A program made the translations under genes and the position numbers. This document shows, piece after piece, positions 1-64,000 of a stretch of DNA of 64,000 nucleotides. Source of the DNA: an uncultured Acidobacteriota bacterium (GTDB lineage Bacteria > Acidobacteriota > Polarisedimenticolia > Polarisedimenticolales > DASRJG01); NCBI GenBank assembly GCA_964511835.1, contig CAZEII010000004.1, positions 64,339-128,338 of the forward strand. Direction: 5' to 3'. The notes under the pieces are model-generated. The model searched no databases, had not been told where the DNA came from, and worked only from the letters and a program-made list of their open reading frames with translations. Numbering within the stretch: the stretch's first letter is position 1; every line of letters starts with the position of its first letter.

Positions 1-897
1 GTCCTGAAAGGCGTTGACGGCCGAGTAGACGCTGTAGGCCAACCCTCGCTCCTCGCGAATCGTCTGGAACAGCCGCGAGGACATCGTGCCGCCGAGGAGC
101 GCGTTCAGCACGACCACCGCGTACCGCTGCGCGTGCTTCTCGGGAAACGCGGGCACCCCCACGAGCAGGTGAAGCTGCTCCAGCTCTTTCTTCGACCGCG
201 TGACGATCCCGCCCCGCGTCTTGGGACGGGCGCCTTGGACCCTTCGCGCCGCGGTGCGCGGCATCGTGCCGAACGTCGGGGAGACGAGACGTTTGAGCTC
301 GTCATGATCCACGTTGCCGGCCGCGACGATCAGGATGTTGCCGGGGACGTAGTTTTCCCGGAAATAGGCCAGGAGCCGCTGCCGGCTCAGCCCGCGGATC
401 GTCCCTTCCGTTCCCTGGATCGGGCGCCCCAGCGCATGGCCCGGATAGAAGTGGGTCGAGAACATGTCGTAGGCCAGCTCCTCCGGAGCGTCCTCGACCA
501 TCCGGATCTCTTCCACGATGACCTTGCGCTCCCTCTCGAGCTCGGTCGCGTCGAACAGCGGGCGCAGCACGATGTCGGAGAGCAGGTCGACCGCATCTGC
601 GACGTGGCTGTCCAGCACCTTGGCGTAGAAGCAGGTGTATTCCTTCGAGGTGAAGGCGTCCATCTGCCCGCCGATCGAATCGACGGCGAGCGCGATCTCC
701 CGGGCCGAGCGATTCTCCGTCCCCTTGAAGACCAGGTGCTCGATGAAGTGCGAGGCGCCGTTGAGCGGCGGCGGCTCGTGACGGCTCCCGCGTCGCAGCC
801 AGACGCCCAAGGTCACCGACCGGACGTGGGGCATGCGCTCGGTCAAGAGCGTGATGCCGTTCGGGAGGATTTCCTTGCGGATCGTCCCACGGGTCAT
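1..897 (-). CDS. M16 (pitrilysin/insulinase) family zinc peptidase, N-terminal ~299 aa; 3' end lies beyond window start
   Basis: Hand translation of the minus strand from ATG at 897 gives MTRGTIRKEILPNGITLLTERMPHVRSVTLGVWLRRGSRHE...GASHFIEHLVFKGTENRSAREI. It has the inverted zinc motif HxxEH (HFIEH) followed by ERERKVIVEEI. The frame is open to position 1, so it is absent from the ORF track. Confidence 0.85.
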   Translation of the reverse strand, partial: MTRGTIRKEILPNGITLLTERMPHVRSVTLGVWLRRGSRHEPPPLNGASHFIEHLVFKGTENRSAREIALAVDSIGGQMDAFTSKEYTCFYAKVLDSHVADAVDLLSDIVLRPLFDATELERERKVIVEEIRMVEDAPEELAYDMFSTHFYPGHALGRPIQGTEGTIRGLSRQRLLAYFRENYVPGNILIVAAGNVDHDELKRLVSPTFGTMPRTAARRVQGARPKTRGGIVTRSKKELEQLHLLVGVPAFPEKHAQRYAVVVLNALLGGTMSSRLFQTIREERGLAYSVYSAVNAFQD

Positions 898-937
898 CGG
901 CCCGCAGTATATCAGGGCGCTTTTTCGCCCTCCGGCG

Positions 938-1678
938 CTACTTCTTGGGCGGGAAGGTCGGGTTCGCGGTCCCCGGCGTTCCGCCGGGCGTCGTCGGTGT
1001 CGGGTTGGGCTTGAACGCGCCCCGCTGATCGAGATCGAAAATCGTGAAGACCCACTCGCTGTACTCGGTCTTGTCGCGCCACCGGCGGAACGGCTTGTCG
1101 GTGCACTTCGACTTCACGCCGGCGATCGGGAGGCCCGTCGGATCGGTCGGCGCGCCGCCCTTGCCGGTGATGTCGGTCGTCGCGCCGATGCCGGTTGCGG
1201 GCGGTGCGCTCGACGGCGGGAAGCCCGAGGGCTGGCCGATCCCTCCGGGCTGGCCGGGGGCTCCCGGAGGCGGATTCAGGCCGCCGAGACCGCCCGGGGC
1301 GCCCGGCTGGCCCACCGGCTGCGCCGTCGGGTCGTAGATTCCGCCGGCGGGGTTCGCGTAGATCAGCTGCCACTTGCCGTCCTTGACGAGCGGATCCTTC
1401 CAGAGATGGCGCAGGTAGTACTGGTTTCTCTTCCCCGGCTCCATCAGCTCCTTGAGCTCGAGGGGCAGCTTCCCCTGATCCACCTGGAACCGTTTGATCG
1501 CGCGCACGATGTCCTGCGCGCGGAACATCATCTCGGCCTCGGCGTCCCGGCGAACCACGTCCTTCCACGATTGAACGGCGACCGTCGACAGGATCAGCAT
1601 GATGGCGAGTCCCGCCATCAGCGCGACCATCAGAGCGCCGCGCTCCTTCGCGCTCGCCGCGCTCCGCCCGAGTCTCAC
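938..1678 (-). CDS. atypical pseudopilin-like protein with Gly/Pro-rich insert (246 aa)
   Basis: This is the 3' part of track ORF 938..2605. The GTG at 1678 overlaps the stop of the upstream gene (GTGA). The N-terminus reads KERG/ALMVALMAGLAIMLILSTVAV, a pilin-type hydrophobic helix. AQDIVRAIKRFQVDQGKLPLELKEL resembles G-type pseudopilins. There is no Glu at +5. Confidence 0.7.
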   Translation of the reverse strand: MRLGRSAASAKERGALMVALMAGLAIMLILSTVAVQSWKDVVRRDAEAEMMFRAQDIVRAIKRFQVDQGKLPLELKELMEPGKRNQYYLRHLWKDPLVKDGKWQLIYANPAGGIYDPTAQPVGQPGAPGGLGGLNPPPGAPGQPGGIGQPSGFPPSSAPPATGIGATTDITGKGGAPTDPTGLPIAGVKSKCTDKPFRRWRDKTEYSEWVFTIFDLDQRGAFKPNPTPTTPGGTPGTANPTFPPKK

Positions 1679-2439
1679 GGCGTCGTACCCGCGGGGACCG
1701 TGACGTTGACCGAGGCCGGCGAGGAGGGAAGCGCGCACTCCGGATGCCCGTTCAATCCGGCGTCGGTGACGACCAGCTTGATGACGTAGAGCCTCGGGGT
1801 GCTCAAGTAATCGTAGGTGCACGTGACCGTCGTGGTGTGCACCACCGGCTGGTTGTTCCCGCAGTCCCAGGCGTAATCGGCGATTCCGCTCTCGAGGTCG
1901 GTCGACGTCGAGCCGTCGAGGGTGGCCGCGCTGACCTGCGTGCCGAGGGTGCCGGCCGGCAGCGACTGAGCGGCCGGAGGCACGATCACCGCGGTCGGGG
2001 CCGTGTTGCTGGCGCAGACGGCGACCGTCGTGATGTTGATCTTGACGGTCTGCGTGAGAGCGCCGGACGTCGCGGTGACGGTGATCTGCGCCTCGGGGTT
2101 GTCGTTCGTCACCCGGAGCACGACGGTCGCCCTGCCGTTGTTGTCGGTCTGGGCCTGCGCGGCGTTGGCTTCCTGTCCGTTGACCAGGAACTTGGCGCTG
2201 CTCGTCGTGAACAGGACGGACAGCCCGGCGACCGGAACGCTCTGATCGCTGACCACGACCGCGGCGACGTCGGTCGTCTGCGTGGTCACCCCGGGCGGGA
2301 AGTCCACCGTCGAAGGACTGGCCACCATGCTCATCTTGTAGTCCTTCCCCGCGGTGATCGGCGTGTCCTCGCAGCCGCTCGCGAGCCCCAACATCGCGAG
2401 GAACGCGGCCACGAGCCCCACTTTCATGATCGTTCCCAT
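1675..2439 (-). CDS. lipoprotein with bacterial Ig-like (Big_1-type) and PKD-type domains (254 aa)
   Basis: Start is the internal ATG at 2439 of track ORF 1675..2820, with GAGGAG 7 nt upstream. MGTIMKVGLVAAFLAMLGLASGC carries a lipobox. LDGSTSTDLESGIADYAWDCG...YVIKLVVTDAGL is a PKD-like signature. Confidence 0.75.
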   Translation of the reverse strand: MGTIMKVGLVAAFLAMLGLASGCEDTPITAGKDYKMSMVASPSTVDFPPGVTTQTTDVAAVVVSDQSVPVAGLSVLFTTSSAKFLVNGQEANAAQAQTDNNGRATVVLRVTNDNPEAQITVTATSGALTQTVKINITTVAVCASNTAPTAVIVPPAAQSLPAGTLGTQVSAATLDGSTSTDLESGIADYAWDCGNNQPVVHTTTVTCTYDYLSTPRLYVIKLVVTDAGLNGHPECALPSSPASVNVTVPAGTTP

Positions 2440-2474
2440 CGCCCTTCTCCTCAAAGGCCGCGCTGACGCTGCGG

Positions 2475-2870
2475 TCAGAAGTCGGAATAGCTGCGGCCGT
2501 CGAGGGAGGTCCCCTCGGCTCCGCTCTTGACGCCGGCGATCCCCGGCTCGGTGGTGATGTCGGACTCGTCCAGCTCCGCCTGCTCCGTCGCCCACGTGTC
2601 GGCACTTTCGGTGAACGGGTCCTTCGGAATCGCCTGCAGATAGTGGTCGTCGACGAGGGCCTGAAGATCGGCCGGGTACTTCCCCTTGTCGGCGAAGTAC
2701 TGGTTGATCAGCGTGCGCATCGTGTAGAGGTCTTGCTGGAGGACCGCTTCCTTGGCCTTGACGATGCTCCGCCTGTAGTTCGCGACCGCGACGGCCGAGA
2801 GCAGACCGATGATCGCGCAAACGACCAGGAGCTCGATCAGCGTGAATCCCCGCTGGCCTCTCGTTGGCAT
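2475..2870 (-). CDS. type II secretion GspG-like pseudopilin (131 aa)
   Basis: MPTRGQRG/FTLIELLVVCAIIGLLSAVAV is a canonical prepilin leader with Glu+5. QQDLYTMRTLINQYFADKGKYPADLQALVDDHYLQAIPKDPF matches the T2SS-G core pattern. Start moved to the second Met of track ORF 2475..2888. Confidence 0.85.
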   Translation of the reverse strand: MPTRGQRGFTLIELLVVCAIIGLLSAVAVANYRRSIVKAKEAVLQQDLYTMRTLINQYFADKGKYPADLQALVDDHYLQAIPKDPFTESADTWATEQAELDESDITTEPGIAGVKSGAEGTSLDGRSYSDF

Positions 2871-2874
2871 CGGT

Positions 2875-3363
2875 CTACCAATCCGCATAGCGCGTCCCGT
2901 CGAGGGCGGTCGCCTTGCTCTTCGTGTGCACGTCGAAGATGTTCATCCCGTCCGAAGCCCAGGAATCCGGCCGGTCCTTGCTCGAGCGCGTCGCCCAGTC
3001 GGGCGTTCCCGTGATCGGGTCGCGCGGCAGGCGGCGGAGGTACTTCACCTTCGTGCCGACCGCATCCCCGATGTCGAACCCCTGGTAGAGCCACTCCAGC
3101 TTCTCCGGGTAGTGGTCGTCGTTGACCCCGTTCAGCTTCGAGGCCATCTGGGAGTTGTGCTCGGCCTCCCACTGGAAGCGATCGATCGCCGTGCGGATGT
3201 CGCGGAGGGCCTGGCGGTATTCGAGCTCCTTTCGCCGCTTCACCCAGGTGTTCGCGACCGGCACGGCGGCGGAGGCGAGCACGAGGATGATCGCGGAGCA
3301 GCAGACCAGCTCCACGAGGGTCAAGCCCCGCTCCCCGCGCCGGCTCCCGAGCACGCGCGTCAT
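2875..3363 (-). CDS. GspG-like pseudopilin, second copy (162 aa)
   Basis: RGERG/LTLVELVCCSAIILVLASAAV is a prepilin-type N-terminus with Glu+5. ALRDIRTAIDRFQWE...YLRRLPRDPITG is a G-type core. ATG at 3363, 4 nt after the secretin stop. Confidence 0.8.
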   Translation of the reverse strand: MTRVLGSRRGERGLTLVELVCCSAIILVLASAAVPVANTWVKRRKELEYRQALRDIRTAIDRFQWEAEHNSQMASKLNGVNDDHYPEKLEWLYQGFDIGDAVGTKVKYLRRLPRDPITGTPDWATRSSKDRPDSWASDGMNIFDVHTKSKATALDGTRYADW

Positions 3364-3367
3364 GGCG

Positions 3368-5830
3368 CTACGGCTCCACGGCCACCGGCGCCGTGAGGAA
3401 GCTCGCCGGGGTGTTGCGCGCCTGCGGATCCTTGACCGAAGCTCCCGTCCAGCCGAAGCCGCAGTCTCCCGGGTTGACCGCCTGGAATTGGAACGTCGCC
3501 AGCGTCCCCGAGCCGGACATGCCGTCTCCCCCGCCCAAGCGCGACAGGCCGACGATGATCTCCCCGCCGCCCGGAGAGTCGGTCGCCAGGAAGACGGTGT
3601 TGGTCCCGTCGCCGTTCAAGAACGGTCCCTGCACGGCGGGCGGGACGAACTCGAGCACTTGGCGGTTGTAGCGGAGGTGGAACGGGACCGAGCCGACGTT
3701 GGTCGCGTTCTCGATCCTGACCTCGACGATCACGCGGTCGCCGACGCGGTAGGTCGGCGCCGAAGGCACCAGCCGCACGGTCGCGGGGCTCGCGGGAGGC
3801 TGATTGTCCTGATTGTTTTCCCCACCGGTTGGAGGCGTCTCGGTCGTGCCGCCCTGCTCGGTGCCACCCTTCTCCTCGGGCGGAGGCGGCGGCTGCTCCG
3901 TGCCCGGGCTCGCCCCCGGGCTCGTGGCCGGCGGTGGCGACGAGCCTCCCGTGGTCGGCGGCGTGGGCACGGGCACCGGCACGGGGGCCGTCACGCGATT
4001 CTGCTCGACCACTCCGGCGGGTTGCTGCTGCTCGGCGGCCGGCTCGGGGGCCGGCGACTCCACCGGCGGCAAGTACGGCTTCGTCGGGTTCGGAGCGACG
4101 TCGAGCTTGCTGCTCCCGTCGTCGGGCTCGGCGAACGGCGAGACCCCCATCACCCCGCGCACGGGGCCGCGCAGCCGCATGTTGTCCTCGGTGCCGACCC
4201 ACAGCGTCTGCAGGTCGTCCTCTTGGATGTCCGGAATGCGGACGATGTACGGCGTCAGCGTCAGGACGATGTCGGTCTCCTCGACGTCGGTGGATCTCGT
4301 CGAGAAGACGTTGCCGACCCCCGGGATGTCCATGATGCCGGCGACGCCGCCGCGCGAGGCGGTGTCGTCGCGTTTGATCAGGCCGGCGAGCAGGTTGGTC
4401 TCGCCGTCTCTCAGGCGAATGACCGTTTGAACCTGGCGTGTGCCGATGATCGGCTGCTTGACGCCGGTCCCGAGGTCGACCGTCCCCGCGAGGTTCGACA
4501 CCTCGACTTGGACCTTGAGCGTGACCTCCTTGTTGTGATGGACGCGCGGCTCGATCTGAAGCGTGATACCGACGTTCTGGTAGGTGAAGGAGGTGATCGG
4601 GACGATGTTGCCGCCCACCGTCTGGGAGCTGTTGAAGGACGTGTTGGGGATCGGGACGCGATTCGCGATGACGATCTCCGCCTTCTCACCCTCGCTGACG
4701 CGGATCTGCGGCTGCGCGATCGACTTCGTATCGGTGTCGCTCTTCAGGAAGTTGATGACGACCGACGGGATCGGGCCCAGGAGCCAGTTCCCCTTCTGCT
4801 TGAGCGCGGAGAGATTGTTCAGCGGAAGCGATTTCGTGCCGTCGAGGAAGGACAGCGTCAGCGTCTTCGACGAGAGGTCGATCCCCAGCGTCTGGAGGGT
4901 CTTGCGGTTGATCTCCAGGAGCTGCACGTCGATGATGACCTCGCCCTTCGACTTGTCGTTCGAGTCGATCAGCTTGTCGGCGATCGCGACCTTGTCGGGA
5001 GTGTCCTTGATCGACACCGAGTTCAGAGCGTCGTTCTCCGCGACCTGGCGCGAATTCAGGAGCGTGCGGATGACGGAGACGACCTGCTTGGTCTCGGCGC
5101 TGGAGAGATAGAACGTCCTGATGACCTGGTCTTCCAGCTCCTGCCGCTTCTGCCGGTTGTCGGGGGCGATGAGGAGCGTGTGCTCGTCGATGATCTTGTA
5201 GAAGTTCTTCGTCTGGAGCATCAGCACGTCGAGCGCCCGCTCGAGCGTCACGCTGCCGATCTCGATCGTCATCGGCTTGTTGAGGTCGGTCTTCTCGTCG
5301 TAGATGAAGTTGATCTGCGAGGCCTTGCCGATGACGTCGAAGATCTGGCCGATCGGCCGGTCGCGGAACTGCACCTGGATCGGGATGTTCGACTTCGCGG
5401 ACAGCTTCGGCGGCGCGAGCGCCTGTTTTGCGGCCTTCTCCTTGAGGCGCTCCATCTCGGAGGGCTGCTCGTCGCGGCGGCGGATCATGATGAGGGCCTT
5501 GTCCAGCTCGTCGGCGGCGTGCTGATTGCCGGGGTTCAGAAGGAGCGTTTGCTGGTACTCGGCCACCGCCAGGTCCCACTGCGCGGACTTCGCGTACCGC
5601 TTCGCCTTCTCGAAGTGCTGGGCGGAGGCCTTCAGCTTGGCCCGGGCGAGGGCGATCTGGTAGCGGGTGTTCCCCGGATCGAGCGACGTGGCCTTGCTGT
5701 ACTGGAGGACCGCCTGATCGTAGTTCTCGCGGCGGGACTCCTGCTCGGCCGTGCTGAACGCCTTCTGCGCGGCGCAGCCGAACGTCCCGAGGGCCACGAT
5801 GATCGCCGCCGCTCCCGCGAATCGATTCAT
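3368..5830 (-). CDS. secretin (GspD/PilQ family) with N-terminal lipoprotein-TPR module and C-terminal Pro-rich linker plus cohesin-like domain (820 aa)
   Basis: - Start at Met15 of track ORF 3368..5872: MNRFAGAAAIIVALGTFGC, a possible lipobox.
- TPR-like repeats: YDQAVLQYSKATSLDPGN, DLAVAEYQQTLLLNPGN.
- N0/N1 secretin-N repeats: IRTFYLSSAETKQVVSVIRTLL...SVSIKDTPDKVAIADKLI.
- Secretin core: QPIIGTRQVQTVIRLRDGETNLLAGLI...GIMDIPGVGNVF...TDIVLTLTPYIV.
- PVPVPVPTPP-type linker.
- C-terminal VGDRVIVEVRIENATNVGSVPFHLRYNRQVLEFV. Confidence 0.9.
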   Translation of the reverse strand: MNRFAGAAAIIVALGTFGCAAQKAFSTAEQESRRENYDQAVLQYSKATSLDPGNTRYQIALARAKLKASAQHFEKAKRYAKSAQWDLAVAEYQQTLLLNPGNQHAADELDKALIMIRRRDEQPSEMERLKEKAAKQALAPPKLSAKSNIPIQVQFRDRPIGQIFDVIGKASQINFIYDEKTDLNKPMTIEIGSVTLERALDVLMLQTKNFYKIIDEHTLLIAPDNRQKRQELEDQVIRTFYLSSAETKQVVSVIRTLLNSRQVAENDALNSVSIKDTPDKVAIADKLIDSNDKSKGEVIIDVQLLEINRKTLQTLGIDLSSKTLTLSFLDGTKSLPLNNLSALKQKGNWLLGPIPSVVINFLKSDTDTKSIAQPQIRVSEGEKAEIVIANRVPIPNTSFNSSQTVGGNIVPITSFTYQNVGITLQIEPRVHHNKEVTLKVQVEVSNLAGTVDLGTGVKQPIIGTRQVQTVIRLRDGETNLLAGLIKRDDTASRGGVAGIMDIPGVGNVFSTRSTDVEETDIVLTLTPYIVRIPDIQEDDLQTLWVGTEDNMRLRGPVRGVMGVSPFAEPDDGSSKLDVAPNPTKPYLPPVESPAPEPAAEQQQPAGVVEQNRVTAPVPVPVPTPPTTGGSSPPPATSPGASPGTEQPPPPPEEKGGTEQGGTTETPPTGGENNQDNQPPASPATVRLVPSAPTYRVGDRVIVEVRIENATNVGSVPFHLRYNRQVLEFVPPAVQGPFLNGDGTNTVFLATDSPGGGEIIVGLSRLGGGDGMSGSGTLATFQFQAVNPGDCGFGWTGASVKDPQARNTPASFLTAPVAVEP

Positions 5831-5873
5831 CCTCGACACCGTTTGTCCCCCGTTTCGAATGCCGGCGCTCACG

Positions 5874-6509
5874 TTATTTCCCGCGCAGGAGAGGCAGCTC
5901 GCGGACCTGGCCCTTGAACTGCGGGTTGACGAAGCTGATGACGACGGATTCGTACCGGATCTCGTCGATGCGGAACTGGGTCTTGACGATCTCCCCCGCC
6001 TTCGCGACGAAGGTCTGGTCGTTCTCCTCGAACGCCGCGATCCGCCCGTTGGGCGGCCCGACGAACCCCAGGAACTTGAACGCGATCGCGGGAGGCTGCG
6101 GCGCCGGCGTCGGCGTGGGATGGAGGCGAAGCTCCGCCTGTCGCTCTTCTTCCCTTTTGGCCGCCTCGAGCGCGGCGATCCGCGCGCGCTCCTCCGCTTC
6201 CTTCTGGGCCTTCGCCGCCGCGGCGGCCGCCGCCCGCATCTGCTTCACCTGCGCCCAGGACGGCGGGCGCACCGCGTACTTGAACAGGTCGCGGCCCGCG
6301 GGGTCGTATTTGACCTCGGCCTTCTCGAGCTGCTCCATGTGGACGACCGGAGTCTTCCCGATCGGCGACGCCTTGCGCGCCTCCGCGCGCTTGGCGGCGG
6401 CGGCCTCGGGAGGGGACGGGGTCCCCCATGCGCGCCAGAGCCAGACGGCGGCGGCGATGACGAGCCCGGCGACGAGCCAGGCCTCGCGGCGCGACATCCT
6501 TCTGGCCAT
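5874..6509 (-). CDS. PilP/GspC-like membrane-anchored alignment protein (211 aa)
   Basis: N-terminal TM helix (AWLVAGLVIAAAVWLW), an Ala/Glu/Lys coiled segment, a Pro-rich spacer, and a C-terminal beta domain (IAFKFLGFVGPPNGRIAAFEENDQTFVAKAGEIVKTQFRIDEI). Located between the PilO-like gene and the secretin. Its start shares 1 nt with the upstream stop. Confidence 0.6.
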   Translation of the reverse strand: MARRMSRREAWLVAGLVIAAAVWLWRAWGTPSPPEAAAAKRAEARKASPIGKTPVVHMEQLEKAEVKYDPAGRDLFKYAVRPPSWAQVKQMRAAAAAAAKAQKEAEERARIAALEAAKREEERQAELRLHPTPTPAPQPPAIAFKFLGFVGPPNGRIAAFEENDQTFVAKAGEIVKTQFRIDEIRYESVVISFVNPQFKGQVRELPLLRGK

Positions 6510-7129
6510 CAGGCCCCCTGCTTCGGAGCGATCGGCTTCTTGCCGATGTCCTCGAGCGCCGCGTCGGGGCCGATGAAATAGGTCGCCAGCGTGATGTTCA
6601 GCTCGACGACGTCATTCGACTTCCCGGCCCCGAGCGCGACGCGCTCGATGACGAGGAAGTTGTCCGAGCTCTCCACGGCCTGGATGAACTTCCGCAGGCT
6701 CGAATAGCCTCCGGTCAGGGGCACCACGGTCGCGAAGCGCTCCAGCGCGCCTTCGTCGACCGGCTCGTTCTCGTATTGCACGCGATCGGCGGCGATGCCG
6801 AACTGCTTCGCCAGCTTGTTGGTTTCGAGCTGCACGCCGACCATTCGGCGTTGTCGCGTCGAGAGGACGTCGCCGGCGAGATGCTTCATGTCGTCGCGCG
6901 CCTTGACGAGCGACGTCGCGTAGGTCTCCCGCGCCACGACCTCCTTCTCGCGCGCGCGGACGACCTGGATCTGCGGGCTCGACTCGTCGGTGAGCTGCTT
7001 GTAGCGGGCCACCTTGGGCCGCACGTAGACCACCGAGACGACCACGTTCGCGATCAGGAGCGCCCCCAGGACGAGCAGGATCTTCCCCGTGGCCTCTCGG
7101 ATGTCGAACCGGGCGGCGCGCGCGTTCAT
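6509..7129 (-). CDS. pilO: PilO/GspM-like inner-membrane pilus or secretion assembly protein (206 aa)
   Basis: Start is the internal ATG at 7129 (ATGA overlap with the pilN-like stop at 7126). MNARAARFDIREATGKILLVLGALLIANVVV is a single TM helix, followed by a coiled region and a C-terminal ferredoxin-like part (VVPLTGGYSSLRKFIQAVESSDNFLVIERVAL). Confidence 0.7.
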   Translation of the reverse strand: MNARAARFDIREATGKILLVLGALLIANVVVSVVYVRPKVARYKQLTDESSPQIQVVRAREKEVVARETYATSLVKARDDMKHLAGDVLSTRQRRMVGVQLETNKLAKQFGIAADRVQYENEPVDEGALERFATVVPLTGGYSSLRKFIQAVESSDNFLVIERVALGAGKSNDVVELNITLATYFIGPDAALEDIGKKPIAPKQGA

Positions 7130-7833
7130 CGCAGTCCCTCGAGGGCGGACGGCGGCGCCTCGCCCCCTTCTTCCTCGGCCTTCTTCGCGGCGTCGAGAAT
7201 GTGGGGGATGTCCGGATGCTCCCGGGACAGACGGCCGTCGGGGTCGTAGAGGAACCGGAGCTGGAACGTCACCTCGGCGGCGCCGCTCTGAGTCTCGCTT
7301 CGGACCGGCTCGACGTCGGCGAAGTGGGGATCGACGATCAGCGCGCGCTCGAACTCGAGGAACGACTCGAAGCTTTGCGCCACACCTTCCACGACGACCG
7401 GAACGGTGCCGGCGAACACGCCCGTGCGCGCTCCGCCCCCTTCTTTCGCGCCGTAGACCGGTCGGACGGCGGTCATGCGCACCTCGTAGGGGACGACCTT
7501 CTCGAGCGTGTTGAAGAGCCGGGTCCAGGAGAGGCCCCGGCGCAGGATGATGTCGTTCGCCTTGTCCGCCTGGAACTGCATCGTCTTGAGGTCGAACGCG
7601 CGCGCCGAGGTGAGCGCGGCCTCCTCGCGCTTGTCGAGGTCCGCCTGCTGCCTCTCGACGGAGCCGAGATCGGCCTGAAGCGCCTGGAGCTTCCGGGAGG
7701 CCTCGGCGGCGGAGCGGATGTTCCAAGCGGTGAACAGAACGACCGCGGCGAACAGGACGCCGTGGACCGTCCAGATCGGCGTGTTGTTGTGGAACGGCCG
7801 CGAGGCGAGGTTGAGCTCGAGGGAGCGCATCAC
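7126..7833 (-). CDS. pilN: PilN-like fimbrial assembly protein (about 235 aa)
   Basis: LELNLASRPFHN followed by TM helix VHGVLFAAVVLFTAWNI and coiled coil LQALQADLGSVERQQADL is typical of PilN. The GTG at 7833 or the ATG at 7830 overlaps the pilM-like stop. Confidence 0.75.
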   Translation of the reverse strand: MMRSLELNLASRPFHNNTPIWTVHGVLFAAVVLFTAWNIRSAAEASRKLQALQADLGSVERQQADLDKREEAALTSARAFDLKTMQFQADKANDIILRRGLSWTRLFNTLEKVVPYEVRMTAVRPVYGAKEGGGARTGVFAGTVPVVVEGVAQSFESFLEFERALIVDPHFADVEPVRSETQSGAAEVTFQLRFLYDPDGRLSREHPDIPHILDAAKKAEEEGGEAPPSALEGLR

Positions 7834-8854
7834 GCCACGGTCCTTCCGGACGCCGCACCGAGCGCCGGCGCCAGGACCTGCCCTTGAACCGGCTCGAACC
7901 GCGAGCCGTTGGCCGCCTCGACCGCGCCCGCGGGATCGATCGCCTTGACGTTCACGATCCCCAGTCGCTCGAGCAGGGGCACGACCTCGGAGAGCGGAGG
8001 GGAGATCGCGCGCACGAACACCGTGCCGACGCCGCTTCCGGCGAGCTTCTCCGTGTAGTAGGAGAAGGACGACGTCAGCTCCCGCGCCATCACGGCGAGG
8101 CGGCCTTGGACCTCGTCGTCCTCCCCCTCGCCGCCCGCGTAGGACTTGCAGCGGAAGAAGACGACCCGGTCGGCGCGGACGATCGCGAGCGTGAAGTAGC
8201 CGCGCGTGCAGTTGAGCAGCGCGGCATCGGACCCCGACGCCACCGCCTTCGCGATGTCGGGGCGCGCGAGATTGAAGAGGCTCGGGGTGCAGAGGTCGAT
8301 GAGGCCGGGGCGCGCGCCTGCGGCCTCGAACGCCGCCTCGTACTGCTCGATGACGGAGCGCATCATGACCGCGACGAGCACGTGCAGCTCCTGGCCCGCC
8401 GCCGGCAGGACCCAGGACGACAGCACGGCGTCCTCGAGGCGGAACGGCACCGACCGCCTCAGCTTGAAGCGGAGCATCTCGTTGAGCTGCTTCCGCCCGG
8501 CCGGGCGCTCGGGGAGGCTGACGATCGAGACCTTGGCGAGATTGTCCGGGAGGATGAGCGACACCCGCCCGGGCTTGGTGCCGCTCTGCGCGAACAGCTC
8601 CCCCGCCTGACGCGCGAGCTCCGCGAGCGCGCCGACGTTCGGGCGGGAGACCGTGGCGGCGCCCGCGCTGTCCGGCGTCGCCTGGATCCGGAACGCCTCC
8701 AGGAGCGGCCGCTCCCGGCGGCGCGGCTTCGTCCGCACCAGCGTCATCTGGCCGCGGTCGATCTCGATCGCGACCGGAGGGTAGGCCGGGCGGAGGTCGA
8801 GCAGCGTCTCGGGATCGAGCCGCTTCAGGCGCGCGAGAACGGGGCCGAGGGCTT

Positions 8855-8858
<4 letters not shown>
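7830..8858 (-). CDS. pilM: PilM-like actin-fold assembly ATPase-like protein (or cytoplasmic GspL-like; 342 aa)
   Basis: Start is Met108 of track ORF 7830..9179 (ATGA overlap with the ATPase stop at 8855). LILPDNLAKVSIVSLPERPAGRKQLNEMLRFKLRRSVPFRLEDAVL is the classic PilM segment. Position directly upstream of the pilN-like gene fits. Confidence 0.8.
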
Positions 8859-10507
<1,649 letters not shown>

Positions 10508-10521
10508 CGCGCTTCCTTCGC

Positions 10522-11739
10522 CTAGAACTTCGAGTTGCCCACCGCTTGGAAGAGCGGCATGTAGATCGCGAGGATCATCATCGTGACGATGACCGCCATG
10601 AAGACGAGCATGAGCGGCTCGATCATCGTCACCATCTTCCCCAGCCGGTAGTCGATCTCCTCCTCGGAGAATTCCGACGCGTTGTCGAGCATCTCGACGA
10701 GCGCGCCGGTGGACTCGCCGACCTTGACCATCTCGATCGCCATCTCGCCGATGTACCCGGTGCGCTCGAGCGACTCCCACAGCGACTGCCCTTCGCGAAC
10801 CTTGACGGTGGCCCCCATCAGCTCCTTCTCGAGCACGTAGTTCCCGACGGCGCGCGCGGCGAGATCCAAGGAGGTGACCAGCGGGATCCCGCCGGCGAGG
10901 AGGGTCGAAAGCGTGCGCGTGAACCGGTTCTGCGCGTAGTCCTTGATCACGCCGCCGACCAGCGGAAGCCTCATCTTCAGGCGGTCGAAGCCGTAGCGGC
11001 CCGCCGGAGACCGCTTCCAGACGACGAACGCGGCCACGCCGACGACGACCGCGGCGAGGATGAACTGCCACATCGACTGGAGGAAGACGGCCGTGTTGAC
11101 CAGCATCTCCGTCATCCACGGGAGCGTCGTCCCCAGCTCCTTGAACAGGCCGGCGAACGTCGGAATGACCTTGAAGATCATGATGCCGACGATGACGATC
11201 GACACGCAGACGAGGATCGCGGGGTAGATCAGCGCGCCGACCACCTTCTTCTGGATCGCCATGATCGAGCGGGTGTAGGTGATGTAGCGCTTGAGGACGT
11301 TGGGCAGCTCGCCCGACCGCTCGCCCGACGCCAGGCTCGCCGCGTAGAGCTTGGGGAACAGGTCCCCCTGCGCGGCGAAAGCCTCGGAGAGCGCCGCGCC
11401 CGCCTTCACCCGCTCCCGGATGTCCATCAGCGTCTTCTTGAAGACGAGGTTCTTCCGCCGGTCGATCAGGACGTCGAGGCTCGTCAGGATCGGGAGCCCC
11501 GCGCGGAGGAGCGCGGAGAATTCCTGGTTGAAGAAGAGGAACTCGCGCGCCGCGATCCGGGGGCGGACGGAGAGCGCCTCGGCGATCGCGGAGAAGACCG
11601 GGTTCTGCCGCCGAAGCTCGAGGACGAGCATGTCCTTGTCCTCGAGCTCGCGCCGGAGCGCCGCCTCGGTCTCGGCGGCCACCGTGCGCTCAACGATCTC
11701 CCCTGTCGGGAGCGCCATACGGCAGACGAATTGAGCCAT
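10522..11739 (-). CDS. GspF/PilC family platform protein (405 aa)
   Basis: Two repeated T2SSF-type domains (FFNQEFSALLRAGLPILTSLDVL and FTRTLSTLLAGGIPLVTSLDLA). Three TM segments. C-terminus ILAIYMPLFQAVGN. Confidence 0.95.
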   Translation of the reverse strand: MAQFVCRMALPTGEIVERTVAAETEAALRRELEDKDMLVLELRRQNPVFSAIAEALSVRPRIAAREFLFFNQEFSALLRAGLPILTSLDVLIDRRKNLVFKKTLMDIRERVKAGAALSEAFAAQGDLFPKLYAASLASGERSGELPNVLKRYITYTRSIMAIQKKVVGALIYPAILVCVSIVIVGIMIFKVIPTFAGLFKELGTTLPWMTEMLVNTAVFLQSMWQFILAAVVVGVAAFVVWKRSPAGRYGFDRLKMRLPLVGGVIKDYAQNRFTRTLSTLLAGGIPLVTSLDLAARAVGNYVLEKELMGATVKVREGQSLWESLERTGYIGEMAIEMVKVGESTGALVEMLDNASEFSEEEIDYRLGKMVTMIEPLMLVFMAVIVTMMILAIYMPLFQAVGNSKF

Positions 11740-11742
11740 CGC

Positions 11743-12459
11743 CTACCTCGGCCGCGCCTGGAGGGTCAGGAAGAGAGCGCGCTTGGATTCCGGGTTCTGC
11801 GCCGCGCCCAACATGAGCATCCGGCCGACGGGCAGGACGACCGACGCGCTGTAGACGTCCTGGACCTTCTCCTTGCCGTCGGCGCCCCTCGTGATCCTCT
11901 GGAGAACGAAGCTCGTCAGCTTGACGCTCTGGTCGGAGACGGTGTCGATGTCGTAGGCGACGCGATATTCGTCCGACAGGTTGACCGTCACGCGCCCGCC
12001 CTCGACGCCGGTGACTGCTCGTCCTCCCAGCGGCTCGTAGGCATTCCACTTGGTGAAATCGCCGAGCGTCTCGGCGACGCCCCGCACGTCCCGCGTCATC
12101 GACGACGGCGGGATGATGCGGCCGGCCTCCTGCTCGCGCCGGTCGGTCCCCAGAAAGAGACTCATCGCGACCTCGACGTTCCGCGGCGCGACGTCGAAGC
12201 TCTGGAGCAGGGACGCGACGCGATCGAGGATCGATACGCGGTCCTGGACGGTCAGCGTCTTGAGCCGCGGCTGGAGCGTGAGCGTCCCCTGCGCGGAGAG
12301 GATCGGGCTGACCAGCTCCGCGGCATCGGCGAGCGACTTGAACTTGACCTCGTACGCGCGCGCCGAGACGGGATCGGCACCGGGAGCGGCATCCGCCGCC
12401 GCCAGCGTGGTGGGTCCGGCGAGGGCGAGGAGCAGGGGGACGAGAGCGAGCCGTCTCAC
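11743..12459 (-). CDS. exported stand-alone secretin-N (NolW-like) domain protein (238 aa)
   Basis: GTG at 12459 overlaps the anti-sigma stop (GTGA). Signal peptide RRLALVPLLLALAGPTTLAAA. YEVKFKSLADAAELVSPILSAQGTLTLQPRLKTLTVQDRVSILDRVASLLQSFD follows the secretin N-domain pattern. The C-terminal half is uncharacterised and beta-rich. Confidence 0.6.
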   Translation of the reverse strand: MRRLALVPLLLALAGPTTLAAADAAPGADPVSARAYEVKFKSLADAAELVSPILSAQGTLTLQPRLKTLTVQDRVSILDRVASLLQSFDVAPRNVEVAMSLFLGTDRREQEAGRIIPPSSMTRDVRGVAETLGDFTKWNAYEPLGGRAVTGVEGGRVTVNLSDEYRVAYDIDTVSDQSVKLTSFVLQRITRGADGKEKVQDVYSASVVLPVGRMLMLGAAQNPESKRALFLTLQARPR

Positions 12460-12941
12460 AGGTGAAGATCTCCGTTGTAGACCATGACGATCTGCGTCTC
12501 GCCGACCGTCAGATCGACGACCTGCGAGAGGCCGCTCGCCGCTTGGACCTCGACGTCCGCTCGGGGCGAGATCGCCGCAGGCGGCGCGGTGACGGCCACA
12601 GGCGGCCCCTCGACCTGCCGATCGTGGAGCGTCACGTATCCCGACAGCAGCACCAGCGCGAAGAGCGCCGCGGCCGCGACGCGGCGGGGCCAGAAGGCAT
12701 ACTCGACGAGGACGTCACGCGATCCAGGATCGGTCCCGACGCGGCGCGCGACCCGCGCCGACACCTCGTCGAGCGTCTCTTGCGGAACGGGCTGGAGCGC
12801 GAGCAATCCGAACAGGAGCGTCGGATCGTGGAGGGCGAGCGCCCTGCGACACGAGGCGCAGCCACGGACGTGCTCGAGCATCGTGCGGCGGGCGTCGCCC
12901 GACGCGCCGTCGAGACGTTCCGGATCGACGTGCGCGATCAC
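12456..12941 (-). CDS. anti-sigma factor, zf-HC2 type, single TM (161 aa)
   Basis: HVRGCASCRRAL is an HxxxCxxC motif. The TM helix is VAAAALFALVLLSGYV. The GTG start overlaps the sigma factor stop (GTGA at 12938-12941). Confidence 0.8.
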   Translation of the reverse strand: MIAHVDPERLDGASGDARRTMLEHVRGCASCRRALALHDPTLLFGLLALQPVPQETLDEVSARVARRVGTDPGSRDVLVEYAFWPRRVAAAALFALVLLSGYVTLHDRQVEGPPVAVTAPPAAISPRADVEVQAASGLSQVVDLTVGETQIVMVYNGDLHL

Positions 12942-13513
12942 GATTCGTCTCCTCCGATCCCTTCGCGCTTGAGCCCTTCGCGGAGAATGCGGCGCGCTTG
13001 GAGCAAATGATTTCGAACCGTCGATTCCGTCACGCCGAGCACGCGCGCGACTTCCGCGGTTTCGAGCCCTTCGATCTCCTTCAAGACGAACGTCGCGCGC
13101 TGCTTGGGAGCGAGCCGAGCGGCCATGCGAGCGAAGGTGCGCTGCAGCTTGCCGAGGTCGACCAGCTCGTCCGCGGGGCGCCCTGGATCTCGCAGGCTCT
13201 CACCTGCCCCTTCGGGCAGCGCTTGGAGAAATCCCTGAGGGCCTCGCTCGCGGAGATGATCGATCGCGGCGTTCACGGTGATGCGGTACAGCCAGGTATC
13301 GAATCTCTTCTCGAGATCGAACCGCTGCAGCACTCTCCAGAGCCGAAGGAAGACCCCCTGGGCGACGTCCTTCGCGTCTTCCCAGTCACCGGTGATCTGG
13401 AAGGCCGTTCGGACGACACGCTCTCGCTTCCGGAGGACGAGGTCCTCGAAAGCCCGGCGGTCGCCTAAGGCGGCGGACCGGATCAGATCGGTGAGGTCCT
13501 CGTCGTCCCGCAT
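12938..13513 (-). CDS. ECF (sigma-70 group 4) RNA polymerase sigma factor (191 aa; an alternative GTG at 13573 would give 211 aa)
   Basis: Region 2 is DVAQGVFLRLWRVLQRFDLEKRFDTWLYRITVNAAIDHLR. Region 4 is FVLKEIEGLETAEVARVLGVTESTVRNHLLQARRIL. ATG at 13513 chosen because the extra 20 aa are low complexity and contain a GGAAC-N16-GTC motif. Confidence 0.85.
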   Translation of the reverse strand: MRDDEDLTDLIRSAALGDRRAFEDLVLRKRERVVRTAFQITGDWEDAKDVAQGVFLRLWRVLQRFDLEKRFDTWLYRITVNAAIDHLRERGPQGFLQALPEGAGESLRDPGRPADELVDLGKLQRTFARMAARLAPKQRATFVLKEIEGLETAEVARVLGVTESTVRNHLLQARRILREGLKREGIGGDES

Positions 13514-13646
13514 CCTCGGCTTTCGGCTTCGGGAAGTCTCGGACCCGCTTTTGGTACGGGGTTCCCCGTCCACGCGTCTAGCCCGAGTCCGTCCGAGCTC
13601 GGATCTCTAGTCAACCGCCGGAGTTTAGCAGGCGCGCCGGGGCTTT

Positions 13647-16070
13647 TTAATGAATCGGCTGCAGGGGGGCCCGTTTGGCCCTCGGCTTCGCGGGGGCGAC
13701 TCCGCCCGCCAGGACGACCGGCTCGCGGAACGCGATTCGGAAGACTTCGCGGACGTCGCTGACGAAATGGAGTGTGAGGTCCTTGCGAAGCGGCTTGGGG
13801 ATCTCGTCGAGGTTCTTCCTGTTCGCCTCGGGAAGAAGGATCGTCGTGATCCCCGAGCGGCGCGCGGCCAGGACCTTCTCCTTGATGCCGCCGACGGGCA
13901 GCACGTTTCCGCGGAGGGTGATCTCCCCCGTCATCGCGATGTCGCGCCGGAGCGGGCGCTCGACGAACGCGGAGACCATCGCCGCCGCTATCGTGATGCC
14001 CGCCGACGGTCCGTCCTTCGGAATCGACCCCTCGGGAACGTGGATGTGGACGTCGCGCTCCTCGAAATAGTTCGGAGAGAGCCCGAGATCGGCGGCGTGG
14101 GCGCGGGCGAAGGAGAGCGCGGCCTGCGCGGATTCCTTCATGACGTCCCCCAGCTGCCCGGTGAGGATCAACGATCCGTGCCCACGCATCGTCGTCGCCT
14201 CGATGAAGAGAACGTCCCCGCCCGACTCGGTCCAGGCCAACCCGGTCGCGACGCCGATCTGATCCGTGGGGAGAGCGTCCTCGCGCGTCGCCGGAGCCGG
14301 CCCCAAGAACGACTCGAGGCTCGAGGCGATGACGCGCATCTTTCCTTTGCGACCTTCCGCGACCTGGCGGGCGACCTTGCGGCAGACCGCGGCGACGTGC
14401 CGCTCCAAGTTGCGCAGCCCCGCTTCCCGCGTGTAGCCGGAGATGAGCGCTTTGAGCGCGTTGTCGGAGAACTCGATCTTTCCCGACTTGAGCCCGTTCT
14501 CCTCGACCTGCTTCGGAACGATGTGGCGGGTCGCGATGACGAGCTTCTCTTCCTCCGTGTATCCCGAGAGGCGGATCGTCTCCATGCGGTCGCGGAAGGC
14601 GGGGTGGATCGGATCGAGAAGATTGGCGTTCGCGATGAACATGACGTCGGAGAGGTCCCACGGGACGCCGAGGTAATGATCCCGGAAAGCCGCGTTCTGC
14701 TCCGGATCGAGCACCTCGAGCAGCGCCGACGACGGATCGCCGCGAAAGTCCTGGCCGATCTTGTCGACCTCGTCGAGCATGAACACCGGGTTCTGCGAGC
14801 CGGCCTGATGGATCCCCTGCACGATCCGCCCGGGCATCGCGCCGACGTAGGTCCTGCGGTGGCCGCGGATCTCCGCCTCGTCCTTCACGCCGCCGAGCGA
14901 CAGGCGCACGAATTGGCGACCGAGCGCGCGCGCGATCGACCGGCCGAGGGAGGTCTTGCCGACGCCGGGCGGGCCGACGAAGCAAAGAATCGGGCCCTTG
15001 CTCTTCTTCTTCAGCTTCCGGACGGCGAGATACTCGAGGATGCGATCCTTGATCGGCTCGAGCGCGTAGTGATCTTCGTCGAGGATCGCGCGCGCCTTGG
15101 CCAAGTCGAGATTGTCCTTCGTCGTCTTCCCCCACGGCATCCCGAGCATCCAGTCGAGATAGTTGCGAACGGTCGAGGCCTCCGCGGCATCGGGGTGCAT
15201 GCGCTCGAGCTTCTTGAGCTGGCGCTCGATCTCCTCCGCCGCCTGCGGGGAGAGCGCCAGCTCGCGCGCCTTCTCCCGGCATCGCTCGATCTCCTCGCCG
15301 AGCTCGTTCCCCTCCCCCAGCTCGGACATGATCGCCTTCATCTGGTGGCGGAGGTAGACCTCGCGCTGCGAGCGGTCCATCTCGTCCTTGGCCATCGAGT
15401 CGATCTCGCGCTGCATCGACAGGAGCGACATCTCCCGCTGGACCATGTCGTGGACGCGCTTCAGGCGCTCCACCGGATCGAGGATCTCGAGCACTTCCTG
15501 CGCCTCCTCGACCTTCAGCTCGAGGTTCGACGCGACGAGGTCGGCCAGGCGCCCTGGGTCTTCCAGATTCCCGGCGATGACGAGCACCTCGGACGGGAGG
15601 CTCTTTCCCAGGCTCGAGGCGCGCTCGAGCGCGCGCTTGACCGAGCGGACGAGCGCTTCCTTCTCGATCGACGCCCCGTCGAACGCCGGGTCGGTCACGC
15701 GCTCGATCTTCGCCACCAGATGCGGCCGGAGCGCGGTGAACTCCCCCACGCGCGCGCGGCAGACGCCCTGGACGAGAACGCGGATCCGCTCGTCCGGCAG
15801 CTTGAGCATGCGCATGATGACGGCGACGGTTCCGATCTCGTGCAAATCGGAAGGCTGCGGATCCTCTTCGTCCTTGTCGCGCTGGGCGAGGAGGAGGATC
15901 ATCCGATTCTCGGACAGCGCGCGGTCGACCGCCTGGATCGAGAGGTCCCGGGCGACGGACAGCGGCGCGATGATGAACGGGAACACGACCATGTCCCTGA
16001 GCGGCAGGACCGGCAGCTCTCCGGGGATGCGGAGCTCGGCGTCGGAGGCGGGCTCGTGGGCAGGAGTCAT
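13647..16070 (-). CDS. lon: ATP-dependent protease Lon (807 aa)
   Basis: LON N-domain ([14 protein letters not shown]), Walker A ([11 protein letters not shown]), and protease domain with [18 protein letters not shown] (catalytic Ser). ATGA overlap with the hsp20 stop. Confidence 0.97.
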
Positions 16071-16510
16071 CGTGCGGTCACCGGGATCGCGACCTCCTCG
16101 CCGCGCCGGTTCGGAACCTTCGGGAATCGCAGGCGCAGGGTTCCGTCGGTGAGGACCGCTTCGGCCTTGTGCGTGTTGACCGGCACGCCGAGGTGGATGA
16201 CGCGGCGGAAGCGGCCGTACGCTCGCTCGGCGACGTGCGAGCGGACGGGCGCGCCGACGGTCGGGCGGCCCTTCTCGCCGGCCAGGATGACGTCCCCTCC
16301 GTGGGTCGACACGGTGAGGTCCCGCGAAAGGACCCCCGGAAGCTCGACGGTCACCACAAGCGCGTCGTCGTTCTCGACGATGTCGACGATCGGAATCCAG
16401 CTCCCGCTCTGCTTACCGCCGGCGTCCAGGTCGAGAAGATTGTCGAACAGGCGGTTGATCTCGCTCTGGATCCTCGCCACCTCCAGCATCGAGCCCAGTC
16501 CTTTGGTCAT
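16067..16510 (-). CDS. Hsp20/alpha-crystallin family small heat-shock protein (147 aa; alternative GTG at 16525)
   Basis: WIPIVDIVENDDALVVTVELPGV...AERAYGRFRRVIHLGVPV...AEAVLTDGTLRLRFPK is the ACD signature. ATG at 16510 has GAGGA upstream. The GTG at 16525 would overlap the nrdR stop. Confidence 0.9.
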   Translation of the reverse strand: MTKGLGSMLEVARIQSEINRLFDNLLDLDAGGKQSGSWIPIVDIVENDDALVVTVELPGVLSRDLTVSTHGGDVILAGEKGRPTVGAPVRSHVAERAYGRFRRVIHLGVPVNTHKAEAVLTDGTLRLRFPKVPNRRGEEVAIPVTAR

Positions 16511-16521
16511 CGCAAGAGTCC

Positions 16522-16980
16522 TCACTTCCTCGTTTCCACCAGGTTGCGGAGCTCGGACATGAACTCCTCGACGTCCTCGAACTGCCGGTACACGGAGGCG
16601 AACCGCACGTAGGCGACCTTGTCGAGCTCCTTCAGCCGCTCCATCACCCGCTCGCCCATCGCGCGCGCGGGGATCTCACGCTCGGCGGAGTCCTGCACCA
16701 TCTGCTCGATCTCGTCGACGATGGCCGCCAGCGCCTTCGCCGGGACCGGTCGCTTCTCGCACGCCCGATGGAGTCCGACCATCAGCTTCTGCCGGTCGAA
16801 CGGCTCGCGGCGGCCGTCCTTCTTGACGACGAAATACGGAATCTCTTCGACCCGCTCGTAGGAGGTGAAGCGCCTTCCACACGAGAGGCACTCTCTCCGG
16901 CGCCGGATGGCGTCTCCGGACCCGCTTTCCCGCGAGTCGACGACCTTGTCCTTCAGGTGCGAGCAGAACGGGCAGATCAT
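16522..16980 (-). CDS. nrdR: transcriptional repressor NrdR (152 aa)
   Basis: [19 protein letters not shown]...[19 protein letters not shown] is a zinc ribbon, followed by an ATP-cone. ATGA overlap with the upstream stop at 16977. Confidence 0.95.
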
Positions 16981-18011
16981 CGGGCCGCCCCCACGGCGCG
17001 GGCCGCCGTTCCCAGGGCGCGCACCTGTTTTCCGGCGGCGACCAGATCGGACCAGGAGATCTTCTCCGTGTAGAGGAGCACCGGACCGGCGATCAAGACC
17101 GGAATCACGATCGCCAAATGCATCAGGATCCCCGCCCCGGCCGCGATGGTGGCGTCGACGCCGAACAGCGAGGTGAGGCCGACCTGCATCAGCGCGTGGT
17201 ACCCGCCGACGCCTCCCGGTGTCGGAAGGGAAACACCCAACGCCAGCAGCGGGAGCATGACGAGAACGTCGGCATACCCGACACCGGCCCCGGCGGCACG
17301 AATGCCGAGCCAAGTTCCCAGCGCGATCGTCATCCACGCGGCGAAGCTGTAGGCGAGGATCGGCAGGAGCCGGCCCACGGAGCGGAGGGCTTCGGCTCCC
17401 TGGGCCATCCCCAGCGCGGCATGGCCGACCCATCGCACCGGCCCCCACCGGCGCTCGAGCCAGCCGTCGAGCTTGGCGCCGACGGTCGAGACCGCGACCA
17501 GGCCGGCGAGGCCGACGACGATCGCTCCGAGAGCGATCACCGCGGTCACTCGAATCTGCCCCGCCAGCGCCGCGGAACCCACGGTGAAGCGGGCGGTCAG
17601 ACTTCCCGCGGCGAAGAGCGCGACGATGGCGACCCCATCGAGCAAGCGGTCTGCGACGACCGTGCCGAGGCAGGGACCCAAGGGGAGATTCTCGCGGGCC
17701 GAGAGCAACGCCGGTCTCACCAGCTCGCCGACCCGCCCAGGGACAAGCCAGGTGGTCATGTACCCGAGGATGACGGCGACGATCATCGGCCGGAAAGGCA
17801 CCTCGGGGCGCACGGGATCGAGCAGCCAGCGCCACCGAAACACGCGGAAGACGTTGTGCGAAAGGTTGAGAAAGGCCCCGAGCGCCAGCATCGGCCAAGA
17901 GGCTCGCATCAGCGCCGCGGAGAGTGCCTGAGGGTCCTTGTCGTGGAGCACCCAGTACAGCAGCAGCGCCGCGAGTAGGAGACCCCCGATCCCCTGAAGC
18001 GCCGTCTTCAT
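16977..18011 (-). CDS. UPF0104 / lysylphosphatidylglycerol-synthase-TM (flippase-like) family membrane protein (344 aa)
   Basis: [22 protein letters not shown]...[10 protein letters not shown]...GRVGELVRP pattern with about 8 predicted TM helices. Confidence 0.75.
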
Positions 18012-18020
18012 GGCCGCGCC

Positions 18021-18049
18021 AATCTAGGGCACGGCCACCCCACGGTCAA
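18021..18049 (-). promoter_or_regulatory. candidate sigma-70-type promoter giving a leaderless transcript for the 16977..18011 gene
   Basis: Minus strand reads TTGACC-N17-TAGATT-N9-ATG. There is no SD between the -10 and the ATG at 18011. Confidence 0.4.
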
Positions 18050-18126
18050 CCGAATTGAGACCATGTTCGGCATGAAAGCGCCCATCCTCGACGTGGAATG
18101 TCGCATCCTTCGGCGAAATCGGGCGA

Positions 18127-19695
18127 TCACACGCCGTCGGGTGGAGGAGCCGGCCGGACGCGAATCGTCTCGAACCTCTTCAGGACGACCAAACCGGGGG
18201 GGCCTCCGCGGGCGCGCCGCACGTATTTTCGACGCGTCCAGTGGACCTCCGCCGCCGCGTGCGAGCGGGCGTCCGAGAACCAGAGGGCGAAGCGTGCCGC
18301 CTCCGCCAGGGTGGCGTTCGGCGGGGCGCCGCGCCGCTCGGGATTCCGTATGACGACGTGCGCGCCGGTGACTCCGGCAGCGTGGAGCCAGAAATCCTCG
18401 GAGCCCGCGATCTTGAACGTCAGCCGGTCGTTGTCCCTCGCGGTCCGGCCGACGAGAATCGTCCAGCCGTCCGAGCTCGAGAGAATTCGGACGCCATGGA
18501 GCTCCGGGGGAAGGAGCCGGCTCGCGGCGCGCGCTCTTCGAGTCGGTTGAGACAGCCCGACGGGGATCCCCGCGCGACGCATCTCCGCCTCCAGGGATTC
18601 GATCCCGGCGAACTCGGCGACCCGCTGGTGGGCCGACACGAGCTCGTGCAGGCGGGTCGATTGCTGAGCGAGCGCCTCCGCCCGGGCAGTCGCCGCATCG
18701 AGACCTCGCCGGGCGCGCCGCTGGCGCTGGAAGAGGTCGTCCGCGAGCTGGGGTAGAGAACGATCCGGCGGGGCCGGAATGAGGACCTCGCCCCCTCGCT
18801 CGTCGTACGGGTCTGGAACGACGACCGCCTCCCCAATCCGGCGCGCCGCTCCCAATCCCGCGAGCAAGGCCTCCCCCATCCGGCCGAACCGTTCCGGGTC
18901 CTCGAACGATTTCAGCCCTTCTCGGACCCTTCTCTCAGCCCGGCCGGTCCGGTCCAGCTCGTGTTGCAAAATCGCTCCCAGGGCGTCGATCCGCGAGCGC
19001 AGACGGGCGGCTTCGGCCCGAGCTTCGTGATAGTGCGCGACCGTCGCCGCCGCTCCTCCGCTCGGCTCGACGACCCTCTTCGCTCCCTCCCAAGCGGGGC
19101 GCCACGGCAGCAGCCGGCCGGCCTCGCCCTCCTCGACTACGATTTCCGACCGCCCTCTCGTAATCGCATCGAGACGCGCCCTCACGATGGAGCCGATCGA
19201 TGTTCGGGTCGCCCGGTGCTCTTCGAAGACAAGCTCGGCAGCGATCTTTCCCAAGCCCATGAATCGGCGGCAGAGAGCCCCCGCGGCGGACTCGCCTCCC
19301 GTCTCAGCTTCAGACACGGCCGCGTCGATCTCCTCCGCTGACGCATTGAACGGATCGTCTCGTCCTGGAGGCAGCGCTCGGGCCGACCATGGTCGTCCAG
19401 GCGTCAGCCGTGCTCGATCGCTCTTGGATGTACGGAGAGCAGCCTGCACGGATCCGTGCTCGCCGAGAGCGACGAGGTTCGCGCCGTTCGGCAAGAGCTC
19501 TATCGCAAGCCCCCGACCGCCGTCGAATTTGAAAAGCAGCGCTCGATCGCAAGGGGCTTTCCGCACGGTCTCCAAGCTGCGGCCCACGAGGCTCCGATTG
19601 ATCGAAACGACGATCGGATCGGGTGACCAGCGGGGTCCGATCCAGCGGCGGATTTCCTCGCCGATCCAGGGTTCCCGCTGCTCGAGAGAAACCAC
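18127..19695 (-). CDS. NFACT family protein (RqcH / fibronectin-binding protein A-like) with C-terminal DUF814 (522 aa)
   Basis: The C-terminus GWTILVGRTARDNDRLTFKIAGSEDFWLHAAGVTGAHVVIRN...AARFALWFSDAR is the NFACT-R/DUF814 signature. A central coiled coil is present. GTG start. The N-terminal NFACT-N region looks divergent. Confidence 0.75.
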   Translation of the reverse strand: MVSLEQREPWIGEEIRRWIGPRWSPDPIVVSINRSLVGRSLETVRKAPCDRALLFKFDGGRGLAIELLPNGANLVALGEHGSVQAALRTSKSDRARLTPGRPWSARALPPGRDDPFNASAEEIDAAVSEAETGGESAAGALCRRFMGLGKIAAELVFEEHRATRTSIGSIVRARLDAITRGRSEIVVEEGEAGRLLPWRPAWEGAKRVVEPSGGAAATVAHYHEARAEAARLRSRIDALGAILQHELDRTGRAERRVREGLKSFEDPERFGRMGEALLAGLGAARRIGEAVVVPDPYDERGGEVLIPAPPDRSLPQLADDLFQRQRRARRGLDAATARAEALAQQSTRLHELVSAHQRVAEFAGIESLEAEMRRAGIPVGLSQPTRRARAASRLLPPELHGVRILSSSDGWTILVGRTARDNDRLTFKIAGSEDFWLHAAGVTGAHVVIRNPERRGAPPNATLAEAARFALWFSDARSHAAAEVHWTRRKYVRRARGGPPGLVVLKRFETIRVRPAPPPDGV

Positions 19696-19847
19696 CAGTG
19701 AGAGCTCTGCCCGATCGGACGCGAAGGTGAAACGGAAGCGATCGGTGCTGTCCTGTCGAAATGCAATCAGACGGGCACCGGGCAGCCTGGACGACCACTC
19801 GACGGCTAGGCAGGTCAGAACGAGGTTGTCGATCTGAGTGACTGTGG

Positions 19848-20363
19848 TTAGTGAGCGACCCGGACCTTGGCGCCCTTGAGCGAGTCGGCCAGAGCGGCAT
19901 CGATCTCGCCCTCGACCTTCTCCAAAGGCTTGTTGCCCGCTTCCGCCAATTCCGAAACCAGAAGGAACCGAGCCCGATCGAGCATCTTGCGCTCGCGATA
20001 GGAGAGCGGCTTGATCTCCGCCAAGATCGTCAGGCTCTTCAGAACTTCGGCGACGGCGCGGATGTCACCGGTCCGCATTTTTTCGGAGTTCGCTTGAAAG
20101 CGGCCCTTCCAATCGTCGTAGGTCGCGACCTCTCCCGTGCGCAGGACGTCCATGACCCGGACGACCTCACGCTTTGTCAGGACTTTCCGCAAGCCCACGG
20201 CGATCGTGTTGCCGACGGGGACCATCACCGTGCTGTCGGTGGAGATGATCCGCAGGCAGTAGAACGACGAGACCATGTCCCCCACGGACTTCTTCGTCAC
20301 CTGTTCGATGACGCCCACGCCGTGATTGGGATAGACGACCTTGTCGCCGACCTTGAAATCCAA
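19848..20363 (-). CDS. carD: CarD/CdnL family RNA-polymerase-binding transcription regulator (171 aa)
   Basis: FKVGDKVVYPNHGVGVIEQV...YCLRI...VMVPV. TTG start at 20363 with GGAGGAG 7 nt upstream. The track ORF 19848..21020 is over-extended. Confidence 0.9.
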   Translation of the reverse strand: MDFKVGDKVVYPNHGVGVIEQVTKKSVGDMVSSFYCLRIISTDSTVMVPVGNTIAVGLRKVLTKREVVRVMDVLRTGEVATYDDWKGRFQANSEKMRTGDIRAVAEVLKSLTILAEIKPLSYRERKMLDRARFLLVSELAEAGNKPLEKVEGEIDAALADSLKGAKVRVAH

Positions 20364-20390
20364 GCGGGGCCTCCTCCGATGTGACGCCGC

Positions 20391-20419
20391 ATGATAGCCG
20401 AAACGAATTGAATCGGCAA
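20391..20419 (-). promoter_or_regulatory. candidate sigma-70-type promoter for carD
   Basis: Minus strand reads TTGCCG-N17-TATCAT, 27 nt upstream of the TTG start. The leader contains GGAGGAG. Confidence 0.4.
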
Positions 20420-20446
20420 GACTTCCGGCCGAACAGCGGCGGCCCC

Positions 20447-20476
20447 TTGACAGGCGGCGAAGGCGGACGATACGCT
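20447..20476 (+). promoter_or_regulatory. candidate sigma-70-type promoter for tRNA-Leu (and possibly pepF)
   Basis: Perfect -35 TTGACA (20447-20452), 18-nt spacer, -10 TACGCT (20471-20476), 13 nt before the tRNA 5' end. Confidence 0.45.
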
Positions 20477-20489
20477 CCGCCGCCGCCGC

Positions 20490-20576
20490 GCCGGAGTGGC
20501 GGAATGGCAGACGCAGGGGACTCAAAATCCCCCGATCCTTGCGGTCGTGAGGGTTCAACTCCCTCCTCCGGCACCA
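20490..20576 (+). tRNA. tRNA-Leu, anticodon CAA, type II with long variable arm, CCA encoded
   Basis: Acceptor stem GCCGGAG/CTCCGGC. Anticodon stem-loop GGGGA-CTCAAAA-TCCCC. Variable arm CGATCCTTGCGGTCGT. T-arm GAGGG-TTCAACT-CCCTC. Discriminator A followed by CCA. Confidence 0.93.
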
Positions 20577-20588
20577 TCGAGGAGCCCG

Positions 20589-22385
20589 ATGAGCGCGCCC
20601 CCCGTTCTCGACGAGACCTGGCAACTCACAGACATCTTTTTCTCGGATGAAATGTTCTGGGAGGAGAAAAAGCGGACGGACAGCGCGATCCGCGCGCTCC
20701 AGGAGTATACCGGGCGCCTCGGCGCCACGTCCGAGGCCATGGCGGAGGCGCTCGAGGCGATCTCCGGCGCGTCCAAGACGCTCGGCCGGCTCCACGCCTA
20801 CGCATCCATGAAATCCGACGGCGACCTCAGGGTCGCGTCCTACCAAGGGATGCGCCAAGAGGTCGAAATCGCGTACACCGAGCTTTCCCGTCGGACGTCG
20901 TATCTCCGACCCGAGATCCTCGGCCTGGGAGGTGGCGTCGTCGAGAACTTCCTGGCGAAAGAACCCAGGCTCGCTCCTTTCGCTCAATTCCTCAAGAACC
21001 TGGTGCGCCAGAAGGCACACGTGCTGACGCCTCCCGAGGAGAATCTTCTCGCCGAAGCGAGTCTCGTTTTGGGCGGCCCGAACCAGATCTTCGGGGTGTT
21101 CAACAACGCCGAGATGCCTCGCCCGACGATCGAGTTGTCCACCGGTGAAAGGACGACGCTCAACCCCGCCGCGTTCTCACTCGTCCGAACCTCTTCCGTC
21201 CGAGCCGACCGCGAGGCAGCTTCCAGGGCGTACTTCGGCGGCTATCGATCCTTCGAGGGGACGTTCGGGTCGAACCTCTTCGAGGCGTTGAAAGGGCACG
21301 TCTTCCGCTCGCGTTCGCGCCGGTACGAGTCCTGCGTGGCGGCGGCGCTCGATGGCGACAACGTGCCGCTCCGTGTCTACACCAACCTCATCGAGCAGGT
21401 CCGGCACCATCTGCCGTCGCTGCACCGCTACTTCCGCCTCCGAGCGCGCGCGCTCGAGCTGCCGCAGCTCAGCTACTTCGACCTCCATTGCCCGCTCAAC
21501 ACGGGTGCGCGACGCCGCTACGGCGTGGAAGAAGCGAAGCGCCTCGTGCTCGCTGCGATGAAGCCTCTCGGCCCCGGGTACGAGAGTGCGCTCAGGGAAT
21601 CGTTCGAGCGTCGCTGGATCGATTGGCATCCCGCCCCGGGTAAGCGCTCCGGCGCTTACGCGACGGGGGCGGCGTACGAAGTGCATCCCTACATGCTGCT
21701 CAACTACAACGGAGACCTCGAGAGCGTCAGCACCCTCGCCCACGAGGCCGGGCATGCGATGCACTCGTACTTCAGCAACCGCAGCCAACCCTACCCGTGC
21801 GCGGATTACAGCATCTTCGTCGCGGAGGTCGCCTCGACGTTCAACGAGGCCCTCTTGGTGGAGCGGATGTTCGCCGAGGCACGGGATCGCGACGAGAAGA
21901 TCTTCCTCCTAGGGCACTGGCTCGACGGCATACGCGCGACGCTCTTCCGGCAGACGTTTTTCGCGGAGTTCGAGCTCGAAATCCACGAGCGGGCGGAGCG
22001 CGGAGAGGCGCTTACGGGAGAGACGCTTTCGAAGCTCTACGTCGATCTCGTCAGAACCTACCAGGGGCACGGCGCGGGGGTGTGCGTCGTCGATGACGTG
22101 TTCGCCATTGAATGGGCCTGCGTTCCGCACTTCTACTACGATTTCTACGTCTACCAGTACGCGACGGGTATCGTCGCGGCCAACAGCCTCGCCCACGACG
22201 TTCTCCGTGGACGGGAGGGCGCGCCGGAGCGCTACGCCCGCTTCCTGTCCAGCGGCGGCTCGGACTATCCGCTCGAATTATTGCGGGCGGCGGGGGTCGA
22301 TCTGGAATCCCCCGACCCGTATGACGCGACGTTTCGCGCGGTGGAGCGGAGGCTCGACGACCTCGAGGCTCTGCTAGACGCCTGA
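20589..22385 (+). CDS. pepF: oligoendopeptidase F, M3B family (598 aa)
   Basis: HEAGHAMHSYF is the HExxH zinc site, and FVAEVASTFNE supplies the downstream Glu. ATG at 20589 with GAGGAG 6 nt upstream. The track ORF start at 20496 lies inside the tRNA. Confidence 0.9.
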   Translation: MSAPPVLDETWQLTDIFFSDEMFWEEKKRTDSAIRALQEYTGRLGATSEAMAEALEAISGASKTLGRLHAYASMKSDGDLRVASYQGMRQEVEIAYTELSRRTSYLRPEILGLGGGVVENFLAKEPRLAPFAQFLKNLVRQKAHVLTPPEENLLAEASLVLGGPNQIFGVFNNAEMPRPTIELSTGERTTLNPAAFSLVRTSSVRADREAASRAYFGGYRSFEGTFGSNLFEALKGHVFRSRSRRYESCVAAALDGDNVPLRVYTNLIEQVRHHLPSLHRYFRLRARALELPQLSYFDLHCPLNTGARRRYGVEEAKRLVLAAMKPLGPGYESALRESFERRWIDWHPAPGKRSGAYATGAAYEVHPYMLLNYNGDLESVSTLAHEAGHAMHSYFSNRSQPYPCADYSIFVAEVASTFNEALLVERMFAEARDRDEKIFLLGHWLDGIRATLFRQTFFAEFELEIHERAERGEALTGETLSKLYVDLVRTYQGHGAGVCVVDDVFAIEWACVPHFYYDFYVYQYATGIVAANSLAHDVLRGREGAPERYARFLSSGGSDYPLELLRAAGVDLESPDPYDATFRAVERRLDDLEALLDA

Positions 22386-22775
22386 GCAGACGAGCCAAGC
22401 CCAATTCGCTGCGAACGCGGCGAACAGCGCGGCCGACCATCCCGGCTTCAGACGCATCGCCAGCGTGGGTGCGGATCCTCCGCAGGCCAGCCAAAGCGGC
22501 GCCACGACCCCTCCGGCGAGAAAGAGCATCGCCCCGGCTGCCGCCAGCGGGTTCATCGCCAGCGCACCGACGGGATCCGCGTGGAGCAATCGCAGCACGG
22601 CGCGTGTCGTGCCGCAGCCCGGACACGGCCATCCAGTCCAGACGTGCCAGGGGCATGGTGGGACGAATCCTGCCGCCTTGAGCCAAATCGGGCGGAGCAG
22701 AATGGCAGCGACCGAGCAGACCGCCCAGAGCACCGCGACTTGGCGGTCCTCACGGTCGGGCCGGCGCCATCTCAC
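22374..22775 (-). CDS. DUF2752 family membrane protein (about 133 aa; start uncertain)
   Basis: PPCPWHVWTGWPCPGCGTTRAV is the DUF2752 signature (CPxxxxxGxxCPGCGxTR). The in-frame GTG at 22775 overlaps the YIP1 stop (GTGA). Its 3' end overlaps the pepF 3' end by 12 nt. Confidence 0.65.
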   Translation of the reverse strand: MRWRRPDREDRQVAVLWAVCSVAAILLRPIWLKAAGFVPPCPWHVWTGWPCPGCGTTRAVLRLLHADPVGALAMNPLAAAGAMLFLAGGVVAPLWLACGGSAPTLAMRLKPGWSAALFAAFAANWAWLVCSGV

Positions 22776-23470
22776 TTGAACTGCTGCAGCGCCTGGGCGA
22801 CGGCTGCGCCGAACGCGGCGATCCCGGCGATCAGGCACAGGCAACAGAGGAGAAGCGGAATGACGATCGCCAGCGCAGCTTTCCAAGGGTCGATCTTGTG
22901 CGCCTGCGACAGCCCGACGACCTCGAGGATCAATCGCCAAACGAATCCGATCAGTCCGCCGAGAAACGGGAGCACGACGGCGAGCTGCGTCGTCTGCGCA
23001 TAGCACATGACCCGGAGCGTCGCGGCGAACCCTTCACGCGCCCCTCCCAGAAGTGTCAGCGTCAGATGAACGAGCGCGCTCCAGATGAAGAGCACGATGA
23101 GCGCGATCAGCGGCGTCACCACGAGCCCGAGGAGCAGCTGGAGTGCACCGGGACGGTGCATGAACGGCGCGAGCTTCTCGAACTGAGGCCCCGCGAGCTG
23201 GCGGGCGATGCCGGCGAGGGTGTCGAAGAGCACGACGCTCCAGAGCTGGCTGACGACCGCGCCGACCAGAGCGAGAATGACGAAATAGGCGATCGGACGG
23301 ACGAGATCGACCTTGAGGCTCATCCTCGAAAACGCGTCGAGCGGACGGACGACGAACTGGACCACGGTCGGAAAGATCGAGCCGAGCCCTGCGGCGGGCT
23401 CTTCCCACGGGAGACCGAGCGTCGGCGCGGGCGGACCGGGATCGGAGCTCATGGGGGGCATCTCGCTCAC
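22772..23470 (-). CDS. Yip1 domain family membrane protein (232 aa)
   Basis: LPWEEPAAGLGSIFPTVVQFVVRPLDAF followed by five TM helices. GTG at 23470 with GGAGG 7 nt upstream. Confidence 0.75.
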   Translation of the reverse strand: MSEMPPMSSDPGPPAPTLGLPWEEPAAGLGSIFPTVVQFVVRPLDAFSRMSLKVDLVRPIAYFVILALVGAVVSQLWSVVLFDTLAGIARQLAGPQFEKLAPFMHRPGALQLLLGLVVTPLIALIVLFIWSALVHLTLTLLGGAREGFAATLRVMCYAQTTQLAVVLPFLGGLIGFVWRLILEVVGLSQAHKIDPWKAALAIVIPLLLCCLCLIAGIAAFGAAVAQALQQFK

Positions 23471-23500
23471 GGGTCGTCCTCCGAAATTGGGCGAAGTCTA

Positions 23501-24196
23501 TCAGAGAGGAAGAGGCGCGAAGCCGATCGCGTCGGCCGCCACGAGAAGGTAGCGAATGCCCTCGCGCTCGCCGGTCACGCCCAACGCGTGGTCGGCGCCG
23601 TGGAGATGGCCGTAAACGCACGTTTGGACGCCGGACGCGCGCAGCACCTCCACGACGGCTGACGGCGCACGCCCCTCGACCCACGGCGGGTAATGCAGCA
23701 TGGCGATGCGCGGAGCCAGCCGGCCGAACCGCCGATCCGCGTCGGCGATCGACAGCTTGAGACGCTCGAGCTCGCGATGAAAGATCGCCGCGTCCTCCGC
23801 ACTCGCCGTCGGATCGTCGGGCGAGATCCACCCGCGCGCCGCGATGACGACGCCGTCCTCGAGCTCCACAGCGTCGTTCTGAAGGGCGTGACATCCGGGC
23901 GGCAAGGCCCGGCGCACTCGCGCGATCGATTTCCACCAGCCGTCGTGATTGCCGCGGAGGAGAAGCTTCCTGCCCGGGCGCGCGCCGATCCATTCGAGAT
24001 CGCCCTGGACCTCGCTCATCGTGCGCGCCCACGAAAGGTCGCCTGGCAGAAGGACCGTGTCGCCCGGCTCGACGAGCGCGTCCCAGGACGCGGCCATGCG
24101 CGCGGCGTGGCCGATCCAGACCTCGCCGAACACGTCCATCGGCTTCGCTCCCGACGACGAGAGGTGGAGATCGGCGATGGCGAACAATCGCGGCAT
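23501..24196 (-). CDS. calcineurin-like metallophosphoesterase (231 aa)
   Basis: MPRLFAIADLHL (DxH), LLPGDLSW (GD), LLRGNHD (GNHD/E), and HYPP...YGHLH motifs. ATG at 24196 inside track ORF 23501..25957. Confidence 0.88.
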   Translation of the reverse strand: MPRLFAIADLHLSSSGAKPMDVFGEVWIGHAARMAASWDALVEPGDTVLLPGDLSWARTMSEVQGDLEWIGARPGRKLLLRGNHDGWWKSIARVRRALPPGCHALQNDAVELEDGVVIAARGWISPDDPTASAEDAAIFHRELERLKLSIADADRRFGRLAPRIAMLHYPPWVEGRAPSAVVEVLRASGVQTCVYGHLHGADHALGVTGEREGIRYLLVAADAIGFAPLPL

Positions 24197-24205
24197 CCCC
24201 GTATC

Positions 24206-25966
24206 ATGCCCCGCTATGGCCGTGGAGATCCGGAGTTGACGCGGGTGGTCGCGAGCGTGCTCCTCCTCGCGGGCGTTCCGCTTCTCACCGGCGCCGCCCC
24301 CGACGCGGAGGAGGAAGCGCAGCCCAAGGAGCTTCACCGCGGCATCGAGTATCAGGGCGCCGCGGGGTTCATGACGCTTTCCGACGTCACGGTGGTCTAC
24401 CCGGCGGGGATCGGCGAGAACGTCCAGAACAACCGCCGCTCGGCCGAAGCTCGGGCCCGGTGGCTCGCGGGGTTCCGCAAGGGCAAGGTCGCCGTCGCAG
24501 CCGACGACCAGCTCACGGACGAGCAACGCAAGGGGAACGTCTTGGTGCTCGGCTGGAACAACCGGTTCTTCGATCCTCCCGGGCCCGAGCGTCCCTACAA
24601 GCACGATCACGACGGGAGCACGTTCCTCGGGATCACCGAGCCCGATCCGACCGTCGATCTCCTCGTCTTCCACCGAAATCCCTTGAATTGGTCGTCGTAC
24701 GTCCTGTTCTGGTCGCGCATCGATCCCGAGCGTGACCGCTTCCAGATCGTCCCGCGGCTTGGATCGGACTGGGGGATGTTCCGAGACTACCGTCCCGTCC
24801 GACAGGGCATGTTCGTTCCGGCCCGCGTGTGGCCGCCGTCCCGCGACAAGGTCGCCGAAGCAGACCACACCGGGGAGGGACGGTTCCGGCCGGGGGGCAC
24901 CAGCTTCTTCGACTCGCCGCACTACCACGTCGTCTACGACCGAACCCTCTTCAGAGAGGGAGAGATCCGGTCGATCGCGCAGACGCGGGAGAGCGCGTTC
25001 GCCAAGGCCGAGAGCCTCCTCGCGCCAGCACCGGAAGGCTTCCGGATCCAGCTGGGCCTCTACACCGCCGAGGACAACAAGCTGGAGGCTTCCGGCGTCG
25101 GCGATCCGAGCCACGCGCTGCCCGCGGCGCGCGAGATTCACATGATCCGCCGCTACGCCGCCTCGGCGACCCCGCGGGAGGAGATTCACGTCCTGGCGCG
25201 TCAGCTCTACGGCCCCTGCTTCATCACGGCGATCTACGAGGGGCTGGCGATCTCGGCCGAGAAGTCGTTCAAGGGGGAAGACATCGAGTTGATCGCGGCC
25301 GAGATGGGAGGGGCCGGGCACCTTCCGAGGATCTCGGACCTCCTCGACGAGGAGCGATTTCGTCGGCTCCCCGACGACGCCCGCACGGCGGCCGCCGGAG
25401 TGTTGATGACCTGGATCCGCCAGACGTTCGGTCCGGCAGGCGTGAAGAAGATCTACGGGACCGCCGACCGGGACGAGGCGGGCTTCGCCGCGGCCCTGGG
25501 GCTCAGCGTCGACGCGGCGACCGCCTCGTTCGCCGGATGGGCGACCGCCCTCGCGGCCGCGCACAAGCCCGATCTCGACTTCGAGACGGCGGAGCGAGAA
25601 GCGCAGCGGATGCGGACGATGTCCGACTGGAACGGCATGGCCGCCGCGCTCAGAAAGGCGCTGGCGGCGAAACCGGGCGACCCGCAGACGACGATCAATC
25701 TCGCCTCCGCGCAGATGAGAGGCAACGATCTCGCGGGGGCCGAGGCGACGCTCAAGCAGCTCTTGAAGGCCAAGCTGCCCCCTTCCGACCTCCGCTTCAC
25801 CACGTTCGGCCACTACCAGCTCGGGCGCGTCTACGACCTGGAAGGGCGCCGCAAAGAGGCTCTGGCTGAATACGACGCCGTGCTGGCGTTGCCGGACGAC
25901 CACAACGTCCATTCCCTCGCGCTCGAGCGAAAGAATTCCCCCGCGACCCGCGACCAACTCGAGTGA
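24206..25966 (+). CDS. uncharacterised exported protein with C-terminal TPR repeats (about 586 aa; alternative TTG at 24236)
   Basis: Signal-like VVASVLLLAGVPLLTGAAP. No family recognised in the first ~450 aa. C-terminal TPR (NGMAAALRKALAAKPGDPQ, FGHYQLGRVYDLEGRRKEALAEYDAVLALP). The 5' part of track ORF 23693..25966 is antisense to the phosphoesterase. Confidence 0.65.
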   Translation: MPRYGRGDPELTRVVASVLLLAGVPLLTGAAPDAEEEAQPKELHRGIEYQGAAGFMTLSDVTVVYPAGIGENVQNNRRSAEARARWLAGFRKGKVAVAADDQLTDEQRKGNVLVLGWNNRFFDPPGPERPYKHDHDGSTFLGITEPDPTVDLLVFHRNPLNWSSYVLFWSRIDPERDRFQIVPRLGSDWGMFRDYRPVRQGMFVPARVWPPSRDKVAEADHTGEGRFRPGGTSFFDSPHYHVVYDRTLFREGEIRSIAQTRESAFAKAESLLAPAPEGFRIQLGLYTAEDNKLEASGVGDPSHALPAAREIHMIRRYAASATPREEIHVLARQLYGPCFITAIYEGLAISAEKSFKGEDIELIAAEMGGAGHLPRISDLLDEERFRRLPDDARTAAAGVLMTWIRQTFGPAGVKKIYGTADRDEAGFAAALGLSVDAATASFAGWATALAAAHKPDLDFETAEREAQRMRTMSDWNGMAAALRKALAAKPGDPQTTINLASAQMRGNDLAGAEATLKQLLKAKLPPSDLRFTTFGHYQLGRVYDLEGRRKEALAEYDAVLALPDDHNVHSLALERKNSPATRDQLE

Positions 25967-25975
25967 AGGGAAAGC

Positions 25976-27853
25976 TCAGGCCGCTGCGCGCTCCGTGGGC
26001 AGGACGAGAGTGAACGTGGCGCCCTGGCCGGGGTCCGAGCGATACCAGACGCTCCCGCCGTGGGCCTCCGCGATCATGCGGACGAGCGGAAGTCCCAGTC
26101 CCGAGCCGCCCGGCTTCGTCGTCACGCGCGTGTCGAACAGCCTCTCCGCGAGGTCCTGAGCGAGACCGGGCCCCGTGTCGGTGACGCTGACGCGCACCAG
26201 CCCATCTCCGGCCGCCGTCTGGAGGGACACCGATCCGCCGCGCGGCATCGCCTGGATCGCGTTGAGCACGAGGTTCAGCACCGCTTGCTGCAAGCGATCG
26301 GGCACGCCGAACACGGACGGCAAATCGGCGTCTCCTTCGAGCTTGATCTCGACGCGCGCTTTCATCGCGGCGTAGGAGAGCAGCTGAATCACGCGGCGGC
26401 AGACCTCGCGGACGTCCACGGGAACGGGCTCGGGGGCCGAGCGAAGGAGCCCGAGATAGTTGTTGAGCAAGTCGGTCAGCCGGCGGGTCTCCTCCTGGAT
26501 CGTGCGGAGCGACTCCGAAATCGCCAGCTCCCGGGCGCTCGTGCCCGGCTTCCCGACGTACTGCTGCACGACGCCGGCGTTCAGCCCGATGGAGTGGAGC
26601 GGGTTACGGATCTCGTGCGCGAGGCTTCCGGCCAGATGGGCGAGAACCGCGAAACGCCCCGCTTCGAGCAGGTGCGCCTCGACCTTGCGCAGCGTCGCGA
26701 GGTCCCGGAGGAGCACGAGCGTCCCGGAAGCCCCGGGCCTCGGCTCGAAGGGGACCTCCGTCAGCTGGACGGGGATGGGATCTTCCCCCTCGCGCTTGAT
26801 CTCGACGCTACGCGACGGGAGGGCGGAGCCAGCGGACCAACCGATGGCGAGCTCGGGGTGATGGTCGAGCGCCGCGCGCACGGCCTTGTCGTCGGCACCG
26901 TCCGCGGCGACGCCCAGGATGCGCAGCGCGGCCCCGTTCCACGCGACGGGCACGCTACGCTCGTCGATCGCGATCATCCCCTCCTCGAGGGACTGCGACA
27001 GGGTCGCCAGGAGCGCTTCCCTCTCCCGGCCGCGCGAATCGAGCGCCTCGAGGCGGCCGCCCATCTCGTTGATCGCGGATACCGTCGAGGCGAGCTCGCC
27101 TCCCAAGCCCAGACGCCCGACGTCGATCCCCCCGCGATACCCGCGCTCGCGGAAATCCCGAAGCGCGCGGTCGAGGCGGCGAACGGGAAGGGCCGTGAGG
27201 CCGGCGACGAGAATCCCTCCGAAGACGCCGGCGAGCACGAAGACGAGGAGAGGCAGCATCGACTCCCGCGGCAGGACGGAGGGCGGGCGAAGCTGCGGGA
27301 GACGCGCGATCAGCGCCGCGTCGGGCGCGTAATCGATGATCAGCGATCCGAGACGCCTCCGCTCCCCTTGCCCCTGGGGCTTCTCGTCGAAGATCGGGAT
27401 CATCACCTCCATGACGCTCTCGCCCGTCCCGGAGTTTTTCGTCCGCCGGACGATCTCGTCGGAGGCGACGAGCGAGGCGATGTCGCCGCCGGTGAAGGTC
27501 AGATCGATGACCGAGGGCTGGTTCGCGAATTGGATCTTCCGGTCGCGGTCGAGCACGAGAAACGCGTTGATGCTCGGGATCTCCCGCAGGACCGCGTGGA
27601 GGCCGTTCGTGATGCTGTCCTTATCGCGCTGCTGGACTTCGGGCTCTTTCTCGAGGCGCAGGAGCAGCGAGCGGGCGATCTCGCTGGCGGAGCCGTCGAA
27701 GACCGACTCGGAAGGAAGGGTCGCGACGCTCCGCTCCCATTGCTCGTAATATCGCTGGAACGACTGGCGAACGAGGTAAAGCGCGAGCAGCCCGGTGAGG
27801 ACGGTGAAAACGGCGCTCACCAGAAAGATCCGAAGGGAGAGCGGGACCCTCAC
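25976..27853 (-). CDS. sensor histidine kinase (periplasmic domain, HAMP, PAS, HisKA, HATPase_c; 625 aa)
   Basis: The GTG at 27853 overlaps the response-regulator stop (GTGA). Two TM helices flank a ~190-aa periplasmic region. H-box is LAHEIRNPL, with N, G1 and G2 boxes (LNLVLNAIQA, DTGPGL, GGSGLGL). Confidence 0.9.
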   Translation of the reverse strand: MRVPLSLRIFLVSAVFTVLTGLLALYLVRQSFQRYYEQWERSVATLPSESVFDGSASEIARSLLLRLEKEPEVQQRDKDSITNGLHAVLREIPSINAFLVLDRDRKIQFANQPSVIDLTFTGGDIASLVASDEIVRRTKNSGTGESVMEVMIPIFDEKPQGQGERRRLGSLIIDYAPDAALIARLPQLRPPSVLPRESMLPLLVFVLAGVFGGILVAGLTALPVRRLDRALRDFRERGYRGGIDVGRLGLGGELASTVSAINEMGGRLEALDSRGREREALLATLSQSLEEGMIAIDERSVPVAWNGAALRILGVAADGADDKAVRAALDHHPELAIGWSAGSALPSRSVEIKREGEDPIPVQLTEVPFEPRPGASGTLVLLRDLATLRKVEAHLLEAGRFAVLAHLAGSLAHEIRNPLHSIGLNAGVVQQYVGKPGTSARELAISESLRTIQEETRRLTDLLNNYLGLLRSAPEPVPVDVREVCRRVIQLLSYAAMKARVEIKLEGDADLPSVFGVPDRLQQAVLNLVLNAIQAMPRGGSVSLQTAAGDGLVRVSVTDTGPGLAQDLAERLFDTRVTTKPGGSGLGLPLVRMIAEAHGGSVWYRSDPGQGATFTLVLPTERAAA

Positions 27854-29229
27854 AACTCGTACTTTTTGACCTTGTTGTGCATCGTCTTGAGTGAGATTCC
27901 CAGGATCTTCGCGGCCCGCGTCTTGTTTCCGGAGGTGTGCAGCAGCGTCGTCCGGATCATTTCCCGCTCCGCGTGGTCCATCGACATCCCGACGGGGAGC
28001 GAGACGACGTCCGACTGCGGCGCCGCGGGCTCGGACGGCCGATCCATCACCGCACCCACGGATTTTTGCACCTCGACCGGCAGGTGCTCCGGCAAGATCG
28101 GGCGGCCCGCGGCGAGAAGCGCGGCGCGCTCGATCGCGTTCTTCAACTCGCGCACGTTCCCCGGCCAGGCGTGCGCCGTGAGCATCTCCGTCGCCCGCGC
28201 GTCGATGACCGATGCGGGGGTGCCGTTGCGCGAGGCGTACTCGTCCGCGAAGTACCGCGCCAGCATCGGAACGTCCTCGCGCCGGTCGCGCAGTGGCGGC
28301 AGGACGATCGTGAAGACGTTGAGCCGGTAGTAGAGATCCTCGCGCAGCTTCCCGTCCGCGATCGCCTTCATCGGGTCGCGGTTGGTCGCGGTCAGCACCC
28401 GGACGTCGGCCTCGATTACGTCGCGCCCGCCGACCCGGCGGAACCGCTGCTCCTGAAGAACGCGCAGGAGCTTCGCCTGGAGGATCTCGTCCATCTCGGC
28501 GATCTCGTCGAGGAACAGCGTCCCGCGGTGCGCCATCTCGAAGCAGCCGATCTTGCGCTGCACGGCGCCCGTGAACGCGCCGCGCTCGTGACCGAAGATC
28601 TCGCTCTCGAGCAGTGTCCCGGGAATTGCCGCGCAATTGATCGCCACGAACTCGTTCTTGCGCCTCAGCGACAGATCGTGGAGCGTCTGGGCGACGAGCT
28701 CCTTACCCGTACCGCTCTCGCCGACGACCAAGACGGAGAGCGTCGACGGGGCGACTTGCTCGATCTGCCGGTAGACCGATCGTATCGCCTCGGAGCTCCC
28801 CCGGAATCGTCCGAACGCACCACGCTCGCGCAACTCGGCTCGCAGCCGCCGGTTCTCGTCGACCAGCTCGCGGGTTCCCGCGAGTTTCTCCAGGAGGATT
28901 TTCAGCTTCCCGGGCTCGACGGGCTTTTCGAGAAAATCCTGCGCACCCAGCTTGACGGCCTCGACCGCCGCCTCGATCGTGCCTTGGCCGGAGAAGACGA
29001 TGATCGGAATCGTCGTGCGCTCCCTGAGCCGGCGTACGAACTCCAAACCGTCGATCCCCGGCATGACCAGATCGGTGATCACGGCGCTGGGAGCTTCCTT
29101 GTCGATGCGCACGAGCGCTTCCTCGGCCGATCCCGCTGCCTCGGAATCGTAGCCCCAGGCTTGGAGGAGGCGCCGCAGACCCTCCCGGGCCCCCGGCTCA
29201 TCGTCTACGACTAGGATGCGGTCGCCCAT
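27850..29229 (-). CDS. sigma-54-dependent NtrC-family response regulator (459 aa)
   Basis: REC domain (ILVVDDEP...DLVMPGIDG). AAA+ domain with GESGTGKE and the GAFTGA loop. C-terminal Fis-type HTH (AAKILGISLKTMHNKVKKY). Confidence 0.95.
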   Translation of the reverse strand: MGDRILVVDDEPGAREGLRRLLQAWGYDSEAAGSAEEALVRIDKEAPSAVITDLVMPGIDGLEFVRRLRERTTIPIIVFSGQGTIEAAVEAVKLGAQDFLEKPVEPGKLKILLEKLAGTRELVDENRRLRAELRERGAFGRFRGSSEAIRSVYRQIEQVAPSTLSVLVVGESGTGKELVAQTLHDLSLRRKNEFVAINCAAIPGTLLESEIFGHERGAFTGAVQRKIGCFEMAHRGTLFLDEIAEMDEILQAKLLRVLQEQRFRRVGGRDVIEADVRVLTATNRDPMKAIADGKLREDLYYRLNVFTIVLPPLRDRREDVPMLARYFADEYASRNGTPASVIDARATEMLTAHAWPGNVRELKNAIERAALLAAGRPILPEHLPVEVQKSVGAVMDRPSEPAAPQSDVVSLPVGMSMDHAEREMIRTTLLHTSGNKTRAAKILGISLKTMHNKVKKYEL

Positions 29230-29307
29230 GTGAACACCTTGAGAAAGGGGCAGTGTGACACGCCCCCAGGCGGACGACCATGTAAGACCTACCTACCCGG
29301 ACCCCAG

Positions 29308-29418
29308 CTATCTGAGCTTCGACATGATCCTGAGAAGGAGGGAAAGGAAGAGGGACGCGGTCCCAAGAGCGGCCCCTACGCTCAGAACGATCGACCCGAC
29401 GAGCAGGAGAAGCTGCAT
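29308..29418 (-). CDS. candidate 36-aa hydrophobic small membrane protein
   Basis: Hand translation gives MQLLLLVGSIVLSVGAALGTASLFLSLLLRIMSKLR, ending at TAG. GGGAG lies 6 nt upstream of the ATG. About 78% G/C at third codon positions. About 80 nt downstream of a sigma-54 promoter motif. Below the ORF-track length cut-off. Confidence 0.45.
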   Translation of the reverse strand: MQLLLLVGSIVLSVGAALGTASLFLSLLLRIMSKLR

Positions 29419-29498
29419 TTTGGACTCCCTGGCCCGGAACTCTCTGGTCCCGGCCCGAGTGGTCGTCTCCTGACATCTCAGGCCGGGTGCAAATTACC

Positions 29499-29514
29499 TG
29501 CAATCCCGTTGCCA
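29499..29514 (-). promoter_or_regulatory. sigma-54 (-24/-12) promoter
   Basis: Minus strand reads TGGCAACGGGATTGCA. This matches TGGCAC-N5-TTGCW with correct GG/GC spacing. It is oriented toward the small ORF and the NtrC-type operon. Confidence 0.6.
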
Positions 29515-29609
29515 TTCAAGCTGGATAATCTGCCGTTATCTTCGGCGGAGGTAGGTCCCGACGTGAAAGCACGACGAAATCCCGGGTCCACGGTATATTC
29601 CGGCTCCCC

Positions 29610-31619
29610 ATGCGAGCCCCCCGAACTTCAATTCTTGTCGTGCGACGACGAGTTCGCATTTCGGCGGCCGGGCTCGCTCTCGCCTTATTGGTCGGTCCTT
29701 GGGGCTGCTCGCGGCAACCCGCCCCACCGTCCCAGACGGCCTCCGATGGCAAAACGGAGGCCGCGATCGGCGGACCGGAAGGCCGGTTCGTGGGCTCCGA
29801 GGCGTGTCGCGAATGCCACGCGCGTGAGTTCCAGGCCTGGTCGGGCAGCCGCCATCACGCGACGCTCCGCACGTGGAAGCAGGGCGAAGCTCTGAGACTG
29901 TCGATCGCAGCCGGCTCCGTTCCGTTTCGAGTCGAGGCGAACGGCTCCGCCGCGGGTCCGGGGAGCGACGGCGTGGAGACGATCGGACAGGTCGCGCTCC
30001 TGATCGGCGGGCGACATCGCGAAGAAGCGATCGTCCGGCTGGCCGATGGACGCATGCAAGTTTTCCCTCTCGCCTTCGACGTGGACCGCAATCAGAGCTT
30101 CGAGCCCCTGAGGGAGATCGCCGGGGGCGAGCGACCTCCCGGCGACGTCGTCGACTTCTGGATGCGCGCGGGACGGAACGCCGACCTAGCGTGCTACGGC
30201 TGTCACGCAACCGGTCAAACTCTATCGATCGCCGCGACGACGCCTTCGGGGCTCGCGCTTCCCGCCTCTCGCTGGGTCGAGCCGGGGGTCGGCTGCGAAG
30301 CGTGCCACGGACCCGGTGGGCCCCACCTCGATGCCGCGCGCGCGGGCAAGCCGATGGCGGTCGCCATGAGAATGCCTCGCGACGGAGGCGTGGCGACGAT
30401 CGACGCCTGCGCGGCCTGTCACGGACTGCGCGACGTCCTCCCCTCGCCGTTCGACGCGTCCCCCGCCCACCTCTACGGCGAGCCGCTTCAGACGGCGGCG
30501 GATCCCCTTCTCTCGGTCGGATCGAACGCCGAGTTCCGGGACCCATTCTTTCCGGATCTCCTCCCGGCGACCTATCAGCAAGAGGCGATCGCCTTCTCGC
30601 AATCGGGATGCGCGCGCAAAGGAGGGATGACCTGCGCGGCCTGCCACGACGTCCACTCGGGCGCGCCCTCCGCCGCGCTGCAGTCGGAGGACGGCGGCAA
30701 CGCGGTCTGCGCGGGCTGCCATGCCGCGGAGGTGGCCGCCGGCGAGAAGCACACCTTTCACGCAACGGGCACGGCAGGGAGTCGGTGCGTCGATTGCCAC
30801 ATGGCTCCGATCGTCCGCGGGCCAGGGCACGAGCCGGCGCGCGACCACTCGATGGCCCCGCCGGTCGCGGGTCCGGGGCAAGTGCCGGCGGCTTGCGCGG
30901 CGTGCCACACCGCTGCCAAGAACGCGGCCGCCGTCGCGGTGGCGTGGAAGCTACGCCCCGAAGGTCGCGCGGCCAAGCGCCGGCTCGAGCTCGGCGCCGC
31001 GGTCGACCTCGCATCGCGGGGCGCTGCCGGATCGGCCGCCGCACTCGCTCGGCTCGCCGATGACGGCGATCGAGGCTGGTTCGTCCGTTGGGCGATGCTC
31101 CAGTACTTGCCGGGCGGGCAGCAGCCCGCCGGCGAGGACGTCCTCGCTCCGGTGCGACGCGCGCTGTCCGATCCCAACCCGGCGATTCGCCGCGCGGCCG
31201 CCAGAGCGTTGGGGCGGTGCGGCAAGCCGTCGGACGTCGAGCTGTTGCAGCGTACGACGGACGACGCCGATCCGTGGACCGCGCTCGAGGCGGCGCATGC
31301 GATGGGCCTGCTCAAGGCGCCGACGGCCGGAGCGCGGCTGCTCCAGCTCTTGAAGCGGTCGGACCTCATTGCCGACGCGCGCGCTCAGTACATGTACGGC
31401 CACGCCTGCTTGGTCGGCCAGGATGCGCCCCGCGCGGAGAAGGCGCTGCGCCGCGCGCTCGAGCTCAATCCGATGATCGTCGGCGCCATCAACGACCTCG
31501 GCCTGGCGCTCGTCGCGCAAGGAAAGCGCGACCAGGCGATCGAAGCGTGGAAGCGGGCGCTCGACATCAATCCGCGCTTCTCCGCCGCGAAGCGCAACCT
31601 CGAGACCGCTAAACCCTGA
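29610..31619 (+). CDS. exported multiheme c-type cytochrome (8 CXXCH) fused to HEAT and TPR repeats (669 aa)
   Basis: Signal peptide ISAAGLALALLVGPWGC. Heme sites are CRECH, CYGCH, CEACH, CAACH, CAACH, CAGCH, CVDCH, CAACH. HEAT-like repeat DPNPAIRRAAARALGRCG. C-terminal TPR (AEKALRRALELNP, AIEAWKRALDINP). Confidence 0.85.
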   Translation: MRAPRTSILVVRRRVRISAAGLALALLVGPWGCSRQPAPPSQTASDGKTEAAIGGPEGRFVGSEACRECHAREFQAWSGSRHHATLRTWKQGEALRLSIAAGSVPFRVEANGSAAGPGSDGVETIGQVALLIGGRHREEAIVRLADGRMQVFPLAFDVDRNQSFEPLREIAGGERPPGDVVDFWMRAGRNADLACYGCHATGQTLSIAATTPSGLALPASRWVEPGVGCEACHGPGGPHLDAARAGKPMAVAMRMPRDGGVATIDACAACHGLRDVLPSPFDASPAHLYGEPLQTAADPLLSVGSNAEFRDPFFPDLLPATYQQEAIAFSQSGCARKGGMTCAACHDVHSGAPSAALQSEDGGNAVCAGCHAAEVAAGEKHTFHATGTAGSRCVDCHMAPIVRGPGHEPARDHSMAPPVAGPGQVPAACAACHTAAKNAAAVAVAWKLRPEGRAAKRRLELGAAVDLASRGAAGSAAALARLADDGDRGWFVRWAMLQYLPGGQQPAGEDVLAPVRRALSDPNPAIRRAAARALGRCGKPSDVELLQRTTDDADPWTALEAAHAMGLLKAPTAGARLLQLLKRSDLIADARAQYMYGHACLVGQDAPRAEKALRRALELNPMIVGAINDLGLALVAQGKRDQAIEAWKRALDINPRFSAAKRNLETAKP

Positions 31620-31623
31620 TCGC

Positions 31624-32412
31624 TCAGCCGCGGCGAAAGAGCCGGGAGGCCCACGAGCGCCGCGTCGGCGACGACTCCCCCTCCCGCAACGGCTCCGGGT
31701 CCCGCCCCTCGAGAAAGGCTCTCGGGATCTCCTCGGTCATGCGATGGGCCGCGTCCTCCCCGATCCAGGACGCCACCGCCCGCTTGGCCGTACTCAGGAC
31801 GGGCGGTCGCCCCCGGGTGTTGTGCGCATCCGAAGCGATGACGTGAACGAGCCGTTTGCGCACCAGCTCTTCGGAGAAATCGGCGACGTCCTCGCCGAAG
31901 AGCCCGGTGACGCTCCCCGTCGTGATCTGGCCGAAGGCTCCGAGTCGGATGACCCCTTCGTAGCGACTGACGTCGTCCTGGAAGTAACGGATGCGCTCCG
32001 GGTGCGCGAAGAGGACCTGGAGCCCGGCGAGCCGCATCCGGAAGACGAGGTTTTCCAGCTCGAGCGGATACTGGGACATCGACAGCTCGAACAGCACCGT
32101 CTTGCCGTTGTCGGCGAGCGTGGGTGCGTGGCCGGACTTGACCCGCTCGAGGAGATCCGCGCTGACGTGGACCTCGGCGCCGGGGAGCACCGAGATCGGG
32201 ATCTTCTCCTCCGCGAGGCGGGCGTTGAGCGTCCCCACCCCCGCGATCACGTCGTCGCGCGTGTTGATGTAGAACCCCTCGCGGTAGTGCGGCGTGGCCA
32301 CGATCGTCGTGACGCCGTCCGCCGCGGCCACGCGCGCGAACTCGATCGCGTCGGCGAGCGTCTTCACACCGTCGTCGACCCCGGGCAGAATGTGCGTGTG
32401 AAGGTCGATCAT
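31624..32412 (-). CDS. CpsB/YwqE-type PHP-domain protein-tyrosine phosphatase (262 aa)
   Basis: MIDLHTHILPGVDDG at the N-terminus, then ATPH, AHPERI and IASDAHN motifs. ATGA overlap with the gpsA stop. Confidence 0.85.
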   Translation of the reverse strand: MIDLHTHILPGVDDGVKTLADAIEFARVAAADGVTTIVATPHYREGFYINTRDDVIAGVGTLNARLAEEKIPISVLPGAEVHVSADLLERVKSGHAPTLADNGKTVLFELSMSQYPLELENLVFRMRLAGLQVLFAHPERIRYFQDDVSRYEGVIRLGAFGQITTGSVTGLFGEDVADFSEELVRKRLVHVIASDAHNTRGRPPVLSTAKRAVASWIGEDAAHRMTEEIPRAFLEGRDPEPLREGESSPTRRSWASRLFRRG

Positions 32413-33434
32413 CGGGCGCTCTCGTGCGCGGACCGCTCCTCGGATCCGAGCGGCCGGGTCATGAGGCGCCGCACGGCGTCCCTCGGATCGCCGTCCTGGT
32501 AGAGGATCCGGTAGACCTCGTCCACGATCGGCATGTCCACGCCGGCCGCCGCCGCGAGGTCCTTGGCCGAGCGGGCCGTGCGAACCCCCTCGGCGACGTG
32601 GGGCATCCGCGCGACGACGTCGGCAAGCCGCTCGCCGCGGCCCAAGGCTTGGCCGACCTGCCGGTTGCGTGACAACCCCCCGGTGCAGGTGAGCACGAGG
32701 TCCCCCAGCGAGGCGAGCCCGGAGAACGTCTCGGGCTGCGCCCCCCGCGCCACGCCGAGGCGCCGGATCTCCGCCAGGCCTCGCGTGATCAAGGCCGCCA
32801 CCGTGTTGTGCCCGTACCCCAGGCCGTCGGTGATCCCCGCCGCGATCGCGACGACGTTCTTGAGCGCCGCGGCGATCTGCACGCCGACGACGTCCGTGTT
32901 CGTGTAGAGCCGGAGCGTTTCTCCCGCGAGACGGTCCTGGATGGCGCGCGCGAGCGCGACATCGTCGGCGGCGACCACGACGGCGGTCGGCACGCCGCGC
33001 GCGACCTCCTCCGCGAACGAGGGACCGGACATCGCCGCGATCGGCGTCGACGGCGCGAGGCAGGACGCCGCGACCTCCGTCGGCAGCAGCAAGGTGCCTT
33101 CCTCGATGCCCTTGGTGGCGACGACGACGGGGACGCGCGGACCGATCGCCGCGCGCAGGCCGCCGTAGAGCCGCCGCGCGAACGGCGTGGGAACGGCGAA
33201 GACGACGATGGTCGTCCCCTCCGCCGCCGCAGCGAGATCGTGCGTGGGAGCCACCGCCGCCGGGACCTCGACACCTGGAAGGAAGACGGGGTTGTCGCGC
33301 CGGTCCAGCATCCGGCGCACGAGATCCTCCTCGTGCATCCAGAGGCGCACGGCAACGTCCCTCCGCCCGAGGCTCACCGCGAGCGCGGTGCCCCACGCGC
33401 CGCCGCCGATGATCCCGACCGGCTCCGGCTTCAT
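32409..33434 (-). CDS. gpsA: NAD(P)H-dependent glycerol-3-phosphate dehydrogenase (341 aa)
   Basis: GIIGGGAWGTALA Rossmann motif. ATKGIE, SGPSFAEEVA, NVVAIAAGI and LTCTGGLSRNRQVG motifs. ATGA overlap with the plsY stop. Confidence 0.95.
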   Translation of the reverse strand: MKPEPVGIIGGGAWGTALAVSLGRRDVAVRLWMHEEDLVRRMLDRRDNPVFLPGVEVPAAVAPTHDLAAAAEGTTIVVFAVPTPFARRLYGGLRAAIGPRVPVVVATKGIEEGTLLLPTEVAASCLAPSTPIAAMSGPSFAEEVARGVPTAVVVAADDVALARAIQDRLAGETLRLYTNTDVVGVQIAAALKNVVAIAAGITDGLGYGHNTVAALITRGLAEIRRLGVARGAQPETFSGLASLGDLVLTCTGGLSRNRQVGQALGRGERLADVVARMPHVAEGVRTARSAKDLAAAAGVDMPIVDEVYRILYQDGDPRDAVRRLMTRPLGSEERSAHESAR

Positions 33435-34045
33435 CGCGATGCGTCCCCTGGGCCCCGGACCCTCCGCGCCAGGCGCGGCTCGGTCCCGTCGCGCATCCTC
33501 GCAAAGTTCCGTCGATGACGCCACGCGATCAAGAGCGCGATCGCCGCAGCCAGGAGCGCGGCGCGTCCTCCCGGTCCGAAGACGAGCACCGCCGCCGGAA
33601 GCACGCAGGCGCCGGCGACGGAGCCCGCGGAGACGAAGCGCGTGACGCCGGCGACGAGCGCAAATACGCCGACCGCGACGGAGGTGGCCGTCGGCGCGAT
33701 GACCGCGTAAGCCCCGGCCGTGGTCGCCACCCCCTTCCCGCCCCGCCCGGAGAGCCAAGGCGAGAACACGTGCCCGACGACGGCGCCCGCCGCGGCCGGC
33801 ACGTCGGCTACGCCGCCGGCAAGACGGCCGGCGATCAGAACCGCGGCGGCTCCTTTGCCGGCATCGAGGAGCAGCGCGGCCGCTCCCGCCGCGGTGCCTG
33901 CGGATCGCTCGAGATTGGTCGCACCGGGATTTCCGCTTCCCTCGTCTCGGAGATCGCGCCCGGTGATCAGGCGATAGAGAACCCAAGCGAACGGAACGCT
34001 TCCGATCGCGGCCCCGATCAGGAGGCCGGTGACCGCCGCGCTCAC
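33431..34045 (-). CDS. plsY: glycerol-3-phosphate acyltransferase PlsY (204 aa)
   Basis: GSVPFAWVL...GSGNPGATN...DAGKG...HVFSPWL..GGKGVAT signature. The GTG at 34045 overlaps the thpR stop (GTGA). Confidence 0.9.
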   Translation of the reverse strand: MSAAVTGLLIGAAIGSVPFAWVLYRLITGRDLRDEGSGNPGATNLERSAGTAAGAAALLLDAGKGAAAVLIAGRLAGGVADVPAAAGAVVGHVFSPWLSGRGGKGVATTAGAYAVIAPTATSVAVGVFALVAGVTRFVSAGSVAGACVLPAAVLVFGPGGRAALLAAAIALLIAWRHRRNFARMRDGTEPRLARRVRGPGDASR

Positions 34046-34602
34046 GGCGCGGCCTCCGCGTCGAAGGGAAACGATGTCAGCTCCGAGTACCTCGAGCCTC
34101 CGGAGCCGAGCTCGCTGCGAAACAGCACGAGTCGCTCCGCCTCGAACGTCCCGAGATCTCCGATCGTGCCGGTCGGGGGAGCGGCGACGCGCAGGCCCTC
34201 GCGCGCGCGCGCCAGGGTCACATGCCCCGTGAACGGGCGCTCCTCTGCGGGAAAGCCTTGCGCCCGGGCGGCGGCTTCGAGGCGCTGCGCCAGCCGCGCG
34301 AGGGGTAGGCCTCGGGTTTCGTCGCGGATCTCGAGCCAGAGCAGGCGAGGCCGCCTCGGGCTCGGGACGACCGAAGCGCCGGTCACCCTGAGCGCGACGC
34401 GCCCCGTACCCGCCGCGGCTTCGCGCCACGCCGCGTCGGAGGAGCGCAGGCGCGCCGGATCGACCTCTCCCAAGAAGCGCATCGTGACGTGAAGCCCCTC
34501 GTCCCGCACGAAGCGCCATCCCGGAACACGCAGATCCCTCGTCGACGACGCGATCGTGCTGCGCAGCACCTCGGGTAGGGGGATGGCGAGAAACGCTCGC
34601 AT
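34042..34602 (-). CDS. thpR: RNA 2',3'-cyclic phosphodiesterase / 2'-5' RNA ligase family (186 aa)
   Basis: Two HxT motifs (HVTMRF and HVTLAR). MRAFLAIPLP N-terminus. The start shares 1 nt with the cinA stop. Confidence 0.88.
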   Translation of the reverse strand: MRAFLAIPLPEVLRSTIASSTRDLRVPGWRFVRDEGLHVTMRFLGEVDPARLRSSDAAWREAAAGTGRVALRVTGASVVPSPRRPRLLWLEIRDETRGLPLARLAQRLEAAARAQGFPAEERPFTGHVTLARAREGLRVAAPPTGTIGDLGTFEAERLVLFRSELGSGGSRYSELTSFPFDAEAAP

Positions 34603-35831
34603 CAAACGAGCAGCCGGCGACGCAGCGTATCCAGAGCGACCGTGACGGCGCGCCGGCGGATCAGCTCGCGATCGCCCGGCCAGTCGAGCTGGACCGCACG
34701 CCCCGAGGCGCCGTCGGCCAGCGCGATGTGAACGGTCCCCACGGGCTTCTCCGGCGTCCCGCCGTCGGGGCCGGCGACACCCGTGATGCCGAGCCCGAAG
34801 GTCGCCCCGCAGACCCGACGCGCCCCCTCCGCCAGCGCCCGGGCGACCGGCTCGCTGACGGCGCCGTGCGCCGCGAGCGAGCCGGGTGGAACGCCGACGA
34901 GCGAAGTCTTGAGCTCGTTCGCGTAACAGACGATGCCACCCAGAAACCACGCCAATGACCCCGGCACGTCGGTGATCGTCGCCCCGAGAAGCCCGCCGGT
35001 GCACGACTCCGCCACGGCCACCGTCGCGCCGCGCGCCATCAGGGCTCGCCCGACCACGGCAGCCAGGCTGTCGTCCCCCTCGGCGTAGACATCGACGCCC
35101 AGCCGAGCACGCATGGCCTGGGAGAGCCGCGCCAGCTTCGCCCGCGCTTGGACTGGATCCGCATCGCGTGCGATCGAGAGCAACTCGACACTCCCCGACG
35201 ACGCGAGGATCGTCGTCTCGGTTCCCTCCGCTCCGTAGAGGTCTCGGACGAGATCGTCGACGTAGGATTCCGGCCTCCCGGCGATGCGCAGCGTCGTGCG
35301 AGCGAGAGAGCGGCCCGCGCGCGCCGCGAGCAGCGGGGCGACGGACGCATCGAACATGGCTTTCATTTCCGCGGGGACGCCCGGGAGCGCGACGACGAGG
35401 CACGTGTCGCGCTCGAGCGTCAGCCCCGGCGCCGAACCCAGCGGGTTGTCGACCCAGGCGGCTCCTTCCGGGAGATCGGCCTGGAGGAATTGCCGCGGGC
35501 CGGCGACGCGCCCCCGTGCGCTGAACAGCGACGCGATGCGCCGGGCCATCTCGGCGTCCCGGGTCAGCTTGACGTCGAACGCCGTTGCGATCGCCTCGCG
35601 TGTCCGGTCGTCCTCGGTGGGACCCAGGCCGCCGGTGATCAAGATCGCGTCGGCGTCGCGGGCCGCCGCCCGCAGGAGGCCGGAGATCCGCGGCACGTCG
35701 TCTCCGACCGCCGCCCGCCACGAGGTCTCGAGGCCGCAATCGAGCAGCCGCAGCGCCAGCCACTCTGCGTTGGTATCCCGACGACCTGGAGTGAGGAGCT
35801 CGCTGCCGACCGCGAGGATGACGGCATTCAT
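34602..35831 (-). CDS. cinA: CinA family competence/damage-inducible protein (MoCF-binding plus PncC nicotinamide-nucleotide amidase domains; 409 aa)
   Basis: ILAVGSELL...TNAEWLA...ITGGLGPTEDD N-domain. AESCTGGLLG...GVAGPDGG C-domain. ATGA overlap with the upstream stop. Confidence 0.92.
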   Translation of the reverse strand: MNAVILAVGSELLTPGRRDTNAEWLALRLLDCGLETSWRAAVGDDVPRISGLLRAAARDADAILITGGLGPTEDDRTREAIATAFDVKLTRDAEMARRIASLFSARGRVAGPRQFLQADLPEGAAWVDNPLGSAPGLTLERDTCLVVALPGVPAEMKAMFDASVAPLLAARAGRSLARTTLRIAGRPESYVDDLVRDLYGAEGTETTILASSGSVELLSIARDADPVQARAKLARLSQAMRARLGVDVYAEGDDSLAAVVGRALMARGATVAVAESCTGGLLGATITDVPGSLAWFLGGIVCYANELKTSLVGVPPGSLAAHGAVSEPVARALAEGARRVCGATFGLGITGVAGPDGGTPEKPVGTVHIALADGASGRAVQLDWPGDRELIRRRAVTVALDTLRRRLLV

Positions 35832-36526
35832 AGCTCGGGCGCATCCGCTCGCCACGGTCGCGGCGCAGGCCGAATCCGAGACTTGAGGGCCTGCGGCGAG
35901 ACGATGCCACCGCTGACGACCAGCTTCACTCCTTCCTCGATCGAGATGTCCACCTCGACGATCTCCCGTTCCGGAACGACCGCGAGCCAGCCCGACGTCG
36001 GATTCGGAGTGGTCGGGAAGAAGACCATGACCATTTCGGCCGCATCGCTGCCCTCCGGCAGCGGGACAAGCGCTTCGCCCGTGACGAAGCCGACGGTCCA
36101 GACCCCTTTCCTCGGGTACTCGACCAGCACGACCCTTTGGAATGTGCTCTTGTCTCCCGTCCCGAACGCGTCGAGCAGCTGGCGCGCGCCGCCGTAGATC
36201 GACTTGACGATCGGAATCTTGAGGATCCCGGCCTCGACCCAGGCCAGGATGCGCTGGCCGACCAGGTTCGCCGCGATCAGCCCGATGAGGTAGATCGACA
36301 GCAGCGTGAGGACCACCCCGATCAGCGGAGCGACGAGCTGCGTGTGCCATCCAGCCACCCCCGAGACCCCAGCCGCCTGGAGCAGCCGGAGCACGATCGG
36401 CGTCACGTTGTCGCTGATGGCCGAGAAAAGAATCCGCAGGAGCCAAAAGGTGATGATCGTCGGCAGCACGAGGAGAAGGCCCCGAACGATGTGAGTGCGC
36501 GCATGTCGCCAGGCGGACGTCGCCAC
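35828..36526 (-). CDS. DUF502 family membrane protein (232 aa; the longest ORF would start at ATG 36607)
   Basis: GLLLVLPTIITFWLL...IPIVKSIYGGARQL...FQRVVLVEYPRKGVWTVGFVT...PTTPNPTSG signature. The GTG at 36526 is preceded by GGAAGGAG 5 nt upstream. Confidence 0.8.
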   Translation of the reverse strand: MATSAWRHARTHIVRGLLLVLPTIITFWLLRILFSAISDNVTPIVLRLLQAAGVSGVAGWHTQLVAPLIGVVLTLLSIYLIGLIAANLVGQRILAWVEAGILKIPIVKSIYGGARQLLDAFGTGDKSTFQRVVLVEYPRKGVWTVGFVTGEALVPLPEGSDAAEMVMVFFPTTPNPTSGWLAVVPEREIVEVDISIEEGVKLVVSGGIVSPQALKSRIRPAPRPWRADAPEL

Positions 36527-36578
36527 GACCGCTCCTTCCCCGTTTCGAAGGACCGCGGCCAGCTTAACAGCAGTGGGA

Positions 36579-36607
36579 TTGCCGCAAGCTCCCGGCCGAC
36601 TTAGCAT
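36579..36607 (+). promoter_or_regulatory. candidate sigma-70-type promoter giving a leaderless HEAT-operon transcript
   Basis: TTGCCG-N17-TAGCAT-N8-ATG(36616). No SD before the ATG. Confidence 0.4.
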
Positions 36608-36615
36608 CCCGTGCT

Positions 36616-37959
36616 ATGACGAGCCCCATCTCCGTCGCGCTCCTCGTTCTCGCCGTGGGCGCCACGGCTCCCAGCGATCCTCTCAAGAGCCCGGATCCCG
36701 GCGCGCGGGTCGCGGCCATCGAATCGCTCGCCAAGCAGAAAGGGCGAACCGCGGTGCCCCAGATCGCTCCGTTCGTCGAGGATCGGGACGAAGGCGTGGC
36801 GGTCCGAGCGGTCGCGACTCTCTTCGAGCTGGGAGGCGAGGCGACGCTGGCGCCGATCCGCAAGGCGCTTCGGTCCCCGTCCGCGCGCGTCCGCACCGAA
36901 ACCGCCCAACGCGCGGGCGACTCTCGCGCCCTCGCGCTCGTCGGCGATCTCGGGCGCCTCCTCGAGGATCACTTGCCCGGCGTCCGTCGGACCACCGTCG
37001 AAGCGCTCCGCGCCATTCGGGACCGGTCGACATATCCGTTTCTCGTGACCGCGACGTCGGACGAGATCTCGGGAACGGCTGCGAGCGCGATCGCAGGACT
37101 CGAGGACCTGGGCGATGCGCGCGCGCTTCCCAGGATCGCGCAGCTCGCGGGATCCTCCTCCGTCGAGGTGCGCGCTGCGGCAGCCCACGCGATTCCGGCT
37201 CTCTCGGGGCTGACCTCCCACGCCGAGCTCTTCGCGCGCCTGACGCGAGACGCGGATCCCCTGGTCCGCCGATCGGCGGCCGCGGGATTGCGCCGGGGCG
37301 CGGCACCGGAGGCGATACCTGCGCTCGTGACGCTCTCCACCGACGCGGACACCAGCGTGCGCCGGATGGCGATCGTGGGGTTGCAGGAGCAAGCGAGTCC
37401 TCAGGCGACCGCCGCGCTGATCTCCCGGCTCAAGGATGCGGACGACAACGTCCGGGCCGCGGCGGTGCTGGCTCTGGGCGCGCGCCCCGAGGGCGGGCAG
37501 GCCTCACGGATCGCCGCGGCGGCGTCCGATCCCGCCGAGGGCGTCCGTGTCGCGGTGGCGTCGACGCTGGGAGACGTCGGCCGCCCGGATGATCTCGAGA
37601 CCCTTCGCGCGCTCGCAGCGGATCCCAAGTCCGTCGTGCGAGCGACCGCGGTCGTCGCGGCAGCTCGGGTGGGAGCGTCCGCGGCCCTTCCGATCGTCGA
37701 GGCTGCCGCGAAGGATTCCGACGCGATCGTGCGGCTTTCGACGGTGCGCGCGCTGAGCTTCATCCGCGAGCCGGCCGCTTTGCCGGCGCTTCGGGGCCTC
37801 GCCTCGGCCGGGGATCTGGCCTCGCGCATCGCAGCGATCGAGCAGCTCGGCGCGCGGAAAGACACGGGCTCGGTTGCGCTGCTTCGCAAGATCGCTCAGG
37901 ACCCGGTCGAGAAGCTGCGCTCCGCCGCCCGCCGGGCGCTCGAGGCGATCGGCGCGTGA
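36616..37959 (+). CDS. exported HEAT-repeat protein (447 aa)
   Basis: Signal peptide MTSPISVALLVLAVGATAP. At least 10 repeats of the D/S-x-x-VR-x-x-AA-x-AL type (SARVRTETAQRAG, SVEVRAAAAHAI, DPLVRRSAAAGL, DTSVRRMAIVGL, DDNVRAAAVLAL, AEGVRVAVASTL, KSVVRATAVVAA, DAIVRLSTVRAL). Confidence 0.85.
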   Translation: MTSPISVALLVLAVGATAPSDPLKSPDPGARVAAIESLAKQKGRTAVPQIAPFVEDRDEGVAVRAVATLFELGGEATLAPIRKALRSPSARVRTETAQRAGDSRALALVGDLGRLLEDHLPGVRRTTVEALRAIRDRSTYPFLVTATSDEISGTAASAIAGLEDLGDARALPRIAQLAGSSSVEVRAAAAHAIPALSGLTSHAELFARLTRDADPLVRRSAAAGLRRGAAPEAIPALVTLSTDADTSVRRMAIVGLQEQASPQATAALISRLKDADDNVRAAAVLALGARPEGGQASRIAAAASDPAEGVRVAVASTLGDVGRPDDLETLRALAADPKSVVRATAVVAAARVGASAALPIVEAAAKDSDAIVRLSTVRALSFIREPAALPALRGLASAGDLASRIAAIEQLGARKDTGSVALLRKIAQDPVEKLRSAARRALEAIGA

Positions 37960-39434
37960 GATACCCTGGGCTCACGGCCGCGCTCGTCGCTGCGTCGGCC
38001 GCCGTCTCCGGATGGCTCGCCGCGCCCCCCACCGGATCGGCTCCGTCGCCGGCCTCGAAGCCCTTCCCGCTGCGCCACCTGGCCGCCGAGCGCGACCGGT
38101 TCGAGGGGGATTTTCGCGATCGGCTCGCGCATGCGGACCCCTCCCGACGGTTCGTCGCGCTCGTCGATCTCACCGAGCAGCTCGACCTTCCGGCGCTCGT
38201 CAAACGAATCTCCCGCAGTTCCACTTCGAAGCAAGAGGCTCGCGCGATCGTCGTCGGCGCTCTCGAGTCGGTGGCCGCGCGCCAGCAGGCCCGCCTCCGG
38301 CCGCTGCTCGATCGGCTCTCCGATGAGGGAACGATCGGCTACGTGAAGCCGGTCGCGATCCTCAACCGCCTGCTCGTCGAGGGCACCGCTGCGGGGCTTA
38401 CCGCGATCGCGGCGTCCCCGGAGGTCGCGGTGGTGCGGCCCGACTGGACCTCGGAGCGCGGGGGAGCGAAGGCGATCGACATTCCCGACGAGTCCGGCGA
38501 GAGCTTGGGTGAGACCTTCCGGAGTTGGGCCATCGGCGCCATGAAAGCCGATCGCCTCTGGAGCCGCGGTCTCGACGGAACCGGGGTGACGGTCGCCACG
38601 ATCGACACCGGTGCCTTCGAGGCCCACGAGCAGCTCCGCGACCGCCGGCTTCCAGGTGAGCGCGGGTGGTTCGATCCGGTCGAGGGATCGACGGTCGCCG
38701 GCGACCGCCATGGGCACGGGACCGGTGTTCTCTCCGAGGCGGTCGGAGGCAATCCGGCAGGGCGAGTGGTCGGGATCGCACCGGGGGCTCGGTGGGCGGC
38801 GGCTCTGGGCAACTGGCGGAATTTCTACTCGCGCTCCCGCATGACCCTCGCGGCCGACTGGATCTTGCGCGTCGCGCGCCCCGACGTGCTGGTCAATGCG
38901 TGGTCGCACGACGAGGGATCCTGCAGCGAATTCGACAAGCCGTTCATCGACGCGTGGAAGGCGTCGGGAATCTTCGTCGTCTTCCCGGCGGGCAACGGCG
39001 GGCCGGGCCCCTCGACCGGCGACAGCCCCGCGCAGCTCAAGGGGATCTTTCCCGGCGCGGCCGCCGTCTTCTCGGTCGCGGCCTTGACGCCGTCGGGAGG
39101 GGTCCATACGCAGTCGTCCCGCGGTCCGAGCCGCTGCGGGAGCTCGGCGTTTCCCACGCTGGCTGCGCCGGGAACCGATCTCCCGGCGGCGTCCTCCGGC
39201 GGACCGACCGCCTACGTGCGCGGTCAGGGAACTTCCTTGTCCGCCGGGCTGATCGGAGGGGCGGCCGCGCTCCTTTTGCAGGCCGCTCCCGAGACCGACC
39301 CCGACACCCTGGAGCGGGTGCTGGTCCGGAGCGCGCGCGACCTGGCTCCCCCCGGCCGAGACGACGCGACCGGCGCCGGCGCCGTCGACCTCGAGGCCGC
39401 GCTCGCTCTCCTGGCTCCGCAGACGGCGCCGTGA
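37956..39434 (+). CDS. S8 (subtilisin-like) serine peptidase with I9-like propeptide (492 aa)
   Basis: Catalytic triad contexts VATIDTG (Asp), HGHGTGV (His), GTSLSAG (Ser). The GTG start overlaps the HEAT gene stop (GTGA). Confidence 0.9.
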   Translation: MRYPGLTAALVAASAAVSGWLAAPPTGSAPSPASKPFPLRHLAAERDRFEGDFRDRLAHADPSRRFVALVDLTEQLDLPALVKRISRSSTSKQEARAIVVGALESVAARQQARLRPLLDRLSDEGTIGYVKPVAILNRLLVEGTAAGLTAIAASPEVAVVRPDWTSERGGAKAIDIPDESGESLGETFRSWAIGAMKADRLWSRGLDGTGVTVATIDTGAFEAHEQLRDRRLPGERGWFDPVEGSTVAGDRHGHGTGVLSEAVGGNPAGRVVGIAPGARWAAALGNWRNFYSRSRMTLAADWILRVARPDVLVNAWSHDEGSCSEFDKPFIDAWKASGIFVVFPAGNGGPGPSTGDSPAQLKGIFPGAAAVFSVAALTPSGGVHTQSSRGPSRCGSSAFPTLAAPGTDLPAASSGGPTAYVRGQGTSLSAGLIGGAAALLLQAAPETDPDTLERVLVRSARDLAPPGRDDATGAGAVDLEAALALLAPQTAP

Positions 39435-41641
39435 GCCGGATTCGCGGAACCGCTCTCGTCGCGACGGCCGCGCTGTCGATCGCCTCGCTCGCGTGCGCAG
39501 GCCGCGGCTCGCAGGTGATCGTCGTGATCACCCTCGACACCGTCCGGGCCGACCACCTCGGCTGCTACGGGAGCCGTCGCGGCCTGACTCCCAATCTCGA
39601 CCGCCTCGCGGCGCGGAGCGTCCTATTCGAAGACGCCTCCTGCGCGGTCCCCTTGACCCTGCCCTCCCACGCGAGCCTCTTCACCGGCAGGTATCCGACG
39701 GCGACCGGCGTTCGCAACAATGGGTCGTACGTCCTCCCCGCGTCCGAGACCACGCTCGCCGAGGTGCTCTCGGCCCGGGGGTTCCGAACGGGCGCGGTCG
39801 TCGGAGCGTTTCCGTTGTCGAAGCGCTTCGGGTTGGCTCAGGGGTTCGACATCTACGACGACGAGATGCCGCGGCGGGCCGCTCGCGACGGGCAGGCGTT
39901 TTCCGTTCATTTCGACGAGCGCAACGCCGCCGCCGTGACCGATCGGGCGATCGCCGTGTGGGAACGGCTCGGCTCCGCGCCGCGCTTCCTCTGGGTGCAC
40001 TACTTCGATGCCCACGCCCCCTACGCCGCGCCGGAACCCTGGGGATCCGAGCACTCCGAGCGTCCCTACGAAGGGGAGATCGCCTACGTCGATGCGCAGC
40101 TCGGCCGGCTCCTCGCGCGCCTCGGCCGCGACGCTCCGCAGGCCGTCATCGTCGTCGCCGCGGATCACGGCGAGTCGCTCGGGGAGCACGGCGAGAAAAC
40201 GCACGGCGTGTTCGTCTACCAGAGCACCATCCACGTGCCGCTCTTGATTTCCGCCCCCGGCCTCTGGCCCGAGGGCAAGCGGGTCACGGAGCCGGTCTCC
40301 CTGGTCGACGTGGCCCCCACTCTGTTGGCGCTCGCACGGGTTCGCGCGCGCGGAGGAGTCGACGGCGTCGACCTCGGACCGGCCGTCGAGGGAGCGAAGC
40401 GCGCCTCCCGCGAGGTCTACGCGGAGTCCTACCTCCCCCTCCTGCAGTTCCGCTTCAGCGCGCTGACCATGCTGCGCGACGGCCCGCTCAAGTACGTCGA
40501 CGCTCCGGCCGTCGAGCTTTACGACCTCGCACGCGATCCGGGCGAGACCCGGAACTTGGCGGGCACCGGCCTGCCGGCCGAGGCACCGCTCGCATCACGT
40601 CTCGCCGCGCTCGGCTCTCGCGCCGATCCGTCGGCGAGCACGCGCGCCGCGGGGGGGCTCGACGGTGAATCCGCCGCGCGCCTCGCCAGCCTCGGCTACG
40701 CGAGCGGCGGGCCGCCCGCCGCTGCGCCCCGCCGTGGGCGCGACCCGAAGACGATGACCGGGTATCTCGAGCGGTACGACCGCGCGGTCGGTCTCCAGGC
40801 GGTCGGAAAGATCGACGAGGGTGCCGCGATTCTCAGGACACTCATTCCCGAAGCCCCCGAGAACTACATGGTGCATTTCCAACTCGCCGCAGGTCTCGTG
40901 GCTCGAGGGGATCTGAGCGGCGCGAAGTCCGAGCTTGCGCAGGTCGTGGCCGACGCGCCGGAGTTCGCCAACGCCCGATGGATGCTGGGGGACTGCCTCG
41001 CCGCGCTGGGGGAGCTCGACGAGGCGGCGGCCAGCTACGATGCGGCGGCGGCGCAGCTTCCAGGACAGGCCGGTCCCTGGATCGCGAAGGGGCGCGCGCT
41101 CGAAGCCCGTGGCCGGTTCGACGCGGCCGCGGATACCTACCGCGCCGCACTTGACGCCGACCCGTCCTCGCTCGAAGCGGCTCGAGCCCTGCTGACGCTG
41201 CGCCAAGGACGGGGCGATCTCCCGCGCGCCATCGAGGAGCTCGATGCGCTCCGAGCGCGTTACTCCAAGTCGACGTCGTTGACGATCGCGCTCGCGGAAG
41301 CGCGCCTGCGCTCCGGCGACTCGAACGAAGCTGTGAGTGGATTTCGTTCCGCGCTTGCCGCCGAGCCCGACTCCCGGGCGGCGGGATTGGGGCTGGCTCG
41401 CGCGCTCGCGGCGGGCTCACCCTCGGATCGGCTCGAGGCCGAAACGAGGGCGAGCGCGCTCGCAGAGAGGTACCCCAGAGACCCAGCGCCCCGGCTCTTG
41501 CTGGGGCAGCTGGCGGAGAAGCGCGGCGACGGAGTCGCCGCGCTTGCCGCTTACCGAGAGGTGTTGACCATCGATCCCGGGAACGTCGACGGCGTCCGCG
41601 GTGCGAGTCGCGTCGCGGCCGGAGCGTTGAAGCTGCCGTAG
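39431..41641 (+). CDS. alkaline-phosphatase-superfamily (sulfatase-like) hydrolase/transferase fused to TPR repeats, paralog 1 (736 aa)
   Basis: The GTG at 39431 overlaps the S8 stop (GTGA). Signal ALVATAALSIASLAC. ITLDTVRADH, PLTLPSHASLFTGRYP and ADHGESLGEHGE motifs. ARLASLGY linker. TPR-rich C-terminal half. The track ORF start at 38666 is an out-of-frame extension into the S8 gene. Confidence 0.85.
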   Translation: MSRIRGTALVATAALSIASLACAGRGSQVIVVITLDTVRADHLGCYGSRRGLTPNLDRLAARSVLFEDASCAVPLTLPSHASLFTGRYPTATGVRNNGSYVLPASETTLAEVLSARGFRTGAVVGAFPLSKRFGLAQGFDIYDDEMPRRAARDGQAFSVHFDERNAAAVTDRAIAVWERLGSAPRFLWVHYFDAHAPYAAPEPWGSEHSERPYEGEIAYVDAQLGRLLARLGRDAPQAVIVVAADHGESLGEHGEKTHGVFVYQSTIHVPLLISAPGLWPEGKRVTEPVSLVDVAPTLLALARVRARGGVDGVDLGPAVEGAKRASREVYAESYLPLLQFRFSALTMLRDGPLKYVDAPAVELYDLARDPGETRNLAGTGLPAEAPLASRLAALGSRADPSASTRAAGGLDGESAARLASLGYASGGPPAAAPRRGRDPKTMTGYLERYDRAVGLQAVGKIDEGAAILRTLIPEAPENYMVHFQLAAGLVARGDLSGAKSELAQVVADAPEFANARWMLGDCLAALGELDEAAASYDAAAAQLPGQAGPWIAKGRALEARGRFDAAADTYRAALDADPSSLEAARALLTLRQGRGDLPRAIEELDALRARYSKSTSLTIALAEARLRSGDSNEAVSGFRSALAAEPDSRAAGLGLARALAAGSPSDRLEAETRASALAERYPRDPAPRLLLGQLAEKRGDGVAALAAYREVLTIDPGNVDGVRGASRVAAGALKLP

Positions 41642-42507
41642 TGCCCATCCAGCCAGTTCGGAGCGTTGTTCGCGACCTTCATGTGATATCCGAGATCGTG
41701 GCCATTGATCGTGACTGTCGCGTCCAAGGCCGGACCCGGGTGCGCCGCGTTCCAATCGAGGACGCTCTGCGCCATCGAGCGGTTGTTGGGGTTGGTCATA
41801 TCGAGCAGGAGCTTGCGCGTCCCGAAGTTCACCGAGACGCCGACCTGAGACGAGATCGGGACGGAGAAGGTATCGCCGACCCGATTGTTCAGGACGATCG
41901 ACGTGTTCATCGCCGTGAGGGTGGTCCTGAGCCAGTACGTTCCGTAGAGCTGGCCCGGCTTCATCTCGCTCGCGAGGGAGAGCATCGTGGCTGAGCGATC
42001 GTGCATGTCCGCGCGCCCGCATTCACCGTAGTACCGCGTCGTCGAGACGAGCAGCGCCAGGCTGCGCGCGCCAGAGCAGCTCGGGTGGAACGCGTAGTCG
42101 TAGTCGTCCACATCGCCGATCTCGGGATCGTCGGAGGTCGCTATGCTGCAGCCGCTCCAATCGGGCGAGCAGTAGAGATCATCCTTGAACGGGCTCGGCG
42201 CGGTCAGGCTGGTGAAGAAATTGGACGTGTCCAGCGTTCGGTCGCCGTTCGTCTTCTGATCGACGAACCAGATGAGGTTGTCCGCACCGTCGGGATACAG
42301 GGTCGCCACCTGCAGCGACTGCCGAACGTACGACTTCCCGGCGGTGTTGACGATGTTCGTGTGCGCGGCGGACGTGAGATTGGGATTTGAGAGCTGATCG
42401 TCATCCGTGATCAACGAGTAATCCGTGAGGGCGCAGCCCGCCCCCATCGACAACGCCAGGACCAGAACTAGACCCACACCAAAGCCCCTGAATACATTTT
42501 TGTTCAT
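41551..42507 (-). CDS. orphan Cys-containing lipoprotein, no family recognised (318 aa)
   Basis: ATG at 42507 with GGGAGGAAG upstream. MNKNVFRGFGVGLVLVLALSMGAGC carries a lipobox. GC is about 60% against about 70% in the flanks. The last ~30 codons overlap the convergent gene. Confidence 0.7.
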   Translation of the reverse strand: MNKNVFRGFGVGLVLVLALSMGAGCALTDYSLITDDDQLSNPNLTSAAHTNIVNTAGKSYVRQSLQVATLYPDGADNLIWFVDQKTNGDRTLDTSNFFTSLTAPSPFKDDLYCSPDWSGCSIATSDDPEIGDVDDYDYAFHPSCSGARSLALLVSTTRYYGECGRADMHDRSATMLSLASEMKPGQLYGTYWLRTTLTAMNTSIVLNNRVGDTFSVPISSQVGVSVNFGTRKLLLDMTNPNNRSMAQSVLDWNAAHPGPALDATVTINGHDLGYHMKVANNAPNWLDGHYGSFNAPAATRLAPRTPSTFPGSMVNTSR

Positions 42508-42597
42508 CGCAAGCTTCCTCCCGTTGCCGACGGTATACCTCGACCGGGAACGGAAAGCCAGAAAAAAAAGAAATTGCTCTTCGATTACTACGCGTCG

Positions 42598-43269
42598 CTA
42601 GTTGGAGATGGTCACCGACCCGTCCGCCTCGACGCGCATCTCAATCTTGGTCGATTGAGTAGAGACTAGGCGTCCCTCTGACTTCCGTGGCGTGCGTCCC
42701 ATCTTTGTCTGAACTTTTTTAACGTAGGCCTGAGTTTCCGCGTAGGCTGGAACGCCGCCATACCGCTTCACGGCGCCGGACCCCGCGTTGTACGCCGCGA
42801 GCGCCAAGGTGACGTTGCCATCGTATTCGTCGAGCAGATCGCGGAGGTGCTTGGCTCCTGCGGTGAGGTTCTGATAGGGGTCGTGGAGGTTCGTCACACC
42901 GTAGCGTGCCGCCGTCGTCGGCATCAGCTGCATCAGCCCCTGCGCCCCTTTCGAGGATCGCGCCGCAGGATCGAACCCGGACTCGACGAGGGCGACCGCC
43001 TTGACGAGCGTCGGATCGACGTCGTTCTCGCGGGCGACCATCTCGATGTAGGGATCGTAGGGGGTATAAGGAAGCGTCGTCGCACGCTGCACGGGACCCC
43101 CGCGCAGGTGGGGAACGGGCTTCATGTCCCGCCGTGACGGGGTGTTGCTGATCACCATCTCCCCGTTCTTGTTGACGTAATAGAGGAGATCGTCCGCCAC
43201 GACCGGACGGCACAGATAGGCCGCGGCGCCGAGGGCCGCGAGCGCGCGGCAGCGCGCGCCGATCGTCAA
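42598..43269 (-). CDS. lytic transglycosylase, SLT domain (223 aa)
   Basis: VALVESGFDPAARSSKGAQGLMQLMP...LALAAYNAG...Y signature. The TTG at 43269 overlaps the alaS stop (TTGA). Confidence 0.88.
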   Translation of the reverse strand: MTIGARCRALAALGAAAYLCRPVVADDLLYYVNKNGEMVISNTPSRRDMKPVPHLRGGPVQRATTLPYTPYDPYIEMVARENDVDPTLVKAVALVESGFDPAARSSKGAQGLMQLMPTTAARYGVTNLHDPYQNLTAGAKHLRDLLDEYDGNVTLALAAYNAGSGAVKRYGGVPAYAETQAYVKKVQTKMGRTPRKSEGRLVSTQSTKIEMRVEADGSVTISN

Positions 43270-45935
43270 GCGTCCGCCCCCACTCGCCGGGCGATCGCCA
43301 GGCGTCCGTGGCTCAAGGCATCGTCGAGACGCGACGGGTCCTTGCCGCCGGCTTCGGCGAGATCGCTCCGGCCCCCTCCCCCGCCGCCGATGATCGTCGC
43401 CAGCTCCTTGACGAGGTCCCCCGCGCCGACCCTTGCTTTCAAGTCATCGGTCACGGCGACCAGGATCGAAGCCTTGTCGGCGTCCGCCCGGCCCAGAATG
43501 ACGATCCCCGAACCCAAGGTCTGTCGCAGGCTGTCGGCCAGCACGCGCGCTTCGGCGGACGCCAGGCCGTCGACACGCGCCGCCAGAACCTTGATACCCG
43601 CCACGATGTCGGGGTGGGCCGCCTTGCGCACGAGCTCGTCGCGCACGACGCGCACGCGGTGCTCTTCGAGATCGCGCAGGGCCGCACGCGAGGACAGAAG
43701 CCGGCGCTCGAGCTCCGCCAGGACCTCGTGCCGCGGGACCGAGAGCAGCTCTTCCATACTCCTAAGAATCTTGTGATCGGCTCTCGATTTTTCCAGTGAG
43801 CCCTCGCCGGTCAACGCCTCGACCCGTCGTGTGCCCGAGGCCACACCGCGCTCCGAGGTCAGCAAAAAGAGCCCGATCTCGCCGGTTCCGGCGCAATGCG
43901 TCCCGCCGCAAAGCTCTTTCGAAAATGAACCGATCGTTACGACTCTGACATTCTCCCCATATTTTTCTCCGAAGAGCGCCATCGCCCCGGATTTCAACGC
44001 GGCCTCCAGGGGAAGCTCCTCCGTCGTGATGGGTGTGTTTTCCAGGATCCTGCGGTTGACGAGCGATTCGATGTCCGCGAGCGCGCGGTCGGTCACGCCC
44101 GCGAAGTGCGCGAAGTCGAACCGCAGCCGGTCGGGGGCGACGAGCGAGCCGGCCTGCTTGACGTGCGTGCCGATGACCTCGCGCAGAGCGGCGTGGAGGA
44201 GATGCGTCGCGGTGTGGTTCCGCTTGATCGCCTCGCGGCGAGGAGCATCGACCTCCGCTGCGACGTAGTCGCCGACGACGAGGCGGCCGGCCTCGACGAA
44301 GACGCGGGAGGCGATCAACCCCGAGGCCGGACGGGTCGTGCCATCGACGCGGACACGGGCCGTCCCGGAGACGATCCAGCCGACGTCGCCGACCTGCCCG
44401 CCCGCCTCCCCGTAGAAGGGCGTCGCCTCGAGCAGAACCTCCCCGGATCGTCCTTCCGTGAGCTCGGAGACCGGCGCGCCGCTCTCGTCGATCAGCGCTG
44501 CGACCTTGACGGAATCGAGGGTCGCCGTTCGGAACCCTTGGAAGATGGTCCGGTGGTGCGCGGCAAGCTCGTGCCAAACGCCCTTGGCGTCGTCCTTCCG
44601 CGCTCCTTTCCACGAGGCTTGGGCACGGGCTCGCTGTCCCGCGAGCTCCGCCTCGAATCCTCTGGTGTCGAGCGTGAGGCCGCGCTCCTCGGCGACGTCT
44701 TGGGCCAGGTCGAGAGGGAGGCCGAAGGTGTCATAGAGGCGGAACAGATCCTTGCCGGTGAGGGTCTTCGATCCCTGCGGGAGCTTCGCGATCGCGTCGT
44801 CCAAGAGCGTGAGCCCGGCGGAGACGGTCTCGCCGAATCGCTCCTCCTCTCGCCGAGCGATCTCGAGAATCGCGGGCTGGGCTCCGACGATCTCGGGGTA
44901 AACCTCGCCCAGCGTTTCGATGACGACCGGAGCGACGTCGTGCAGGAATGCGCCCTCGATCGCCAGCTTCCGGCCGTGACGTATCGCCCGTCGCAGCACC
45001 CGCCGCAGCACGTACCCCCGCTTGTCGTTCGCGGGGACGACGCCGTCGGCGACGAGAAAGCAAAGGGCGCGCACGTGATCGGCGATCACGCGCATCGAGG
45101 TGTCGGCCTCGGGACTCGATCCGTACACGACCGCCGCGCGCCGCGAGATCGCGCTCAGGATCGGCTGGAACAGGTCGGTGTCGTAATTGCTGCGCTTCCC
45201 CTGGAGCACCGACGTGATGCGCTCGAGCCCCATCCCCGTGTCGATGGACGGGGCCGGCAGGGGCGAGAGCGATCCGTCGGCCTCCTGATCGAACTGCATG
45301 AACACGAGGTTCCAGATCTCGATGTATCGCGTCGAATCGGTCTCCGGCGTCGAGGCCCCGGAAACCGAAGTGAGATCGGCGCCGAGATCGTAGTGGATCT
45401 CGCTGCACGGTCCGCAGGGGCCGGTGTCCCCCATACGCCAGAAATTGTCCTTCTCCCCCAGCCTCAAGATCCTCGACGGATCGACGCCGACGGTGTCGCG
45501 CCAAATCGAGAGGGCTTCGTCGTCGCCGGGAACCGAGGACGTCCCGTCGAAGACCGTGACCCAAAGGCGTTCGGTCGGAATCTTCCACGCCTCGGTCAGA
45601 AGCTCCCATGACCAGGCGATCGCGTCCTCCTTGAAGTAGTCGCCGAACGAGAAATTGCCGAGCATCTCGAAGAAGGTGTGGTGGCGCGGCGTCCGCCCGA
45701 CCTGTTCCAGGTCGTTGTGCTTCCCGGAGACTCTGAGGCATTTTTGCGAGGAGGACGCTCGGACGTACTCGCGCCGCTCGCGTCCGGTGAAGACCTCCTT
45801 GAACTGGTTCATGCCGGCGTTCGCGAACAGGAGCGTCGGGTCGTTCGGGAGCACCAGAGGAGCCGACGGCACGACGCGATGTCCTCGCCGCTCGAAGAAC
45901 CCGAGGAAGCTTCGGCGGATCTCGAGCGAGGTCAT
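43266..45935 (-). CDS. alaS: alanine--tRNA ligase (889 aa)
   Basis: MTSLEIRRSFLGFFERRGH...LLFANAGMNQFK...FEMLGNFSFGDYFK. Editing domain HTATHLLH. ATGA overlap with the recX stop. Met101 of track ORF 43266..46235. Confidence 0.97.
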   Translation of the reverse strand: MTSLEIRRSFLGFFERRGHRVVPSAPLVLPNDPTLLFANAGMNQFKEVFTGRERREYVRASSSQKCLRVSGKHNDLEQVGRTPRHHTFFEMLGNFSFGDYFKEDAIAWSWELLTEAWKIPTERLWVTVFDGTSSVPGDDEALSIWRDTVGVDPSRILRLGEKDNFWRMGDTGPCGPCSEIHYDLGADLTSVSGASTPETDSTRYIEIWNLVFMQFDQEADGSLSPLPAPSIDTGMGLERITSVLQGKRSNYDTDLFQPILSAISRRAAVVYGSSPEADTSMRVIADHVRALCFLVADGVVPANDKRGYVLRRVLRRAIRHGRKLAIEGAFLHDVAPVVIETLGEVYPEIVGAQPAILEIARREEERFGETVSAGLTLLDDAIAKLPQGSKTLTGKDLFRLYDTFGLPLDLAQDVAEERGLTLDTRGFEAELAGQRARAQASWKGARKDDAKGVWHELAAHHRTIFQGFRTATLDSVKVAALIDESGAPVSELTEGRSGEVLLEATPFYGEAGGQVGDVGWIVSGTARVRVDGTTRPASGLIASRVFVEAGRLVVGDYVAAEVDAPRREAIKRNHTATHLLHAALREVIGTHVKQAGSLVAPDRLRFDFAHFAGVTDRALADIESLVNRRILENTPITTEELPLEAALKSGAMALFGEKYGENVRVVTIGSFSKELCGGTHCAGTGEIGLFLLTSERGVASGTRRVEALTGEGSLEKSRADHKILRSMEELLSVPRHEVLAELERRLLSSRAALRDLEEHRVRVVRDELVRKAAHPDIVAGIKVLAARVDGLASAEARVLADSLRQTLGSGIVILGRADADKASILVAVTDDLKARVGAGDLVKELATIIGGGGGGRSDLAEAGGKDPSRLDDALSHGRLAIARRVGADA

Positions 45936-46405
45936 GGGTCGGTCCTTTCGAAGCCGTAGGGGGTGAGATGGGCCTCGATCTCTTCGCTCGTAAACCCCTC
46001 GTAAAGCAGCGCATTGTACACGCGCGCCAATCGGGCCAAGGACGCTCGGCCCGGCGGAGGTCCGAGCCGCCGCCTGACGGCGCGGACGAGGATCGACTCC
46101 TCTTCGATCGCGCCGTCGGCGATGGCCTGGGACCAAGCGGCGGCGGCGGTCGCCTCGTCGACGCCGCGAGCGCAAAGCTCGGCGACCGCGCGGTCGCGCC
46201 CCCGCCCGCGCGCGGCCGCCTGGGAGCAGATCCAATGGCGCGCCACCCGCGCGTCGTCGACGGCGGAAGCTGCGCTCAGCCGTTCCATCGCCGCTTCGAC
46301 GTCCGCGTCGGCGTGGCCCTTCCTGCGAAGACGGGATTCGACCTCTGCCCGGGTCAGCGAGCGTCCCGCGAGCAGACGTAGCCCGTCCTCCAACGCGTCG
46401 GACAT
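45932..46405 (-). CDS. recX: recombination regulator RecX (157 aa)
   Basis: Three-helix repeat pattern (LLAGRSLTRAEVESRLRRKG, VDDARVARHW, RAVAELCARGVD). Classic position upstream of alaS. Confidence 0.8.
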   Translation of the reverse strand: MSDALEDGLRLLAGRSLTRAEVESRLRRKGHADADVEAAMERLSAASAVDDARVARHWICSQAAARGRGRDRAVAELCARGVDEATAAAAWSQAIADGAIEEESILVRAVRRRLGPPPGRASLARLARVYNALLYEGFTSEEIEAHLTPYGFERTDP

Positions 46406-46435
46406 CGGGCTACTCTACCGCGGATCGCGAAGGCG

Positions 46436-47614
46436 TCAGGCGCGGCTGAACTCGAACGGCGAATCCGGGTGTTGCGGATCCAAACCGCTTCCCTTCTGCG
46501 CCGCTTGGTCCATCTGCTCGGCGGCCACGTCGGCGGTCGAGTGGATGCCGGCGACCCGGAGCTTGAACTCGTCCGGGTTCGTCGCCTGGCGCAGGGCCTC
46601 TTCGAACGAGATCAGGTCCTGCTTGTAGAGCCGGTAGAGCGACTGATCGAACGTCTGCATGCCGTACTGGCTCGTGCCCTGCGAGATGGCGTCGCGGATC
46701 AGCTTGGTCTTCTCCTTGTTCTCGACGCAGTCGCGGATGTAGGCGGTGGCGCGCAGCACTTCGACGGCCGGCACGCGCCCCTTGCCGTCGGCCCGGGGAA
46801 CCAGGCGCATCGAGATGACCGCCTTGAGCACGGAGGCCAGCTGGAGGCGGATCTGCTTTTGCTGGTGCGGCGGGAAGACGGAGATGATCCGGTTGACGGT
46901 CTCGGTCGCATCGAGCGTGTGCAGAGTCGAGAGGACGAGGTGTCCCGTCTCTGCGGCCGTCAGCGCGGTCTCGATCGTCTCGTAGTCGCGCATTTCGCCG
47001 ACGAGGATGACGTCGGGGTCCTGGCGGAGAGCCGCACGCAACGCGAGGGCGAAGGACTTGGTGTCCACCTCGACCTCGCGTTGGTTCACCAGGCTCTTTT
47101 TGTCCCGGTGCAGGAACTCGATCGGATCTTCGATGGTCATGATGTGCTCGGTCCGCGTCGAGTTGATGAAGTCGATCATCGCGGCGAGCGAGGTCGATTT
47201 TCCCGAGCCCGTGGTCCCGGTCACGAGGATCAGTCCGCGACGCTCTCCGGCGATCTGCTCGAGGACCTGGGGCAAGAGCAGGTCGCGGATCGTCAGGATC
47301 TTCACCGGAATGACGCGGAGCACCAGGCCGACCGTTCCGCGCTGCTGGAAGACGCTGCAGCGGAACCGCCCGAGGCCGGGTACCGAGTACGCCATGTCGA
47401 GCTCGAAATTGTCCTTGAACTTCTGCTTCTGGCGGGCGCTCATGATGCTGAAGGCCATTGCGATCGTGTCTTCCTGCATCAGGCGCTTCTGCTCGGTCAG
47501 CGGGAGGAGCTTGCCGTCAACCCGGATGACCGGATGGCTGCCGACCTTGAGATGGAGGTCGGACGCTCCACGATCGGTGCAGATTTTCAGGAGATCGTTG
47601 ATGTGCAGTTCCAT
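46436..47614 (-). CDS. pilT: type IV pilus retraction ATPase PilT (392 aa)
   Basis: ASDLHL...P.IRVDG, Walker A GTTGSGKST, DVILVGEMRD, GHLVLSTLHT, and the PilT-specific AIRNLIRE-like segment (YIRDCVEN). ATG at 47614 with GGTGGGGAG upstream. Confidence 0.93.
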   Translation of the reverse strand: MELHINDLLKICTDRGASDLHLKVGSHPVIRVDGKLLPLTEQKRLMQEDTIAMAFSIMSARQKQKFKDNFELDMAYSVPGLGRFRCSVFQQRGTVGLVLRVIPVKILTIRDLLLPQVLEQIAGERRGLILVTGTTGSGKSTSLAAMIDFINSTRTEHIMTIEDPIEFLHRDKKSLVNQREVEVDTKSFALALRAALRQDPDVILVGEMRDYETIETALTAAETGHLVLSTLHTLDATETVNRIISVFPPHQQKQIRLQLASVLKAVISMRLVPRADGKGRVPAVEVLRATAYIRDCVENKEKTKLIRDAISQGTSQYGMQTFDQSLYRLYKQDLISFEEALRQATNPDEFKLRVAGIHSTADVAAEQMDQAAQKGSGLDPQHPDSPFEFSRA

Positions 47615-47651
47615 GAGCTCCCCACCTCTCGAGCGTGGTGCCGACGTCCGG

Positions 47652-47680
47652 AAGATAGGTTTGGGGCCGGGGGGAGTCAA
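47652..47680 (-). promoter_or_regulatory. candidate sigma-70-type promoter for pilT
   Basis: Minus strand reads TTGACT-N17-TATCTT, 37 nt upstream of the pilT ATG. Confidence 0.4.
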
Positions 47681-47691
47681 ATCGGCCCGAT

Positions 47692-49644
47692 CTAGAGGGC
47701 TTTGAGGCGCTCCCGGACAGCGGCATTCCCTGCCGAGCGGGCCAGACAATCCTCGACCAGCCCGCGGATCTCACCGACCTTCCCGAGACGCCGCAGCAGC
47801 GCGATCGCTCCGTCCAGCGCCTCGGTCGAAGAGGGGCGGGACGCCAGGGCCGTGCGATATCGGTCGAGCGCCTCACCCTCCCGGCCGAGCCTTTCGAGCG
47901 CACGACCGGAGAGCACGGCCAGCTCCGCGTCGTCCGGAGCCCGCGTGAGCCCCTTCTCCGACACCCCGAGCGCGCGCTCGTTCTCCCCAGTCCCCAGGAG
48001 CGCTTCCGCGATGCGCTTGTCGAGCCCGATGTACGAAGGATTCCGCCCCTGAAGCTGGAGCCAGAGATCCCGGCTCTCGGCGTGCCGCCCCTGAGAGGCG
48101 AGGAGTGTGCACAGCCTGCGATACGCGAGGTAGAAGTCAGGATATCGATGCAGCAGCTCGCGGTACGCCGCTTCGGCGGAGGCCGGATCCCGCCGCTTAA
48201 GATAGGCCTGACCCAGCCGGAGCCGGAACTCCGGATTCTCGGGATCTCCGGCGACGAGCCGCTCGAAGATCGGAACGGCATCCCCCTTGCGGAGGATCAG
48301 ATCGGTCCCTTGCTGATAGGCGACGTAGTCACGGATCGCGTCCTTGGGGTCGCGCCCGCCGACTCCGGCCCCGCGTGCGGGCTTGCTCGCGCCCCCGCCT
48401 CCGCCGACGTACCCCAAGGATTCCAGACGAGCTTGAGCTTCGTCGTCGAGCGGCCCGCCGGCGGCAGCTCCCTCGGCCGACCCCGAGACAGCGATGCGCG
48501 CGAGCAGCGCGCTCATCTGTTCGTCACGCGGCGCGTCGGTTCCGGCCAGGTTGTGGCTTTCCGCCGGATCCGCGTCGAGGTCGTATCGCTCGGGGCGGGG
48601 CGCCGCGATCCATTTCGTCGAGCCGCGGCGCGCGGCGGACAGCGGCGCCCACGCGAACTCTTCGGCGGCGAACACGCTTTCCGCATAGACGGCCTCGCCG
48701 CCGGGCGGCGCTGCGCCGAAGAGGTCCCGCCCGTCGAGGCTCGCGGGAGCCGGAACCCCCGCCAGGGCCGCCAAGGTCGGCGCCAGATCGACGAGGCTGA
48801 CGAGGTCGTCCCGCCGTCCTCCGGTCGCAACCGTCCAGGGAGCGCGGATGACCATCGGGACATGGAGCATCGGCTCGTAGATCAAGAGGCCGTGCGTGAA
48901 TTCGCCGTGCTCGCCCAGGCCCTCCCCGTGATCCCCGGCCACCGCGACGATCGTGCGATCGAGCGCCCCCGTTTTGCGGAGCGTCTCGATGATCTGCTCG
49001 AGCTGGGAGTCGGCGTAGGCGATCTCGCCGTCGTAGGGGGATCGCGCGAACCTCGCGGCGAATGGAGCCGGTGGCTCGTACGGCTCGTGGGCGTCGTAGT
49101 AGTGAATCCACGCAAAGAACGGCTGCTTGGCGGAGGACAGCCATCCGAGGGCGCGGCCGTTGACCTCACCGGCGGTCCGTTCGCTTCTCACCTGCCCCTC
49201 CCGGTCGTCTCCGAAGTCGTCGTCGAACGTTTGGAACCCTTGCGCGAAGCCGAACGTCCGGCTCACGGGGAACGCGCCCACGAAGGCGGCCGTCCGGTAA
49301 CCCTTCGCCGCGAACACCTCGGCGAGAGTGGTGATGGATTCCGGCAGGCTCACCCGCCCGTTGTTGCGGACGCCATGACGGAACGGATAGAGGCCGGTCA
49401 TCAAGCTCGCATGCGCAGGAGTCGTCAAGGGAGCCACCGTCGTTGCCCGGATGAACAGCGTTCCCTCGTTGGCCAGCCGGTCGAACGCCGGCGTGGCTGC
49501 GCCCTTCGCCCCGTAGGCGCCGACGTGATCCGCGCGCGTGGTGTCGAGCGTCACGAGAAGGACGCTCGGGTGATCGGGGCGAGCCGGCTTACCGACGCAG
49601 CCCGCCAGCAGACATGCGGCGAGGAGTGCGGCGAGGCGATTCAT
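47692..49644 (-). CDS. alkaline-phosphatase-superfamily (sulfatase-like)/TPR lipoprotein, paralog 2 (650 aa)
   Basis: MNRLAALLAACLLAGC carries a canonical lipobox. VTLDTTRADH, PLTTPAHASLMTGLYP and GDHGEGLGEHGE motifs. ARLESLGY linker. C-terminal TPR. Confidence 0.88.
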   Translation of the reverse strand: MNRLAALLAACLLAGCVGKPARPDHPSVLLVTLDTTRADHVGAYGAKGAATPAFDRLANEGTLFIRATTVAPLTTPAHASLMTGLYPFRHGVRNNGRVSLPESITTLAEVFAAKGYRTAAFVGAFPVSRTFGFAQGFQTFDDDFGDDREGQVRSERTAGEVNGRALGWLSSAKQPFFAWIHYYDAHEPYEPPAPFAARFARSPYDGEIAYADSQLEQIIETLRKTGALDRTIVAVAGDHGEGLGEHGEFTHGLLIYEPMLHVPMVIRAPWTVATGGRRDDLVSLVDLAPTLAALAGVPAPASLDGRDLFGAAPPGGEAVYAESVFAAEEFAWAPLSAARRGSTKWIAAPRPERYDLDADPAESHNLAGTDAPRDEQMSALLARIAVSGSAEGAAAGGPLDDEAQARLESLGYVGGGGGASKPARGAGVGGRDPKDAIRDYVAYQQGTDLILRKGDAVPIFERLVAGDPENPEFRLRLGQAYLKRRDPASAEAAYRELLHRYPDFYLAYRRLCTLLASQGRHAESRDLWLQLQGRNPSYIGLDKRIAEALLGTGENERALGVSEKGLTRAPDDAELAVLSGRALERLGREGEALDRYRTALASRPSSTEALDGAIALLRRLGKVGEIRGLVEDCLARSAGNAAVRERLKAL

Positions 49645-49645
49645 G

Positions 49646-50389
49646 CTACGAGCGGCCGAGGCGAGGCCCTAGATCACCCCAAGTATGGAGCACGATCGCT
49701 GCGGCGATCGCGCCCGCCGTCTCCGTTCTCAGGATTCGCGGCCCCAGCGAGGCGAGCCGCCATCCTTGCGAGCCCATACGGGCCAGCTCGTCGTCCGAGA
49801 ACCCACCTTCGGGACCAACGGCGATCCAAACTTCCGGCGGCACCGGGTCCGCGAGGATCGCCCCCAGAGGCGCGACCCCCGCCCCAGGAGAGAGCAGGAT
49901 CGCGAGGACGTCCCTCCCCGGCGCATCGATCGCCCCGAATCGGACCGCCGGGAGGACGCGGCGGCCGCTCTGCTTGCACGCTTCCATCACGATGCGCTCA
50001 TAGCGATTCAGACGGTCCGGGGACGGCGGAGGCGCTTCGGCGCGGCTGGCGACGCACAGTCGAAACCCCGCGACGCCGAGCTCGGTCCCCTTCTGAAGCA
50101 CCCACTCGATCTTCTCCGGCCGAGCGAGCGATTGACAGAGGACGACGCGGAGCTTCGGCTCGACCTCGTCGGCGTGCGCCTCCCCGACGACGACGGTGAC
50201 CCTGCCTGGCGAGGCGCGTTCGATCGTCGCCGACCACTCGCCGCCTTTCCCGTCGAACACCGAGAGCGGATCGCCCGGCGAAAGGCGCAGGACGCGTGCC
50301 ACGTGGTGGGACTCCTCGGCGTCGAGGGAGACGCGTGAGCCGGGTTGGGGCGTCGCGGACACGAACGCCCGCCTCTCGCGCCCGCTCAC
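49646..50389 (-). CDS. rsmE: 16S rRNA (uracil1498-N3)-methyltransferase RsmE (247 aa)
   Basis: EESHHVARVLRLSPGD...FDGKGGEW...GPEGGFS..E...LGPRILRTETA signature. The GTG at 50389 overlaps the prmA stop (GTGA). Confidence 0.88.
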   Translation of the reverse strand: MSGRERRAFVSATPQPGSRVSLDAEESHHVARVLRLSPGDPLSVFDGKGGEWSATIERASPGRVTVVVGEAHADEVEPKLRVVLCQSLARPEKIEWVLQKGTELGVAGFRLCVASRAEAPPPSPDRLNRYERIVMEACKQSGRRVLPAVRFGAIDAPGRDVLAILLSPGAGVAPLGAILADPVPPEVWIAVGPEGGFSDDELARMGSQGWRLASLGPRILRTETAGAIAAAIVLHTWGDLGPRLGRS

Positions 50390-51252
50390 GACGGCAGCCT
50401 TCGCGCGACGAGACAGATCCACGGGCCGTCCGACGTGTGCGTCTCGATCCGTATCCCCTCGGCCGCGAAAACGTCCGTCACGTCCGCCAGGTCGTCGTCG
50501 AGGAGGCCCGAAGCGACTAGGACGGCGTCCGTTTTCATCGCTGCGGCGAGGCGCCCCGAGCGCTCGAGGAAAAACGAGGCCTGGATGTTGGCGACGACAC
50601 CGTCGAATCGCTCGCCGCCGGCCGCTTCGACGGATCCCTCCCGGATCTCGACGATCCCCGCAGCGCCGTTCCTGGCCACGACCTCGCGCGCGACGCCGAT
50701 GGCGGTCGACAGGTTGTCGACGGCCAGAACGCGCGCCACGCCGCACCGCGCGGCGACGACCGCGAGGATTCCCGTGCCGGTCCCCAGATCGAGCCAATGG
50801 GTGCCGGGCTTCACCCGATGTTCGAGCGCGGTGGCGCACAGGCGGGTCGTCGCGTGCTCGCCAGTTCCAAATGCCATTCCCGGCACGAGCCGGATCGGAT
50901 CGCGCTCGGCGTGGCCGGGCGCAGCGTCCGTCGGCAGGACGACGAACCTCCGGCCCAACGGGATCGGTGCCAGGGACGCTTGCCATCGCTCGACCCAGCG
51001 GCCGTCGGCGACGGGATCGACCGAGACACGAAGGTCGGAGGCGGCGATCCCGTGGGCTTGGAGCACGCCGACGGCTCTCTCGCGCCAAGAGTCGAGATCC
51101 TCCGAGGGCTCGAGGTAGACGCGCACGTCGCTCGTCCCAGGCCCCGAGGGGGCCACCTCGACGCCCAAGCTTCCCTTTCCGAGGACCGCCGCGATCTCGT
51201 CGTCCAGTGCGTCGGGGACGCGCGCCGAGAGGCGGACCCACCGGTCGATCAA
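50386..51252 (-). CDS. prmA: ribosomal protein L11 methyltransferase PrmA (288 aa)
   Basis: [16 protein letters not shown]...[11 protein letters not shown]...DN..A...A..N signature. The TTG start overlaps the dnaJ stop (TTGA). Confidence 0.88.
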
Positions 51253-52358
51253 TTGAAGATGTCTTTCACTCGATCGAACAGGCCGCGCTCGGAGGTCGAG
51301 ACGCCGTCGAGGTCGGCCAGCTTCGTGATCAGCTCGCGCTGATCCGCCGTGAGGTGCGTCGGCGTGACGACGCGGATCGTGACGTGCAGATCCCCCCGCC
51401 CACTCCGATCGAGGGACGGGAGCCCCTTCCCCCTCACGCGGAGGACAGTGCCCGACTGAGTCCCCGCATCGACGTCGAGCTCCTGCTCACCGCCGCCGAC
51501 CAACGGCACGCGCACCGTCGTCCCCAGCGCGGCCTGCGCGAACGTGATCGGAACGTCGCAGTGGAGCTGCGCTCCGTCCCTGTGGAAGACCGGATGCGGC
51601 GCGACGTGGAGGACGACGTAGAGGTCTCCCGGGGGACCGCCGTCGGGGCTCGCCTCCCCTTCACCGGCGATGCGGAGCCGCATGCCGTCGTCGACCCCCG
51701 CAGGAACCCTCACGGTGATCGTCGATTCGACCCGTGTCCGACCCGATCCCGAGCAGGTCGGACACGGCGTGACGATCTGCTGACCCGTGCCGCCGCAGGT
51801 TCCGCACGTGCGCGCGATCGTGAAGAATCCCTGCTGGAATGCGACCTGGCCGCGGCCGCGACACGTCGGGCAGGTCCGGATCCCGTCCTTCCCCTTCGCC
51901 CCTCGTCCCTTGCACGTGCCGCAGCGCGTCAAGCGCGGGACGACGATCGGCGACTCGAGGCCAGCGGCCGCCTGCTCGAACGTGATCTCGAGGTCGTACC
52001 TAAGATCCGCGCCCGGCCGCGTCCGGCTCCGGCCCCCGCCGCCGAAGATGTTGCCGAAGCCGAAGATGTTCCCGAGGATGTCGCCGAAGTCGCCGAAGAT
52101 CTCCTGGTCGAAGCCGGAGAAGCCGGCCTGCCCGCCGAGACCCGCGCGGCCGAAGCGGTCGTACCTCTCGCGCTTCGCGGGATCCGAAAGGACGGCGTAG
52201 GCCTCGGCCGCCTCCTTGAAAAGGCCCTCGGCGTTTTTGTCCCCCGGATTCTTGTCCGGGTGATATTTCAGCGCGAGGCGGCGGTAGGCCTTCTTGAGAT
52301 CATCCGACGACGCATCATGCGAGACCCCGAGGATCTCGTAATAGTCCCGCTCCGCCAA
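51249..52358 (-). CDS. dnaJ: molecular chaperone DnaJ (369 aa)
   Basis: J-domain (DYYEILGV...[16 protein letters not shown]), G/F region, and four CxxCxGxG zinc motifs ([32 protein letters not shown]). TTG at 52358 with GAGGAGG upstream. Confidence 0.95.
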
Positions 52359-52362
52359 CGAC

Positions 52363-54252
52363 TCACGCCTCCTCGACCGAATCCGCCGGCTCGCTCGTGG
52401 CGGCCGACTTGCCCTCGCCCTCCTTTTCGTTGGACGAGAACGCACCCGGATCGTACAGGATGACGTCGGACAGGATACGGGCAACCTCGGCGATCCGCTC
52501 GAGGGCGGCCGTGCACTCGGCGGCGCTCCCGCTCTCCAGCGCCTTGCGGGCGGCGTCGAGGATCTTCCGCACGGTTGTCTGCTGGTCCGGCGGGAGCATC
52601 GCGCCGAACTCGGCGAAGGTCTTCTGGTTCGACTCGACGAGCCCCTCGAGCCGCGTGCGGACGCGGATGAACTCCGCGCGCCTCCGGTCCTCCTCCTCGT
52701 GCTTCTGCGCGTCCTCGATGATCGAGTGGATCTCCGATTCGGACAGTCCGCCGGCGGGGGTGACCAGGATCTTCTGCTCGCGCTTCGTGGCCATGTCGCG
52801 CGCGGAGACGTTGACGATCCCGTTCGAGTCGATGTCGAAGGTGACGTCGATCTGCGGCGTGCCGCGCGGCGCCGGAGGGATGCCGACGAGGTCGAACCGC
52901 CCGAGGGACTTGTTGTGGCCCGCGATCTCCCGTTCTCCTTGCAGGACGTGCACCTCGACCTTGGCCTGGTTGTCCGCCACGGTCGTGAAGATCCTCGACT
53001 TTCGAGTCGGGATCGTCGAGTTGCGCTCGATGATCTTGGTGAACATACCGCCGCGCGTCTCGATGCCGAGGGAGAGCGGCGTCACGTCGAGGAGCACCAT
53101 GTCCTTGACGTCGCCTTTCAGGATTCCCGCCTGGATCGCGGCGCCGATGCCGACGACCTCGTCGGGATTGATGCTCGAGTTCGGCTCGCGGCCGAAGATT
53201 TGGCGCACCGTCTCGACGACCTTCGGCGTACGGGTCTGGCCGCCGACGAGGATGACCTCGTCGACGTCCTCCGGGCGCAGCCCCGCCATGCGCAGCGCCT
53301 CCTCACACGGGCCCCGCGTCTTCTCGATCAGATCCTCGACCAGCTCCTCGAACTTCGCGCGCGTGAGGGTCGTGTTGAGGTGGCGGGCGCCCCCTTCGTC
53401 GGCCGAGATGAACGGCAGGTTGACCTCCGTCGCCTCGAGCCGGGACAGCTCGCACTTGGCCTTCTCCGCGGCTTCCTTCAACCGCTGGAGCGCGAGCCGG
53501 TCCGCCCGGAGGTCGATCCCGGTCTCTCCATGGAAAAGGGCCAAGAGCCAGTCGACGATCCGCTGGTCGAAATCCTCGCCACCGAGGAAGGTGTCGCCGG
53601 AGGTCGACTTGACCTCGAAAACGCCCTCGCCCAGCTGAAGGATCGAGATGTCGAACGTACCGCCCCCCAGGTCGTACACGGCGATCTTCCGGGGCGATGT
53701 GCCCTCGTCGAGGCCGTACGCCAGGGCGGCCGCAGTCGGCTCGTTGACGATCCGCAGCACGTTGAGACCGGCGATCCGGCCGGAATCCTTGGTCGCTTGG
53801 CGCTGGGAATCGTCGAAATAGGCCGGAACCGTGATGACCGCTTCGTTGATCTCCGCGCCGAGATAATCCTCGGCCATCTCCTTGAGGCGGGTGAGAAGGA
53901 ACGCGGAGATCTCCTGGGGGGAGTAATCGCGGTCCCGGACGTGGATCCAAGCATCGCCGTTCGACGACGGTGCGATCTGGTAAGGGACGAGCTGGCGCGC
54001 CTTGCCGACCTCGGCCGAGTCGAACTTCCGCCCGATGAGCCGCTTGACGGCGTAGATCGTGTGCATCGGGTTCGTCAGCGACTGGCGCTTGGCGATCTGG
54101 CCGATCAGCTTTTCGCCGCGCGGTGTGAACGCGACGATCGAGGGCGTCGTCCGGGCGCCTTCTCGGCTGGCGATCACGCGGGGCTTCCCCCCCTCCATGA
54201 CCGCGATGCAGCAGTTCGTCGTACCGAGATCGATGCCGATCACCTTGGCCAT
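52363..54252 (-). CDS. dnaK: molecular chaperone DnaK (629 aa)
   Basis: [30 protein letters not shown] and [11 protein letters not shown] motifs. ATG at 54252 with GGAAGGAG upstream. Confidence 0.98.
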
Positions 54253-54253
54253 A

Positions 54254-54931
54254 TCAGGACTCCTTCCGGTCGTCGCTGCCGGCCGATTCGCCGTCCGACT
54301 CGTCGACACGCACCCGGACCATCGCCGGCCTCAGGACCCGATCGTGGAGGAAATACCCTTGCTGGAACACTTCGGTCACCGTGTGCGGCGGCGCGGGAGA
54401 CTCGAGGTCGGTCGCGACCGCTTCGTGACGCATCGGGTCGAAGAGTTCCCCGACGGACTCCATCGTGCGCAGTCCTTCCGACTCGAGCTCGGTCAGGAGC
54501 TGCCGATGGATCAGCCCGACCCCCTCGATCAAAGCGTCGCCGGTGCCGGGGCGAGCGGCGGCCATCGCCCGCTCGAAATTGTCGAGCACGGGGAGGATGC
54601 GACCGACGAGCCCGAAGGTCGCGTAACGGAAATGATCGGCGCGCTCCCGCTCGATCCGCTTCTTGAAGTTCTCGAAATCGGCCTGGAGGCGCAACAGCCG
54701 CTCGCGGAGCGGCGCCTCCGAATCCACGGGTTCGGGCTCCGGGGCGGTCTCTTCGTCGGGGCCTGCCTCCCGGCTGGCCGCGGTCTCCTCGAAGACGACC
54801 TCGACGTCGTCGGGATCGGCCGTGACGATCGGAGCGCCATCCTCGTCCACACCCACGACTTCGAGGATCTCGATCTCCTCGGCGGGGACCGCGTCGGGGG
54901 GAAGACGGTGAGGCGCGTTCTCCTGTTTCAT
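54254..54931 (-). CDS. grpE: nucleotide exchange factor GrpE (225 aa; alternative GTG at 54940)
   Basis: [14 protein letters not shown]...[10 protein letters not shown]...FDP..HEA. ATG at 54931 with GAGGTG 6 nt upstream. Confidence 0.92.
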
Positions 54932-54941
54932 CCGTCTCACC

Positions 54942-56012
54942 TCACGAGCCCGAAGTGGTCAGGAAGCGCGTGAGGACGTGCGCCAGGTGGTCGACGAGCG
55001 CGATCGTCCGGGCGTATTCCATGCGCGTCGGGCCGACGACGCCGACGGTGCCGAGCACGCGGTCGCCCGCGCGGTAGGTCGTCGCCACGACCGAGAGATC
55101 GGAGAGGGAGGAGACGGGGTTCTCGTGGCCGATGACGACCTGAACCCCCTGCCCCGTCAGCACGGTCTCGAGAAGGCCGACGAGCCGTCCCTTCTGCTCG
55201 AGCGTGCGCAGCAGCTCCTTCGTGCGCGGGAGATCGTTGAACTCCGGGGCGCCGACGAGGTTCGAGGCCCCCTCGACCAGCACCTCGGTGGCCGCCTCGT
55301 CGATCGCGAGCGCGTCCCGGCCCAGCGCCAAGAGCTTCGCGCGCCTGAGGTCGTAGGCGGCACGCTCCTCGGAGAGCTCGCGGGCGATCTCCTCGCGGAT
55401 GGAGGGGAGAGTCTGCCCGGCGAAGCGGCGCGACAGCTCTTGCCCGATGCGGTCGAGGTCGGGCTGATCGAACGGATCGGAAACGTCGAGGATCCGGTTG
55501 TGCACGACGCCGGCGCGATCGACCAGGATGGCGACCACCCGCCGTCCGTCGAGGCGGACGAACTCGAGGTGCTCGACGACGATCCGGCGCATGTCGGGGG
55601 CGAGCACCACACCGACGTGCTGCGAGACCAGCGAAAGCTGCCGCGCCGCTTCCCCCAAGAGCTCGGGGATCTCGCCGCGATTTCGGCCCAGCGCCTCGTC
55701 GATGGCGTGCGCCGACCCCGCGTCGATCGAGGGCGGGCTCATCAGCCGGTCGACGTACACGCGGTAGGCGAGGTCGGTGGGGACGCGCCCGGCCGAGGCG
55801 TGCGGCTGGCTCAAGAGTCCGCGCTCCTCGAGATCCGACATGACGTTGCGGATGGTCGCGGGCGAGAGGTCGAGCCCCGCGCCGCGAGACAGCGTGCGCG
55901 AGCCGATCGGCTCACCCGTCAGGACGTGCGCCTGGATCACCGATTTCAGGATCTCGCCCGCGCGATCGTCGAGATCGCCGAAACCCGGGCGGCCGGGCGT
56001 CTCCTTGCTCAT
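54942..56012 (-). CDS. hrcA: heat-inducible transcription repressor HrcA (356 aa)
   Basis: ILKSVIQAHVLTGEPIGSRTL...LSPATIRNVMSDLEERGLL.QPH.SAGRVPTD...G.VGVVGPTRM.Y signature. ATGA overlap with the prfB stop at 56009. Confidence 0.93.
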   Translation of the reverse strand: MSKETPGRPGFGDLDDRAGEILKSVIQAHVLTGEPIGSRTLSRGAGLDLSPATIRNVMSDLEERGLLSQPHASAGRVPTDLAYRVYVDRLMSPPSIDAGSAHAIDEALGRNRGEIPELLGEAARQLSLVSQHVGVVLAPDMRRIVVEHLEFVRLDGRRVVAILVDRAGVVHNRILDVSDPFDQPDLDRIGQELSRRFAGQTLPSIREEIARELSEERAAYDLRRAKLLALGRDALAIDEAATEVLVEGASNLVGAPEFNDLPRTKELLRTLEQKGRLVGLLETVLTGQGVQVVIGHENPVSSLSDLSVVATTYRAGDRVLGTVGVVGPTRMEYARTIALVDHLAHVLTRFLTTSGS

Positions 56013-57140
56013 CCCCGCGACCCCTGCGCGAGACTCGCCTCGCGGCCGCTCGTCAGATAGGCGCGAATGAAGCCGTCGAGGTCGCCGTTCAAAACACGAT
56101 CGGCGTCGCCGACCTCGAAGCCCGTTCGGTGATCTTTGACGAGCCGGTACGGGGCGAGCACGTACGACCGGATCTGGTGTCCCCATTCGATCTTCTTCTT
56201 TTCGCCGACCTCCTTCGCGAGCTTCGCCTCCGCTTCCTCGCGGGCCCGGTCCGCAAGCTTCGCGTGGAGCACCGCCATCGCCACCTCGCGGTTCCGGTGC
56301 TGGGACCGCTCGTTCTGACAGGTGACGACGATGTTGGTGGGCAGATGCGTGATCCGGACCGCCGAGTCCGTGACGTTCACGTGCTGGCCTCCAGCCCCCG
56401 ATGACCGGTACGTGTCGATCCTGAGGTCCTTGTCCTCGATCACGATGTGCACGTCGTCGTCGACTTCGGGAATGACGTCGATCGAGGCGAAGGACGTGTG
56501 GCGTCGCGCCTGCGCATCGTAGGGCGAGATGCGCACGAGGCGGTGGACGCCCCGCTCGGCCTTGAGGTAGCCGTAGGCGTTGGTGCCCTCGATGCCGATC
56601 GTCGCGCTCTTGAGCCCCGCCTCCTCGCCCGCCTGCCAGTCCAGGGTGGATACCTTGAACCCGCGGCGCTCCGCCCAGCGCACGTACATGCGGTAGAGCA
56701 TTTCCGCCCAGTCCTGCGATTCCGTCCCGCCGGCACCCGGATGGATCTCGACGATCGCGGAGGCTCGGTCGTGGCTTCCCGTCAGGAGCGTGGCCAGCTC
56801 GGTCTCCTCGACCTTTTCGGTGAGAACGGCGACCGCCTGGACGAGATCTCCCATCGCGTCTTCCCCTTCGCGGGCCAGCTCGTGGAACGTCCGGGCGTCG
56901 TCGAGGAGACGGCCCAGCCCGTCCGCCCTCGCGATGCTCTCGTTGAGCCGCGACTTCTTTTGATTCAAGTCCTTGGTGCGACCGGGGTCGCCCCAGACGG
57001 CGGGGTCGCTCAGCTGGGTGTCCAGCGCGCCCAGCTCGGCGCGCTTGCGGTCCACATCAAAGGAACCTCCGCAGCGCGTCGACCTTCTCGGCCAGCGCCT
57101 CGATCCTTTGACCCAACTCCTGCAGATCTGGACCAGCCAC
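56009..57140 (-). CDS. prfB: peptide chain release factor 2, requires programmed +1 frameshift (27 aa in frame 0 from 57140 to 57060, then 57058 to 56009; about 376 aa)
   Basis: The GTG at 57140 has GGAGGGGAG upstream. Frame 0 reads VAGPDLQELGQRIEALAEKVDALRRFL and then hits an in-frame TGA. The +1 frame continues DVDRKRAELGAL...SPF-type and GGQHVN motifs (SGAGGQHVNVTDSAVR). Confidence 0.93.
57056..57070 (-). other. prfB programmed +1 ribosomal frameshift site
   Basis: Minus strand reads GGAGG TTC CTT TGA T. An internal SD-like GGAGG lies 3 nt before the slippery CTT, followed by an in-frame TGA. This is the architecture known from E. coli prfB. Confidence 0.9.
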
Positions 57141-57161
57141 GGCTCCCCTCCGCCTCGACGG

Positions 57162-57189
57162 AATCTAGGACCCCAACGGTCCAGCGCAA
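57162..57189 (-). promoter_or_regulatory. candidate sigma-70-type promoter upstream of prfB
   Basis: Minus strand reads TTGCGC-N16-TAGATT, 21 nt before the GTG start. The same -10 hexamer occurs in the candidate promoter at 18021. Confidence 0.3.
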
Positions 57190-57249
57190 GTCCGTGACAA
57201 AAAATAGCATAGCGGCGCGCCGGAGGTCCGGCAGCAGCCGAGGCGCTCT

Positions 57250-57813
57250 TCAGCTGCCGACGCGCACCACCCAAGTGCCGCTGATGCCGTCGACGTGGAG
57301 CTTGCCGGCCGTCGCGTCGGCGGACTCGCGCGTCGGGTATCCGCCGACGCGAACCTTGTAGAGGCTTCCGGAGGCACCCTCGGCGACCGCGTCGATGCGC
57401 ACGGGGTACTGCTTGGCGCGCAGCGAGCGGACGACCTCTTCCGCGGCTTGACGATCGCGCCCGACGAAGACCTGCACGAACCACGAGCCTGCGGAGACCG
57501 GCGTCGCGGGCGCGGGAGTCGCGGCCGGCTTCGATTGCGCCTCGCGTCCCGGCTCGGCTTCCTTCCCAGGTCCGGAGAGCGTATCGAAGAAGGTCACCTT
57601 TTCCGACGCCTCGACGGCCTCCTGCTCGACATTTCCCGAGGCGTCCGCCGAGGAGGAGCCGTGCGACGGCGCTCCCCATCGCTCGACGGCCCTCCCGAGC
57701 TCGAACGCGCCGAACAGCAGCGCCAGAAGCACGCCGAATGCGACGGCGAGGAGAGCCCCCTCGAGCCGGATCTCCCTCCGCTCTCCGCGGTCGTCGTCGA
57801 CGTCAGGTCGCAT
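57250..57813 (-). CDS. SPOR domain (peptidoglycan-binding) membrane protein (187 aa)
   Basis: TM helix ALLAVAFGVLLALLFGAF. C-terminal SPOR domain: WFVQVFVGRDRQAAEEVVRSLRAKQYPVRID......YKVRVGGYPTRESADATAGKL. Confidence 0.85.
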   Translation of the reverse strand: MRPDVDDDRGERREIRLEGALLAVAFGVLLALLFGAFELGRAVERWGAPSHGSSSADASGNVEQEAVEASEKVTFFDTLSGPGKEAEPGREAQSKPAATPAPATPVSAGSWFVQVFVGRDRQAAEEVVRSLRAKQYPVRIDAVAEGASGSLYKVRVGGYPTRESADATAGKLHVDGISGTWVVRVGS

Positions 57814-58852
57814 CGGGCTCGCGGCGGCGCTCGGCGGTGGCGATGCCGTTCTTCGAAGTGGTCTTGATCGACTGCATGGCGCGGTCCGCGCGCTGCACGA
57901 GCTCTTCCTTGGTGCGAGCGTGCAGCGGGAACGACGCGATCCCGAACGAGGCGGTCATCGATTGCGCGCCTTGGGGGCCGCGCGTCGCCATGAGGAACGG
58001 GCGGCTGGAGATCGCCTCCCGCACGCGCTCGGCGACCTCCATCGCGCCATGCCATTCCGTCTCCGGGAGCACGATGCAGAACTCGTCGCCGCCGAAGCGG
58101 AACAGCTTGTCGAATTTCCGGATCTTGCCTCGCACCCGCTCCGACACCTCGAGGAGGGTCCGGCTCCCCGACGCGTGCCCGAGCCTCGTGTTCACGTCCT
58201 TCAGATTGTCCATGTCGAAGAAGATCAGCGACATCGGCGTCTTGAACCGGTTGGCGCGCGACATCTCTTCCAGGATGAACTCCTCGAAGTACCGACGGTT
58301 ATAGCAGGAGGCGGTGTCGTCCTTGATGGTCAGCTCGCGGATGGTGCGGACCTGCATGGCGTTCCCGAGCGCGGGCCTCACACGCTCGGCGAGATCGGCG
58401 AGCGCGGCGGCGGCATCGCGCGCGGGATCGAGCAGCACGACCGCGCCGACCGCGACGTCTTGGTCGGTGCGGAGCGGCACGGCCAGCGCGCGCACGCCGT
58501 CGGCGGCCAGAGGAAACGGGCCGTCGACCGCCTCGAGGCGGCCGCGTCCGCGGACCGCTTGGCGGAGCGATTCCAGCCGCGTGTCGGCGGCGGCGAGCGT
58601 CGTCGCGAGGGGCACGAGGGCGGCCCCTTCGACGTCGGGGCCGAAGCCGACGCCGTCCTCGGACCCCGCCCAGACTCGTCCGACGTCGAGGAACGCGGCG
58701 AGCTGCCCCTCGAGGTCCAGGCGCTGCGACACCGAGAGCGCGGCCGCCAGCACGTCGGCGGACTTGGGCGTGCGTGCCCGGCTCGGACGCGTCGCCCGGG
58801 GCCTCTTCTCGGCGGCGGAGTTCACGCCCGCGCGCGCTCGTCGCTCGCTCAT
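57803..58852 (-). CDS. GAF-like sensor / GGDEF diguanylate cyclase (349 aa)
   Basis: RFGGDEF active site with an RxxD I-site 5 aa upstream (RKFD). [27 protein letters not shown] overlap with the SPFH gene stop. Confidence 0.9.
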
Positions 58853-59610
58853 TTGTCTCCGAGGAACGGCCGGAGCAGGTCGATGGGCAGCGGGAAGACC
58901 AGCGTCGAGTTCTTTTCGGAGGCCACCTCGGTCAGCGTCTGCAGGTAGCGGAGCTGCAGGGTGACCGGATTCTTGCCGATCTCGTTCGCCGCCTGAACGA
59001 GGGCCGTCGCCGCTTGGCGCTCCCCCTCGGCGTGGATGATCTTCGCGCGCTTCTCGCGCTCCGCCTCGGCCTGCTTCGCCATCGCCCGCTGCATCTCCAC
59101 CGGGAGGTCGACGTGCTTGACCTCGACGGCCGACACCTTGATCCCCCAGGGATCCGTGTGCTTGTCGAGGATCTCCTGCAGCTGGACGTTGAGCTTCTCC
59201 CGCTCGGACAGAAGAGAGTCGAGCTCGACTTGGCCCAGCACGGAGCGCAGCGTCGTCTGACTCAGCTGGCTCGTCGCGTAGTGGAAGTTCTCGACGTCGA
59301 CGACCGCCCGGCGCGGGTTCATCACGCGGTAATACACCACGGCGTTGACCTTCACCGATACGTTGTCGCGCGTGATGATGTCCTGGGGCGGCACGTCGTG
59401 GACCACCGTGCGGAGCGAGACCCGGATCATCCGGTCGGCGATCGGGATCAGGAAGAAGATCCCCGGGCCGTAATCCATCGGGCGGAGGCGGCCGAGGCGG
59501 AAGACGACGCCGCGCTCGTATTCCGGAAGGATCTTGATCGAGTTGGCGACGACGAAAACCGCGATGACCAGCGCGACCAGAAGGCCCGCGGAGACCTGGA
59601 TGCCGAACAT
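58849..59610 (-). CDS. SPFH/band 7 (stomatin-like) protein (253 aa)
   Basis: [15 protein letters not shown]...TRDNV.V.V.AVVYYRV..P...V..V.....A...L.QTTLR...G...LD..L..R signature, followed by a coiled coil [12 protein letters not shown]. Confidence 0.92.
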
Positions 59611-59635
59611 GCGATCCTCCCTTCGAGTGGGCTTC

Positions 59636-60940
59636 TCAGACGTGGGAGTCGACGCGCTCGACGTCGACCACGAGATCCCGAACGCGCACGACCCGGACGC
59701 GCGTGCCGGCAGGGACGCTGCCTCCGGCCGCGACCGCTTTCCAGAGCTCGCCGTGGACGAACACCGTTCCCTCGGGATCCAAGGGCTGACTCACGACGCC
59801 GATCTCTCCGCGCAGCCCCTCCACGCCGCTCGCGACCGGCGCCCGCCGCGCCTTGATCGCCAGCCGTGTCGCCGTCAAGCAAAGCGCCGCCAGCGTCAAG
59901 CTTCCGGGGAGCACGACGAGGAGCGGCGGCCGAAGGTTCTTTCCGGATCCGGGGAAGAGCATCAGCGACCCGACGATGACGCACGCCGTCCCCAAGAGGC
60001 CGAACGCGCCGTGCGAGGCGATCTTGATCTCGAGCACGAACAGCGCGAGACCCAGGAGCACGAGGAGGAACCCGAGAGCCGAGATCGGCAGCTGCTGCGC
60101 CGAGAACGCGAACAGGATGAGCGCCACCGCGCCGACCAGGCCGGGGACCCATGTCCCCGGATGATTGAACTCGGCGTACAGCCCTGCGAGACCGATCAGG
60201 AACAGGAGATACACGACGGTGGGGTTGGCGAGAAAGCCGCCGATCCTCTCCTCGATGTTGTCGGTGCTCGTTCTCACGGGCTCGACGATCGTCGGGTTCG
60301 CCAGGGCGAGCACGGTGGCCGTTCCGTCGAAGCGCTTCAGCGTCCGGCCGTCGAGCCGCTTCAGGAGATCGGCGCGGTCCTTCGCGACGAGATCGACGAG
60401 CCCCGCCTTCAAGGCCGCTTCGTCGGTGAACGACTCGGCGGAGACGACCGCCTTGTCGGCCGATTCCACGCTTCGCCCGCGGTGCTCCGCGATCGAGCGC
60501 GCCAGCGCGGCGAGGTCGTTGGTCGCCTTCTTCAGGAGGATGTCGCCGTCTTCGCTCTTCCCCATCCCGAAGACGACCGCCGCGGCTCCGGTCCTCGTCC
60601 CGGGGGCCATCGCCGCGACGTCCGCGGCCATCAGGAGGTAGAACCCGCCCGACGCGGCGCGCGCCCCCGCCGGTCCGACCCAGACCGCGACCGGCGTCTT
60701 GGCGGAGAGTATCCGTTTGACGATCGTCTCCGTCGCGTCGACGGAGCCGCCGGGTGTGTCCAGCTCGACGAGGACGAGCGTGTCCCCCGCCGCGTCCGCG
60801 GCGTCGATCGCGTCGAGGATCCGCCGGCCGCTCGCGGTGTTGATGTCGGTCTCGAAGCGCACGAGACGAACGGAAGGCCCGGCGGCCTGCGCGGCGGTCG
60901 AAAAGCTCACCGCCAGGAAGATGCTGAGCAGGCGGGACAT
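59636..60940 (-). CDS. NfeD family membrane-bound ClpP-class serine protease (434 aa)
   Basis: [11 protein letters not shown]...[12 protein letters not shown] is the ClpP-like fold, followed by 4-5 TM helices and a C-terminal NfeD OB-domain ([14 protein letters not shown]...G..VRVV). Lies directly upstream of the SPFH partner. Confidence 0.88.
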
Positions 60941-60948
60941 ACGGGGCG

Positions 60949-60978
60949 AGTATACGGGCCGCTCGCAAAAGGGGTCAA
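60949..60978 (-). promoter_or_regulatory. candidate sigma-70-type promoter giving a leaderless nfeD transcript
   Basis: Minus strand reads TTGACC-N18-TATACT-N8-ATG(60940). The -35 overlaps the stop codon of the upstream gene. No SD is present. Confidence 0.4.
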
Positions 60979-62861
60979 GGATGGGAGCCGGCCTCCGCGA
61001 GGAGCTTCACCGCTCTTTTTCGCGTAGCCCGGTCGCCCGCTCCGGATTGGACCAGCGCCTTCGCCGCGGCCAGGCGGGCGGCGGGATCGCCGCGCTTCAC
61101 CTCGAGCTCGAATCGCGCCGCGAGCGCCATGCCGTTTCTCGCATCGTGGCCGGTGACGCCGACCAACAGGTGCTCGGCCTCGTCGAGCCGGCCGGTCGCG
61201 ATCAGGAGCCTCGCGAGATCGACGGCGGCCGGATCGTTGCGCGGGTCGCTCGCCAGGAGCCTGCGATACTCGGCTTCGGCCTCGCGGTCCTTTCCTTCGA
61301 GGCGCAGGACGCTCGCGAGGATCCCGCGCGCGCGGTCACTCCCCCCCGAGATCTCGAGCGCCCGCTTCGCCTCGTCCTCGGCCGCGCGCAAGTCAGGAAG
61401 CTGGATCAGGGCGAGGATCCGTGTGAGCCGGGCCTGGGGGTTCGCCGGGTCGGCGGCAAGAACCGGCGCGATTCCGGCGAGCGCTCCTCCGGCGTCGCCC
61501 GCGGCGAGCTTGTCGCGAGCGAGATCGATCGCCCGGATCTCGCCGATCCCGTCCTTCGGGTCGATGGCGCCCGCCGCCGCAGGCGAGGCTTGGGTTCCGA
61601 GATACCCGAGCGAGCGCAGGCGCGCGGCCTCCTCGGCGGTCAGCGTGCGCTCGGACGCTGCGGCCGCCGCCGCGTCGCTCGTTGCAGCCGACCATTCGTC
61701 GAGCGCCGACGCCATCTCCGCGGCGCGCGACCCGTCGTCCTTAGCCAGGTCGTGGTCCTCGGTCCGATCCGTCTTCAGATCGTAGAGCTCGGGGCGCGGA
61801 GCGGCGATGTACTTGAACCGTCCGTCGCGCACCATCCGCAGATCCGCCCACCCGAACTCGAGCCGCGGCATCATCGTTTCGGCGTGAGCGACCGCGGCAC
61901 GGCCGTCGTCCTTCCCGTCGATCCTCCCGCGCAAGGCTCGACCCTGCGCCCGCGCCAAGGGCGGAAGACCGAGATAGTCGAGGACGGTCGGCGCGACGTC
62001 GATCAGCTCGACCGGGCCGCGGATCGTCTTGCCCGCGGGAACGAGCCCAGGAGCCCGGAAGAAGAGGGGCACGTGGAGCGCCCCTTCATAAAGGAACAAC
62101 CCGTGCGCCCGCTCGCCGTGCTCCCCGAGGCTCTCGCCGTGGTCTCCCATCGCGATCACGAGGGAACGATCGAGAAACCCCGTCGCGCGCAACTGGCCGA
62201 TCAACTCCCCGAAGCAGGCGTCGACGTAGGAGATCTCCCGGTCGTAACCCGTGCCGGCGAGTGTCCTCCCTGCTTTCTCGGGGGGCGAGTACGGCTCGTG
62301 AGGGTCGTAGTAGTGGACCCAGAGGAAGATCCGCTCGCCCCGGTGGGCTGCGAGCCACGGGAAGACGCGCGCGTTGACGTCGTCCGCGGTCCGCTGGGCT
62401 TCGAAGGTCTGATCGCGCCCGCCGGCGTACCGGTCGACGTCCACGTCGTCGTAGGTCTCGAACCCTTGCTCGAGCCCGAACCCCTTGTTCAGGACATAGG
62501 CGCCGACGAACGCGGCCGTGCGAAACCCGAGGGCGGCCAGGTGCTCCGCGAGGGTCTCTTCCTCGGGGCGCAGGCGATAGATTCCGTTGTGACGGACGCC
62601 GTGAGAGGCCGGGTAACGGCCCGTGAAGATGCTGGCATGGGAAGGGAGGGTCAGTGGCACTTGGCTGATCGCCTCGGAGGCGACGGTGCCCTGCCCTGCG
62701 AGGCGGTCGAGATTCGGCGTCGGCACCTCCGTGCCGCCCAACGCCCCGATGCGATCGGCGCGGGTGGTGTCCAGCGTGACGATGACGACGGACCTCTCGC
62801 TGGGCGCGATCGTGCGCCGGCAGCTCGCGAAGAGCGCGAGAACGACGAGGACGCGCCTCAA
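60975..62861 (-). CDS. alkaline-phosphatase-superfamily (sulfatase-like)/TPR protein, paralog 3 (628 aa)
   Basis: The TTG at 62861 overlaps the coaD stop (TTGA). Signal RRVLVVLALFASC. VTLDTTRADR, PLTLPSHASIFTGRYP and GDHGESLGEHGE motifs. ARLRSLGY linker. C-terminal TPR. The track ORF 60975..63170 is over-extended. Confidence 0.85.
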   Translation of the reverse strand: MRRVLVVLALFASCRRTIAPSERSVVIVTLDTTRADRIGALGGTEVPTPNLDRLAGQGTVASEAISQVPLTLPSHASIFTGRYPASHGVRHNGIYRLRPEEETLAEHLAALGFRTAAFVGAYVLNKGFGLEQGFETYDDVDVDRYAGGRDQTFEAQRTADDVNARVFPWLAAHRGERIFLWVHYYDPHEPYSPPEKAGRTLAGTGYDREISYVDACFGELIGQLRATGFLDRSLVIAMGDHGESLGEHGERAHGLFLYEGALHVPLFFRAPGLVPAGKTIRGPVELIDVAPTVLDYLGLPPLARAQGRALRGRIDGKDDGRAAVAHAETMMPRLEFGWADLRMVRDGRFKYIAAPRPELYDLKTDRTEDHDLAKDDGSRAAEMASALDEWSAATSDAAAAAASERTLTAEEAARLRSLGYLGTQASPAAAGAIDPKDGIGEIRAIDLARDKLAAGDAGGALAGIAPVLAADPANPQARLTRILALIQLPDLRAAEDEAKRALEISGGSDRARGILASVLRLEGKDREAEAEYRRLLASDPRNDPAAVDLARLLIATGRLDEAEHLLVGVTGHDARNGMALAARFELEVKRGDPAARLAAAKALVQSGAGDRATRKRAVKLLAEAGSHP

Positions 62862-63349
62862 CGGCGGGTGGCGCGCTTGAATTTTTCGGCGAGCGCCTTC
62901 GCCGCCGCTTCGGGAACCAGCCCCGAGATGTCCCCTCCCAGCCGCGCGACCTCGCGGACCAGGCGGCTGGAGACGTAGGAGAATGCCTCGTTCGGCATGA
63001 AGAACGCCGTCTCGAGGTCGGGGGCGAGACGGCGGTTCATCATCGCCATCTGCAGCTCGTACTCGAAATCCGAGACGGCGCGCAGCCCGCGGAGGATCAG
63101 GGTGGCCTTGGTCCGCTTGGCGTAGTCGACCAGGAGGCCGTCGAAATCGTCGACGACGACGTTCTTCCAAGGCGCCACGGCGTCGCGCAACAGCGCCGCG
63201 CGCTCCTCGACCGTGAACAGGGCTCGCTTGTCCTCGTTGCGCAGGATCGCGATGATCAGCCGGTCGACCTGCTTGGCTCCCCGCTCGACGAGGTCGAGGT
63301 GTCCGAAGGTCACGGGGTCGAACGTCCCCGGGTAGACGGCGATGCGCAT
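62858..63349 (-). CDS. coaD: phosphopantetheine adenylyltransferase (163 aa)
   Basis: MRIAVYPGTFDPVTFGHLD...RGLRAVSDFEYE....M....L...ETAFFM....SYVSS signature. Confidence 0.96.
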   Translation of the reverse strand: MRIAVYPGTFDPVTFGHLDLVERGAKQVDRLIIAILRNEDKRALFTVEERAALLRDAVAPWKNVVVDDFDGLLVDYAKRTKATLILRGLRAVSDFEYELQMAMMNRRLAPDLETAFFMPNEAFSYVSSRLVREVARLGGDISGLVPEAAAKALAEKFKRATRR

Positions 63350-63353
63350 CCGG

Positions 63354-64000
63354 TCAGCTCCTCCTCGCCTCGGCCAGCAGCGCCGCGGCGTTCTCTCGCG
63401 ACGCCTCCGTCGCCTTCCGCCCTCCGAGCATGCGGGCCAGCTCGTCCACCCGCGCTTCGCCGGTCAGGGGCTCGACCTCCGTGTGCGTGCGCCCGGCGGC
63501 GACGCGCTTCGCGACATGGTAGTGGCCGTGTGCGAACGCCGCGACCTGGGGGAGGTGCGTGACGCAGAGAACCTGGTGGCGCGTCGCGAGCTTGGCGAGC
63601 CTCGCACCGACGGCGACCGCGACGCTTCCCGAGACCCCCGCGTCGACTTCGTCGAAGACGAGCACGCGGCCGGGGGAGGCGGTCTCGAGGACGGCGTGGA
63701 GGGCGAGCATCAATCGGGACAGCTCCCCCCCCGACGCGGCGCGGCCGATCGGCCGCGCGGGCTCGCCGGGGTTTGGCGCCAGGAAGAATTCGGCTCGCTC
63801 GGCGCCGGTCGCGCTCAGGGGATCACGTGACGGTGTCAGCACCACTTCGAACTTGGCCTTCTCGAACGCGAGCGGCCTGAGCTCGGCTTCGACGGCCGGT
63901 CCGAGCCCGAAGGCCGCCACCGCGCGCCGCCTGGAAAGAACGCGCGCGGCGACGTCGTACGCGGAACGCGCCCGGGCGACCTCGCCCTGCGCGGCGCTCA
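63354..64000 (-). CDS. recN: DNA repair protein RecN, C-terminal ~215 aa; 5' end lies beyond window end
   Basis: SGGELSRLMLAL is the ABC/SMC signature. LVFDEVDAGV is Walker B. QVLCVTHLPQVAA is the H-loop. The frame is open upstream of the track start (63920) to position 64000. Confidence 0.9.
   Translation of the reverse strand, partial: SAAQGEVARARSAYDVAARVLSRRRAVAAFGLGPAVEAELRPLAFEKAKFEVVLTPSRDPLSATGAERAEFFLAPNPGEPARPIGRAASGGELSRLMLALHAVLETASPGRVLVFDEVDAGVSGSVAVAVGARLAKLATRHQVLCVTHLPQVAAFAHGHYHVAKRVAAGRTHTEVEPLTGEARVDELARMLGGRKATEASRENAAALLAEARRS

Follow-up and report, generated by a model that had tools for sequence, protein, structure and literature searches.

A secretin of Polarisedimenticolia (Acidobacteriota) with a lipoprotein-type N-terminus and a C-terminal cohesin on a disordered linker

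The secretin gene and its operon

The window analysed here, a stretch of 64 kb in total, belongs to an acidobacterium of the class Polarisedimenticolia. One of its genes encodes the secretin, the outer-membrane channel, of a divergent type IV filament machine whose parts appear to point towards type II secretion. Its reading frame (3368..5872; like every gene and feature described below, on the minus strand) is open for 834 codons counted from a GTG. The gene callers of two further, independent assemblies chose the ATG at 5830 as the start, resulting in an identical product of 820 aa (window 3368-5830). All strings quoted from the translation in an earlier, sequence-only note on this DNA (ALGTFGC, IVLTLTPYIV, PVPVPVPTPPTTGGSSPPP, VGDRVIVEVRIENATNVGSVPFHLRYNRQVLEFV and GTLATFQFQAV) could be found again. 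Neither tandem repeats nor promoter or terminator signals in the vicinity of the gene proved informative.

Directly upstream lies the gene for a membrane protein of 211 aa that ends in a beta domain (5874..6509). It did not match any Pfam family and appears GspC/PilP HR-like by eye, from its sequence pattern only, and it is syntenic in nearly all related loci. It is preceded by a GspM/PilO-like gene (206 aa, 6509..7129; NCBIfam T2SS_GspM_XpsM E 1e-4, Pfam T2SSM_b weak, syntenic), a PilN-like gene (7126..7833; Pfam PilN E 1.4e-4, syntenic) and a PilM-like gene (342 aa, 7830..8858; NCBIfam pilM E 6e-7, Pfam PilM_2 weak), all three being weak matches. The two larger machine parts are a 550-aa assembly ATPase of the GspE/PilB type that includes an MshEN domain (8855..10507; Pfam T2SSE E 7e-133, MshEN E 2e-20), which obtained near-equal scores for PilB and GspE models, and a GspF/PilC platform protein (10522..11739; NCBIfam GspF E 3e-94); both score below the equivalog cut-offs. 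Further upstream we found a secreted protein of 238 aa that has a single Secretin_N domain but lacks a pore domain (11743..12459; Pfam PF03958, 28.9 bits, above cut-off), followed by a putative anti-sigma factor (12456-12941) and an ECF sigma factor (12938-13573; Pfam Sigma70_r2, r4_2 and ECF). This gene pair (12456..13573) overlaps the operon start. In the distant locus L046, a 289-aa gene takes the position of the 238-aa Secretin_N protein, and a zf-HC2 gene that of the putative anti-sigma factor, which was assigned on this basis.

Downstream, the secretin gene is followed directly by a GspG-like pseudopilin (162 aa, 2875..3363; Pfam N_methyl), which is kept in all related loci at 38–77% identity, and by a second one of 131–137 aa (2475..2888; Pfam N_methyl E 2.5e-9; the gene call has 131 aa). 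A PKD-domain lipoprotein (254 aa, 1675..2439; Pfam PKD_4 weak) occurs in many, not all, related loci. The last of these genes encodes a pilin-like 230-aa protein with a Pro/Gly-rich region (938..1630), whose N-terminal half is GspG-like by eye; it has no family match in Pfam or NCBIfam and is syntenic in most loci. The three pilins are GspG-like by eye, with an E-value of 0.007 for the GspG model, and the operon has no recognisable GspH, I, J or K.

Domain architecture of the secretin

From the N-terminus, the protein consists of a signal peptide with the lipobox Cys19, a TPR module, N0/N1 and the secretin core, a 35-aa post-core segment, a linker and a C-terminal cohesin. This bears out the structural calls of the earlier note, which had described one gene with a lipoprotein-type N-terminus, TPR-like repeats, a low-complexity linker and a cohesin-like domain.

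The signal peptide and lipobox cover residues 1-19 (MNRFAGAAAIIVALGTFG, then C; 5774..5830). Read directly, this segment follows the PROSITE-type lipoprotein rule, and Gly18-Cys19 is invariant in 40 homologues (consensus LLxGC followed by AAQKAY). Residues 20-138 (5417..5773) form a short TPR module of five helices and 2–3 TPR motifs. The Pfam models TPR_2 and TPR_14 stay sub-threshold within residues 28-102, and residues 19-147 match consensus-TPR proteins of the PDB (phmmer, E 7e-11). In the AF2 model, helices 37-50, 55-81, 85-98, 103-121 and 125-138 fold as helical hairpins with a pLDDT of 87–96. This agrees with the two or more TPR-like repeats that had been proposed ahead of N0/N1.

The idea of a pilotin-secretin fusion, also put forward in the earlier note, is weaker than these structural calls. 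There is a TPR fold behind a lipobox, but PilF, PilW, Tgl and TadD were absent among the 44 PDB sequences that match the module at E up to 10; it resembles generic or designed TPRs and has 2–3 repeats versus 5–6 in known pilotins. No separate pilotin-like gene turned up in the Pfam and NCBIfam scans of the operon genes. By analogy, a pilotin-secretin fusion is plausible, and the N-terminal anchor could lie in the inner membrane. We infer the lipidation of the Cys, the membrane sorting and the membrane side of the cohesin from other systems.

The putative N0 domain (residues 151-223, 5162..5380) is STN-like, with a FecR_C-like signal in Pfam. Its STN match at 173-223 is sub-threshold (E 3e-4, 20.8 bits vs a cut-off of 28.4), and the AF2 model has a beta-alpha-beta fold here. 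The putative N1, a Secretin_N domain (PF03958, residues 238-293, 4952..5119), reaches 27.5 bits vs a cut-off of 28.2. The homologues bear precomputed PF03958 and PF07660 annotations, and the AF2 folds of N0 and N1 are consistent. Residues 297-531 (4238..4942) comprise an N3-like domain and the secretin beta-barrel core, with a strong Pfam match to Secretin PF00263 at 362-531 (E 4e-36, 124.5 bits vs a cut-off of 27.5). In Foldseek, the full model resembles PilQ (6w6m, E 6e-17), GspD and InvG, with E-values of 1e-17 to 1e-13 across the three, and the solved secretin structures 5zdh (GspD) and 6hcg are among its matches. Neither the GspD equivalog TIGR02517 (127.3 bits, cut-off 351.35) nor the PilQ family TIGR02515 (101.2 bits, cut-off 284.35) is matched above its cut-off.

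The core is followed by a conserved segment of residues 532-566 (RIPDIQEDDLQTLWVGTEDNMRLRGP...SPF, 4133..4237), recognised from the alignment and modelled by AF2 as two short helices. Its columns P533, I535, D539, W544, V545, G546, T547, L553, R554 and F566 are invariant in 40 homologues, and we infer that it is the equivalent of the S-domain by position. The acidic Pro/Thr/Gly/Ser/Glu linker (residues 567-681, ~115 aa, 3788..4132) matches the ~120-aa Pro/Thr/Gly linker noted earlier at ~3785-4140: residues 567-679 have a pLDDT below 50 in the AF2 model. In 40 homologues, the linker ranges from 78 to 142 aa, its net charge from -3 to -29 and its Pro content from 7 to 30%.

The C-terminal beta-rich domain (residues 682-820, 3371..3787, with the stop codon at 3368-3370) had been read as cohesin-like, and the sequence profiles and the structure comparison agree. 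Pfam Cohesin PF00963 matches at 693-784: the whole protein scores 27.4 bits and the domain by itself 29.3, both above the cut-off of 24.1. When the PDB was searched with a profile of the domain, type II cohesins were matched (E 9e-10). The AF2 model of the domain has a pLDDT of 97.1; the best 50 Foldseek matches listed from the PDB are cohesins throughout (TM 0.65–0.84), the top one being 2xdh (TM 0.77). Model and matches together display the nine-strand jelly roll of cohesins, and we conclude that the C-terminal domain, as modelled, is a true cohesin fold. Its conservation peaks on strands 3 and 5 and on the segment before strand 8, which we take to be part of the dockerin-binding sheet, going by cohesin-dockerin crystal structures.

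Conservation, paralogues and the search for a dockerin

The fusion is not confined to this genome. Precomputed Secretin and Cohesin annotations are found together in 101 of the 120 best homologues (635–960 aa), and the combination recurs in more than 100 protein clusters, which like the related loci are nearly all labelled Acidobacteriota, many of them Polarisedimenticolia. Public annotation labels these proteins 'cohesin domain-containing'. In 39 of 41 related genome loci, the cohesin is encoded within the secretin locus, and the gene order is shared. The homologue P0343, only 43% identical, has kept the architecture as well as the whole locus from Lon to dUTPase.

Two genes could have been joined by a frameshift or a mis-assembly in the low-complexity linker. 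This would fit three of the 41 loci (L019, L020 and L026), where the gene order is intact and the cohesin lies in an ORF apart from the secretin core. However, cohesin and core share a single ORF in 34 of these loci, which come from independent assemblies, and the protein clusters and the identical calls on other assemblies argue in the same direction. We therefore rejected such an artefact, which deserves next to no credence; the simplest explanation of the few split cases is an error or a recent break within the linker, which is repetitive and GC-rich.

The dN/dS ratios, read from the four closest pairs only since distant orthologues are saturated at synonymous sites, were 0.08–0.12 for the cohesin, 0.09–0.21 for the core, 0.12–0.26 for the TPR module and 0.47–0.75 for the linker, against ~0.1 in the domains flanking it. 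By this measure, the cohesin is under purifying selection as strong as that on the channel core; the linker conserves only length and composition. The lineage as a whole has kept the entire design, under purifying selection.

The same cohesin subtype also occurs outside secretins, as lipoproteins of ~170–200 aa and on proteins of ~330–390 aa with a hydrophobic anchor at the N-terminus and a ~200-aa low-complexity linker. An arrangement of anchor, tether and cohesin is a recurring theme of this subtype. Multi-cohesin proteins bearing type IX secretion sorting tails, which are surface proteins, are found among its best-scoring relatives, and among the multi-cohesin relatives 6 of 45 have a clear Dockerin_1 domain (best E 7e-15).

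The search for a dockerin or other partner module that the earlier note had proposed came out negative within the 64-kb window. Its six-frame translation, searched by tblastn, domain HMM and an EF-hand-pair regular expression, gave no match other than a DnaK motif and the cohesin of the secretin itself, and a Pfam scan of ~50 window ORFs contained no Dockerin and no Cohesin beyond that of the secretin. For the conserved secretin loci, the outcome was likewise negative. A phmmer search with the dockerin-like module of L023 and two approximate dockerin queries, which is a weak test, retrieved nothing in the window or in 48 loci, and a protein search with the dockerin-plus-cohesin region of L023 had zero matches. 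The only dockerin-like module met in the clade is in one Polarisedimenticolaceae MAG, where a free-standing paralogue adjoins an FG-GAP protein carrying its own cohesin. This FG-GAP protein matches the full length of Dockerin_1 below threshold (20.6 bits vs a cut-off of 22.9); beside another paralogue lies a further FG-GAP protein, which lacks a dockerin.

The 162-aa pseudopilin repeatedly gave weak matches with the dockerin query (E 3–13). We rejected it as a dockerin, as the alignment of its orthologues shows a GspG-like C-terminus.

Possible roles of the tethered cohesin

Type II and type III secretion, type IV pili and filamentous phages all use secretins as exit ports, and the add-ons known from secretins are pilotin-binding tails and peptidoglycan-binding domains. 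Our literature search did not find a paper combining a secretin with a cohesin, and neither pili nor secretins nor cohesins are mentioned in the description of Polarisedimenticola. Solved secretin structures place the C-terminal S-domain in the periplasm, beneath the outer membrane, and lipoprotein pilotins bind to it there; likewise TadD, a TPR-lipoprotein pilotin, binds the C-terminal tail of its secretin in the periplasm (PMC10499894). HxcQ of Pseudomonas aeruginosa is a liposecretin whose own N-terminal lipoprotein signal makes a separate pilotin unnecessary (Viarre et al. 2009, cited in PMC12475490).

Like HxcQ, the secretin described here has a lipoprotein signal at its own N-terminus; self-piloting has been shown for HxcQ and would be expected here by analogy. 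HxcQ has, to our knowledge, neither a TPR module nor a C-terminal cohesin extension. A lipid-anchored TPR module tied to a secretin is also known from PilF, PilW and Tgl of type IV pili and TadD of Tad pili, but these are separate proteins with 5–6 TPRs, whereas here 2–3 TPRs are fused ahead of N0. With the S-domain of GspD, PulD and InvG (5zdh, 6hcg), the protein would share a C-terminal extension past the pore, on the periplasmic side, which in those secretins serves protein-protein contact. Unlike the S-domain, which is short, helical and pilotin-binding, the extension consists of a short conserved segment, a disordered tether of ~115 aa and a folded cohesin of 139 aa.

Our main reading, to which we assign a probability of about 0.45, is that of a self-piloting secretin with a lipid and a TPR module, whose cohesins form a periplasmic crown that docks a partner. 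Judging from HxcQ and the TPR lipoproteins of type IV and Tad pili, the N-terminal Cys would be lipidated, and lipid and TPR module would stand in for a separate pilotin. Each channel would bear a crown of 12–15 cohesins on flexible tethers, on the periplasmic side under the outer membrane, and each of these could sweep roughly 10 nm or more around the periplasmic vestibule. As cohesins are docking modules elsewhere, they may hold a periplasmic partner at the channel, for example a protein with a dockerin-like tag awaiting export, or an accessory factor. The tightness of cohesin-dockerin binding would hinder the release of a substrate, which favours an accessory partner over cargo. By analogy, the partner is most likely periplasmic, and one at the cell surface is unlikely, because the S-domain of solved secretins is periplasmic. 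We consider it quite improbable that the cohesins are receptors that catch periplasmic proteins with dockerin-like tags and feed them to the channel. What allows this reading is that the cohesin fold is genuine and strongly conserved, that its most conserved strands belong to the presumed dockerin-binding sheet and that the clade has a dockerin-like module beside a paralogue.

Cohesins share their jelly-roll fold with carbohydrate-binding modules, and the domain might bind peptidoglycan or another envelope glycan and thereby fix or position the secretin, in parallel to the AMIN domains of PilQ or the LysM protein TsaP; the paralogues would then be general envelope tethers. That membrane anchors of three different types, with long tethers, carry this same domain is what envelope-spanning ties would show, and the unrelated, partly housekeeping contexts of the paralogues and the lack of a dockerin near the secretin in the window and loci searches point the same way. 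Still, the best 50 listed Foldseek matches are cohesins and not carbohydrate-binding modules, the sequence profiles match cohesins only, relatives of the subtype co-occur with real dockerins, and we know of no cohesin that binds a glycan, all of which makes an envelope anchor unlikely. The domain may instead be a built-in assembly factor that acts in cis or between subunits during targeting or oligomerisation and is idle once the channel is built, with the small lipoprotein paralogues as pilotin-like proteins of other complexes. Pilotins are small lipoproteins acting on secretin C-termini (PMC10499894 and PMC3276575), the domain has free-standing lipoprotein forms and the operon lacks a separate pilotin gene. 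We nevertheless find this rather improbable: the N-terminal lipid and TPR module suit a pilotin role better, a conserved tether of 80–140 aa is hard to explain for a chaperone acting in cis, and the lipoprotein paralogues do not adjoin secretins.

In extracellular anchoring scaffoldins, a Pro/Thr-rich linker is typically followed by a cohesin. This layout and the type IX sorting tails of some multi-cohesin relatives would agree with a tether that crosses the outer membrane, so that an external cohesin serves as an anchoring scaffoldin for secreted dockerin-bearing proteins at the exit port. We are not aware of any mechanism that moves a folded 15-kDa domain from a secretin C-terminus to the surface, which makes such a display quite improbable; in addition, the paralogues with an N-terminal membrane anchor would, by eye, place the same cohesin in the periplasm, and the C-terminus is periplasmic in solved secretins (PMC10499894). 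The layout of anchor, Pro/Thr linker and cohesin is indeed that of anchoring scaffoldins, and the fold is shared with non-cellulosomal cohesins such as those of Archaeoglobus fulgidus (2xdh) and Clostridium perfringens (2jh2). Unlike in either group, the role of anchor falls here to a secretin in a diderm envelope, and the cohesin is likely periplasmic. We did not find a paper that describes a cohesin in a diderm periplasm, where this one would sit by analogy.

With a docked periplasmic partner as the main reading, a class of widespread sediment and soil Acidobacteriota seems to have fixed a tethered docking module at the port and to select it as strongly as the pore. Selection of this strength on a docking module points to a partner, and to a secretion or assembly step, for which current models have no place. 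Substrate recognition is a long-standing open question for type II secretion. With cargo as the partner, the arrangement would amount to a natural and modular system of substrate recognition for a type II-like machine; should the cohesins be receptors, a transplantable pair of tag and receptor would set the exports, and type II recognition would become directly testable. An accessory factor or the envelope as partner would mean a new way to build and position secretins. Extra modules that fit a secretin to a particular envelope are known, among them the AMIN domains of PilQ, TsaP (6ve2) and the belt and cap proteins around the secretin of the Deinococcus T2SS (PMC10828601). These bind peptidoglycan or form rigid rings, and none of them is a cohesin on a flexible tether.

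The free-standing paralogues have TonB_C, FG-GAP, GH16, sulfatase and housekeeping genes as neighbours, with no consistent partner gene in the loci examined. In two loci, a second, divergent cohesin-like lipoprotein is encoded directly upstream of the free-standing paralogue.

The secretin gene and its domains

The minus-strand reading frame at 3368..5872 runs for 834 codons without a stop. In two other assemblies with an identical protein, gene callers chose the ATG at 5830 as start, which gives a protein of 820 aa at 3368-5830 (-). These are the coordinates at which an earlier note, made from the sequence alone, had placed a chimeric secretin with a pilotin-like TPR N-terminus and a C-terminal linker plus cohesin-like domain, and all peptides quoted in that note are present in the translation. 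The HMM search it had proposed placed two Pfam domains above their cut-offs, Secretin (residues 362-531, E 4e-36) and Cohesin PF00963 (residues 693-784; 27.4 bits, or 29.3 for the domain alone, vs a cut-off of 24.1). Secretin_N (residues 238-293) remained slightly below its cut-off, an STN/N0-like stretch was found at residues 173-223, and TPR matches within residues 28-102 were weak. Since reading frame, start, quoted peptides and Pfam domains all agree, the chimeric secretin is real and correctly located.

At the N-terminus, MNRFAGAAAIIVALGTFG followed by C satisfies the rule for lipoproteins. Gly18 and Cys19 are invariant across 40 aligned homologues (58-84% identical to the secretin), and the consensus of the lipobox region is LLxGC followed by AAQKAY, in agreement with the lipoprotein-type start that had been proposed. 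Cys19 is followed by a short module with 2-3 TPR repeats: residues 19-147 matched designed consensus-TPR proteins in the PDB (E 7e-11 to 1e-7), and residues 21-120 form helical hairpins in the full-length AlphaFold model (pLDDT 87-96), so that the TPR-like repeats had been read correctly. No known pilotin (PilF, PilW, Tgl or TadD) is among the PDB matches of residues 19-147. The linker, residues 567-679, has a pLDDT below 50 in the full-length model. Its sequence is not conserved among the 40 homologues; its length is kept at 78-142 aa, it carries a negative net charge in all of them (-3 to -29) and abounds in Pro, Thr, Ser, Gly, Ala and Glu.

The C-terminal domain is a genuine cohesin. Besides the Pfam match, a profile built from 48 homologues of the domain matched PDB entries for the Archaeoglobus cohesin and for type II cohesins, with E-values down to 9e-10. 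The structural check suggested in the earlier note had the same outcome: an AlphaFold model of residues 682-820 reached a mean pLDDT of 97.1, and the best 50 Foldseek matches listed from the PDB were all cohesins (TM 0.65-0.84), with 2xdh at the top.

Conservation of the fusion

With an E-value limit of 1e-10, a protein search with the secretin found 3,523 relatives. Of the 120 top-ranked ones, which measure 635-960 aa, 101 carry precomputed annotation for both Secretin and Cohesin. The best relatives are annotated as 'general secretion pathway protein D' or 'cohesin domain-containing protein' and come from Candidatus Polarisedimenticolaceae or Acidobacteria MAGs. A locus scan with one genome per species recovered 41 loci, nearly all labelled Acidobacteriota and many of them Polarisedimenticolia. 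Cohesin and secretin core share one ORF in 34 of the 41, which, together with the annotation of the best relatives, argues for a single gene, as the earlier note had read it, and not for two. Five loci have the same gene order, but the ORF is split or cut by a contig end, and two are free-standing paralogues, in which the same cohesin subtype sits on a protein other than a secretin. The conserved order is pilM - pilN - gspM-like - 211-aa gene - secretin - pseudopilin - pseudopilin - (PKD lipoprotein) - pilin-like gene. A homologue with 43% identity in the secretin part retains the architecture and also the wider locus, from a Lon protease gene through an ECF sigma/anti-sigma pair to a dUTPase gene.

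Measured against the four closest orthologues, dN/dS was 0.08-0.12 for the cohesin and 0.09-0.21 for the stretch from N0 to the core, so the cohesin is constrained as much as the pore. The TPR module gave 0.12-0.26 and the linker 0.47-0.75. That the fusion is an artefact is barely conceivable, and we rejected this reading.

Liposecretins (HxcQ), TPR-lipoprotein pilotins, S-domains, non-cellulosomal cohesins and anchoring scaffoldins are all known. Their combination in one secretin is undescribed in the literature searched; the domain itself is already labelled by automated annotation. A preprint on Omnitrophota describes dockerin-rich giant proteins adjoining type II-like loci and does not report cohesins on secretins. 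The cohesin is a class-wide, strongly selected and unexplained addition to a well-studied channel, carried by uncultured bacteria, and any function for it is putative.

Probable topology and possible role of the tethered cohesin

In solved secretins the S-domain, the segment after the pore domain, lies in the periplasm beneath the outer membrane and is bound there by lipoprotein pilotins (PMC10499894). By analogy, the tether and cohesin of the secretin would be periplasmic as well, so that of the two partners offered in the earlier note, cargo or a 'cell-surface partner', the latter is the less likely. Structures that matched the secretin include AspS-GspD and PulS-PulD (5zdh, 6hcg). In one example of pilotin binding, the last residues of RcpA sit in a groove of the TPR lipoprotein TadD (PMC10499894), and on this model the fused TPR could hold the post-core tail (residues 532-566, strongly conserved in the homologue alignment) of its own or an adjacent subunit.

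Our preferred reading, to which we give a probability of about 45%, is that the protein is a self-contained liposecretin, with its lipid in either the outer or the inner membrane, and that the tethered cohesins bind a protein partner in the periplasm and hold it at the channel. Assembled as a 12-15-mer, the channel would have 12-15 cohesins on tethers long enough to sweep the space round its periplasmic vestibule; the partner might be an accessory factor or cargo bearing a dockerin-like module. Conservation within the domain peaks in strands 3 and 5 and in the stretch ahead of strand 8; in cohesin-dockerin crystal structures these parts belong to the dockerin-binding sheet. Against docking, neither a dockerin nor a second cohesin was found within the 64-kb window or in the conserved secretin loci. 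A periplasmic cohesin could instead serve as the secretin's anchor to peptidoglycan or a glycan of the envelope, which we consider unlikely, or be a built-in assembly factor, which seems less likely than anchoring. It is also rather improbable that a cohesin-dockerin tag system selects type II cargo.

The relatives of the domain give clues to its role. When 1.84 billion representative proteins were scanned in full with the domain profile (HMMER), 12,099 matched with an E-value of 0.001 or lower, 256 of them with 1e-30 or lower. Among the closest single-domain relatives (40-70% identical), a theme of membrane anchor, disordered tether and cohesin recurs, where the anchor is a secretin, a lipoprotein signal (proteins of ~170-200 aa) or an N-terminal hydrophobic segment, judged by eye, with ~200 aa of low-complexity sequence (proteins of ~330-390 aa). 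The top-scoring multi-domain relatives are scaffoldin-like, with 3-8 cohesins each; clear Dockerin_1 domains (best E 7e-15) occur in six and type IX secretion sorting tails in five of the 45 multi-cohesin relatives scanned. That the cohesin of the secretin acts as an anchoring scaffoldin on the cell surface is, given its probable periplasmic position, the least likely of these roles.

In locus L023, from a Polarisedimenticolaceae MAG, a free-standing paralogue is flanked by a divergent cohesin-like lipoprotein and a 1,065-aa FG-GAP protein. The latter has a full-length, sub-threshold Dockerin_1 match (20.6 bits vs 22.9), followed by its own cohesin. A protein search for relatives of the dockerin-like module gave no match, and a second FG-GAP protein, the neighbour of another paralogue, is without dockerin. 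On two unrelated contigs (L023, 4981-10365; L048, a further locus, 1432-3201), the gene for a ~195-aa divergent cohesin-like lipoprotein lies immediately upstream of a membrane-anchored long-tether cohesin gene. After this pair, L023 encodes a Cys-rich DUF4215 protein and the FG-GAP protein with dockerin-like and cohesin modules. With this arrangement, Acidobacteriota may have a cohesin-dockerin system of the periplasm or the cell surface.

The secretion machine and other genes in the window

Among the operon products are a GspE/PilB-type ATPase that carries an MshEN domain, a GspF/PilC platform protein, PilM, PilN and a GspM/PilO-like protein. MshEN domains of this type bind c-di-GMP in other systems. 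The C-terminal beta domain of the 211-aa membrane protein resembles, by eye, the HR domain of GspC/PilP, and the three pilins have GspG-like sequences. No operon component reached the NCBI equivalog cut-offs (the secretin scored 127 bits vs 351 for GspD and 101 vs 284 for PilQ), and we therefore call the machine a divergent type IV filament system that leans to type II secretion, neither a canonical T2SS nor a T4aP. The operon ends with a PKD-domain lipoprotein (1675-2439, -) and a 230-aa pilin-like protein (938-1630, -), in which a long stretch is rich in Pro and Gly and the C-terminal domain is small. No known minor pseudopilin matched either of them, and GspH, I, J and K were not recognised in the operon.

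An ECF sigma gene and a putative anti-sigma gene (12456-13573, -) overlap one another and also the gene with which the secretion operon begins. This arrangement, with a Lon protease gene ahead, is retained in the distant locus L046 and suggests that the machine is under envelope-stress-type control. A gene between those for the anti-sigma factor and GspF (11743-12459, -) encodes a 238-aa secreted protein with one Secretin_N (N1-type) domain above the Pfam cut-off and no pore domain; L046 has a gene at the equivalent position. The protein could form an extra periplasmic ring or act as a decoy for the secretin N-domains. A 437-aa T2SSE-family ATPase of PilT-like length (46436-47749, -), 35 kb from the secretin operon and adjoining alanyl-tRNA synthetase, may be a retraction ATPase, which, if true, would bear on retractable pili as a product of the machine.

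Elsewhere in the window, a SPOR-domain (septal peptidoglycan-binding) protein adjoins a GGDEF diguanylate cyclase (57250-58852, -). Three genes, at 39500-41641 (+, start uncertain), 47692-49644 (-) and 60975-63170 (-), combine a sulfatase/phosphodiesterase-type domain with a C-terminal TPR block, an unusual architecture to occur three times in 64 kb; the TPR of one is like that of surface-lipoprotein assembly modifiers. In a 669-aa protein (29610-31619, +), HEAT repeats and a TPR occur together with several multihaem cytochrome c motifs, and a 447-aa protein near it (36616-37959, +) has HEAT repeats only.
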